A stretch of DNA of 64,000 bases from positions 558,001-622,000 of the forward strand of contig NW_025963783.1 of assembly GCF_023055435.1 (NCBI RefSeq). The letters run 5' to 3'. The position numbers were made by a program, and so were the translations under genes. Of this stretch, positions 1 to 64,000 are shown in pieces. The notes under the pieces were generated by a model. That model was not told the DNA's origin and searched no databases. It worked only from the letters and a program-made list of their open reading frames with translations. The first letter of the stretch is position 1, and each line of letters starts with the position of its first letter. Origin of the DNA: Haliotis rufescens. Taxonomy: Eukaryota.

Positions 1-209
1 TGACCGACTGTCAACAACGTCTGACCGTGGCCGTGACGTCTCATAGACTAGGGTTAGAGTAGCTTCCCTTTGACAAAGGGCAGTTTCTCAAGCGGAAAGA
101 CCGATGGATTGCCGCGAACCTCTATTTCTCAGCTTGCATTGGTCAGCTCTCGCGCGTTAGATTACGGGCAGGTGCTCGTGCATATGAATAGAGGAAACCC
201 GTGGAAAAT

Positions 210-320
210 CTTCACAAGAGGGATGTCGTCAATGTTCCAATAGCCAACATTCCCTTCATATCGAGCAATACTCCTGTCTCTCCAGCCTTTGGTGTTTACA
301 TTTCACAAATTTTGAGGTAC
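210..320 (+). mobile_element. Penelope-like retroelement fragment (post-RT thumb region)
   Basis: Manual translation LHKRDVVNVPIANIPFISSNTPVSPAFGVYISQILRY matches the YDKRDDF..NFP..SNIP..PAYGVYISQL.RY motif of Penelope-like RTs; related fragment at 50850-51450. Confidence 0.7.
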
Positions 321-399
321 ATCCTTCATGCTCTTTCTACAAACAAAAGGGGTAGATGTCACCCTTAATACTGGATCGGTCGCCCTGTTAATCCTGGCA

Positions 400-703
400 T
401 GTTGTTGAACTGTCACTGTTCGATTGACGCGGATGCCAGGCAATCAAAAACTTTAATATTTAATACCGTTCATAGTGATGCTGCACGTGCAGTACGTTAA
501 TGCACTGGGTGCGTTTTTCGGAATTGTACGTGTTTCCCGACTAATGGTTTGCACGTCCATGATGTTATGTTATGATCATTCTGATCCAAGAAATATGTTA
601 CTGACACTTTAACACATAAAACCTCTTCATTTTGCACCTCTTGGTCACCTAATGTTGCTTTTATGGCCAAAAATATCCGTATTCGTTTTTTAAAGAGTAT
701 GTA
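400..703 (-). mobile_element. Tc1/mariner 5' terminal fragment (deleted derivative)
   Basis: Ends in ttttttaaagagtatgta, similar to the TIR of the Tc1 element at 7617-8712 (gaagagtgta); subterminal gcacgtgca motifs as in the other Tc1 copies. Confidence 0.45.
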
Positions 704-719
704 ATTATGTACGTGCCAG

Positions 720-1505
720 TGCAATGTGTTTATGAGTGTGCACAATGTGGTTATCTATCTGCACAAAATGTTTATGTGTCTGCACAATATAGTTAAGTGT
801 CTGTGTACTATGCATGGTTATGTGTCTGTGTACTATGGATATGTGTCTGCACAATATGGTTATCTGTGTGCACACTATGGTTATGTGTCTGTGGACTATG
901 GTTATGTGTCTGCACAATGTGGTTATGTGTCTGTGCACTATGGTTATGTATCCTGTGACTAGGGCTATGTGTCTGTGGACTATGGGTATGTGATTGAGTG
1001 AGTTGGGTTTAACGCCGCCACTTATATCACGGCGTGTCAGCTTAATGTGGAAGGAAAGTCCGAAGTGATGCAGGTCTCAGACATTTACTACATTGGTGAA
1101 ACCCACGAGCACGGGTATAGTGCTGACAAACCTGGAAACATAATCAGGGCGAACCAGGATTCGAACCAACTAGCATAGGTTTCTGCCCAAGGGACGCAAC
1201 TCAGCGAATCGCGGCGCCTCAGACGACAGGGCAACCCGTGTCCCCACTATGTGTATGTGTATGTGCCTATGGTTATACGTCTGTTCACCATGGTTATGTG
1301 TCTGTGGACTATGATTATATGTCTGTGGACTATGATTATATGTCTGTGGACAAGGGTTATTTGTCTATGGTTATGTGTCTGGTGACTATGGTTATATGCC
1401 TGTGGACTATGGTTATATGCCTGTGGACAAGGGCTTTGTGTCTGTGTACAATGGTTATATGTGCCTGTGGACTATGGCTACATGCCTGTATGAACAGTTA
1501 CGTCT
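720..1505. repeat. 21-bp minisatellite (consensus TATGGTTATGTGTCTGTGGAC), interrupted by a SINE and a LINE
   Basis: Tandem units read directly; the same motif resumes at about 5021-5060 after the LINE. Confidence 0.9.
995..1245 (-). mobile_element. tRNA-derived SINE family A
   Basis: Reverse complement has A box, GGTTCGAATCC B box and (ACTC)n tail; flanked by actatg(g/t)gtatgtg target-site duplication (979-992, 1246-1259). Confidence 0.85.
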
Positions 1506-1526
1506 CCTGATGGTGATGGTGGTCTT

Positions 1527-4500
1527 TTGGTGTTTAATGCAACTGTAAATATCAAAAACAAACAATCAAAAACTCACATTAAGTATACATTTGGGAATGT
1601 TGAAGGACTCTTGTCCCTCTTAGATGATTCTGGCTTTATGCAATATGTTAAATCATACGATGTGTTTGGTTTGATGGAAACATGGTTACATGACTTTGAC
1701 TTGTCTCATTATTTTGAAAACTTTGTATATGCAGCCAGCATTGAGATTCACAGACAAAGTTAATACGGGCAGATATGCCAGAGGAAATATTGTTCTGGTT
1801 AGAAAGGAAATAAGTTGTTTTGTTTCACATTTTCATTCTTGTCATTTGGGTATATTCCTGAATTTTAGTCATGATTTATTTTGTCACAATCGTGACGTGT
1901 TGTATGGATGTACATATATACCACCACAATATTCCAGATATTATGACAACAAACTTGGTATTATTGAATTAATAGAGTTACTTTTAGACCAAGCTATTAA
2001 GTTTAAATATGATACTATATTATTGATAGGAGGTGATCTAATTGCTAGAACAGGTAATTTAGGGGAAGTGTTTCCTACATTTAGCAGATACTACAGAGCG
2101 ATACGATGTAGATAAGACAGAGATGGATTAAAGGATATCCGAGGATAACGTCATGAATACTTTCGGAAAATCTTTAATTGATCTCTGCGTATCCCTAAGT
2201 ATTTCTATTCTCAATGGGAGACAAGACACTGAGTCTAAGACCAGTAGTTTTACATTTAATGGGAGTTGCGGGAGTAGTTTAGTTGAATATTGTTTAACGT
2301 CTATAGAAAATAATGATTATGTAAAAGAATGTAAAGTTAAAAATAGGACCGAATCTAGTCATCTACCAATATCATTATTTGTGAAAACAATAGCATCATC
2401 TAATGAGAAGTCGACCAGTTATACGGAAAAAAATAAACGGAGTGATGATAAAGCAGGGGAGTTTGCTTTGAATATATCATCTAACGAATATCTTAACCAA
2501 ACAGAATATGCTCAATCTAACATACAACATAATGTTAACGAATCAATTGAAATTTTTACAAATGTAATTCGTAAAGCAAGTAGTTGTTTCCGTAAAACTG
2601 TTAAATGTCGAAACGATATAAGGCGAAAATCGTGGTTTGATAACGCGTGCAGAAAGGGAAGAAAAGAAGAGAGACGTGCGCTTAGAAAACTACGTTACCA
2701 AAGAATAACTGTTAACTTTAGAAAATATAGAGCGGTAAGAAAAAAGAAAAAGGCTATACGGAGAGAAAAACAGATCACATTTCGGAAACAGACTGTAAGT
2801 TATCTAGATAATTTAGTAAAACAAGGCGGAAAAAGTCATCGGTATCAACATACTCAATTTAATATAAAGATAACGGATTGGTTATAAATGAATGATCATT
2901 TTTCAACACTGCAGAGTGACCATATAGAGATTGATTGTGATATTAACATTTGAATGTCAAACAAATATGAAATGAATTTTAATGATGATTATAGCAGGGA
3001 AATAAGCAACGATGAACTTAAAAAAACTATTAGCAATCTTAAAAATATGAATGCTCCAAGTTTAGATTAAATTTTAGGGGAATATGTGAAAGCAGGACAA
3101 TGTTACTTTATTCCTTATCTCCTTGATTTATTTAATTATCTCTTAATTATGGTCTTTTTCCGGATCCGTGGAACATAGGTATAATTCTTCTTATGCACAA
3201 GAGTGGTAACAAAACAAAGCCAGATAACTATAGGGGCATCACTTTAATGAATGTATTAAGCAAACTCTATACATCAATCATTAATAATAGATTCACAATT
3301 AGGGCAAATAGTTCTAAGAAAATATCCGAGGAGCAAGCTGGCTTTCGCGAAGGTTACTCTACTTTTGATAAAAAAATTGTTTTGAATGCTCTAATCGACA
3401 AGCATTTGTCTAAGCATAAAGGTAGATTCTACTTCGCTTTCGTAGATTTTAGAAAAAGCGTCTGATTCCGTAGATACAAAATATTTATTATATCTCTTGT
3501 AACATATAGGTCTACAAGGAAATATGTTTAATGCTATTAAATCTGTGTATGAAAAGGTTAGAAATACCGTAAAGTCTAATAGAAAATGTTCAGATATATT
3601 TGAATCTCACATAGGTTTAAAACAAGGGTGTGTTTTAAGCCCCTTATTATTTTCTCTGTATATAAACGAACTCGTTCATACTTTAGACAACGGAAACATT
3701 AGAGGTGTACAACTTTTTTCCTGAATATATAGAATTATTGATACTTTTATTTGCAGATGACATTGTATTGTTGTCAGAAACGATTTCAGGTTAACAAAAC
3801 CAATTAAATACTCTCAATAAGTATTTTAACAAATGGAAATTGACAGTTATTTTAGACACAACAAAAAAAGTGGTATTTAGAAAATATGAAATTTTGAAAA
3901 AAAACACGAACAATGGACTTTTAATAACCAAAATGTCGAAATAGTAAAACACTATAAATATTTGGGTGTTATATTTAACTCAAATATGAATACAATAAAA
4001 ACAGTGAAATACACATGTCAAAAAGGTAAATTAGCCCTTTATGAAATGTTAAGATCATTAAATGAACTTGGGTGCTTGTCTTATGACATATTCTTTGAAA
4101 TATTGAATGTAAAGATTAAGCCTATTTTATTATATGGTGCAGATTTTTTGGGCACCAATACATTTGATCCACTTGAGAAAATTCAGAATCAGAATTCTTG
4201 GTTTACCGTCACAAACTCCAAAACCTATGGCTATATGTTGATTCATTTGTGCAATGTATAAAATATTGGCTAAGATTAATACACATGGCAGATGATAGAA
4301 TACTGAAAAAGTCGTATAATATGTTAAAACACTTAGATGAATGTGATAGGAAATTGGATAACAAATGTTAGAGAATCTTTACGTTTGATAGGTCTTGGAG
4401 AAGTCTGGTTCTCTCAAAGTGTTGGTAATATTGATTATGTAATAAGTATGAATAAACTTAGATTAAGAGATATTTCTTTTCAAGAGTGGCAAGCAAAATC

Positions 4501-5020
4501 AAGAGAAAGTACAAGATTCGATAGTTACAGTTAATACAAATTTTCATTAAATGCTGAACCATATGTGTATTGCAATACATATTTAATGCAAAGAAGATAC
4601 TTAGCTCTTTTAAGAACTGGAGGTTTAAACATTTACATAAATGTTAGAAGATGGAAAATGTTGAAATAAGTAAACGAATCTGTCAGAATTGTAATTTAAA
4701 TGAGTTAGAGGATGAATTCCACATAATAATGAAATGTCCATGTTTTAATGAAAGAAATATTCAAGGAAATGCACATCCAAATCTTTTGTTAATTTAATGA
4801 ATGATTATAATCCAGCTATAGTAGAAAACTTGCTAAAATTCTGAAAAACTCCACTTGTGAGGAGAGCATGTTATCATTAATTGCTGTACACTATGTTATC
4901 ATTGAATACATAAGTATGATGAACCGCCATCACCTTGACCGAACATTTGAATTTTTGTATACTTTGTATACTTTGTATATGGGCCGGAGGTCTCAAGTAC
5001 AAATAAACAGATTGATATTG
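1527..5020 (+). mobile_element. Non-LTR retrotransposon ORF2 (AP endonuclease + RT + C-terminal Cys/His motif), degenerate
   Basis: ETWL, GGDL.ARTG, ESSHLPI endonuclease motifs; NYRGITL, EQAGFR, FVDFRK, GLKQGCVLSPLLF, LFADD RT motifs; many stops and frameshifts; 3' gggcc...aataaa end. Confidence 0.92.
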
Positions 5021-6199
5021 TAAGTGGACTATAGTTATGTGTCTAGACGAAGGTTATGTGCCGTCAACAGTCATCAAGAAGTAAGTCAACTGTACTTACA
5101 GGAGAAGTTGGTACCAATGATTTCAATGAGACCAACACAACAGAGAGAACAGTTTCAAAGCCAGCTGAGCAAATTAAACCAGCCCTGAATACAATATAGA
5201 CAGCAACATCACACAACTACTGCCGGGACAACTATGTCAATCTTATCAAAGAAAACATGTATATGTTCCTCTGTTGCTGTACGAGATCTGCTAAGTTCGA
5301 ACCCCATGATGGCAAATAGACGAGGGAATACAAGAGGGACTTAAGTTTATGTGTATTAAGCCTCTGACAGAAAGTTTGTCAATCTTTAAATACAAGTGTA
5401 AGGTTATGTCCTGTCTGTGTCTATGTGCAAGATAAACGTTGACAGGAACGATTCATGTTTCTCCCAGTGTCAAATCGGACCAAAACACACTATCAGAATA
5501 ACAGGAAAAGTTGACATAAAAAGGGGGTTTCTTATCTATGTCTCTGTCGGTATCCCTGGTTGTGAGTACCTGAAGGCAGCGCCAGGAAATCGTTCAGGCC
5601 AGAAAGTAATGTGTACCAAAGAATTCAAAGTGAATGAGATTGACCGCCCTACTACACAAATATGTATCATGAAAGTGAACAGTATCATCCTGGGGCGTGC
5701 CAACTATACAGGTAGAATCACTAAACCTGAAAGATGGTTAATAAAAGTGACGTCACTAACTACAACATAATATTCTCTTATTGTTTGTATAAATACAATT
5801 TTCACTTTTGTGTTTCCACACTATCGAGAGGATACATGCAAACGAAAAGTATTGTTTGTAACATATACTTGTGTTTATATGGCCAGTCATGACAGTTGAA
5901 CGATGCTTGATGGTGTACGTTTTGGACGTTACTGAGGGTAGTTTGAAATTTTAACTCTATTTTGGCTTTTGTTTAAATAATACTTTCTGCAAAGAGGTAC
6001 GTGTATGAGGACAAGGAGGTCTTTTCAGAAAGTTTCGAAAAAATGGTAACGTATTTAGAGCGCTACCTATAGGCATATGGAAGGTCGTGTTTGACAACAT
6101 GGAAGTAAATATGGAGGTCTGACTGGCACGTAACACCCAACCAATAACAGCACAAGTCTAAAAGTGACATTATACATGGGGTGAAAGAGTGTGGGAGTT

Positions 6200-7612
6200 T
6201 ATAAACTCGACAACTTAAAATTGTATTGATTACAGCACCCTTACTTTTATTTAGTAGTAATGTCGAATACAACCCCAGCCCCAGGAGGACACGTCATAGT
6301 CAATTGTCTGTGTCAGCATCAGATGTGGACCTGGTGAGAGCTCGACAAGCATGGGACGATAGCAGCACACAATTCGTACAAATTCTCCCGCAACTACAGG
6401 AACATCTTCAATCCCAAAAAGTAGGTTTGACTCGTTTGAATCGTCATTACCATCAATCCGGACTGAACAGGTGCCCATGTGGAAAGAAAGTTATCAACTG
6501 TCTGACCACAACACGCTCCTCAAGAGAAAAGTTGAACAACTGGAACTGGATCCCAGAAGAGAACCACTAATCTTTGGGATCCCAGCTGAAAGCAGGAATG
6601 AAAACTGGAATATATCTGAAATTAGGTTGAGAGAATTCCGAAACATAACCTCTACATTTAGAACAGCCGAGCTGACTGCATTCCAATAGAACGAGCACAT
6701 GGGCTGCAGACTAAACGACACCCAAGTCCAATAATTGTTAAAATGTCTTCTCGCAAAGAGACAGAGACAAACTCAGTAAAGCCGGTGGTGCCGAGTATCC
6801 CCCGGCTACACCCAGGCTGTAAGAGACACAAGACGGCAACTGGGGACATTTCTTTAGACGTTCAGGGACAGAGGTGATGATTGTTATATATGATTGTTAG
6901 CAATAACTTCTACACATACAATTGGACCAAGCAGGACCTAATGGAAGTGGGGTAACGTTTGCGCCCATGGTCGGCACCCATGGCCAGCGCCACGGAGAAC
7001 GGCACCCAGGTCAGTCACCCCCAACACTTCACGATCCACGAGCAAACGACTCTAATCAGAAGATGACACATATGTTCAGGGAGACTAGGGATGTGACAGA
7101 GGCCAATCTGTACAACGTAGTTTTCCTAACAAATTTAATGTGATCGTAACCAATACAAATACAATCCATGGTAGATGCATGGTGAATAATGATATGAGTT
7201 TCATTCCCATGATACAATGAATGTAAGTGGCCTCTACTCCAAGATAAGCCAAACTCATTCCAATCCATCTGAGTTGCGTATTAAATAAGTTGTACTTGCC
7301 TTCATAGAGACATGGGCAAGAAACACCACATATTTTGTCATTCTGCTTCCAGGCCACGTCTGCTTCCAATGTGTGAGAGAACAGACACATCCGGTAGGGC
7401 GGTGTTGCCGTCGGGACTTTATATGCTAGTTAAGGAATATCCTGACTTTTTGTCATTTTTGGTGATTTTAAGGCCCTAGTTGATAATAAGCAATGGTTTA
7501 CAGAAAATCATTCTACAACACATTTACCAATCGATAAAATCGATTACGGAAGTGAGAAAGTCAATAGACACAATTACAAATACTGAAGGGAACTAGCAGT
7601 TAGAAACTTCAA
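6200..7612 (+). mobile_element. 5' part of a LINE (degenerate 2A-like peptide, ORF1 remnant, start of endonuclease)
   Basis: LLFSSNVEYNPSP; IFGIPAE..NENW, ERAH, PSPIIVKMSS ORF1-like motifs; broken by the Tc1 insertion. Confidence 0.6.
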
Positions 7613-7616
7613 CATA

Positions 7617-8712
7617 CACTCTCAAAAGAAGAAACACACCGGAAGATTTTTAGTAATTTTTTTTTTATTGTACCGAATAAAGTCGATATATTTAATCTAA
7701 TATCATAGATACAAATATTAAATTTTGGAGCTCGATAGACACATGTTGTCTTTGTACAAAGGCATTGAAAACTGTTCATTGTCATGTCACATACGGCCAC
7801 AAGGTTGTGCTGAACTCAGTATCTCGTGTGACCGCCCCGGGCAGCAATTACGGCAAACTCCCATGCACTGACTGGATAAGTGTACGAATTCTGTCCTGCG
7901 GAATTCTGCGCCAGTCTGCTTGTATCGCGTTGGCCAGTTGTGGGCGTGTCTGTGGCGTGTTCTGACGTTGACGTACACGTCGATCGAGTTCATCCCAGAG
8001 GTGTTCGATTGGGTTGTGATTTGGAGATCTTGACGGCGACTGAAAGACGTTGATGTTGGCATTATGACGACAGTATACCATGATACTACCGCCACCGACA
8101 TTGTCGAATTCAAGTACACAATGTGGGGCAAAACGCTTATTTCGACGATGATAAATACGTTGTTTTCCATCTCGCCGGTGAAGAAGAAATTGTGATTCAT
8201 CACTAACTGGTAACTCTTGGTTGGCCGGTTCTCGGACGGCCTTCACCGGAATTGAACTGTGTGTATCGGTCACAAAGGTGGCAAATGGTGCTGTGGTGGA
8301 CGTTGATGTGGCGTGCAAACAGAAGACTGCGATTCCCCTCTTTGGATACGTCCCATGCAATGTTCCGATCTGCAGCGCTCGGCAATTTCGAACTTGAAAA
8401 ATGTTGACAATTTAATGACAAATTATAAGCTTATGCTTGCTTATTAGCCACTACCACGAGTTACGAATGCCACAACTTGCACGTGCATTTTGCGTTACTG
8501 TTTACTTCCATGACGTTTTTGAACATGTGTGAAAACAATGCCGTTTAAGACATTGCAAATCGTCAATGGCTGCGTTTTCACGCACCGTTTGTCGAATATC
8601 AGGCCACCAACATTTTACAATAACATATATCCAAATTATATACCGAACCTTTTGTTTGTCAGGTTCAATGAACTACATACTACCGTGAACTTCTTTTTTT
8701 TTTTGAAGAGTG
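7617..8712 (-). mobile_element. Tc1/mariner transposon, internally deleted
   Basis: TIRs CACTCT(T)CAAAA flanked by TA; transposase motifs GRPR, SDES, GGGSIMV, RSPNHNPIEHLWDEL. Confidence 0.9.
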
Positions 8713-9569
8713 TATGAAATCATTTGGAGACTGCGTTTGGGAGATTTTTCTTAACCGTTTGGTGATATTATCTAACTTGGTAACGTTCAAAGAACATTTT
8801 TAAAAACATATACAATATATTGTTGAACCCAAAGACCCACACATGATCACCTTTATTTTATTATTAGATCTTCAAGGATCCTGTTCACGGAGCTATAATG
8901 GTGACGGGTTTGTGTGTGAAGATAATAGACACCCCGCAGTTTCAGAGGTTGAGGTATTTGAAACAACTTGGAGGAGGTTACTTTGTATATACGGGTGCAT
9001 CACACAATAGGTTTGAGCACAGCATCGGGTAAGTTATATCGCAATGGCGATGTTAAAAGTCGTGCCGATAAAATGCTTCCTTGAACATATTCCGAGGACA
9101 TGAATTATTTGCCATACACAGCATAACAATGTGATTTTGTATTACTTTCTTTTTTCCTAATTCCTAATGATGTCCAGATATAAACTTTGTTTGTTAAAAC
9201 AGAACTTAGTATCTGGCTAGAACTAGTGTTCGGTTTCTAAAACGGCAATATGAAGAACTGGAGGACGATGAAATCAAGTGCATTGAAACAGCAGGACTGT
9301 ACCACGATTTGGGTATTTAGTTCACCTTTTTCCAATATGACAACACATGTTGATCTCGACATAGGTTACATTGTATGTCAACGACGAAAGAAAGTTAATA
9401 ACATTTCCAACGACTGAAATATACTGACACGACAAGAATATGTGCAATTCATGTGTGTTTTTGGTTTTTAAGGACACGGCCCATTCTCCCATGTCTTTGA
9501 CAACTTGTTCATACCTCGTGTAAACCCAGACAGCAAGTGGAAGGTATATACACTAGTCTATATGTTCAT

Positions 9570-10190
9570 TTTGGTGACGTTAACATCATTATGTTACGTC
9601 AACGGTTTAAAGGCAACTTTTTTCAGGTTTGGCATAGTGATTCACCTGAAAGCTCCAAAATTGCTTATCATGCACAGTTTAAAATATCCATTTTATGTGA
9701 GAACTATTTGAGTAGTATTACTGTAAATACATTCAGACCCACATTGACTCGTTTTCGTCTTAGTTCTCACAATTTAGAAATTACGTGGACGACATTATAC
9801 TATTCCTCGTGAATTTAGAAAATGTAAAGTTTGTAACTTAAACCATATCGAAAATGAATATCACTTTTTATAATTTGTCGAGTGTGTAGCCATCTTAGGC
9901 AAAGTTACATAGAATCCAAATTTTACATCTTTCCAAATATTCTGAAGTTTAATACACTACTGTCATCGCAAAACCCTATAATCAATATGATCAATAATAA
10001 GTACAGAAAAGTACTTGTTTTATGCCAATACTGTAGGAACACAAATACTCCAACATACTCCAATATGCAATTATGTTAAAACTGCTTTTGTTAAAAAGCA
10101 CAGAAACGTATTACATCTGATACCGTTTGTACCTTAATTTATTTCGTCTGTACAAAAAGGCCCGTGACCTACAAGTACTCAATAAAACAG
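9570..10190 (+). mobile_element. LINE 3' fragment in SAMHD1-like intron
   Basis: RFRLSSHNLEI..CKVC..ENEYHF C-terminal motif; ggccc...aataaa 3' end. Confidence 0.8.
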
Positions 10191-10235
10191 GTTTTTATTC
10201 GTCTAAATTTATTAACTGTTTATGTTCTTGTCACT

Positions 10236-10290
10236 ATATGGCTGAAATATTGCCGATGTGACGTTAAATTTTAACTCACTCACTCACTCA
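10236..10290 (+). mobile_element. 3' tip of I/Nimb-type LINE or partner SINE with (ACTC)n tail
   Basis: atggctgaaatattgccgatgtgacgttaaattttaactcactcactcactca, nearly identical to the reverse complement of 17460-17517. Confidence 0.7.
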
Positions 10291-10699
10291 TTAAATAAAC
10301 AAAGTGGCATTACACAAAACACAATCACCGATATGGTGAGAAGCTTAAGAGTGAAAACCTATTTGAGCCACGAAAGCATGTTAATAAAGGCAGTAAACAG
10401 CCAAAGAAGTTGTTTTTGCTTACTTCAATGGTTTCAGCATGAGGATGCCTCAGTGAAGATGCTGCAACGCCTCATTAATGACAATACGGATGTGAAGGAA
10501 GCCTTTAAGAACTTTGATGCAAATGGGACCCGCCTCGAGCTCATAAAGGACCTCATCTTAGGTGGGAAGGTTCAGTATTGTTCCTTCCATAGGTAGGTAG
10601 CTTGAAAATTTGTAGGTACCCTCACCTAACCATGACCAAAAACGTTACCCTGACCTTACCCTAACCCTGAACGAGCGTGTGCCAGCAGGGAATGAGAAT

Positions 10700-10860
10700 G
10701 ACGGCCCTGGCTACGTCATATCAAAATACGGCGCTTGGCATTATATTGATAGCAAAAGCACTGGTCAGATCAGTCAGTATAGTTAAAGATCCAGGCTTAA
10801 CTGTGCCATGGTATCTCAGTGGGCTATCACTGTAAAAGTGGCATTAGTCTAGTACAACCA
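10700..10860 (+). mobile_element. SINE family C fragment
   Basis: ggcgcttggcatt ... ggtatctcagtgggctatcact, shared with 34494-34710 and 63460-64000. Confidence 0.6.
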
Positions 10861-11619
10861 TTCTCCCCATACAATGACCCCGACGTTAATCCCATGTCAC
10901 CCCACCGCAATTGGTTCGTATTTGATACTGTTCACTTTTAAAAGAATGTTATCACAAGAGTGAAGACTTAGGTTGTAATTATTGTTCGGAACAAATAATG
11001 GTATAACTGGAGGTGGCTATGTGTTGGCAGCAGTTGGTGGAGGAAGTGTGACCACCACGCCCTTAGATGAGGTATCACAAACGTTGACTTATGGAGTTCA
11101 GCTTCGTTATTCTTTATTCAGAAACACGAGTTCGTGATCAAGTCGGAATCATACAATCAACTCTGCTTTTGGCAGAGATTTCCGATGAACATGGATAGAG
11201 TTTTTTCGCTTTATTCATCGCAATTTGGTATTTGTTTATTTTAATTTTTTTTTGTATATAACATATGAATCCCTTCTCAGATTACTTTATCTCAATTCTA
11301 TATGACGTACTTTTTTACTTCTCTGTGTCGTTCTTGTTTTCTCTTCAGTGTGAGGTTAAACTGTATCATTTTTACTATTTTTATAGTTTGCAATATGTTG
11401 TGGTCATCAGTTATGCAAATCAGTTTCGGTGTGTCTTTTTAACAAGATGTTCTTCATTAATATTCACTGCCAGCCCCACTGTAACAATTACATGTACACT
11501 TTGCTTTGAAGATGCCGGTTGATGTTGTTCAATACAGGTGTTTTTGAATCTATTTTACATGTTAATCATTTCGAGAAGATGATACACATTTATCTATATA
11601 TTGGGTTACTTTGCTTTTA

Positions 11620-11750
11620 AAGATTATACATATAAACGTACGCAGTCTTAGTAGATTTTAAAGTAGATTTAATCAGTGCTGAATTAGATAGTTATGATGT
11701 TGTATGTTTAACAGAAACCTGGTTGCACCATGATATTCTAGCCACTGGTA
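11620..11750 (+). mobile_element. LINE endonuclease N-terminal fragment
   Basis: KIIHINVRSL..DVVCLTETWLH; its last ~38 bp recur at about 12745-12781. Confidence 0.6.
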
Positions 11751-12021
11751 TTACACTGATACCATTGTGGTGTCTTTGTGGTATATTTTGATGGAGAATA
11801 TCAGCTTCTGAACAAGTTTTACTTGCGTGCACGTATAAATTTAAGTGAGTTAGTTTCGGGTTCAGTTGGTTTCTTGTTTTTGTAACCAAAAGCAGTATTT
11901 AGGCATTTCACTGAATCCTAAACTTAAAACGGTACTAACTAGAGGTATTAAAATGAAAATGCCAATTAAGGGAATGTAAGTTGTACAAAAGTGTTCTCCT
12001 ATTTGTAGATTCTCAAGGGTT

Positions 12022-12238
12022 CAAACCGCGCACAATGGAAACTATGTCGCCGAACTTTTAAGCATAGTTTTTGTATATAGCATTTCACCCGCCTTCCTAA
12101 ACGTGCCCCAAACCGCGTGGCAAACCGCGCACATGGAAACTAAGTCGCCGAACTTTTAAGCATAGTTTTTGTATATAGCATTTCACCCGCCTTCCTAAAC
12201 GTGCCCCAAACCGCGTGGCAAACCGCGCACATGGAAAC
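12022..12238. repeat. ~98-bp tandem repeat, 2.2 copies
   Basis: caaaccgcgcaca(a)tggaaact... restarts at 12022, 12121 and 12219. Confidence 0.9.
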
Positions 12239-14818
12239 TCAGCCTAAAGGGCGGCGGCTTTTACATAAGCCAGTAAAGCTTGTTTGTCAATCCCCAATCA
12301 TATATTTAAAAATCTGTTGAAACAAAATACATTGAAAAGCCTGGTTTCTTTGCATTAAAATCAAAACAACGGAATCTGTAATTAAAATGTGTAAGGTGTA
12401 AAAAGCTTTTACATAAACGAGCAAAATACATGGGGGAGAGTAAATACATAATTCTATATAATTTTCTTGAATGGAGCACATTTGAGAAAAAAAGATAATC
12501 CAAGCATATGCGATATTACCGTGTTGAAATAATTTATATCAGTCATATATTTCTAACTTAGATCACCGGTATGTAACCCAGGTAAAGCAGGCATATCGGG
12601 GAACATTGTAATCTTTTCATATTCCTCAAGGTTTTAATGTTTATTTGTTTATGTACTTCTTTTTTTTTCTCTCCTTTATTTTTTCTGGGTTAAATATTTA
12701 TCTAAATATACATTTAGTTACTTGTATGTGTGGGGGTGTTTACTAGAAACCTGGTTGCACCATGATATTCTAGCCACTGGTACCAATTTTTAAATCGTAT
12801 AGCCTGTATTAAGGAATATTTTTGGGATCTTAAATCAGAGTATAACGCACAGCCTGAGCAGGAGGCGTGCATGGATATGTTGACAGTTTTTAAGTAGTTA
12901 GTGTTAAAACCGAATGTTTGCGAGGATTAATAAGATTTCTGAATTCAGTTACAACAGTAACCGTACATGTATTTGTTACATTAAGTCATTTCATTCAAAT
13001 TTGTTTGGTATGATATATATCTTATAATTATTTTAGGATGGAAGGAACAGTTACCAAATAAAATATACTGAAATATCAATTCATTATGACCATATTTCAT
13101 AATCTTTTTTTTAAAGCAACCCTCCTTACATTAAAGATAACTATTTAAAGAATATAGTACTTAAAGACATTGCAACAAACCGAATAATCAGGGGGGAGAC
13201 TTTAAACTGAGGGGGGCGCGAAATATATCCGCCCGGGGGAGATTTTATTTCAGAACAGATTCTCCGGATTCTCCGGAGGAGAATCTGTACCGGTATAAAC
13301 TCTCCGGGGGAAGAATTTGTACGGGGGAGAGTTCATACCGGGACACCGGCACATAGTTACCGTTACACTGGAACTCATATATGTACAGTCACACTTCTTC
13401 ACGTTTCAATCGTTGTATTTCAGTACTTTTAGGCCTCAGGTGTTTGTGTACAAACGTCATGGTACATCTCAGCATATTGACAAATCAAGCGAAAGAAAAA
13501 GAACATGTAAGGAACGTAGCAGTATGTATCGAATGCACTCAAATACCTATCGTTTGTACATGAAGCTCGTATCATATTAAGCAGGCAACCTTGACATTAT
13601 AAATTGCAACCATACTTTGAACATGTGTATTTTCAGGATTGTTGACGCGATCAGGCTCGCTGACGAAACAGTGCGGATAACAGGAAGTAATTGGTAACTG
13701 AAGTTTCCTATTGAATTTGTTTTAATGTGATTTTATGATATTATGATATTATGCTATCTTAGCCCACTTTATCAAAAGTATGTGCTTGTACAGTGTGATG
13801 ATATTACACAGGCCACACACTGTCATGTATACGGTATACATCAGTTATATGTTATCTTATATTGCCTTGCTTGAAAACCGTATTAGAATCTATACCGAAA
13901 CGTCGCTTTTACAATAAATATACTAGTTATTATCCTAAAATAGCCTCTACTTTGTCTTTGTCCGCCTAATCATAATTATATGTTTGTACAGTGTGATGAT
14001 ATTACACAGATCACACACTGTCATATATACGGTATACACGCTTGACCACTCTGGTCTGCAGTGTCGGGTGTTTTTGCGTCCCCCTGGGTACACCAGTGAT
14101 TGTCAAACACATCAACAAAGTGTCTAAATGTTGAACGGCACAAGGGAGACTACTCTGTCAGTTTCAGGCACGCAAGACAAGCCACGCATCGCCGCTTCCG
14201 AGCAGCACAGTCACACAGTTAGTCAGTCAACATCATCGCAGCAGTGAGACAGAGTGGGCTCGCTATCAAGACAAGCAGCGTGTACAAGGGAGACAACTCC
14301 TGCAGTCACACGTTACAGAGCCATGCGGCCAAACTGACAACGCATCTGTCTTGCGACCTAAAACGTTTCCCTGCAGTGTACAATAAACAACTCGTCGTTT
14401 ATTTCTGACATAAAGAAATCCCGTCTCGTCCAGGCCGATTTAAACAGCTTCTGTTCAATAGTAAATTAGTTGCTGGAACCGTAACTTTAATCAAGAGTGT
14501 AAAAAGTCCGTATAAGAGAGTTGTAGGTAAATTACAGTAATGATAATTTGTAAGGAAGTGAGGGGACCGGATAAGTTTATTAATTTATCTGTGTCCCATA
14601 TCATACAAACAGGTATATTGTGATATTGGCAGCAAAGTTGTACGATAATTACTGACAGTTAATGTATAACTATACTTCATTAACCCACACAACTGTACTT
14701 AGTTTTAAGAGTCACTTTGTAATGACAAAGTGCGTTATAATTAGTACGTGTGATTTGTAAATTGCCACTGTCTAGCAGATGGTGCAATAGCAGGGTCACA
14801 TTATCAAGTCCTATTATA

Positions 14819-16312
14819 TACTGAACCAAATTAAAAGAACTTCACAATCCTAAAATTTTAACACTATGACCAGTTATCATTGTAAGCCCTTATTGTGTAT
14901 TTTAACAGTAATGGACACGTATTGTTTTCAGATAACAGCTGTTTTTTTGTGCAGGTGAATCGATCAAAATCATGTGCACAGCACTATAGTGGCAAAAGTG
15001 TTTTTTTTCACGTGCAACTGGTCACGTGGCCATAATACCGCACGTGTTTTCAGCGATACTTGTTAGCAGTCATTAACAAAAGAAGAAAAACACAAGAAAA
15101 CAAACTTCTTTGCGGCCATTTGTAATGCCACGCCTTTCAAATGTGCAATGTGAACGTGCCATCGGCATGTTGCAGACGGGAACGTCCGTAGCTGAAGTCG
15201 CAAGGACGATGGGTTGTAGTCGACGGACTGTTTATGATTTACAGGCGCGTCTACAGCAAACGGGTACCACCGCTGATCGGCCTCGGCCAGGTCGACCACG
15301 TGTGACGTCACATGCAGAGGCTCGTCAGATTGTCTTACGTCACCTCCGTAACCGATTTTTGACGGTTACATCAACCAGAAATGAACTGTTTAGGGGTAGA
15401 CTGAGAGCGCAAACTGTTCGAAACCGTCTAAGAACTGCTCACCTTCAAGCACGACGGCCATACTGCGGGCCGATTCTGACTCAATTACACAGACGTCAAC
15501 GTCAATTGTGGGCACAGTGACACTTACGATGGACTCAGAGGAATTGGAATCAAGTCGCCTTCAGTGATGAATCCCGATTAAATCTTCGGCTTGCTGATGG
15601 TAGGGCGACGGTGTACAGGAAGTTGACAGATTTCGAGGCGGATGTGTCATGGTGTGGGGTGCTTTCTGTGGCAATGCACGTTCCAGGCTTCTTGTCATCC
15701 GTGGCAACCTCAACGCTGCTGATTACCGCGACCAGGTACTGGCACCAGAACTTCTGCCTTTTATGGCAGCACATGGACCCGGTTTGATCTTCCAACACGA
15801 CAATGCCAGACCCCACAAAGCAATTTTGACAAGGAATTTCCTTCAGAATGCGGGAGTCAACGTCATGGACTGGCCGCCAAGGTCTCCCGACCTCAATCCC
15901 ATCGAATACGTCTGGGATGCTCTTGGCAGAAATCTGCGCACTCTCCAGAATCAACCACAGAATTTGCAAGATCTTGGCACCATTTTGCAGCAACAATGGC
16001 GTCGTCTTCCCAATCATGTGTTCAAAAGCATCACAAGGTCCACGCGGAGGCGTTGTGTGGCCGTTGTCAACGCACATGGTGGCCATACACGCTACTGAAC
16101 TTCAGATTCCCGTGCTTTGGACTTATGATTTAAACTGTTGATGTTATTAGCTAATACCGTAGGTGCTTGGAACAAATTATGGTTACCACCGTTAATTTAA
16201 ATCCTTTTTTGGACATTAATGATTAAATATTACTTTCTCTGATACATTTGTCCGTTGTATGTCATATATAGGATTACTTTTAAAAATGTGAAGTTTATAA
16301 TTTGACTCCGTA
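14819..16312 (+). mobile_element. Tc1/mariner transposon with both TIRs; transposase 15125-16098 disrupted
   Basis: TIRs tactgaaccaaattaaaagaacttcaca / tgtgaagtttataatttgactccgta with TA TSD; HTH, GRPR, FSDES, QHDNARPH, WPPRSPDLNPIE, GGHTRY; TGA at 15518-15520 and an internal deletion. Confidence 0.95.
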
Positions 16313-16834
16313 TACATAGTAATAAAACATTCGTCTCAGTCTGCCCCAGTAATATTCCTATTTGAATTGTTACATATGTGAATAAAGCTACAAAGAATAT
16401 CATAAGCAAATGTCTATGAATCACAATCAAACAGTGATGATACCTGGTGTTCGTGTTCTTAACAAGTGCTACAAGTGAGAACGCTGAGATCTCACAAACT
16501 CAAACACCATATACATACATTTTTTTAAGAGTGTACCTTGCTGGATGTAGCTAGCATACTGCTGAACAACGTTCACGTTCTCTGGGTGCAATAACTAAGC
16601 AGTGCGTTGGATCTGTTCGTGCCTGCCTGCTATTTAAGTTCACTTAAAAAACATCTGTGACACATCTGTGACGTCATTCTATTGTTCCATTCCATTCCTT
16701 TACTTTTCAGGTGTGGTTTGTCAACTATACATCATCTTGAACCAACATTTGAATTAATTGCAACTTTGAATAGACGGAACTATTTTTTACGTTTATTGAC
16801 AAGTAAATAATTTAAATTTCTTTCCGAAAACATG

Positions 16835-16908
16835 TGTCGCCAGGAGGGTTCGAACCCGCATCGTTTGATTTGAGAAAGTGTAATTGTCAACCTCAGCTAC
16901 AGCGGCCC
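16835..16908 (-). pseudogene. Degenerate tRNA-like head (SINE remnant or tRNA pseudogene)
   Basis: Reverse complement gggccgctgtagctgagg...gcgggttcgaaccctcctggcgac has A-box and B-box-like motifs but poor cloverleaf pairing. Confidence 0.4.
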
Positions 16909-17127
16909 ATGAAGTGTGAAATTAACTATTAAATATTTTCATAATTTCGCATACTGCTTAAAAGCTCAAAATAATATGTACATAATATTGTGTTGGAGCA
17001 GCTTACCTACAACAGTGTTGATATTTACAGCAATTAGATAAACCTTTCACGAGAAATGCAAATCAGGTAATATATATCCTTGTTCGGTGCTCTATATTTC
17101 CTATTATTCCCGTCAGCATGTATTGGC

Positions 17128-17400
17128 TTGGGTTTGGTTTGTTTGTTGTTTAACGCCGAACTCAGCAATATTCCAGCTATATGACAGCGGTCTGCAATTA
17201 ATCGAGTTTGGACCAGACAATCCAGTGATTGATATCATGAGCATCGATCCACGCAAATGGAATCGATGCCATGCATCAACCAAGTCAGCGAGCCTGACCA
17301 CCCGATCCCGTTAGTCGCCTTTTACGACGAGCATAGCGACCTTCTACGGCAGGCATGGTTTTTTGAAGACCAATTCTACCCCGGATTCTTCACGGGTCCA
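17128..17400 (-). mobile_element. SINE family B
   Basis: Reverse complement gacccgtgaag...gtcgtaaaaggcgactaacgggatcgggtggtcaggctcgctgac...ggaatattgctgagttcggcgttaaacaacaaac; other copies at 23090, 59120 and 60630. Confidence 0.85.
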
Positions 17401-17457
17401 GCATGTATTGACAATATGCTAGCAATTGATAAATACTAGTTTTTGACCCAACGAAAT

Positions 17458-18310
17458 TATGAGTGAGTGAGTGAGTGAGTTAAAATTTTAAATCACATCA
17501 GCAATATTTCAGCCATTTCGTAACATAATATATACATTGCGACTTATATTAAATCCTGCCAACGAAGGACAGTAAAATAACTAGACGTACCACAGAACAT
17601 GAATTAAAACGAGTATTGAATCATAAAAAAGGACAGCACTGATCATAACAATACATTATAAAAACGGGCTATACATTGCCAGCAATTGAAGGTAGATCAC
17701 CATCCTAGGGATCGGCCGGACCATGGGGACTTACAGTACTTTTGCTTCCTGCATGGACCCCAGCAGGATTTACATCATCCCTTCAAGTGTTGGCAATGAC
17801 ACATATTTTACTATTAAAAACGTGGTAGTTTTACTTTTACTTTAAAAGATGGGGAACTTACGTATCCTCTCAGGGGGACAATAATTTTACAGTACCTTGA
17901 CCCCATTCGAAGATTAAGCCACTAACAATCGCAGTTGCTAATTTAATCTACCAAATTTATAACATTATATTTTATACAAAACATATCATTAATCAACAGT
18001 TTGCAAACAATTCAATATCCTTTAAAAATCCAATAATTAAACGAGAATGAATACTAGTAAAAAGATTCTGAATAAATTATTTTAAATATTGATCCCTTGT
18101 GATGGAAACATCAATACAATCAAGCAGGACATGCCTGACTGTGATTCTTTACAAAAGGGATACAAAACGGAGGATCCTCACCTTTCAACAAATATTCATG
18201 TGTTCATCTACTGTGGCCAATACGACACCATCGTAAAATGACCTCTTCAAATCTGGATTGACAACCCAAGTAGGTGTAACCGATATTTGGTTTAATTTCA
18301 TGTAATTACG
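17458..18310 (-). mobile_element. 3' end of an I/Nimb-type LINE with (ACTC)n tail
   Basis: Reverse translation HEIKP..SRFEEVILRWCRIGHSR*THEYLLKGEDPPFCIP..TVRHVLLDC, the typical I-group C-terminal CCHC region, then 3' UTR and ctcactcactca tail. Confidence 0.8.
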
Positions 18311-18499
18311 AAATTATGAAGAGTCTGCACAGCGAATCGCGGCGCCTTAGACGACTGGGGCCACCCGTGCCCCCGACTTGGAAAATAGATATTTGCCATT
18401 TCAATATACCTCAAGTTGGTTCAAGGTTCATATGGTACGATACAATATACGTGTCGTGGCAAGGTGAAGACCTAACCATAACTCTTTTGTTTTTACCCA

Positions 18500-20520
18500 T
18501 GGTCTAACTAACCTATATGTTACAAGGATATAGGTTAGTTAGTTATATGTTAGTAAGATCACAGCCTGAACTATTTTCCAGAGGACGTTTCACGTTTCTT
18601 TCAACAACTTTTCAGGGTGATCATTGTTCCAGCTTTACATACACATCTTCCACAAAGCCATAGAAATCACAATCAGCATATGCACAATATTTGAGAAAAC
18701 AAAGAAGAACAGACACTTTTATAAGTATTGTTGTTTCTCATACAGAGACACCGAACAAGGCATTATCTTGTGAATTACAACTTCAGGCGATTTTTATATT
18801 CAAGAAAATGTCGAGTGGTCCGTGCGTGGAACGTAATCGTTTAACCGACGCTTCCGTTCTATCGGGTGATGATGAAAGAGTTGACGGGTGTCCCTGGACA
18901 ATCTTACTGATGGCCGCCACCTGCTTAGGGCAGATTCTCTTGTAATGGCGGACAGCATTGCTACGATGACCAGTTGTACTTGAAATCATCTGTTCATCCA
19001 CCCCACTGTGGAACAGTCTTGTAGCACATGACGCACGAAGGGAATGGTTGGGGAAAAAACAAAAATATACAGGAAGTTATTATTTTCTCAGCAACCATTT
19101 ATAGACAAGATGTGGGTTACCGATATGTATGTTACAAATATTCTTGTGACCTCTAAATCCTGCAGCTGAACACAACTTCAATATGGTCTTCGACAAGGTA
19201 TTTTGCCCAATCGGACTCTTCGAATACCACTGTGTTGGGCGTGGTTTTACCAGTGAGCGCAGATATTGTGCAAATCTACCTGCCACCATTCTAGCGGCGG
19301 CTTCGCAACATACGCGACGTGTGCACAACTTCCGGCTTTGTTGTGAACGTCGTTGCCATCAACAGCCAGATCCGATGTCTTTCCGTCAGCTCTGTTCTGT
19401 AGGTTTGTTCAGTGCAAGACTCGGCACCTCGAAACCTGGAACGAAAATACATGGTGGTTCAAAATATTGTTAAAATATTAGACTTTATCGAGTTCAAATT
19501 AGCCTGTTAAATAAGGCAGGATAGTAAGTCAAAATGGGTAAAACCTGCATAATTTCTTAAAAAAACTTGATTCACTGTATATAATTAAGCGTATAATGGA
19601 ACATACAATTTAGTCTTAACGCAGCTATGTACATGTATGTGGCACTCATGGGTTCGAATAGGTACAATCTGTGCATTATTATGAAATATAAATGAAATGC
19701 TTCCTGGTTTGCGCTTTTCTTGAAGGTTTTTTAATTATCAGTTGATTCAATTTGTGGCTCGGGCAAATAAATCCTAAAACGAGCTGAACCTTATTTTGTT
19801 AGAATGCTGTTTACAGTCTAAATATAGTATAGATATAGCTAATATTACCTAACAGGATGAATCGAATAATAGCAACACAAACCTTTCCATAATGAGGATT
19901 AACTGTTTCCAAATAGAACAAAGTCTATTACATGTATGCAAGTCTAACAAAGGTTGTAATGGGTTAACGTTGCAATTCATGACGAATGAGCTGGGATGAG
20001 CAGCATTAATTACTCTATCGGTAAAGATCACCATCGGTACATCTCAATGGATAGACTGTGGCCACAAACCACAAATAAGTGTTGTATATTCCGATGGTTT
20101 GCAAATACTTCCGCCAATTTGAAATTCTTGAGAAGTACAGAATCTCGACCTGTCTGTCAAATATATGAAGGTTTTCTACGTTTCATCGAAACGTGACTTC
20201 ACGATGTAGTGTTACTGTGCTATGACATCACAGCTATGGAACGTTTCGGCCTTAAACTCGAACACATCGCACTTAGCAAAGGTTTCGGTACTCCGACTAC
20301 CATGTCTAGGCATTGATGGAATACAGTAAAGACACAACATGTTTTAAAAGCAAAAGGAAGTCATGAAAAGAATCTTTCATGTCAATTGACCAATGGGTGA
20401 TCATGAAAGAAATATCTCGAGGGTTATATCGTTTAAATTCACACAAACTATATCTCCTGTGAAAGTCAGAATTGGATGAGATATTATTTTAAACAATATA
20501 ATTAGGAATAAAAAGAACAA
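18500..20520 (-). mobile_element. Crypton-type tyrosine recombinase element (DUF3504-like), degenerate; boundaries approximate
   Basis: WYSKSPIGQNTLSK..LCSAAGFRGH..NHSLRASCATRLFHSGVDEQMISSTTGHRSNAVRHYKR gives the HxLR, GH and Y catalytic motifs. Confidence 0.8.
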
Positions 20521-21039
20521 TTTAATTGCGAACCTATTGCTAGATGGCTTATACAAAACAAAAACCAGAATTAACAAAGCAACGCTATCATCTTATCATT
20601 CTATCCTCATATCGCATTATGCATAGAATGACGAAATATGACCTGAAACATATACTGGATGTTTACCACAAGGAATAAGCACACTAATGTGAAATATGAA
20701 AGAGAACCAAATCTGTAGCTCTGAGAAGAGTAGCTTCCAAAAAACACACCAGTGCATTAGCCATCGTCCTCCTGAATGAACTACTTCACTGTGTTGGAAT
20801 ACTTTCATCCACATCTTGAGTGTATGTGTCAGAGGCGCTCCATGGTGGACCTGTTTCCTAATTATTTGTATGTAAATGTCGATTAAAGAATAACGGGTGA
20901 GTACTGATTACTGATCTTAATCGCTATGTCTAGACCCACATCTTCGGAGTTGGTACTCGTATATCCATAGAGCATGTTCACTAGCCTGTATTTCTGCTGT
21001 ATGGAAGAGGATAGTTAATTGTCTTGCACTGTCTTTAAT

Positions 21040-21985
21040 GTCTTTATCTTTATTCATAAAAGTAGGAGAGGCCACAGGCCCATTAATTATACAGTTACTT
21101 CATTGCTTCAGAGAGTACCAGCATATATACATTGGTACATTGATATACATCGTTCACCCAATTGATTGTCTTAGTTGCATTGACTGTTGGATATAAGTAG
21201 GTTTTTTTGGTAGATACAAACTCCTGATATTGCCATAAGCATAAGACAGTGCAAAATGGTATTCATCCTCCATGTATCTTTGGTTGCACACGTGACATAT
21301 TCCATCTGATTTTACTTCTTTAACTTATCGCGAGGGGGCACGGGTGGCCCAGTCGTCCAAATCGCCGCAATTCGCTGTGCAGAGTTGCGTCCCTTGGTCA
21401 CACCAGAAACCTATGATTGCGGGTTCGCATCCCGGTTCTCCCCAATTATGTTTCTAGGTGTGTCAGGACCATAGCCGTGCTTGTGTGTTTAACCACACTG
21501 GTAAACGTCTGAAAACTGCATCACTTCGGGCTTTTCTCCAACATTAATGCTGACACGCTGTGATATAACTGGAATACTCTAAAAAGCGACGTTAAACACA
21601 ACTCACCTACTCACTTTAACATATCTACCAGTTTCAATTCGGAGCTAGTGTGAAGAAGAACATCTAAGTTGAGCTAATGCAGCACGGAATTTTGAAATTG
21701 AAATTTCTTTAATATAGAATTCGAGGCCAAAGGATAAGAAGCGTACGTTACCAATTTAGAACTGGAAGCAGTGCTGGTCGGTTACTTATATTATTTAGAA
21801 CAAGAAAAAGGTACTGGTCTTGCATTGGTGTTATACCTTAAAGATATTCTTTGGGCCAGCTGATGACAATAGTAAAGTGAGGTAAAATTTAAGGTCGCAG
21901 CGGCATTATTTCAGCCACAAAGCGACAAATTGCAAAAGATAGTCCTCAGTCCTCTCCTACTCCAAAAGTTGATATTACGAGCATT
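21040..21985 (-). mobile_element. LINE 3' fragment interrupted by a SINE
   Basis: KFRAALAQLRCSS..RIETGRY..CHVC..EDEYHF on the minus strand; gggcctgtggcc...aataaa end. Confidence 0.8.
21330..21613 (+). mobile_element. tRNA-derived SINE family A, full length
   Basis: A/B boxes and (ACTC)-like tail; 12-bp TSD ctttaac(t/a)tatc at 21318-21329 and 21614-21625. Confidence 0.9.
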
Positions 21986-21987
21986 AG

Positions 21988-22322
21988 GTAGTAGGGGTGG
22001 TGGTGGTGGTGTGTGTGATGGGATGGGGGTGCTGGTAGTGTAGCAGTACTCGTTGGTTGTTATGGGGTGGTGAAAAGTAGAAGTAGTGGTGGTGGTGGTG
22101 GTAGTGGTAGCAGTAGTAGTTATGGTGGTGATGTTGTTGTTGTTGGTGGTAATTGTAGTAGTGGTGGTGGAGATGGTGGTGATAGTAGTGGTGATGGTCG
22201 TGGGGAGGAAGGTGGTGGTAATGGTGGTGTTAGTGGTGTTAGTGTATGAGGTCATGGTTATTGTAGTAGTAGTAGTAGTACTAGTAGTAGTAGTAGTAGT
22301 TGTAGTAGTAGTAGTAGTAGTA

Positions 22323-22355
<33 letters not shown>

Positions 22356-22556
22356 ATAGAAGCGGCGGTGGTTGTGGGAGTAGTAGTAGTATTAATGGTG
22401 GCGGTTGTAGAAATAGTGGTGTTGATGTTGGTGGAAGTAGTTGTATTGGTTGTAGCAGTAGTAGTAGTGGTTGTGGTAGTAGCAGTGGTGGTGGTAGTAG
22501 TAGTAGTGCTGGTGGAGGTGTTGGTGGTAGTGGTGTAAGTGGTAGTTGTAGTAGAA
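21988..22556. repeat. Compound (GTA)n/(GGT)n/(GTT)n trinucleotide microsatellite
   Basis: Read directly. Confidence 0.95.
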
Positions 22557-23089
22557 ACAGTATCAGCTAGTCTGGAACACCGAAAGGCCTTTTTGCATCC
22601 AACTCTTCGACAGGTTTTATCTGCTTTCTTGTGTAACATTTAATAAAGCGAGAGATTATTTGACTTTTGAAACTGTTACACAAAAGATATAACATCCACT
22701 CAAAATCGAGAAATGTACAGTTCTTTGGACTGGTCCGTACAGGAGAGACTGGTCTCACGGTTGCAACATGGCAAAATCTCGTTCGAAAACCAAGTAAAGG
22801 TAAGAGACCTATGTCAAATCCTTGTAATGATCAGTTGAAATCTTCATGTTTTGGTAAATGTGAAACATCAACGCCAGAGTGCAACCAGTCTCGGAACACA
22901 TTCCACTGGGAATCAGCTGTGAAAATCACATGGAAGGTTCACTTAAAGTCTGTGATGACACCAGGTGTTGGCGAAAGAGGTGAGCACGTCCTTCCCTTCC
23001 GGCAACACCATCTCAAAATTGTAATTGTCAGATAAATTTATTTTTGCAATTGGCCGTCCAATATTATAAAAGTTACTGCAGGCTGGTGG

Positions 23090-23310
23090 ACTGAAGTCCC
23101 CATTCCGGGGGAGAATAGGTCTTCAGCAACCTATGCTTGTCGTAAAAGGCGACTAACGGGATCGGGTGGTCATGCTCGCTGGATCGATGCTCATGATATT
23201 AATCACTGGATTGTCTGGACCAGACTCGATTATTTACAGACCGCCGTCAAATAGCTGGAATATTGCTAAGTGCGGCGTTAAACAACAAACCAACCAACCA
23301 ACCACCCAAC
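23090..23310 (+). mobile_element. SINE family B
   Basis: Same body as 17128-17400 with (AACC)n tail; ctgaagtcccc appears on both sides as a possible TSD. Confidence 0.85.
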
Positions 23311-24266
23311 TGAAGTCCCCGACTTTCATCATAAGCTGAGTCAGCTACAAAAGAAATGTGTGGATCGAGACATCAAAACTGCCCACACCCCCACGGTTTG
23401 CAAAACAAATATTAATTCATAAACGTTTTTTTACTTATTTGCAGCAGAATCTCATATCGTTATTATCAATTTCAATAAAATCAGTAAATGCATGATCGCG
23501 TCGGTGAATTTTCTGGTCCATGGATGACTTTGTTTGTCTGGTTTGTTTATAGACCAATATCGCATGGCAGGAGTTCAGCTGTGCGTCGTATACTTAAGGC
23601 AACAAGCACTTTCGTATTGATGCAAATTGTTTGAGTGGTTGGTGTTACTGGTGGGGCAGGACATGCTTCCCCTTTTCGCGAACACCTGATGCCATCATTG
23701 ATTTTCATTGGTATTGTCATATAGTTTCCACATGTATTTAGCCCTTTATGCCAAACAGAATTAACTATCATGTTTAATGAACTAGATCTCTTCAGAGATT
23801 CCATTAGAATTGTATGTGTGAGATGGTTCTGTGAACATGTTTAGAATCGCGAAGGGGATGTTATGTCTTATTGACTTCACTTGGCTTCGACTGAGGTGTT
23901 TATCCCCGGTCACCTTGCGAGACAAACCCACATTCAGGAGCCTTTTGCTCGTAACATGAATGGCTCTTGTCATCCCTTCAAATCATATATTATTTATGAA
24001 AGAGCGGCAGAAGGTCCTTCAGGTATTCTCTACCAACTTGAAACAATTAAGTAACTTAGTCAATTTATTGTTTGAAATCACTGGAGGATGAAGCATCCTA
24101 TGCTTGTTCCCACCACTTGGATTTGGTCAAGTTGTCAGCATCCGATTTTTAATACGTTTGCCATGTCAGACACACTTTTAATCTCCATCACTTAGTCTAT
24201 GTCATGCTCAAAATGAACTTAAATCTATCAAGATGGGTTTTTTATCTGTAAACCTCTAGTCCTCAA

Positions 24267-24436
24267 GGGGGCACGGGTGTCCCAGTCGGGTAAGGCGCCG
24301 CGATTCGCTGTGCAGAGTTGCGTCCCTTGGGCACGCAAGAAACCTATGATTGCGGGTTCGAATCCCGGTTCGGCCCGATTATGTTTCTAGGTTTGTCAGC
24401 ACCATACCCGTGCTCATGGGTTTCACCGAAATGGTC
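24267..24436 (+). mobile_element. SINE family A, 5' half
   Basis: ggggcacgggtgtcccagtcgggtaaggcgccg...gggttcgaatcccgg. Confidence 0.85.
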
Positions 24437-24439
24437 TAA

Positions 24440-25422
24440 GAATTAATGCAAAGGTATGTTTTTTTTACCAAATCTGAAACAATTTCGGTTTGCAACAGAT
24501 AAAAGACTCCTGTAAGTGTTCAAATGGTTTAATTTGACACACTGACATACAGAAAATGCGTGATGTCATGAAAAAACATGAACATGCCATAATGTCAGTC
24601 TACAAATCAATAGCGTGTGTGTCAACCTCTAGTTGCAATGCAAGCAACACATCTTCGTCTCAAGTCATGTGGGATATCTGTCCATATCTGGTGAAGCATG
24701 TTTCGAAGTTCCTTGAGTGTCTGTGGAACACATGGTTGACGTCGAAGGCGCCGATCCATCTCATCCCACATGTGCTCGATTGGTGAAAGATCAGGGGAGC
24801 GAGCCGTACAGGGGATGACATTCACGTTGTTTTGTTGAAGAGAATCCTGAACAAGTCGAGCAATATGAGGCCGGGCGTTTTCATGTTGAAAGGTAGTGCC
24901 TGGGCCATTACGACGCAAAAACGGTAGAACAACAGGGCCGATGATGTCGTCGCGGTAGCGCTGTCCATAGTCTCTGACTGCGTTCGTCTGTTGCCAATTT
25001 GCCACAAATACCAAATGGTGTTTCCGTGGACATTAAATTGTCTTGCAACATCACGTTGACTCGATCCTGCTTCAAGCATACCAATGGCTCGCAGACGCTC
25101 ATTTTCGGACATGCGTGGCATTTCGTAATGTTGAATAATTGTGTAATTTTGTTGTTTTTCTGAGTGGTTGTTGTCAGCATGATATTGAACAATGCATATG
25201 AAATCCCGTTGACGCACATGTTTTTATACCCATTCTTGGGTAGTGAAATGCATAGGGGTTGCATAAAAGTCAACTTTTGCATGGAATACATGCTTTTCTG
25301 TAGCAGTTGCGTTTATGTGACTTGATTCCATACATGTACTACAATCTTGAAAAACAAACTTCACTTATTTCCAAAAATACAATGAAGTATTGGTGTCACA
25401 GGAACTGCTGTTATTAAGTATA
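24440..25422 (-). mobile_element. Tc1/mariner transposon, internally deleted; ends approximate
   Basis: MPRMSENERLRAIGMLEAG N-terminus; FQHENARPH and RSPDLSPIEHMWDE. Confidence 0.85.
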
Positions 25423-25839
25423 AAACGCATAAATTAATTGAGCATCATCACCGTATCAACAATCGAGGTCAGTTGATCCCCACAATGAAATCATCTACCA
25501 AAGTCAATCGAATCCTATCACCAAATCAACTTAGTCATAGGCACCTGAGTAAAATGTATTTTCTCAGAAAAGAAATACATCGGTTCAAAAAATGCATACC
25601 ACGTGGAGTTTGTTTTTTACATATATATACACGCTGAAGAGAGAGCGGGCACACACAGCGACAACAACTAAAATATTGGTGTCACAGTAACCCTGCACAA
25701 AAATGTTTGACAAGAGGGATTACTTCATTTTCAAAAAGTATACTTTCCCGCACCTACCTTGGGTACTCACACATCACAACTTTTGAGGTACAATCGATAG
25801 CATGCTCTATCTATAAACCGACAACACTCCCAGTCAGTC

Positions 25840-28800
25840 GCCGGTCTACACCCGTCAGCCCTCTCAGTTTCATCATCCGACCCTCTCCGGCCACACCGTC
25901 CAATTCACTCAGCCTACACCATCCAACCCTCTCAGTTCACACCTCCAACCCTCTCAGTCTACACCGTCCAACTCTCAGTCGACACCCTCCAACCCTTTCA
26001 GTCCACACCGTCCAAGCCTCTCACTCTACACCGTCAAACCCGCTCAGTCTACAACATCCAACCTTCCCAGTCTACACCGCCCAAGCCTCTCAGTCTACAC
26101 CGCCCAACCCTCTCAGTCTACACCCTCCAACCCTCTCAGTATACACCGTCCAACCCCTCAGTCTGCACCGTCCAACCCGCTCAGTCGACACCCTCCGACC
26201 CTTTCACTCTACACCGTCCAACCCGCTCAGTCTACAACCTCCAACCTTCCCAGTCTACACCACCCAAGCCTCTCAGTCTACACCGCTCAACCCTCTCAGT
26301 CGACACCCTCCAACCCCCTCAGTCTTCACCGTCCAACCCTCTCAGCCTACACTGTACAACCCTCTCAGCCTACACCGTCCAACGCTCTCAGTCTACGCCC
26401 TCCAACCCTCTCAATCTACACCGTCCAACCCTCTCAGTCCTCACCGTCCAACGCTCTCAGTGTACGCCCTCCAACCCTCTCAGTCTACACTGTCCAACCC
26501 GCTCAGTCTACACCCTCCATTCCTCTCAGCCTACACCCTCCAACCCTCTCAGCCTACACCGTCCAACGCTCTCAGTCTACACCGTCCAACCTCAAAGTCT
26601 ACACCGTCCAACCCTCTCAGTCTTCACCATCCAACCCTCTAAGCCTACACCATCCAAACCTCTCAGCCTACACCCTCCAACCCTCTCAGCCTACACCGTC
26701 CAACCCGCTCAGTCTACAACCTCCTACCTTCCCAGTCTACACCGCCCAAGCCTCTCAGTCTACACCGCCCAACCCTCTCAGTCGACACCCTCCAACCCTC
26801 TCAGTCTACACCGTCCAACCTCTCAGTCTGCACCGTCCAACCCGCTCAGTCGACACCCTCCAACGCTCTCAGTCTACACCATCCAAGCCTCTCAGCCTAC
26901 ACCGTCAAACCCTTTCAGTCTACACCCTTCATCCCGCTCAATCTACTACGTCCAACACTTTCCGTCTACGCCGTCCAACCCTCTCCGTCTACGCCGTCCA
27001 GCCCTCTCAGTCTACACCGTCCAACCCTCTCAGCCTAAACCCTCCAACCCTCTCAGCCTACACCGTCCAACCTCGCAATCTACACCGTCCACTCCACTCA
27101 GTCTACAACCTCCAACCCTCCTAGTCTACACCGTCCAAGCCTCTTAGCCTACACCGTCCAACCCTCCCATTCTACACCCTCCAACCCTCTCAGTCCACAC
27201 CGTCCAACCCTCTCAGTCCTCACCGTCCAACGCTCTCAGTGTACGCCCTCCAACCCTCTCAGTCTACACTGTCCAACCCGCTCAGTCTACACCCTCCATT
27301 CCTCTCAGCCTACACCCTCCAACCCTCTCAGCCTACACCGTCCAACGCTCTCAGTCTACACCGTCCAACCTCAAAGTCTACACCGTCCAACCCTCTCAGT
27401 CTTCACCATCCAACCCTCTAAGCCTACACCATCCAAACCTCTCAGCCTACACCCTCCAACCCTCTCAGCCTACACCGTCCAACCCGCTCAGTCTACAACC
27501 TCCTACCTTCCCAGTCTACACCGCCCAAGCCTCTCAGTCTACACCGCCCAACCCTCTCAGTCGACACCCTCCAACCCTCTCAGTCTACACCGTCCAACCT
27601 CTCAGTCTGCACCGTCAAACCCTTTCAGTCTACACCCTTCATCCCGCTCAATCTACTACAACCAACACTTTCCGTCTACGCCGTCCAACCCTCTCCATCT
27701 ACGCCGTCCAGCCCTCTCAGTCTACACCGTCCAACCCTCTCAGCCTAAACCCTCCAACCCTCTCAGCCTACACCGTCCAACCTCGCAATCTACACCGTCC
27801 ACTCCACTCAGTCTACAACCTCCAACCCTCCCAGTCTACACCGTCCAAGCCTCTTAGCCTACACCGTCCAACCCTCCCATTCTACACCCTCCAACCCTCT
27901 CAGTCCACACCGTCCAACCCTCTCAGTCTACACCGTCCAACCCTTTCAGTCTACACCGTCCAACCCTCTCAGCCTACACCGTCCAACCCTTTAGTCTACA
28001 CTGCTCAACCCTCCCAGTCTACACAGTCCAACCCTTTATCCTACACCGTCCAACCCTCTAAGCCTACACTGTCCAACCCTCTCAGTCTTCACCGTCCAAC
28101 GCTCTCAGTCTACGCCCTCCAACCCTCTCACTCTACACCGTCCAACCCTCTCAGTCTTCACCGTCCAATGCTCTCAGTCTACGCCCTCCAACCCTCTCAG
28201 GCTACACCCTTCATTCCTCTCAGTCTGAACCGTCCAACCCGCTCAGTCGACACCCTCCAACCCTTTCAGTCCACACCGTCCAAGCCTCTCACTCTACACC
28301 GTCCAACCCGCTCAGTCTACAACCTCCAATCTTCCCAGTCTACACCGCCCAAGCTTCTCAGTCTTCACCGCCCAACCCTCTCAGTCGACACCCTCCAACC
28401 CTCTCAGTCTACACCGTCCAACCTCTCAGTCTGCACCGTCCAACCCGCTCAGTCGACACCCTCCAACCCTTTCAGTCCACACCATCCAAGCCTCTCACTC
28501 TACACCGTCAAACCCGCTCAGTCTACAACATCCAACCTTCCCAGTCTACACCGCCCAAGCCTCTCAGTCTTCACCGCCCAACCCTCTCAGTCGACACCCT
28601 CCAACCCTCTCAGTCTACACCGTCCAACCTCTCAGTCTGCACCGTCCAACCCGCTCAGTCGACACCCTCCAACGCTCTCAGTCTACACCATCCAAGCCTC
28701 TAAGCCTACACTGTCAAACCCTTTCAGTCTACACCCTTCATCCCGCTCAATCTACTACGTCCAACACTTTCCGTCTACGCCCTCCAACCCTCTCCTTCTA

Positions 28801-30700
28801 CGCCGTCCAGCCCTCTCAGTCTACATCGTCCAACCCTCTCAGCCTAAACCCTCCAACCCTCTCAGCCTACACCGTCCAACCTCGCAATCTACACCGTCCA
28901 CTCCACTCAGTCTACAACCTCCAACCCTCCCAGTCTACACCGTCCAAGCCTCTTAGCCTACACCGTCCAACCCTCCCATTCTACACCCTCCAACCCTCTC
29001 AGTCCACACCGTCAAACCCGCTCAGTCTACAACATCCAACCTTCCCAGTCTACACCGCCCAAGCCTCTCAGTCTACACCGCCCAACCCTCTCAGTCGACA
29101 CCCTCCAACCCTCTCAGTCTACACCATCCAAGCCTCTCAGCCTACACCGTCAAACCCTTTCAGTCTACACCCTTCATCCCGCTCAATCTACTACGTCCAA
29201 CACTTTCCGTCTACGCTGTCCAACCCTCTCCGTCTACGCCGTCCAGCCCTCTCAGTCTACACCGTCCAACCCTCTCAGCCTAAACCCTCCAACCCTCTCA
29301 GCCTACACCGTCCAACCTCGCAATCTACACCGTCCACTCCACTCAGTCTACAACCTCCAACCCTCCCAGTCTACACTGTCCAAGCCTGTTAGCCTACACC
29401 GTCCAACCCTCCAATTCTACACCCTCCAACCCTCTCAGTCCACACCGTCCAACCCTCTCAGTCTACACCGTCCAACCCTTTCAGTCTACACCGTCCAACC
29501 CTCTCAGCCTACACCGTCCAACCCTTTAGTCTACACTGCTCAACCCTCCCAGTCTACACAGTCCAACCCTTTATCCTACACCGTCCAACCCACTAAGCCT
29601 TCACTGTCCAACCCTCTCAGTCTTCACCGTCCAACGCTCTCAGTCTACGCCCTCCAACCCTCTCACTCTACACGGTCCAACCCTCTCAGTCTTCACCGTC
29701 CAATGCTCTCAGTCTACGCCCTCCAACCCTCTCAGGCTACACCCTTCATTCCTCTCAGTCTGAACCGTCCAACCCGCTCAGTCGACACCCTCCAACCCTT
29801 TCAGTCCACACCGTCCAAGCCTCTCACTCTACACCGTCCAACCCGCTCAGTCTACAACCTCCAATCTTCCCAGTCTACACCGCCCAAGCTTCTCAGTCTT
29901 CACCGCCCAACCCTCTCAGTCGACACCCTCCAACCCTCTCAGTCTACACCGTCCAACCTCTCAGTCTGCACCGTCCAACCCGCTCAGTCCACACCATCTA
30001 ACCCTTTCAGTCCACACCGTCCAAGCCTCTCACTCTACACCGTCAAACCCGCTCAGTCTACAACATCCAACCTTCCCAGTCTACACCGCCCAAGCCTCTC
30101 AGTCTACACCGCCCAACCCTCTCAGTCGACACCCTCCAACCCTCTCAGTCTACACCGTCCAACCTCTCAGTCTGCACCGTCCAACCCGCTCAGTCGACAC
30201 CCTCCAACGCTCCCAGTCTACACCATCCAAGCCTCTCAGCCTACACCGTCAAACCCTTTCAGTCTACACCCTTCATCCCGCTCAATCTACTACGTCCAAC
30301 CCTTTCCGTCTATGCCGTCCAACCCTCTCCGTCTACGCCGTCCAGCCCTCTCAGTCTACACCTTCCAACCCTCTCAGCCTAAACCCTCCAACCCTCTCAG
30401 CCTACACCGTCCAACCTCGCAATCTACACCGTCCACTCCGCTCAGTCTACAACCTCCAACCCTCCAAGTCTACACCGTCCAAGCCTCTTAGCCTACACCG
30501 TCCAACACTCTCAGTCGACACCCTCCATCGTCTCAGTCTACACCGTCCAACCCTCTCAGTCTACACCGTCCAACCCTCCAAGTCTACAGCGTCCAACCCT
30601 CTCAGTCTACACCCTCCAACCCTCTTATTCTACACCGTCCTACCCTCTAAGTCTACACCCTCCAACTCTCTCAGTCTACACCCTCCAACCCTCTCAACCG
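25840..30700. repeat. 23-bp satellite array (consensus CAGTCTACACCGTCCAACCCTCT) with higher-order repeats
   Basis: About 4.9 kb of tandem monomers; variant blocks recur at 779 bp (26460/27239) and 1535 bp (28168/29703). Confidence 0.97.
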
Positions 30701-32202
30701 ACCACTTAGGTGCTCTTATTTTACGAATAATGACAGTAGTGCTACCCTGTGTCAGATACCAGTCTGCAGTTGGGTGTCAGGTGACAGTTTTAGTTTTATA
30801 GTTCTCTTTAGGGGTACGTATATGTAGCCAACAAGCAACAATGCTTTACTTTACATGTCCTATCTTTAGCTGTGGGGTATCTGCGAATCATAAAGACAAC
30901 ATCTACTTTTATAAATATGGGAATGGTGCAGTGTAAACGACAGGATGGTAAGTCATTAAAAAGGAAAAGTGCGGAAGAAACGCCCAACATATAGAGTCTG
31001 TCGATGAGCATAATATACCAATAATTTTGAAGGAAACAATCATTTTCTTCATAAAGACAAATGTCGGTTTGGTGAGTCTCGCCCAGCTACGTGCGTGTGT
31101 GGTTTGTTGTGAATTAAGGCTCATGTTACACGTAGCTGTAAGGGCTCTACACACGACACCTATAAGGTCGAGGATCAATGGGTTTACCTCAAACACTGAT
31201 AGTTGATAGGCATGCTGTGTGCAGGCTTTTCTTGAAGCTGTTTGTTGAGAAGACAGACATGTGAACACTTGCCACATGGGAGTACTAACTTAAATTGATT
31301 TTTTATTGAAAAACAGCATGACACACACATAATATTGTACACAGACTTCAGGTCATCATGACCTATCATGTTGCATTTATTGTTTTCATGATCATTCAGA
31401 CCGCAATACACATACTTGTATTACCTTGGAATATCAGTATATGATAATTATATGAAAACTGAACTGAAATGCGGTCATTTCGGTTATTATTGATCTGGTT
31501 TTGAGGTTTCATTACGCCTACGGTTGTGACATAAACAGAAATTCGTATACATTCAATCGTAAATCATTATTGTAGGAGTGGTTGGTGGACACGGGATTGC
31601 TACATGGCGGAACAGCAGTAGTTGACTCGTGGGTCACCGGCTAGCCATACAGTTTGTCTAGACTTCTTTTCTCTTATGTTTTTTTTTAAAAAATGAACGG
31701 TGTAATTTCAGATCAGAAAGAATTCCCCATGGTACAATAAATAAAATATAATTTTTGATCCGTATGATATTTCAACAGAACACCACGTATACTTGACATG
31801 GTATCACAGTAGTTGAGAGAACAATACTGCCAATATCCATCGCATTGACCTCTGCATCTCAGTGCTAGAATACGTGTTGTAGATTGCATATGTAGGAACA
31901 CCATACCCTTGCCGGTGGGTTTCACCGAAATGGTAAAAGTATGCATCACTTCGGTCTCTCCTCCAAAACCAAACCGACTTCTTACAGGTGTTATATGCAT
32001 TGTTATTTTGTACGCATACCTATTGTGTATTTAGTTACATTATCACAACATTTTTAATATCAATTCGTTTGAACTATAGTGCCGGTCATTAATAAGTTTA
32101 AACTATGTTAAAATCGTTTACGTCACATGGTAATTCCAACACTATATATCTTCTCCCTGTAAATAGCCTTCATTGAGAATGAGGCCAGCGAATACATACG
32201 TA

Positions 32203-33699
32203 TACTCACACGCAAAAGAAACGCAAAGACGGAACCATAAACTGATACGAGTTTTAGCATGAAGTGAAGCCTGATGGTGTTATCAATATTTTTGGTTGCA
32301 TTTTGGAAGCCCCCAGTAAAAACGCAACATAAAAAAAGAATCGCCAAAACGCACCATTTCAATGAATATGTAGGTATCATGCACCCATTTCTCCCGAAGT
32401 CGAAAATGCACGAACTGTCACGAACTGTAGTTGCTATAAAACTGGGCCGATTCTTGGACCTACCACTCCTTGGTCAACAATGCCACGCTTAACACAAATG
32501 CAGAGAAACAAAGCTATCGGACGTTTGGAAGCTGGAGGGTCTGTCCAAGATGTTGCCCGTCATTTCAACGTTAACATAACCACAATTTACCGTCTCCTGC
32601 ATCGATACAATGCCTAGACCACAGATGACCTTCCTCGGAGCGGCCGTCCTAGGATCACCACACCTCGGCAAGATCGGCAGATTACCCGTCAACACCAGCG
32701 ACATCAGTTCATAACTGCAAGTGAAAGTGCAGACCATAGGAACACATAATCGTCACATTAGCTGGGACACTGTGATCAGACGTCTGCGTTCCAACAACCG
32801 CAGATGTCGCCGACCAGCACGTCATCCTGTTCTCCAACCACGGCATCGACAAGCAGGACTTCTGTGGGCACAGGGTCATCACAATTGGCGTCATCGTGAG
32901 TGAAGGCGTGTCATCACCTCTGATGAAAGTCGCTTTTGTGTCTCATATGCAGACGGAAGTCAGAATTTGGCGGCGTCGAGGTGATCATTTCGCTGACAGA
33001 AACGTTGTTGAAAGGGGTCCATAGAGTGGACCTAGCGTCATGATATGGGCAGGGATTGGACTTAATGCGAGACTTGGACCCATGTGCTTTCTGAATGTTG
33101 GTCAAGGTCGGGGACACGGCGTCACTGCTCAGCGGTATATCGACCACGTGATCATTTTTCCATTTTTTGCACATCAACAACACATTTTCCAGCAGGACAA
33201 CGCTCGTCGCCAAGTTGCCTGAGCTACCATGGCCTTTCTGCAACAACACAACATCCGTTATCTACCATGACCAGCCCTCAGCCCTGACCTGAACCCCATC
33301 GAACACTTGTGGGATGAGGTTCAAAGGCGTCTGCACAATGTGCGCCCAGTCCCTACAACTGCCGATGAACTACGCACAGCTGCTCTGGATGTGTGCAGGA
33401 GGATCCCTAGGGACTTCACAAATCGTCGGATCCACTCAATGTACAGGAAATGTGTGGCAGTGATCAATGCTAATGGTGGTCACACCAGGTATTGACTGAC
33501 ATTTTTGGTATTGACCCGAAACTGTGTAAGCCCTTAACATTCGAAAAAACAATTAAGTCATCTGCCTTTTAATCCATTAAACTGTCTTAAGTCAAATTTT
33601 AATGTCAATCTTGCCCTATAAGTATTTCTTGTCTTTACTGTTGAAAATAAATAACATGTATACTGCATACTCGACTTGCGTTTCTTTTGTGTGTGAGTC
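32203..33699 (+). mobile_element. Tc1/mariner transposon with both TIRs; transposase 32480-33495 degenerate
   Basis: TIRs tactcacacgcaaaagaaacgcaa / ttgcgtttcttttgtgtgtgagtc with TA; SDES, QQDNAR, SPDLNPIEHLWDE, GGHTRY. Confidence 0.93.
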
Positions 33700-34493
33700 T
33701 ATTTTCTGTGTTTGTTTAGAAGTAGTTATGTTGAATAGGCATAACATGACGTGATCATATCGCTCAGTACACTGAGACGTGCGTCTTATCGGTGCACTGA
33801 CATAGTTACACTTACATGTATCAACATGATTCGATCAGTGGCTCCCCACAGTGGGCCTTTTATTTGTTGTTTGTCAAGTTTAAACATGTTTCAATTGGTG
33901 TACACAAAGTTATACGGTCTGCATTTCTCTATGAGAACGCTTGTTTCAGGTAAGACATTTATGATATACGATCTATGACTTGTTTGGCATTGCTATGCGT
34001 ATATAGGTCTCAGCGGGAACAGATTGTTAAGCATCCGTTTCTCTCAGGAGTGTACACTACTTTTATGTGGACCTACTTAAATGTTAGATATATAAATATA
34101 CAAGTGGTGAACAGCTGTAGTGAAAACAGAGCGGGGTAGTTGATCTACGTATAGACACGGGTATCGGAACATATGTACACCCTACATCCTTCAGTGCCGT
34201 GAGATCATTCATATGAAGGTCACATGGTGAGATACATCAGCGAAGTCAACAAATAAAAAAGACAAAACCCTTTCCATATTCATAAGAAATCTCTGCTAAA
34301 CTCAAATCCTTGCGACATTGGGTCAGATACCATTAATGAATATGTTGATTAGTAAAGACAATCTAGCTTTTTAATGTAAACTGTATTAACATTCCAATAC
34401 AAGCAGCAAATCTCCGACACACACGTAGGTGCATGCACGTCGCTGTGTATATGAAATAATCTTCAACGTGACGTTAAACCCCACTTCACTTAA

Positions 34494-34710
34494 GACCGCC
34501 TCCCTGGTCTGATGGAAGAGCGTCCGACCGGAGAGTTGTTTTTACCCTGCCTGGCTTAACAAGGTCTAGTCGGCTTAGGAGTCTGAGTGAGGTATTCATG
34601 TTAAACTGCGGAGTGATATCTCTGTGGGCTAGCACGAAAATATCGCATTCGTCCGGACAAGTACCAGCAGCCACACATAACTAAGTGCAATATTCACTTC
34701 ACCTCACCTC
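34494..34710 (+). mobile_element. SINE family C, internally deleted
   Basis: gaccgcctccctggtctg head, gtcggct...ggtattcatgttaaactgcgg...gggctagcac...agcagccacacat. Confidence 0.65.
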
Positions 34711-36790
34711 AATGCACGCATCACAATAAGGAGATAAACCTACTTTGTTTTTTGCTAAAGCGCTCGGTTCAAAATTATAATAAAGAGGTATCTATTCCAC
34801 AGTGGGACTACATCAAATTTCAAAACACAGTAGGTTTATCTCCATTCTACCATGACGGTAGACTAACATTTAGTCTCTGAAATCTTATATTACACAATGT
34901 CCTTCTTGACTCTAAAAATAAAAAAATCCCTATGCTGTGGAATAGAGCTAGCTTGAGCTGGCTAGACTTGCTTTTGTATGCATTTCTAGATTATTATTTT
35001 TTCCAAAAAAAATATATATATTCCACGGTCATGGTGCAGGACTACCATGACGGCAACAACGCTTTGAACAGGGTGCTCTCTTGCAACGCGTAATAACACA
35101 GGTGCACATGTCCGCGATCTTAGAACATTCCGAAAAGTGGTCACAGGTAGTTATATATGTAACAAATATTACAAAAGTTCAAGATTAAAAAACACCAAAG
35201 TCGTGAGTAGTTCATAATAAGTGTTCAAAACACATAGTTTTTCAAACGAAGTTGACAAATAACACTCCTAACAAAATCCAAAGAGAGATGTTTTAACTTC
35301 TATCAAACTGTTGCACACTGTTGAACACTGTGGACTTGGCTGTCGTTTCTCGGAAATTTGTGAGAGAGGTATTTCTTGGAAATCGAACATGCCATCATTT
35401 CTATGGTAGGGGTGACGGGTACTAGAAAAAAGGTTTTAAAATGCTAAACGAATATATTTCTACAGCAAACTTTATGAATTAACATTCTAATATACACTTA
35501 ATATGTCTAGAAGTTATTAGTTAGATAGCAATTACCCCAAGTAAGCAATAATAACATCAAAGTAAATGCCTCTCTACCCCGAACTTGGATGTGGCAGAAC
35601 TTTACCTAAATCACGGTTACTCACACCTCACAGCTGTCAATGGCTGACAATCATGTGTTTACATTAACTTGATCTAGTTAAAAGAAGCAAGATGACAACC
35701 CCGATCTATGATGTGGTTCAACATTTACCTAGAGATTTACTGGGCTTGATCGAGCCTGCTGGTACATCCATATGATTACTAATGGAACTGAGTATGACTG
35801 AACAGCCGCTGTTTAGGCTGCAGACGAGCCGGATATTTTGAAACGAGGAATCTGCATGGTGTGACCGGTCAATTTCAAGATTTCACGGATCCAACGCCAA
35901 ATAGTGACAGAACTTAGACATTTCTGGTCCGGAAATAGAAGGTCGTGTATAATTTCCATAATTGTGCGTGTTCTGAAATGAATTTCATCAAGTTTGATAA
36001 GCTGTCACTTCAGTTGGGACATTGTTTTCGTGGACTTTCGAAAGGGAGTGTTTTCTGATGGACTTTCAAATTCCCTCCTGCCAAATTCTAATGGTGGTGG
36101 TTGACGGAGATGGCAATGGATATCGATCAGAAAAAATGTTTGTAAACACCATATTGTCACGAATAAAATGTCTTCAAACACAATTTATTATGTTATATTT
36201 CACTTTCATTGTCGGTTGTTTCAATATGAAAATACCTGTTCGTGGGTTTCAGAAAAAGTTACCAAACAAATGAATAATTAGTATTTTCTCAACAAAATTT
36301 ATCAGGTATCACTCTTTAACTTATTTTGAATGTGTGAATCTTTGAATTATGCCTCCCCACCCTGAAATGAGAACCGTCCTAACGTGTCCCGGTTGTCACT
36401 GTATCTGCACTGCACTCTCAGATATGGCTGCCAAAGAAATTGTTAACAGTAACAGTGCTGTTAAAGAATTACAGGAAACCAGAAGACAACCCAGTATTGA
36501 TGCACAGTGTGATGCTGTTCAACATTAACACGTTGACTAACTGTCCCTGCTAATGTGATGTTGTTTTTTTCAAACAATTTTTATAATGTTATATTTTACT
36601 TCATTGTCGGTTGTTTCAATGAGGAAATAGCTTAAATTGTTCCGATTCTGGTCACCATAGAACATTTATCTAACAGTTTCATAAACATTTCATTTGTATG
36701 CAAAAGATATGCCTTCGTTAAATCGTTTAATGTCATCATCGAAGCAGTCAGGGTTGCGGCCTAGAACGCCCCAAACATCCGATATCAAAC

Positions 36791-39700
36791 TACCGTATTT
36801 CCTCTATTTGACACTATCCGCCGTCTATTAATTTCGCGAGAGCCCTTGACAAAAACCCGGAGAAACTTTACACCAACTGAAAGAAGAGGTGTGTGAGGTA
36901 TTTAATGACCATGCCCGTGACAGTGACAGTGACTGTAAGTTCACACCAAGCGATATTGTGAATACTCACCGTCTTAGATCAAGTACAGTAAATCGCCCCA
37001 GTCCGGTTATTGTTCGTTTCACGTCGTTAGACTTGAAAATCAGGGCGATTGCGCTCCGTCCAAAGCTTAAAGAGAATGGTTACGGAATCGCAAATGACTT
37101 GACTATAGCTCAACGGAAGACGCTACAGGAGCTACGACGTAACAATAAGCGCGGATATTACAAGAAAGGGGTTCTTGTGGTTGAACATATGCAGACTACA
37201 GATAGACGTCATGAGTCTCCACCAGGCCACCCAGACACAGACCAGGCGACTTCAAAGACTCCGCCCAGGGCGGGTGTGCCAGCTAGTGTCCGAAACCCAC
37301 AGAATGAAGATGATTTTCGCAGATAGGGGTGTGGCCAAGGCCGTAACTGTAACTCTAATACCAGACTAACCACTTCTTTTGTATTCTGGAACATTGCTGG
37401 ACTACAATCGAAGCTCCACGATACTGACTTTATCTCATTCATACACCAATTTGATGTCATCAGTTTATGTGAAACATGGTCATCCCATAGTGATAGTCAA
37501 CTATGTTTCCCCGGATATATTACTCACTCCATCCCAGCTGAGCAAATATCATTTTTTGGGCGACTGTCAGGTGGTCTGGTTGTTTTGATAAAACAACACC
37601 TAGTCCAATATGTGAAAGGTTGTGTGACCGGTCCCAACGGAATTTTCATCGTACTGGACAAGCGCTTATTTTGTTTGGGAAAGGACACCATTGTAGCTTG
37701 TGTATATGTCCATCCTGAGGGCTCAACCTGGTATAAATCGGCTACAACGAAGTGTGGTATAAGTTTATTCTTTGAATCACTACTTGACGTGTTACAACGA
37801 TTTGGAGACTAAAGTATTTTGATTGGTGGCGACCTTAACTCTAGAACTGGCACAGATCCCGACGGAATTGAATGTGACATTGCCGAAAGGCTTGGGATTG
37901 ATGATTTTTCGGACATTTATGATAATATTGATATTAAGAGACATTCGTGTGATTCAAAAGTTAATAATTTTGGTAAAGTGCTATTGAATGTTTGTAGTGC
38001 TTTAAATTTATATATTTGTAATGACCGATGTGGTTCGGACGCTGGGAAAGGAGACTTTACATTTATAAGTCATATTGGACAGAGTGTTGTTGATTATATC
38101 ATAACAGGCCCTGACTTGTTTACATCATGTGACCGCTTCGATGTCCTATCTAGGTCAGATTCAGATCATCTGCCTGTTGCGTGTTCATTTGTGTCACGTG
38201 ATATGGCTTCTGTGGGTGCTAGCTTATGTAATGCACGAGATGTGCGTGACAACTCCCGTTATGTGTGGAATGAAGATAAAGTGTCAACATTTAGAGATGT
38301 ATTACTTTCTGACAAGTCAGCTTCAGTGTTTGATCAGTGTAATGAACATATTTTATCTGGAAAATTTGATGATGCTGTAACTTTATTCTCAGATTTATTA
38401 GGTAATGCAGCAGAATGTATGCGTAAGTTTTGCCCATCTGCTTGGTTAGTCGATAAGCAACCTTGGTTTGATAAAGAGTGTGAATTTCTTAGATTTGAAA
38501 AGCAAAGACTGCTTAAAGTTTATAGACTACTTGGGGATCATTTGGCACTTTCAAACTATCTACATGCAAGAAATAAATATACAAATATACTCCATAACAA
38601 AAGAAAAGCCTACCAAGATAAAATTCTTAGTAATATGGTGACAGGCATACACAACAGCAAAATATTTTGGTCACAATTGAAGCTACTCTCTGGTGAGGGA
38701 AGGAGACGCTCTCCTAATATAGAACTAGGAGATTGGTATCAGCAGTTTAAGAACTTATTTGGTGAATACTCTTCTTCAGAGGTTGAGGAGAATTTAGTTT
38801 TTGACGATGTTAATTTTGACGAAACAACTCAGAGTATTCTTGATTCCCCTATTTCACAGGATGAAGTGCTTGATGCGATTTCAGGATTGAAAAAATAATA
38901 AAGCTGCGGGAGATGATGGACTGATAGCAGAAATGTTTAAGTCTTCTCCTGATGTTCTGGTTCCTTTTTTGACATTCTTCTTTAATGCTATATTTGATTC
39001 TGCATATTTTCCCTCATCTTGGGCTGTTGGCCACATTGTTCCTATATATAAGAAAGGCGATGCCAATTCTCCCACTAATTATAGGGGTATCACTATCTTA
39101 AGTGTATTCAGTAAACTTTATATTTCTATTTTAAACAGAAGACTTCAGTTTTGGTCGGAATCCTATGATAGACTAGTAGAGTCTCAGGCTGGTTTTAGGA
39201 GTGGATATTCCACAACTGATAATATTTTTGTTTTAAATTCAGTAATAGAGAAATATTTGGCTAAGAAACGAGGTGTGATTTATGCCTTGTTTGTTGATTT
39301 TGCCAAAGCCTTTGATTCCATAGATAGATCCAAATTGCGTATGGTACTATACAAAAATGGTATTTCTCCGAAAATGTTCTGTTGTATACAGTCAATTTAT
39401 AAACAAGTTTTGGCATTGGTCAAATACAATAACTCATTTTCTGATATGTTTAGCTGCCGTAAGGGAGTTCGTCAAGGATGTGTCCTTAGTCCCATTTTGT
39501 TTGCCTTGTTCATAAATGATCTTGCCATAGATATTGAATCCAGTTGCGCACATGGTATCCAATTTCATCCAGATGTAGTTCAATTGTTTTTATTACTTTT
39601 CGCAGATGATGTCATTCTCATAGCAGATACTGTTTATGGTCTCCAGAAAAGAATCAATGTGTTAGAATGTTATTGTAAAGATTATTCATTAACAGTCAAT

Positions 39701-40993
39701 ATTGATAAAACTAAAGTAGTAGTTTTTAAAAATGGGAGTGTTCTTTCAAAATATGAAAAATGGGTTTACGATGGAAAATTGTTGGAATGTGTAACTACAT
39801 ATAAATACCTTGGTGTATTATTTTTTCGAAATCTATCTTGGAGTGCACATATATCTAATGTTGTTAATCAAGCTAAAAAGGTTTTGTTTAAGCTTTTGAA
39901 GTCCCTACAGCTAATTAAACCTACTCCTATGAATATTTTCTTTAAAATTTTTGATGCTAAAGTTGTGCCAGTACTTCTTTACGGTGCAGAAGTTTGGGGT
40001 TTATCTTTATCGTTTTGCGAGGAGATTGAAGTTGTTCATACACTTGCTTGTAAACGTATTATGGGAGTTAAGTCAGCAACTTCCAATCATGTTGTGCGTG
40101 GAGAGTGTGGGAGATACCCTTTGTATATCTATGCTTTCAAAAGATGCTTGAATTATTGGTGTAAGATTTTAAAGATGCCCGATTCGCGTTATCCACGAAA
40201 AAGTTACAATATGCTTGTGCAGCAGGCCATAGCAGGTAAGACTAATTGGGCCTCTAGAGTTAAATTACTTTTGTACGCCTATGGCTTTGGCTACGTATGG
40301 GAAAATCAGCATCTTGTTATTTCTATTTCATTTATTGATGAGTTCATACAAAGATTAAAATGCTCTTATGAACAAGATTGGCATTTTGCTTTGACCAATA
40401 GCCCCAAGTATTCATCATATCTTTGTTATAAATTTAGGTTTAGCAGGGAATTTTATTTATCGGCTATTACAATCAATAAGTTTGGCGTTGCACTGGCACG
40501 TTTTAGAGCTAGCTCCCACTCGCTCCACATAGAAACCGGGAGATATTTTGGTATCCCAAGACAGCGAAGGTTATGTATGGGTTGTAAAACAGGCTATGTT
40601 GAGTCTGAATACCATTTTGTATTGGTTTGTGAAAAATATTATGCTCTCCGAGTGACATATATTCCTCAAAAATATTATGTAAATCCATCAATAGAACAAT
40701 TTTACATACTTATGTCGTCTCTGCATCAGTCAACAATTAGAAGTCTGGCTTGTTATATTTACCACGCTTTTAAGTTAAGGAATTCATTTTTGCAGAAGTA
40801 ATATTCTTTATCTATGAATGCCTTGCTGTTGTGTATTTAGGTGTACACAGTTGTATTTTTATACATGTCTGGTGAACCGAATTGTACTATGGGCCGCTGG
40901 CCCACTCATGTACTGAATAAACAGATTAGACTCGGCGTGTATTAGAGACCTGTCTGGTATTAGAGACCCAGCGTGTATAAGAGGAAATATAGA
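36791..40993. mobile_element. Small TIR element (MITE) split by the LINE insertion
   Basis: Left end taccgtatttcctctat (36791); right end ataagaggaaatatag (to ~40993) is its approximate inverted repeat; internal tattagagacc repeats. Confidence 0.6.
36850..40930 (+). mobile_element. Near-intact non-LTR retrotransposon: ORF1 C-terminal part (to 37326) and ORF2 APE-RT (37327-40801)
   Basis: ORF1 THRL..PSPVIVRF..IANDLT; ORF2 WNIAGL, ETW, GGDLNSRTG, SDHLP, NYRGITIL, QAGFR, FVDFAKAFD, QGCVLSP, FADD, HFVLVC; only two lesions (TAA 37810-37812, extra A in 38890-38895). Confidence 0.97.
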
Positions 40994-41566
40994 TATGTTT
41001 TACAGTTCATATGGGGTGATCGATCGGCAGCCATTTTCTGTGAATCGATATGTAGGCTATCTATGTATTCATACTCACGTTTTTTTGTGAAAAGGCTTAA
41101 TATATTTGAAAGGGGTTTCCGTAGCAAAAAGAAAACCTCTTTTTAACCAATAAGAATCAAGCATTCAACAATGTCATGGTAGAATATGGCGTCACGTATT
41201 TTCCATTGAATACGTGAACACCCTTGAACACACAAACTTTACCTGTTATCAGATCTGGGTTATGAGACCCGCATATCCAGCAAACCTTTTGCACTATACA
41301 AATACACCCTCCAACCCTCTCACTCTACACCGTCAGCCTACTCAGTCTATACAAATACAAACTATAAATAGTACATACCCAACCTGTTTTCTCTACAGCT
41401 TTCAATATGCAGTCTACACTACATAAAATTGATTGCATTAAGCGACGGTTCAGTGTAGATATCAAACTGGAGAAGGAATGCATGATATGTTGTGACAAGC
41501 AGCAGATTAACATAAACAGCAACAGGTAATAGATGGGGTGCTCCCGGTTTCTCAACATTCCTTAAA

Positions 41567-41735
41567 ACAAGATAGACACAATTTTATGGATAACAACTTC
41601 TTTAATACGGTGAAAAGCGACGTTTCGGTATATAGATCCTATAGTTGCTTGACAACGGTATAAGGATCTCTTACCGAAACGTCCCTTTTCACCGTATTAA
41701 AGAAGTTGTTATCCATAAAATTGTGTCTATCTTGT
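41567..41735. repeat. ~78-bp-arm inverted repeat made of Penelope-like terminal-repeat sequence
   Basis: Arms 41567-41643 and 41658-41735 are near-perfect reverse complements; related single copy at 13866-13960. Confidence 0.85.
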
Positions 41736-41955
41736 CATCCGTCAACTTCTATGTAATGCCTATCAAACAATTTCAAACAAACCCAGTCAGACGTAGAACA
41801 ATAGAGGGATTAGTTTGGGAACACCGTGTTCGCCAATTAGCACTTATGCCAGGGTCTTATAATAACTGTTTTTTTGTCATTTTGGCCAATGTATTTGGTG
41901 AAATGATCAGAGGTTTGGACTGCAGACTGAGTATTGCCGTAGCGAAAGTGTTAAC

Positions 41956-42426
41956 CTATTGATCAGAAGAGCTGCTGCCTTGCCATTGGTTCCTCTAGCC
42001 CACACAGATGATGTTTGGCTCAACGCACTCAACGACGCCCCTCTCCATGATGTGAGAGTTCTCCGATTTACTGACTTTGTGACTGAAGTTTGGGTGGAGG
42101 GCGATCATGGACGAAGTACCTGGAATCACCACGACACCGTCGGCCCAAGAACGACCAACCAAGTAGAGGGCTGGCACTTCAAGCTCACCTCCATCATGGG
42201 CAGTCCCCACCCCAACATCTACAGAATTATTGACTTTTTAAAGACAGAACAAGCCTACACCGGTGCCCATATCCTGCAGCTTGTAGGTGGGGGTATGCTT
42301 AGACCCAGGAGATCTAAGTATCGACATCTTGAGACCAGACTTGATGCAGAAAAGACACACTTACACGAGGGAAGAAAGTCAGCAATTGAATTTGAAGATG
42401 CAGTGGCCCATTTTGTACGTTTGTGA
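41956..42426 (+). mobile_element. MULE (Mutator-like) transposase C-terminal fragment
   Basis: AALPLVP..F.D.V...W....WN....RTTNQVEGWH..L.....HPNIY..I..LK.EQ motif. Confidence 0.8.
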
Positions 42427-43678
42427 TGATCATGAAATGTCATGTCATGTTGGTTTGTTATAAATTGTCGAGTTGTATTTTAAATTTGATATGGAGACAT
42501 TATAAACTGTCGTGATATTGGAATATTAATTGTAAAATTCAATCATGTGCAAGTGCTGTGATATGGAAATCATGTGAAATCAAATATGATATAAATAATT
42601 CATTGAAATCATAGTGTGTCTAAAGAGCGTCGGTCACTCCTAAAAAGACAGTGGGATGTACCCACAGGTGTTAATCCATTAATCCCTGTGTTGTTCTAAG
42701 TTTTCCAATGCTTAGAAACCGGGAGTACACCTAATAGATAACACTATGCACTCGAGTCCAATGTTCTAAAACAGGAAGTCGGATATTTTTCGGCACTATG
42801 CTTCCGGCATGAAAGTGAGGCGTCCTGTGAACATTGTGATCTGGTAATTGTGAATTGACATTTGACTGGTCAGCTATATGTTGACAAAATATTGCATCCT
42901 GTCGTTCTCCTTTTGCTAGAATTATTGGCAGAAATTTTGAACTGCAAGATAACAATGACAGACCACATCGTGCCCATGTCGTTAACATTTGCCAGTGACT
43001 GTCACATATAAAATGACGTCAAAACTCAAATGGGAATTTTAAGATTTATATACATATATATACTTAAAATAGAATTTCCTGAATATTTCACGCTGATGCA
43101 CTCGTTAATCCCACACTGCCTGTGCAGCTTGCTCACACTCTCGTCATCTCTCTCAAACGGCCTCCATATTTCTCAATCATCTCGCTCCTCCACTGTCGTA
43201 CTCGTACTTCCCCATATATGATCTATTACCTAGGTATACAAAATAGACATAACAGGACATATTTGATCACAATATAATTGTATCAATGAAATGATATACA
43301 TCTATTTAATGTTGCTTCGCAACTGAACAAGTTCGCTTGTAGCTATAGCAATTATTTAAACACATTTACAGTTCAAGTATATACACAAGTTCATTTGTAT
43401 TCCATGAAACATAATGAGGGCGACTCTGGGATTTGAGGGATGCAGACATGCAGATTTAGAGGACTGCGCCCCTGGTGCCCCTTAAATGGGTACTGATAAA
43501 GGAAAGGATAAATGTCTTTATAAAGATGATGCAAATAGGTGCTCATATATTCATATTGATAGGTTTTATATTCATGTGAAGCACTTTCTAAGTACATCCT
43601 AACAAAACCTATATTTCTCTGTAAACAACCTTAAATATAAACCATGTCAACATAATACATGTGTATATTTCTTTTTAG

Positions 43679-45332
43679 AAACAAATAACTGCAACTTGTG
43701 TCATTGTGACGGGGAGGCAACTCTGGCTACATCTTGGTGTTCTGACTGTGACGTCTCGCTGTGTGGTGGATGTCTTAAGGCCCATGTTCGTAATCCTGCC
43801 TCCCGTCACCATGACGTATCTGACTTGTCAAGGGTTGTCAAGGTGAAGAAAAGACGCAAACCTATGTGTAAAGAACATCCAGATCAGAGGATGCAGTTCT
43901 ACTGCAAGGACTGTAAGAAACTACAATGTCAATCGTGTTGCATCTTGTATCACAGAAAGTGTGAGTCCATTGTCTCGCTTGCGTCTGTGTTGCCTGAAAT
44001 GCAAAACACTCTTCAAACTGTAAAACAGAAACTAGAGACTGATTTAGCAACATCAAACACTCGCCTTGCAAAGAAGGAAGCAAAACGTACTGAAATTAAC
44101 GAGAACAAGTCCAGCCTTCAGTCTCAGGTCCGATCAGCAACCCACACCGCCATTGACTTGATAAAGAAGAAGGAGAGACAACTCCTTGAACAGATAGATG
44201 ACGTCACAGAGAAACAAATAGGACAGCTGAAAGGAGACATGAAGCGTGAGGCGATGGCCAGGCAGATGATTCGTCAACACTCGGAGTTGCTGGGCAGAGC
44301 TCTGGAGTCTGAGAGTGACGTGGACATCTGTGAGATGTATCTGTGGAGTGAGTCGGAGGAGGCAGCCACTGTGTCTGTCCCAGAGTCAGGTATGGAGGAT
44401 GTATCTGGGGGCAAGGCTTGTTTCATACATAATCGTTATTTGATGTGTGAGGAACTAAACGATCTACACTTAGGTGTGATTGATATCATTGTTGAAGATG
44501 TTTTTGATTCTACATCTACAGCAGTTCTGTATGACACAGTGGACATATATGCAGAAGATGATAAGGAAAAACCCGAAGCTTATGACGTGGCAGTGTTTGT
44601 TGTCGACAACACAGACACTATAGTTGTCACAGATTACAACAAGTGTGTGAAATCCTTCTACAAAAGAAACAAGAAGTCATGTCAGAGTAAGCTGGGGTTA
44701 CAAAGCGCCCCTCGACGTATTGCTAAAATAAACAACAGTAAAATCTTGTGACTCTCCCTGACACTAAAGAAATAATAATAGTAGAAGTGAAGCCTGAGCT
44801 GGTTCTTCAATCATCCATCTCTACAAGGAAGGGGTACTACGGTCTGACATCCCTGACACCGACAACCCTGGCAGCAGGATCCGTGTCTCCTCCTTGTGTG
44901 GACATCCTGGACATGGCGGGGAATGTGTTGAGGACCCTGGATCCTGTCACAGATGGAAGGAAACTTGTATCAACTCCTCAGTACCTCAGTACCACCAGGC
45001 AGGGTAACATCCTCGTGTCTTGCAGTGGATACGTAGCTCGCAGAGTCCTCTGTTTGACTCCTCATGGAGATGTTGTGTTCAGATATCAGCCTAAACAGCA
45101 AAGGCCTTCCCCTCGTGGAATCACTGAAACCAACACAGAACATATCCTGGTTATAGATCGCAGAGCAAAATGTGTGATTCAACTCAGCGCTTCTGGGACG
45201 TTTGTGAGGGAAGTGTTGACGTCACGTGATGGTATTACATCTCCGTATTGTCTCCACCTGTCTGAAAGTCAGCACCTGTATGTCACAGATGGTGACTGTG
45301 TGAAGATCTACAGATTTACAAGAAACACCTAA
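43679..45332 (+). pseudogene. TRIM-A1: B-box1, B-box2, coiled coil, NHL-like propeller exon; RING exon absent, 1-bp frameshift near 44745
   Basis: CNLC..WCSDC..LCGGC..H..H and CKEH..YCKDC..CQSC..HRKC; aaaatcttgtg versus aaaatggctgtg in A2. Confidence 0.88.
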
Positions 45333-47334
45333 GATGTGGAAGCATAACGATTGTACCTGGTAGAACACGTCACCATCTGAGTGACAATAGTTTATGTAAA
45401 TATGAATTTCCAATACAAGAGAACAATCAGTCTAGACTGTCCGCCGAAACAGATAAAAATTTGACGTGAAGTGCAAAATAGTTATGAAATTTATATGGAT
45501 GGACCAGTGATATTGGGTGATGACACCAGATGTTCGCGAAAAGGGTAAGCATGTCCGGCACTATCGGTAGCACTCGCAAAATCACACAATTTTCATGACA
45601 AAGGAAGTATTTGTCCCTGACGCGGCACAGCTGTACTCGTATCGCGAGACGGCGGCATGTAAACAAACCAGACAATCAAGTGATCGATGAACCAGAATAT
45701 CCAGTGACACGTTAGTGCATTAACTGATTTTGTTGAAACTAATAAAACCGATACGTTTATTTTAACCTACGAATTAAGGGCACCGATTCTGCCAGCACAG
45801 AACTGGAATTGTCACCCGTTAATTTTAACCTACGAATTAAGTGCACCGATTCCGCTTCTTAAAAGAAAGAAGAACGTTTAAGAACTATTATGTGAGGCAG
45901 TGGTTGGGGGGTGCGCAGTTTTATTGTGCCCACACCAGGTTTTCGCGATGTTTGTGTCTGACATTGATGTGGAACTGTGAGACATCAATGTGGTGTACGT
46001 GAACAATGAATGCACAGAACTGGAATTGTCACCCGTCAAACAAATATTCCGTTATTGAATGTGCATGTATTACGTGTATATTTAAGTTAGCGGGGAGGGG
46101 AGGGGAGGGGAGGGCGGATTTCGGGCGACTGCTGGAAACTAAATCCTTATTGCCCCGTGAAGTATATAATAATATATTTGTAAATACAATACAACTGATA
46201 ATTAAACCATTAACAACTTCCTGTCAGTTTAAGTGTATTTGTTAACATGTACATGCATATCCGTGTGTTTACATTTCTGTCATAATAAAAGTGCTGTCAG
46301 TACCTTTGTACAGATTGTCTTTCTTGTTTAAATGAATACATAACACACACCACACCACTGTGGAACTCGTTCTACGATGTGAAAAGGGATCGTTTCAGCG
46401 CTTGGTTTTTTTCGTGGAACGCGACGCATGTCTTTGTAACAAACATCAGTTAACGATGTGTGATGTGAAGGGAGAAATGGTAGTTAAAATCTCATGTGAC
46501 CCCGTTACTTACAAATACATATTGTTTCCATATATATTGATGCTGTTTTGTTCATTCATCCAAGGACAAGTTTAGAAAACATGAGCGATCACAACACTGC
46601 CGACAAGCTGGTTAATTTACATATACTTATAATTCCATGAAACAGTCGTGAATGCCATGGTTATCTATCAGAAGTATGGAAAATAGTTTACAGATATACA
46701 TCCGTTTCATCGTCAGTATTAATACCTCGCCAAGGCTCTGAACTCACTATATACCACTGGGAACAGATAACACGTACTTTCTCGTTGCCCAAAGGTTATT
46801 TCTGTAAATAATAAGTTTGCTTCAATCGATAAAACGGTATATGATCGGTTACGGATGTTTCGTGAATTGTAAACAGGATCTTACACAGCATATATGCTTC
46901 TGTTCTCGAAATAATATTCTGCCCAGATCATACACATATTAATGGCAAATGTTTCCGTTTATTTGGCGTAGAATATGCTTGTGAATAAGGGTGCTAAACC
47001 TACAGATGCAAGTGTCACATCCGCGTAGAAGAAGGTTGTAGTTTCTCTAAATTGCAGCTATGTTTCAATTAAAAAGTCACCAATTACATATGACAGTGTC
47101 CCTTCTTCAATTGCACATTTGATTTACCAGGGGTGTTTGTGTTTATTGCTTTTCCTCAAATTCTGTTGAGACAATCGATGTTAGGTGTTATTTGTGTAAA
47201 TGTGAACAAGGTTCAGTTTTCAACCGTGTTTCGCTGTCGGGAACAACAGTGACGTAATCAGCTGTTTAATGTTTGGCAGAGTAAGAAGTAGTCACGCATA
47301 CAAAAAAAGCCATTATGTTACTATGATATTAGGC

Positions 47335-47440
47335 CACAGGGGACACCAGAAATGGGCTTCATACATTGAATCCATGTGGGGACTAGGACCTGTGACCTGT
47401 GACCTGTGAACGCTCTAACTAATAGTCTACCCCTCCTTCA
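47335..47440 (-). mobile_element. tRNA-derived SINE family D remnant (duplicated at about 60510-60605)
   Basis: agaaatgggcttcatacattgaatccatgtgggg...gaacgctctaactaatagtctaccc. Confidence 0.55.
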
Positions 47441-48024
47441 CCCATCTACTACCCATCCGTGTACCCATCACAGCCCTCCCCCCCCCCCCCCCCCCCCCCC
47501 CCTACACACACACACACACACATCCCCCACCAATATAACATTCTCGTCCCATAATGCCAGCTTTACAGTTCTAGCCCACTGAGATACCACGCCGCAGTAT
47601 AACGTGGCTGCATACAGTCACATTTAACTGACACCGAGGCTGTCAGCCTTGTTTTATCACCTCAAAAAAGTCATCGAATCACGTCAAAGCCAAAATATTC
47701 AACACTTTAAATACAATAGTTGTTATGCACATGTCAATACAAAGGGGGACACAGCTTAACAAAATGATTTTATTTTACCTTCTAAAAGTCAATGTTTCGT
47801 AAACATATTGTTTCATAACAATGCGCTTGCGCCACCTATGCATCTATCATCATCTCATCATCAGGATCGAACACAGTCAGTCATCGGACCACGGAAGTAG
47901 GAGTAAACACACCTACATTGGCTTCACACTGGTTGTGTTTCTCAATCACGTTATATAACTGAAACACTATTCAAAGTGAGATCTATACAAAATCATTCAC
48001 TCGTTCATTCACCGAGATCACCCT

Positions 48025-50085
48025 TCATGTACATCTTGGTTTGGTGCGTGTTATAAACCTGTAGACCATCACACAGTGGCGGTTGGTGACGTACAGACGC
48101 CTCCGCTTATCAAAGTACAGGCCGTAAGGGAAAGTGATGCCATCCCTTGACGTCAGAACGTCTCTCAACCATGTGCCTGAACTACTCAAATGAACCACTT
48201 TGTTTGACATGTCGTCAACAACAAGCATGTCGCCTGTGTTTGTTCCAGTGATGCCGCATGGATTCATTGCTCGGTGTTGTCCTGTGGGTACATAATTAAA
48301 CACAACATCTCCGTTTGGTGTCATACATAGCACATGACTTCTTGGGGCATGACTGCATGATTCAGCGTCCTCAACACATTCCCCGCCATGTCCAGGATGT
48401 CCACACAGGGAGGCGACCCGGATCCTGCTGCCAGGGTAGTCGGTGTCAGGGCTGTCAGACCAAAGTACTTCTTCCTCGTTAAAATGTATGATTGGAGAAC
48501 AAGGTCAGGGTTCACTTCAATCACTATTATCTCCCTTGTCTCGGGAAGGGTCATGGCCATGTGATGGGCATTAAGTTTTGCAATCCGCCGAGGGGGGCTC
48601 TGAACAGAGAGCTTACTCTGACAGGGTTGAGTATTGCGTGTGTAGAAGGATTTGACGCACTTGTTGTTATTATCAGTTACAACTATGGTGTCTGTACCGC
48701 CTTCATTGAACACTGCCACATCATAAACATGAGGTAAACTTGTCTCAGCTTCTGTTTGTATGACCACTGTGTCGTGCAGAACTGATGACGATGTAGAATC
48801 AAACACATCTTCATATATGGTATCAATTTCACCCAAGCTTACCTCGTGTATATTGTTACAGATCTCTTCACACTCATGCATAAAACATACTTTCTCTCTC
48901 AGTTCATATTTTATATCTGAATCTGGGTCGTATACTGTAGGAAACTCCTCTGACTCACACCACAGGTACATCTCATAGATGTCCATTTCACTTCCAGACT
49001 CCAGAGCTCTGTCTATCATCACAGAGTGATGACTTATCATCCGCTTGGCCACCTCCTCAGACTTCATTTCAGTTTTCAGTCGCTCGATGTGTTTCTCAGT
49101 GGCGTCATCCAGTTGGTCCAGGAGTTGTCGTTCCTTCTTCATTTTGGCTTCTGTGACTGTCTGGATTGTGGATCGGATCTGACACTGAACGGTGACTCTG
49201 TTCTTTATTACCTCAGTCCGTTTGGTTTCTAAAACTGTTAGCAAACTGTCTGTTGCTTGTAAATGAGACGCTAGTCTTTCCTTAACTCCTGTAACACAGC
49301 TGATCAGTTCTGGCATAACGGATTCAAACGGTAGAATTGCCTCACACTTTCTGTGATACAGGATGCAACAGGACTGACATTGTAGTTTCTTACAATCTTT
49401 GCAGTAGAACTGCATGCTTTGATCTGGATGTTGCTTACAGAATGGTTTGCGTCTTTGGTTGATTTTGACCTCTGTGGACAGGTCAGAAACGTCATGGTGA
49501 CGAGTGGCAGGAATACGTCTGTGAGCCTTCTGGCATCCCTCACAAAGACTGATGTCACAGTCAGCACACCAAGCAGTTGCTGGAGGTGCCGCTCCTTCAT
49601 CACTACATAGGATGCACTTCGGGTATCTGCAAGTATGCATACAAATGTGTCAGTTATTTTTCAACAATAGAACTATAATATTACGAAATAACCTTTAGCC
49701 TTTCAATGTACATACAAGGAATTCACAAACCAGGGATAGAAGAACGTAGCAATGTTAGGATGAGTTCAACACTGGTAGCCTATTCGGAAATACCTTTTGT
49801 CTTGGGATTAAATGAATCCAAGAGACCCTGAATCAAAAAGCTGGGTTTCACCTCCTGTGCCCACTCTTCAACTGGCCTGCTTGTGTTGGCAACTTTGGTC
49901 ATCTTTCTACAGAATGGACAGAGGAGAGACTTGGCACTGATGGCTTATGGTCTGGTTTCAGTGTAGCTAACGACACACTTCCGACAAAATGTGTGATAAC
50001 ACACAAGTGTACAGGGGTCAGCAAAGACGTCCATGCAGATGCTGCACGTCAAGAAGTTGTCTTTCAATTGTCGGTGCACTGCCAT
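48025..50085 (-). pseudogene. TRIM-B1: RING exon 50085-49794, exon 2 49626-48025
   Basis: C3HC4 RING, two B-boxes, coiled coil, NHL-like repeats; TAA at 49945-49947, 1-bp deletion at the start of exon 2, ~76-bp deletion at about 48358 relative to B2. Confidence 0.92.
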
Positions 50086-50370
50086 CTAAAATGTTAAAAT
50101 AAAAATATTGGAAATCATCAACTTAACATTATACACATTTTCATCCGTAAGAACACATTTTTGTTTTTGAATGGTATACTGGCAGTTTTTATCAATAATG
50201 AACTCACAGAGAGTAGATATGGATACAAGATCGTTAAAGACATAAAGTATTTTGCTGTGTGCTCATGTACCTCCAACACATGTTAATGTTCCGATGCCTA
50301 ATTATGACTACAATCCTTAACAACATACCAAAGCGTTTGCGTGTGTGTGTGTTTGAGAGAGAGAGAGAGA

Positions 50371-50649
50371 GAGTGAGTGAGTGAGTTGGGTTTAACGCCG
50401 CTTTTAACATTATTCCAGTTTTATCGCGGCGTGTCAGCTTAACGTGGGAGGAAAGCCCGAAGTGATGCAGGTCTTAGACGTTTACCACTTCGGTGAAACC
50501 TACGAGCACGGGTATGGTGCTGACAAACCTAGAAACATAATCGGGATGAACCGGGATTCGAACCCACAATCATAGGTTTCTGGCGTGTCCAGGGGATGCA
50601 ACTCTGCACAGCGAATCGCGGTGCCTTAGACGACTGGGCCACCCGTGCC

Positions 50650-50651
<2 letters not shown>
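50371..50651 (-). mobile_element. SINE family A, full length, inserted in a (GA)n microsatellite
   Basis: Complete body with B box; (GA)n on both sides (50354-50370, 50652-50740). Confidence 0.9.
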
Positions 50652-50697
<46 letters not shown>

Positions 50698-50849
50698 GAG
50701 AGAGAGAGAGAAAGAGAGAGACAGAGAGAAAGAGAGAGAATGGATGTGAATGTATGTGTGTGGCTGCGTGTACTTGATTAATGCCGGTTTCATAGTGCTA
50801 GCCCACTGAGACACCATGCCACAGTTTAACATTCCTGAGAAACAATGTG

Positions 50850-51450
50850 TAAAATGCTGGACTTCCTCATTGATAACATCTATGTAAACTTTTTGGAAAG
50901 ACATTTATGTAAGACGTAGGCATCCCCACGTGTGCCAATTGTGCTCCACTTCTTACTGATCTGTTCCTTTATGCATATAAATAATAGTACATTGTTCAAC
51001 ACTATGTTATTTGGCCAAGAAGTTCAATTAATGCTTCAGGTATATCGATGATCTGATATCCTTCAATAACCATCAAGTAGCCAATTCCCTTCCATTGATT
51101 TACCCACCTGAACTAGAAATAAAGGAGACAAACCGCCTCATCTGTTTCATGTTCCGATCAATGCACAAAGATTCCAAGCGGAAAACATTCTCCTCAAGAC
51201 TGTATTGCAATATTCCTGCAGCTCCAGTTTTTGGTGTTTACATGTCGCAGCTTTTGAGGAACAATCGAGCATGTTCTTTGTACAAAGGGCGTCAAACGAC
51301 ACTTGCTCACAAGTTGTTTGATCAAGGTTACCACATTCATGGCCTCATGAAGCTTTCAAAACGTTCTATGGTAGACATGTGAAGGACATTTCCAAATTTG
51401 ACGCATCGGTGACAAAAATGATGTCCAATGTAATTCCTTGTTTTGACTTG
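50850..51450 (+). mobile_element. Penelope-like retroelement RT fragment
   Basis: IDNIYV..VGIPTCANCAPLLTDLFLY..FRYIDDL..IYPPELEIKET..NIPAAPVFGVYMSQLLR..KLFDQGY. Confidence 0.85.
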
Positions 51451-51740
51451 TAACATGTTCCCGTGTTTGTTATGTGAACAATTGACTTGCCTTTGCATGT
51501 GTTTTTTTACGGTTGGGACAGGACTCGCTAGACTTTTCGCTAAGACCTCCCATCATCACAATAAAACACAGGCTCCTGATATAGTCATTTCAGCCGAGAT
51601 TTCCTGTGAATATGGCAAGGCTGTGTCGCTTTTTCTTGCAGAGGGCGATGAGAACAAAAACACTCATTGTCTCATACTAGCCATATATATTCACTAATTA
51701 AATAATTGAAATGTGAAAAGTCCCATCTTGACGATTTAAG

Positions 51741-53376
51741 CAACGACAGCACCGACGACGACAACAACACCGCCTCTTCCCGTCTGTGAGGACAAACTAT
51801 CAACATGCAGCATCTATAAGTCTGTCTGCGAGTCGGACACACAACAGAGGTGGGCGCTGTTGTACTGTGCCAAGACTTGCCACCTGTGTAGTAAGTCAGC
51901 TCACGACGATACACTAATACTACTTGTATACATGTACATGTGTATTCATGTGTAGATAATCATGTCAGTCTGGTCTGATTTCAGTTAGTATATATAAAAT
52001 ACAAATGTCCTAAGATGAGCTGTATTATTTACTGAACCGGTTTCATGAATGTGATTTTCAGGAGTCAATACTTAAAGTCTGAACACATCTAAGGGATATT
52101 AGAATGAGTCTAAGACTGACATTACGTGTCAAGGTGGCTACACGTACAGCTGATGTTGTAAAGCTAACGTATTATATATGTGATAATTGTCTCTCCACAT
52201 GAACTCCCTACCATTGTTTCACTGGTTTTCGTTCTTTTTGTCTGTCTGTCTCTTTTTGTCTCTCTGTTTGTCTGTCTGCATGTCTGTCTGTCTCTCTCTC
52301 TCGCCCCATATCCTACTCTCTATACCTCTCCCCCCAATACCCCAATCTCTCAACTCAGGATCATTCTAAATGTCTACATGATTCCAACTCCAGACAAGAC
52401 GACAGTGGCGGTAACACGACCAACAAGGGCATTTACTGGTAGGCATCCATTAAAGTCCAGTTCTGCTACTCCTTACATCAAATACTGACATATTATATAC
52501 TGACATTTTGCTCTCACACGAGGGATACGGGACGTCGGTATGTAGTGTGTAGAAGATATAGTGCATTGTTTAATGTGTGTGGCATGTGGTGTATGTTGTT
52601 TGGGGTGAAGTCTGTAGATATAGTGCTAAGTTGCAAAATGTGTGTGGTGTGTGATGTGTAGTGTGTAATGTGTATAGTTTGGGGTGTAGTGTGTAGTATC
52701 TTGTGTGTAGTGTACAGTGTGTTGTGTACATTGTTAATCTCCGAGCCGACCAGTCCTTGTTTTAGCCCTTGATACCGAGCGCCAGGCAGAGTAACAACAA
52801 GTACAATCTCTTAACGTCTTTTGGTATGACGCGGCCGGGGATCGAAACCCGAACATTCTACTCTCCCGGCTGACGCTCTACCTCTAGACCACGGAGGCGA
52901 TCCGTTAATGCTGTGGACGTGCATCACCTTCTGCATAGAGCATTGTTTGGACGATGTGTTTGCATTGATTTAGTTTGAACTTGCGTTTTTAAATTTTTTA
53001 AATTTTATTTGTAAATTTGTTTCTTTTGGCCGCCTGTTTATATAGTGTTTTGTGTAGAATACGTAACGTGTGGCGTGCAGTGTATATTGTATAGCGTGTA
53101 GGACATAATATACCAGTATATATGGGCCGAGGAGTTTTCTCTTTCCAGTCCGTTCCACAACCCATAATGAAGTTCCTTACCAATGACAATGTCAAAAAGT
53201 ATTTCGTAATACTACAGTGTTTTAATGTCATACTGCCAGGGGCTACAGTACGTCACACGCTGCCGGCGAACTGTGTCAACAAGTGGAGCAACTGTGACTC
53301 CTACCCTCACTCGTGTGCGCCAGTGTACAAAGACTGGGCGTCCGCCAACTGTGCCCGCTTCTGCAACTTGTGCTGA
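51741..53376 (+). CDS. ShKT-domain protein, last three exons (51741-51890, 52394-52438, 53240-53376); 5' end not found
   Basis: Phase-1 exons: TTAPTTTTTPPLPVCEDKLSTCSIYKSVCESDTQQRWALLYCAKTCHLC / NKTTVAVTRPTRAFT / GATVRHTLPANCVNKWSNCDSYPHSCAPVYKDWASANCARFCNLC*; two six-Cys ShKT motifs; ATTAAA about 80 bp downstream. Confidence 0.85.
52738..52902 (-). mobile_element. tRNA-derived SINE family C, 5' half, in ShKT intron
   Basis: Reverse complement cgcctccgtggtctagaggtagagcg...tcgatccccggccgcgtcataccaaaagac...gcctggcgctcgg...gactggtcggctcggag. Confidence 0.8.
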
Positions 53377-53813
53377 GCGTCTTGGAATCTGTACCGAGAA
53401 GATGAGGGACGCATTGAGTCTGCACTGCGGGATTTGTTTGCTGTATTACACATATTAAATTACCATGTCAGATGACATCAACATACGTCGAATATATTGC
53501 CTCCAAACAAGGCTATTATCAGAGAGTGGGCCTTTCTTTTTACTAATCTAGATGGTAAACCATGTATACTGTCTCAGTTAGAGTCAGCCGTAGCCTTTAT
53601 GAGTTTAGGGTAATTGGTTTCAACACATTTACATTCACCGCAGACACAGAGAAGATGTAGTTAAAAGAATGTTTTCTCAATTAGATTTGTAACAGCTGAT
53701 CTCCTTCGGTATTACGATTGATGAACGTACGTTACACGCAGGACCAATATGACTACAGAGGGGGAGGGTGTTTTGTGATGGGGCTAGGGTTGAGGGGTAT
53801 TGGGAGGAGTCGG

Positions 53814-53814
<1 letters not shown>

Positions 53815-53896
<82 letters not shown>
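53815..53896. repeat. (GT)n microsatellite
   Basis: Read directly. Confidence 0.97.
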
Positions 53897-53898
<2 letters not shown>

Positions 53899-54029
53899 TG
53901 TGAATGAGTGATTGTGAGAGTGAGCTTTGCCTTGATTATGATGTTTTTGCTGCCCGCACCATGCCCGTGCCTGTAGTTTCCCAACCTGTTTAACTCAAAC
54001 GCCTTTCAAAGTTTACCATAACTCACTCG

Positions 54030-54272
54030 CTGAAAGACTTTAACACCGCTTGATTAACAGTATTTCAGTTACATCACGCCGGCAGAGTGTTTGTGGACGG
54101 ACTCGATGTAGTTAATAGACGTTTACAACTTTGGTGAAACCCACGTGCACAGGTATGGTGCTGACAACCCTAGAAACAATCAGGGCGAATCTGTGATACG
54201 AACTAACGACATCAGGCATGGTCTAAGGGAAGCAACTCTGCACAGTCTATTACGCGCCTTACACAACTGAGC
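54030..54272 (-). mobile_element. SINE family A, degenerate
   Basis: ggtgaaacccacgtgcacaggtatggtgctgacaaccctagaaaca...gcaactctgcacag. Confidence 0.7.
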
Positions 54273-55987
54273 TCCTAGTTGGGAACTGAGCCAAACTGAA
54301 TGGAATCAAATATTCTTTACATTACTTTTGACTCATGTGATTCATGCATAGGAAATGTAGGATGATCATATCGGAATCGAATAAGTCAATTCTTTCAAAT
54401 AGTTCAATAAATTACAGATACACTGATAAACAATAAATAGACGACAAACATCAGGAAAACGAAACACTGTTGTGGATTATACACTGGACGCGTCCCTGCA
54501 TGTCAGTTGCGATCAGTGTTTTACCTGCAGTGACTAGACTGGTTACCAGTATGTGCGCATCAGATAACGCATACCAGTTTAGCGAACCCCCCTTCGACAC
54601 GCCGGGACACAATCGACATGGCGTCAGGCAGACTTGAAGAATGAGAGGTTAAAACTACTGACAATTAAAGGTAATGTGAGCATTGGCAACATGGAAGTGT
54701 GTGTGACGTCCCGTATATACTTGATCAGTGTGACATGCCACAGGTATGTGGATGGTGTGAAAATAGCTTCATACTTCCTGGTTGGACATGGCCGTACAGT
54801 CCCTGCCGTGTGTTGTATGATAAGAGTGAGTTACAGTTTATTTTGAACATTGCAACAGCAAAATGTCAGCAATATCGATCCAGATCCATTGTCAAAACTT
54901 GTTTTTATTCAAAGTAACAGATGCCAGTGTTATAAGACTACACGAGTCCATCTATTCCTAGAATAGAAGGGCGGATCAAGCATTTCTGGGGAGGGGTCCA
55001 ACATATCCAAATCCTCGTTCAGATAAGTTTACTGCCTACACAATTTTTTTTTTAAAAGAAAGAGGAGGGGGACCTTGGACACCCCCCATCCCTCCCTGGG
55101 TCAGCCAACAGAATCAAAGATTCTACTTTCGTTATGCAAATGTGCTGGATTGAGTCATGTCCATATATAAGCATTTTACGGACGTTTCAACATGATTGAG
55201 CTGGCGGTGGTTCATGCAAGGGGTGTTACACAAAACTGAAACTTGTCGTAAACTTGCGATGTCCTGAAACCAACCAACCAACCAACCAGCCAATCAGTCA
55301 ACAAATCAATCAGTATGTTTTCATGATACGGATGAGGCCAAAGGCCGGGTTGTTACAAGTTCTCAGAGCATTACAAATGAACAAATATATCATTCTTATG
55401 GATTCTGTGCAATATTTTGCAAAATTTGTTAACATTTCCATTGATTTCTGGACTAATTACACATTTGTTGCAACTTGTACAAAGTCTATGTTTTCTTAAA
55501 ATATTTGCACAATGCCACTTTCAATACATAAATCACGTGAACTATAATGGTGTCCAGAAAGAGCTATGCAAACTTATGTCAAATTACAATTTAGAAGATA
55601 ATGTTCTACTATTATAGTAGTCTTGAATATAGTCCTGCACCATTACTGTGGAATATGTATTTCATAAAAGCCAAACCTATCTAGTTTTATATAAAAACAA
55701 GTCTAGCCAGTCCTAGGCAGCTGTAACAAGCCCTATGAAATCAGCATCAGGAAAATTAATTGTTTTTATTTAGGAAGAGAGAAATGTTATGTGTAATAAA
55801 ATATTTCAAAGACGATATATTAGTCTGTCACAGTGTTAGTGTAGTAATTAGCTTTGCTGGAGCTGGACAAGTCATTACTTGAAATTATGATAAAAAATCT
55901 TTCACTTCACCTCAACTGAAAATATGAAATTCACAAAAGGGTCAAAATCTAAAATTGTTTGTTCATAAATATGTTTTACTATTACAG

Positions 55988-58787
55988 ATGGCGATGCACA
56001 AGACATTGACAGACAACTTCTTGACGTGCAGCATCTGCATGGACGTCTTTGATGACCCCTGTACACTTGTGTGTTATCACACATTTTGTCGGAAATGTGT
56101 CGTTAGCTACACTGAAACCAGACCAGAAGCCATCAGTGCCAAGTCTCTCCTCTGTCCATTCTGTCGTAAGATGACCAAAGTAGCCGACTCAAACAGGCCA
56201 GTTGAAGAGTGGGCACAGGAGGTGAAACCCAGCTTCTTGATTCAGGGTCTCATGGATTCCTTCGCTCCCTGCAGTCAAGGTATAAGTATACACCAGACCA
56301 TGGTGGTTGGACTTCCACTCAATCCATATAACATTACTTGAATATCTCTGTCATTTCTTTCAGTGGCACACTATTGGACCTGCAGTCAATCCTGTAACAT
56401 ATTTGCTCGTTTGCTCGTTTGAGACAAATTATTGATTCTGAAGTAATGTAATTGACCTTGTCTGGTCACAATGCCACGTAATGTTAACGCCTTTATTATT
56501 GCATACGAACACAAAAATACATTTCTCAATTTATTGTTGTATTAACGTAATTTTGTAATTTTCAAGTTTAATAGAATTATATTTTTAGTGATATTCTAAC
56601 ATGTCATCGCAAGAATGACTTGTAAGCTTTTAAAGACGAGTGCTACTTGTAGTTTTTTTTTATTACCAGTTGATAGGTACATAATTTTAACAGGTACTGT
56701 ATTTTCTATGTTGGAATTCCAAAATGAACCAACCTAAACGTGAAATGCGTACTTGATTATTCCAGTTATACATCGCGTGTCAGTTTGATGTGTGTGAAAA
56801 ACTCGATCCGATGTCAAATGTCACTTTGGTGAAACCCACGAGCACACGAATGGTACCGACATACCATGAAACATAATGAGGGCGACTCTGGGATTTGAGG
56901 GATGCAGACATGCAGATTTAGAAGACTGCGTCACTGGTGCCCCTTAAATGGGTACTGATAAAGGAAAGGATAATTGTGTTTATAAAGATGACGCAAATAG
57001 GTGCTCTTATATTCATATTTTCTATTCATGTGAAGCACTTTATAAGTGCATCCTAACAGAACCTATATTTCTCTGTACACCACCTTAAAAAATATCTATG
57101 TCAGCATAATACATGTGTATCTTTCTTTTCAGCAACAAATAACTGCAACTTATGTGATGAGGACGGGGAGACAACTCCAACCAATGCTTGGTGCGTCGAA
57201 TGTAACGTCCCACTCTGTGATGGATGCCTGAAGGCACATAGACGTATCCCTGCCTCCCGTCACCATGACGTATCTGACTTGTCACGGGATGTCAAGGTGA
57301 AGAAAAGACGCAAACGTATGTGTAAAGAACATCCAGATCAGAGGATTCAGTTCTACTGCAAGGACTGTAAGAAACTGCAATGTCAATCGTGTTGCATCTT
57401 GTATCACAGAAAGTGTTAGTCCATTGTCTCGCTTGAATCTGTGTTGCCTGAAATGCAAAACACTCTTCAAAATGTAAAGCAGAAACTAGAGTCTGATTTA
57501 GCAACATCAAACACTCGCCTTGCAAAGAAGGAAGCACAATGTACTGAAATTAACGAGAACAAGTCCAGCCTTCAGTCTCAGGTCCGATCAGCAACCCACA
57601 CCGCCATTGACTTTATAAAGAAGAAGGAAAGACAACTCCTGGAACAAATAGATGACGTCACAGAGAAACAAATAGGACAGCTGAAAGGAGACATGAAGCG
57701 TGAGGAGATGTCCAGGCAGAAGATTCGTCAACACTCGGAGTTGCTGGGCAGAGCTCTGGAGTCTGAGAGTGACGTGGACATCTGTGAGATGTATCTGTGG
57801 AGTGAGTCGGAGGAGGCAGCCACTGTGTGTGTCCCGGAGTCAGGTATGGAGGATGTATCTGGGGGCAAGGCTTGTTTCATACACGATCGTCATCTGATGT
57901 GTGAGGAACTAAACGATCTACACTTGGGTGTGATTGATATCATTGTTGAAGATGTTTTTGATTCTACATCTACAGCAGTTCTGTATGACACAGTGGACAT
58001 ATATGCAGAAGATGATAAGGAAAAACCCGAAGCTTATGACGTGGCAGTGTTTGTTGTCGACAACACAGACACTATAGTTGTCACAGATTACAACAATTGT
58101 GTGAAATCCTTCTACAAAAGAAACAAGAAGTCATGTCAGAGTAAGCTGGGGTTACAAAGCTCCCCTCGACGTATTGCTAAAATAAACAACAGTAAAATGG
58201 CTGTGACTCTCCCTGACACTAAGAAAATAATAATAGTAGAAGTGAAGCCTGAGCTGGTTCTTCAATCAACCATCTCGACAAGGAAGGGGTACCACGGTCT
58301 GACATCCCTGACACCCACAACCCTGGCAGCAGGATCCGTGGATCCTCCCTGTGTGGACATCCTGGACATGGCGGGGAATGTGTTGAGGACCCTGGATCTT
58401 GTCACAGATGGAAGGAAACTTGTATCCAATCCTTGGTTCCTCAGTACCACCACGCAGGGTAACATCCTCGTGTCTTGCGATGGATTCGTAGCTGGCAGAG
58501 TCCTCTGTGTGACGCCTCATGGAGGTGTTGTGTTTACGTATCAGCCTTTACAGCAGAGTCCTTCCCCTCGTGGAATCACTGAAACCAACAAAGGACATAT
58601 CCTGGTTATAGATTGCACTGCAAAATGTGTGATTCAACTCAGCGCTTCTGGGTCGTTTGTGAGGGAAGTGTTGACGTCACGTGATGGTATTACATCTCCG
58701 TATTGTCTCTACCTGTCTGAAAGTCAGCACCTGTATGTCATCGATGGTTACTGTGTGAAGATCTACAGATTTACAAGAAACACCTAA
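55988..58787 (+). pseudogene. TRIM-A2: RING exon 55988-56279, exon 2 57133-58787; single in-frame TAG at 57417-57419
   Basis: RING CSIC..CYHTFCRKC..CPFC, phase-1 GT-AG intron, two B-boxes, coiled coil, NHL-like repeats; GAG in A1 is TAG here, otherwise open. Confidence 0.9.
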
Positions 58788-59119
58788 GATGTGGAAGCAT
58801 AACGGTTGTTCCTGATAGAATCCGTCACCATCTGAGTGACAATAGTTTATGTAAATATGAATTTCCAATACAAGAGAACAATCAGTCTAGACTGTCCGCC
58901 GAAACAGAATAAAATTTGACGTAAAGTGCAAAATAGTTATGAAATTTATATGGATGGACCAGTGATATTGGGTGATGACACCAGGTGTTCGCGAAAAGGG
59001 TAAGCATGCCCGGCAAACAAATATTCTGTTACTGAATGTGCATGTATTGCGTGTATATTTAGGTTAGCGGGGAGGGGAGGGCGGATTTCGGGCAAGAGCA
59101 AAGGTCACCAACAACGTGT

Positions 59120-59305
59120 GCCAGTTGTTGGAGGCGACTTAATGGATCAGGTGACCTGGTTGATTGTATGTCATCGTATCCCAAATACATGGATCGATGC
59201 TCATGATATCAATCACTGGACTATCTGACCACACTGGATTAATTACAGCCCACCCTCATATAGCTGGAATATTGCCGAGTGCTGCTACGAACAACAAACA
59301 AACAA
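59120..59305 (+). mobile_element. SINE family B, present only in unit 2
   Basis: gaggcgactt...ggatcgatgctcatgatatcaatcactgga...ggaatattgccgagtg. Confidence 0.75.
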
Positions 59306-60627
59306 TTGGCGCGCATTTTTTGTGGCATGTAAGCAACTGCTAAAAAGTAAAGCCTTGTTGCCTCGTGAAGTATATAATTATATATTTGTAAATACAATAA
59401 AACTCTGATAATTAAACCATTAACCACTTCCTGTCAGTTTAAGTGTATTTGTAAACATGTACATGCATAAACAGGTGTTTACATTTCTCTCATAATAAAA
59501 GTGCAGTCACTACCTTTGTACAGATTGTCTTTCTTGTTTAAATGAATACATCACACACACCACACCACTATGGAATCCGTTCTACGACGGGAATATATGT
59601 TAGAAGATGGGAAAAGGGATCGTTTCAGCGCTTGGTTCTTTTCGTGGAACACGACGCATGTCTTTGTAACAAACATCAGTCAACGCTTTGTGATGTGAAG
59701 GGAGAAATGGTGGTTAAAATCTCATGTGACCCCGTTACTTACAAATACATATTGTTTCCATATATAGTGATGCTGTTTTTTTCGTTCATCCAAGGACAAG
59801 TTTAGAAAATCTGAGCGAATGTGTCTGTTCGTCGACACCAACCACAACACTGCCGACATAATCCCACGAAACAGTCGTGAATGCCATGGTTATCTATCAA
59901 AAGTATGGAAAATAGTTTACAGAAATACATCCGTTTCATCGACAGTATTAATACCTCACCAAGGCTCTGAACTCACTATACACCACTGGGGACAGATAAC
60001 ACGTACTTCCTCGTTGCCCAAAGGTTATTTCTCGAAATTATCAGTTTGTTTCAATCGATAAAACGGTATATGATTGGCTACGGATGTGTCGTGAATTGCC
60101 AAAAGAATCCTACATAGCATATATGTCTCTGTTCTCGAAATAATATTCTGCCCAGATCATATAAATATAAATGGCAAATGTTTCCATATGTTATTTTTAA
60201 CCGTTTATTTGGCGCAGAATCGACTTGTGATTAAGATTGCTAAACCTATAGATGCAAGTGCGACATCCGCGTCGAAGCAGGCTTAGTTTCTCTAATGGCA
60301 GCTATGTTTCAATAAAAAAGTCACCAATTATATATGACAATGTCCATTCTTTAATTTCACATTTGATTTACCAGGGGTATTTATGTTTATTGCTATATCT
60401 CATATTCTGTTTTGACTCTCGATGCGAGATATTATGGTTCAGTTTTCACCGGTGTTTCGTTGTCGGGAACAACAGTGACGCCATCAACTGTTTGAATGTT
60501 TGGCAGAGTAAGAGATGGGCTTTATACATTGTATCCATGCGGGCACTAGGACCCATGCCTCTGGCGTGACAAGCCAAGCTTTAACTACTAGTCTACCCCT
60601 CCTTTACGAACACCCCCTCCCGCGCCT

Positions 60628-60850
60628 TCGGGAAGATCTGTGTTTGAATCTTCAGAAACCCATGCTTGTCGTATGAGTTGACAAACGGGATCGGGTGGTC
60701 AGGCTCGCTGACTTGGTTGATGCATGTCACCGTATTCCAATCGATCGATGGTCATGATGTTAATCACTGGAACTTCAGACCGCCGTCTTGTAGCTTGAAG
60801 AGTGTTGAGTGCGGCGTTAATGAACCTACCGTCCAACCATCAAACAAACA
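60628..60850 (+). mobile_element. SINE family B, present only in unit 2
   Basis: cccatgcttgtcgta...cgggatcgggtggtcaggctcgctgacttgg...gagtgcggcgttaa. Confidence 0.8.
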
Positions 60851-60996
60851 GTAAGCTGTAGCAATAGGTGACTGATATATTAAGGTGTTATGAAGAAATG
60901 AAGCTTTTCTCATTTTGACGTGACAGTTTGACTCCGTTGGATACATATCCGTGAGGTATTAGTGATTTGTTTGTTTGTTTGTTGTTTATCGCCGCA

Positions 60997-63050
60997 CGTA
61001 CAGACGCCTCCGTTTATCAAAGTACAGACCATAAGGGAAAGTGATGCCATCCCTTGACGTCAGTACGTCTCTCAACCATGTGCCCGAACTACTCGTCAAC
61101 AACAAGCATGTCGCCTGTGTTTGTTCCAGTGATGCCGCATGGATTCATTGCTCGGTGTTGTCCTGTGGGTACATAATTAAACACAACATCTCCGTTTGGT
61201 GTCATACATAGCACATGACTTCTTGGGGCATGACTGCAAGATACCAGGATGTAACCTTGACTGGTGGTAGATAGGAATAAAGGATCTGATACAAGGGTCC
61301 CCCCTACTATGACAGGATTCAGCGTCCTCAACACATTCCCCGCTATGTCCAGGATGTCCAAACAGGGAGACGACCCGGATCCTGCTGCCAGGGTAGTAGG
61401 TGTCAGGGTCGTCAGACCAAAGTACTTCTTCCTCGTTGAAATGTATGATTGAAGAACAAGGTCAGGGTTCACTTCAATCACTATTATCTCCCTTGTCTCG
61501 GGAAGGGTCACGGCCATGTGATGGGCATTAAGTTTTGCAATCCGCCGAGGGGGGCTCTGAACAGAGAGCTTACTCTGACAGGGTTGAGTATTGCGTGTGT
61601 AGAAGGATTTGACACACTTGTTGTTATTATCAGTTACAACTATGGTGTCTGTACCGCCTTCATTGAACACTGCCACGTCATAAACATGAGGTAAACTTGT
61701 CTCATCTTCTGTTCGTATGTCCACTGTGTCGTGTAGAACTGATGTCGATGTAGAATCAAACACATCTTCATATATGGTATCAAATTCACCCAAGCTTACC
61801 TCGTGTATATTGTTACAGATCTCTTCACAATCATGCATAAAACATACTTTCTCTCTCAGTTCATATTTTATATCTGAATCTGGGTCGTATACTGTAGGAA
61901 ACTCCTCTGACTCACACCACAGGTACATCTCATAGATGTCCATTTCACTTCCAGACTCCAGAGCTCTGTCTATCATCACAGAGTGATGACTTGTCACCTG
62001 CTTGGCCATCTTTTCAGGCTTCATTTCAGTTTTCACTCGCTCGATGTGTTTCTCAGTGGCGTCATCCAGTTGGTCCAGGAGTTGTCGTTCCTTCTTCTTT
62101 ATGGCTTCTGTGACTGTCTGGATTATGGATCGGATCTGACACTGAACGGTGACTCTGTTCTTTATTACCTCAGTCCGTTTGGTTTCTAAATCTGTTAGCA
62201 AACTGTCTGTTGCTTGTAAATGAGACGCTAGTCTTTCCTTAACTCCTGTAACACAGCTGATCAGTTCTGGCATAACGGATTCAAACGGTAAAATTGTGAT
62301 ACAGGATCACTTTCTGTGATACAGGATGCAACAGGATTGACATTGCAGTTTCTTACAATCTTTGCAGTAGAACTGCATGCTTTGATCTGGATGTTGCTTA
62401 CAGAATGGTTTGCGTCTTTGGTTGATTTTGACCTCTGTGGACAAGTCAGATTCGTCATGGTGACGAGTGGCAGGAATACGTCTGTGAGCCTTCTGGCATC
62501 CCTCACAAAGACTGATGTCACAGTCAGCACACCAAGCAGTAGCTGGAGGTGCCGCTCCTTCATCACCACATAGGATGCACTTCGGGGTATCTGCAAGTAT
62601 ACATACAAATGTGTCAGTTATTTTTCAACAATAGAACTATAATGTTACGAAATAACCTTTAACCTTTCAATGTGCATACAAGGAATTCACAAACCAGGGA
62701 TATGAAGAACGTAGCAATGTTAGGATGAGTTCAGCACTGGTAGCCTATTCGGAAACACCTTTTGTCTTGGGATTAAATGAATCCAAGAGACCCTGAATCA
62801 AAAAGCTGGGTTTCACCTCCTGTGCCCACTGTTCAACTGGCCTGAGTGAGTTGACTACTTTGGTCATCTTACGACAGAATGGACAGAGGAGAGACTTGGC
62901 ACTGATGGCTTCTGGTCTGGTTTCAGTGTAGCTAACGACACATTTCCGACAAAATGTGTGATAACACACAAGTGTACAGGGGTCATCAAAGACGTCCATG
63001 CAGATGCTGCACGTCAAGAAGTTGTCTGTCAATTGTCGGTGCACTGTCAT
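60997..63050 (-). pseudogene. TRIM-B2: RING exon 63050-62759, exon 2 62590-~60997
   Basis: Intact RING and B-boxes; TGA at 62307-62309 created by a small templated insertion; 26-bp deletion at about 61094; C-terminus lost at about 60997. Confidence 0.92.
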
Positions 63051-63379
63051 CTAAAATGTTAAGAGAGTAGATATGATACAACGATCTTTAAAGACATGAA
63101 GTAGTTTGTGCTCATGTTCCTCCGACACATGTTCATATTCCAATGCCTATCAATGACAACAATGCTGAACAAAATATAAAGGCGGTCAGTAAGTGAGAGC
63201 TCAGTTCGTGAGTTACAGTTTTGTGGATGAAAATATTAATGCCTGAAAATAGCTCTCATATCACAGTTCCCAAATAATCACTCCACAATACAAAGACAGA
63301 GTTATGTTTTGGAACGCGTTATTGCGTTATTGAGCGAATCCCTTAAGGTGCACATGTGTGTCTATTGGATGCATGTGTA

Positions 63380-63381
<2 letters not shown>

Positions 63382-63455
<74 letters not shown>
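63382..63455. repeat. (GT)n microsatellite
   Basis: Read directly. Confidence 0.97.
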
Positions 63456-63459
<4 letters not shown>

Positions 63460-64000
63460 CACAGAGAGAGAGAATGGATCTGAATGTGTTTATGTATATA
63501 TGTGGCTGCTTGTACTTAATTCATGCCGGTTTCATAGTGCTAGCACACTGAGACACCATGCCGCATTTTACTATTAAAAGTGAGTGAGTGAGTTGGGTGT
63601 AACGTCACTTTTAACATTATTCCAGTTATATCAGGCGTGTCAGCTTAATGTGGGAGGAGAGCCCGAAGTCATGCAGGCCTTAGACGTTTACCACTTCGGT
63701 GAAACCCACGAGCATGGGTATGGTGCTGACAATCCCAGAAACATAATCGGGGCGAACCGGGATTCGAACCCACAATCATAGGTTTCTGACGTGCCCAAAG
63801 GACGCAACTGTGCACAGCGAATCACGGCGTCGTAGACGACTGGGCCACGCGTGCCCATTTAACATGAATACCACACTCCGACACAATATACTGACTCCAA
63901 GCCGACCAGTTCTTGTCTTAGCTCCTTAATGCCGAGGATGTGGCCAGGGATCAGACTAGACACCTTCTGCTGTCTGGGCAGTCGCTCTATCCACTAGACT
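63460..64000 (-). mobile_element. SINE family C interrupted by a full-length family A SINE at 63580-63856
   Basis: Family C 5' half at 63860-64000 and 3' half at 63460-63575 flank a complete family A copy. Confidence 0.85.

What the first reader, a model, noticed from the sequence alone, without database searches (positions are those of the whole stretch)
56005..63033. 179-bp perfect gene-conversion tract homogenises the RING exon between two divergent, inverted TRIM paralogues
Seen: 56005-56183 (TRIM-A2, +) is base-for-base identical to the reverse complement of 62855-63033 (TRIM-B2, -). Elsewhere A and B diverge strongly: their coiled-coil and NHL regions look only about half identical in amino acids by eye, and I see no similarity between their introns. 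Over this tract B2 matches its inverted neighbour A2 better than its own duplicate B1 (B1 has aaagac, gctgac, cggaag, tgtaga where A2/B2 share acagac, gatgac, cggaaa, tgtcgt). A B-box 2 synonymous site also sorts by unit, not by gene (CTA in A1/B1, CTG in A2/B2). Inference: the tail-to-tail arrangement acts as a long inverted repeat that keeps the E3-ligase module uniform while the substrate-binding propeller diverges, a possible diversification mechanism in an invertebrate TRIM cluster.
Basis: partly seen in the sequence, partly recalled or inferred. Interest (0 to 1): 0.7.

Follow-up and report, generated by a model that had tools for sequence, protein, structure and literature searches.

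The report
Paired abalone TRIMs share one RING
In an abalone gene array, two long-diverged ubiquitin-ligase genes repeated as mirror-image pairs carry nearly the same RING exon in every copy examined, likely because they repeatedly serve as repair templates for each other, while the predicted binding face of one partner changes unusually fast and that of the other stays nearly fixed.

Summary
The 179-bp identity is exact, but it is the tail of an array-wide pattern, not a special A2/B2 event. The A+/B- unit occurs 14 times in two arrays. Across 27 RING exons A and B have 0 fixed differences in 252 nt (codons 7-90) against 107 of 411 in the coiled coil. Synonymous A-B divergence is 0.125 against 0.48 in exon 2, while outgroups give 0.61 and 0.69. 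RING and NHL trees disagree. Conversion is therefore well supported. Not supported: a preference for the tail-to-tail neighbour (P=0.93), the 'unit-sorted' CTA/CTG site, and a uniform 'E3 module' (B-boxes are not homogenised, one propeller patch is). All four window copies are broken. More striking is the asymmetry: A propellers are hypervariable on the predicted top face (27 of 28 sites; omega 2.5), B propellers are not. The scan noted hypervariable NHL tops in other invertebrates and exon conversion elsewhere in this genome before. Verdict: real, known mechanism, new paired variant.

The parts
56005..56183 (+). 179-bp perfect tract in A2 RING exon (CDS 18-196)
   Evidence: 179/179 identical to revcomp 62855-63033
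62855..63033 (-). 179-bp perfect tract in B2 RING exon
56005..56259 (+). Array-wide homogenised RING segment (about codons 7-90)
   Evidence: 0 fixed A/B differences in 252 nt over 27 copies, 12 shared polymorphic sites; pS 0.125
56017..56026 (+). Minimal B-to-A2 conversion tract: B-type letters at 56017, 56021, 56026
   Evidence: Run of 3 diagnostic sites; sister copy a2 has the A-type letters
55988..56279 (+). TRIM-A2 coding exon 1 (RING, 292 nt, phase 1)
   Evidence: Pfam zf-C3HC4 E 5.5e-9; donor used in spliced contigs
56280..57132 (+). A2 intron, 853 nt, GT..AG
   Evidence: Skipped in contigs of runs X1 and X10
57133..58787 (+). TRIM-A2 exon 2 (B-box 1, B-box 2, coiled coil, NHL propeller)
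   Evidence: Pfam B-box, PML_CC, NHL; model and Foldseek
57417..57419 (+). Premature TAG at codon 193 of A2 (shared with A3); leaves a 192-aa RING-B-box-B-box frame
   Evidence: T carried by spliced-run contigs X1 and X10
57375..57377 (+). CTG at codon 179 of A2 (B-family letter; other A copies end in A)
57960..58784 (+). Predicted six-bladed NHL propeller of A2; top-face sites hypervariable among A copies
   Evidence: pLDDT 92.3; TRIM2 NHL TM 0.81
58305..58394 (+). Second A/B homogenised patch in propeller blade 3 (about codons 491-523), A2 side
   Evidence: pS 0.15, 3 fixed differences in 99 nt; coordinates
61320..61409 (-). Second homogenised patch, B2 side
62759..63050 (-). TRIM-B2 coding exon 1 (RING)
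60996..62590 (-). TRIM-B2 exon 2; TGA at 62309-62307 (codon 192) from a short local duplication, 26-nt deletion, truncated 3' end
49794..50085 (-). TRIM-B1 coding exon 1 (RING); TAA at codon 47
48025..49626 (-). TRIM-B1 exon 2; 1-nt and 76-nt deletions; CTA (A-family letter) at codon 179
43679..45332 (+). TRIM-A1 exon 2 only; no RING exon found upstream; 1-nt deletion at codon 454
   Evidence: No RING blastn hit in window 1-49790

Best explanation
Two old TRIM-NHL paralogues, A and B, sit as an inverted two-gene unit that is repeated 14 times in two arrays, and their RING exons are nearly identical across all 27 copies examined, most likely because repeated interlocus gene conversion works wherever purifying selection has kept the two genes alike enough to pair. 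The RING exon is the most conserved part of the whole family, so it stays convertible and each event resets it (inferred); a conserved propeller patch is converted likewise. Any copy can likely act as donor; no preference for the tail-to-tail partner is seen. The 179-bp A2/B2 identity is one outcome: A2 recently took B-type letters at 56017-56026 (tract 10 to 179 bp long, donor not identifiable), the B2 lineage already carried an A-type letter, and neither has a private change in between. Separately, A copies diversify the predicted top face of the propeller under positive selection while B stays nearly fixed, so A is likely a variable intracellular sensor in a birth-and-death array and B a conserved partner (function inferred, untested).
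For: Shown: 14 units on C5 and C79. A-B pS 0.125 in RING against 0.48 in exon 2; A-outgroup pS 0.61 against 0.69, so RING silent sites are free to change. 0 fixed differences in 252 nt and 12 shared polymorphic sites. RING tree: A support 42, B not monophyletic; coiled coil and both propeller halves reciprocally monophyletic at 96-100. The H. asinina protein P0009 is B-like in exon 2 (0.66-0.78 to B, 0.44-0.65 to A) yet equidistant in RING (0.82/0.81) while A-B is 0.93, so homogenisation postdates that split. Copy a4 holds about 590 nt copied from a B gene, joined non-homologously at one end and resolving inside the RING core; best full-length donor is b3, 13 substitutions in 302 nt. Windows conserved against outgroups are the ones homogenised (Spearman 0.57, P 0.0006, 32 windows; 0.41, P 0.03 without the first five). 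A2's sister a2 (10/300 upstream, 11/507 intron) has A-type letters. Propeller: 28 sites have 4 or more residues among 14 A copies, 27 of them in DA/BC loops, P 7e-11; omega 2.5, LRT p about 2e-8, and p 0.003 for the 3 intact A copies alone; B matches its asinina orthologue at 20 of 28 of these sites, two A paralogues match at 7 of 27.
Against: One RING transfer just before amplification would explain much of it: A-B pS (0.125) still exceeds within-family values (0.066, 0.086) and a few near-diagnostic sites remain. Some shared polymorphisms may be recurrent mutation (25 such sites also occur in exon 2, several from misaligned B5). The A2/B2 run is only marginal after correcting for 182 pairs (P 0.057). 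No contig shown confirms A2's own junction (A-type start plus B-type letters); the A-flank contig of X9 has 3 differences there. Only 7 of 28 copies are intact, so much of the array is decaying. The top-face class came from DSSP topology after the variable sites were seen, not from 3D coordinates; recombination among A copies can inflate omega; kappa was only gridded in the null. B's top face is not shown to be under purifying selection by the codon test (omega about 1, few changes). No ligand, activity or induction was tested.
Confidence: 0.75

Rival explanations
1. One reading: each tail-to-tail pair acts as a long inverted repeat, and a single recent 179-bp event between A2 and B2 keeps the ligase module uniform.
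For: B2 is the only B that matches A2 over the whole 179 bp; pairwise permutation P 0.0012; both lack singletons where about 1.9 and 2.7 are expected from exon-2 rates.
Against: No private B2 letter is shared with A2, so the donor cannot be named; 7 of 27 copies have no singleton in the tract; no neighbour effect over 13 pairs (P 0.93); the longest run in bases joins non-neighbours; both genes carry premature stops.
Confidence: 0.15
2. One exon replacement in the ancestral unit (after the split from H. asinina), followed by amplification, with only occasional later exchange.
For: Both tract ends are the same in nearly all copies; A-B pS exceeds within-family pS; most A copies keep three A-type letters near the 5' end.
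Against: 12 shared polymorphic sites, graded B-type runs in A2, A4 and a7, the a4 chimera, and a second homogenised patch need several events.
Confidence: 0.2
3. Purifying selection alone keeps the RING exon alike.
For: RING is 69-78% identical to outgroup TRIMs against about 41% for exon 2; among outgroup subfamilies RING pS is also among the lowest (about 0.2-0.4).
Against: Silent sites are homogenised between A and B (0.125) but not against outgroups (0.61); the asinina orthologue is equidistant.
Confidence: 0.03
4. Assembly collapse or polishing made A2 and B2 identical.
For: A2's own junction was not seen in the listed contigs of five runs; only three letters separate A2 from a typical A in the tract.
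Against: Cannot explain the array-wide pattern: copies differ from each other by a mean of 7-10 sites in the tract; an H. cracherodii A protein has the same RING with B-type residues; run X5 holds a 140-nt contig identical to the tract from 56005, and A2's stop and splice junction recur in X1 and X10. Two of the three letters are shared with A4 and a7.
Confidence: 0.07

Closest known systems
Merohomogenization of paired leukocyte receptors (KLRC/NKG2, KLRI, KLRB, PIR; PMC3210942, passages read)
   Same: Paralogues older than the species split are homogenised over part of the gene only, in patches of a few hundred bases, by gene conversion.
   Different: There the ligand-binding domain is shared and signalling differs; here the catalytic RING is shared and the binding propellers differ. 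These are intracellular ligases, not receptors.
Primate CASP1 / CARD16 / CARD17 conversion (PMC11383037, abstract and section 10 read)
   Same: Recurrent conversion of an N-terminal interaction domain among clustered paralogues; proposed there to preserve homotypic binding.
   Different: Different domain and family; no amplified two-gene unit with a hypervariable partner.
Zebrafish NLR-B30.2 family (PMC4852459, passages read)
   Same: Domain-restricted conversion across groups, discordant domain trees, low between-group dS in one domain, positive selection in the recognition domain.
   Different: There the recognition domain is exchanged across groups; here it is the effector RING, and the recognition domain is an NHL propeller.
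Fish finTRIM, btr and trim35 families (PMC2657112, PMC3137616, passages read)
   Same: [quoted passage not shown]
   Different: B30.2 rather than NHL; no fixed pairing with a conserved inverted partner is described in the passages read; virus induction is shown there and untested here.
TRIM-NHL proteins TRIM2/TRIM3, Brat, Mei-P26, Thin (PMC9634614, PMC9732051, PMC4015489, passages read)
   Same: RING, two B-boxes, coiled coil and six-bladed NHL propeller (TM 0.75-0.81); the top face is defined by the b-c and d-a loops and binds RNA in Brat; RING dimers form through flanking helices and TRIM2/3 RINGs work as heterodimers.
   Different: These are conserved low-copy genes; here a multicopy array with a hypervariable top face, 15-20% propeller identity, and no filamin domain detected.

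Membership tests
TRIM (RBCC) | N-terminal RING finger | tested here: met
   Pfam zf-C3HC4 36.2 bits, cut-off 21
TRIM (RBCC) | One or two B-boxes followed by a coiled coil | tested here: met
   zf-B_box with 2 stretches, E 3.7e-12; PML_CC 23.4 bits, cut-off 23
TRIM (RBCC) | E3 ubiquitin ligase activity | not testable with these tools
   No assay possible
TRIM-NHL (class VII type) | C-terminal six-bladed NHL propeller | tested here: met
   Model pLDDT 92.3 with 24 strands; best solved matches TRIM2 NHL by sequence (E 1.9e-10) and fold (TM 0.81)
TRIM-NHL (TRIM2/3/71 type) | Filamin domain before the NHL (feature recalled; the Lin41 filamin-NHL entry appears) | tested here: not met
   No filamin hit at E 0.01 in A2 residues 194-648 or the B2 frame; so not filed as a TRIM2/3/71 orthologue
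TRIM-NHL | RNA binding by the top face | not testable with these tools
   No surface coordinates or binding data
Domain-restricted interlocus gene conversion (merohomogenization) | Silent sites homogenised in one segment only, against outgroup control | tested here: met
   pS A-B 0.125 against 0.48; outgroup 0.61 against 0.69
Domain-restricted interlocus gene conversion (merohomogenization) | Discordant segment trees | tested here: met
Domain-restricted interlocus gene conversion (merohomogenization) | Paralogues closer to each other than to an orthologue from another species in that segment | tested here: met
   Protein level only: A-B 0.93, B-asinina 0.82 in RING, reversed in exon 2
Arm-to-arm conversion in an inverted repeat | Partner arms more alike than other copies | tested here: not met
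   Tail-to-tail P 0.93, head-to-head P 0.38; one chimera points to a head-to-head donor
finTRIM-like diversified antiviral TRIM clusters | C-terminal B30.2 domain | tested here: not met
   C-terminus is an NHL propeller
finTRIM-like diversified antiviral TRIM clusters | Positive selection on the binding surface of the C-terminal domain | tested here: met
   A family only: omega 2.5 on top-face codons; 27 of 28 hypervariable sites there
finTRIM-like diversified antiviral TRIM clusters | Induction by infection | not tested
   Only contigs of coded runs were available

The most novel reading that the evidence does not exclude
The A/B unit is a linked sensor-and-helper pair of TRIM ligases: A supplies a fast-evolving propeller that recognises a pathogen molecule, B supplies a fixed one, and selection retains conversion of the RING and its flanking helices (plus a conserved B-box 2, pN 0.06 at pS 0.49) so that any A can form an active RING dimer with any B. 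Spliced, truncated RING-B-box-B-box products such as A2 would then tune the system.
Probability: 0.2. Interest if true: 0.78.

Novelty: new variant of a known kind. Interest (0 to 1): 0.5.

Why it matters
The conversion itself is a clear example of a known process, with the usual pattern reversed: the effector domain is shared and the binding domains differ. The array also gives a built-in contrast, a hypervariable and a conserved NHL propeller amplified together in one unit. That makes it directly testable whether invertebrate TRIM-NHL arrays act as a variable intracellular recognition system, and whether paired TRIMs co-operate through interchangeable RINGs. None of my 10 literature searches listed a paper on RING conversion or NHL diversification in abalone TRIMs; the library lacks most subscription journals.

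Tried and rejected
Neighbour-specific conversion: tested by permutation, not supported. CTA/CTG as a conversion marker: rejected, since 147 single other-family letters occur in exon 2 over 28 copies. C5 as a simple haplotig of C79: flanks do not align, units are 90-97% alike without clear 1:1 matching, and two flank probes found no long C79 match (only 40 candidates scored in each), so the relation of the two arrays stays open. A2/B2 RING complex prediction: no verdict (score 0.01, alignments not used). Read depth from contigs could not be used for copy number or expression level; no holder is on record as RNA. The tblastn used an out-of-frame query and was replaced by blastn. IQ-TREE parsing failed and was done by grid. 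Rows dropped: of 15 outgroup regions 12 were modelled, 10 kept for codon statistics (L057, L061 early stops; L059, L062, L063 interrupted) and 5 used in trees. B3 and B5 are, where their 3' parts are misaligned, and were left out from then on; A3 was also left out. Supplements of the papers were not read.
Full report
Observation. The two stretches are identical at 179 of 179 bases. They lie in the first coding exon of two inverted genes, A2 (+, ATG 55988) and B2 (-, ATG 63050). Each gene has a 292-nt RING exon and one large exon for two B-boxes, coiled coil and NHL propeller. The closest named proteins are from Haliotis rufescens, H. cracherodii and H. asinina. A model of the A2 C-terminus is a six-bladed propeller (pLDDT 92.3) whose best solved match is the TRIM2 NHL domain.

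Context. The window holds only the left edge of an array. The A+/B- unit occurs 7 times on C5 and 7 times on C79, giving 28 second exons and 27 RING exons; A1 has none (genome searches scored 40 candidates each, so these are lower bounds). By stops and indels, 7 of 28 copies are intact or nearly so: A4, a1, a6, b1, b7, B7 and b2. None of the four in the window is: A1 lacks the RING exon and has a frameshift, B1 has a stop in the RING, A2 stops at codon 193 and B2 at codon 192.

Is the RING homogenised? Yes, across the arrays. Codons 7-90 have 0 fixed A/B differences in 252 nt, against 107 of 411 in the coiled coil and 93 of 366 in the distal propeller. Synonymous difference A-B is 0.125 in the RING core and 0.48 in exon 2; against 10 outgroup TRIMs it is 0.61 and 0.69, so RING silent sites are not generally frozen. 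In the RING tree A has support 42 and B is not monophyletic; coiled-coil and propeller trees separate A and B at 96-100. The H. asinina protein P0009 is the B type in exon 2 but equidistant from A and B in the RING, so homogenisation came after that species split (protein level).

Once or repeatedly? Twelve polymorphic sites are shared by A and B in CDS 18-270. B-type runs of different length occur in A2, A4 and a7. Copy a4 carries the first 66 nt of an A exon, then about 590 nt from a B gene, returning to A sequence inside the RING core. That is what one-ended templated repair would leave (inference); the best full-length donor is its head-to-head neighbour b3 (13 of 302 differences, next 18 of 276 and about 20 of 300). 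A second patch in blade 3 is also homogenised (pS 0.15, 3 fixed differences in 99 nt). Windows conserved against outgroups are those with low A-B pS (rho 0.57). This fits conversion that follows retained homology. A single early transfer still explains part of the data, since A-B pS exceeds within-family pS.

The 179-bp tract itself. A2 and B2 each equal the majority letter at every tract position. A2 differs from typical A copies by B-type letters at 56017, 56021 and 56026, which its sister a2 lacks, so a recent B-to-A2 event is likely. B2's A-type letter at CDS 180 is shared with b5 and B4 and is older. No informative site lies between, so the tract may be 10 to 179 bp and the donor cannot be named. 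The run is significant for the pair (P 0.0012) and marginal over 182 pairs (P 0.057; 300 shuffles). Neighbouring genes are not more alike than others in either orientation. Four of B1's seven differences are private. The CTA/CTG site is a family-diagnostic site at which A2 and B1 each carry the other family's letter; B2 and A1 are ordinary there.

Independent data. Contigs of runs X1 and X10 (two studies; RNA is the tool's guess) skip the 853-nt intron at GT..AG and carry A2's stop letter; one X1 contig matches A2 over 1474 nt with 4 differences. So a spliced A2-like message with the stop exists outside this assembly. These runs were found with A2 as query, so they say nothing about rank or level. 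DNA runs X5 and X9 show the intact letter. No listed contig confirms A2's own RING junction.

What diversifies. Among 14 A copies, 28 of 270 propeller sites have four or more residues, against 1 of 277 in residues 99-375; the 12 B copies kept show none with more than three. With the top face defined as the b-c and d-a loops (PMC4015489) plus adjacent strand ends, from the model's DSSP, 27 of the 28 sites are on top and none on the bottom (P 7e-11). A-top pN/pS is 1.94 (95% 1.31-3.15), bottom 0.44, core 0.68; B-top is 0.55 with a wide interval. A codon model gives omega 2.5 for A-top (p about 2e-8), also with only the three intact copies (p 0.003); B-top is indistinguishable from 1 on few changes. 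B keeps 20 of the 28 sites against its asinina orthologue, while two A paralogues share 7 of 27. Caveats: the class was drawn after seeing the variation, from topology only, and recombination can inflate omega.

Mechanism. Shown: arrays, segment-restricted identity, discordant trees, a chimera, top-face variation in A. Inferred: recurrent conversion guided by retained homology; diversifying selection on A by a changing ligand. Speculative: A and B co-operate through interchangeable RINGs. TRIM RINGs act as dimers through flanking helices and TRIM2/3 heterodimers are active (PMC9732051), and the homogenised segment covers most of both predicted helices, but nothing here tests binding.

Comparison and verdict. 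Partial homogenisation of paralogues is known (PMC3210942, PMC11383037, PMC4852459), as are TRIM clusters with a selected C-terminal domain (PMC2657112, PMC3137616); all were read as passages, one also as abstract and section. Unreviewed notes of this scan report exon conversion elsewhere in this genome and hypervariable NHL tops in sea star, sea urchin, oyster and clam; I did not check those on their DNA and do not count them as support. What is particular here is the amplified two-gene unit with a shared RING, one hypervariable and one conserved propeller. The finding as written is real but over-interpreted at the level of the single pair. Interest 0.5; new variant of a known kind.

Noticed in passing
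window 57417-57419 and 62307-62309: A2 (and A3) and B2 are truncated by independent changes at adjacent codons right after B-box 2, giving 192- and 191-aa RING-B-box-B-box frames; the stop lies in the last exon, and A2's stop is in spliced contigs of two runs. B2's arises from a 12-nt copy of nearby sequence replacing 6 nt.
   Followed up: partly
G000:C79:1182232-1182885 (copy a4, L047): Chimeric A gene with about 590 nt inserted from a B gene's upstream region and RING exon; best donor is head-to-head neighbour b3.
   Followed up: yes
window 43700-43800 and 57150-57250; all A copies: B-box 1 of A exists as two haplotypes, 7 copies each (A1 type, A2 type), with within-A pS 0.23, far above the rest of the gene; suggests an old exchange or balanced variants.
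   Followed up: partly
G000:C101 13.3, 23.9-25.2 Mb; C79:1.51 Mb (L055-L069): A larger related TRIM-NHL family in direct tandem clusters, with variable residues at the same propeller positions, a variable number of short repeats before the propeller, and B-box pS higher than the rest of the gene.
   Followed up: partly
window 25840-30705: About 4.9 kb degenerate tandem repeat with a short period (about 23 nt by eye) and long open frames on the + strand.
   Followed up: no
window 36850-42426: LINE-like element (endonuclease and reverse-transcriptase-like frames, judged by eye) and a transposase-like fragment directly upstream of A1, where the RING exon is missing.
   Followed up: no
window 15077-16098 and 24622-25223: Tc1/mariner-like transposase fragments, judged by eye.
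   Followed up: no
G000:C5:607-686 kb and C79:1135-1225 kb: Two separate 7-unit arrays with sister-like copies (A7/a3, A2/a2, B2/b5, B6/b2, B1/b4) but unrelated flanks; whether they are divergent haplotypes or two loci is unresolved.
   Followed up: partly
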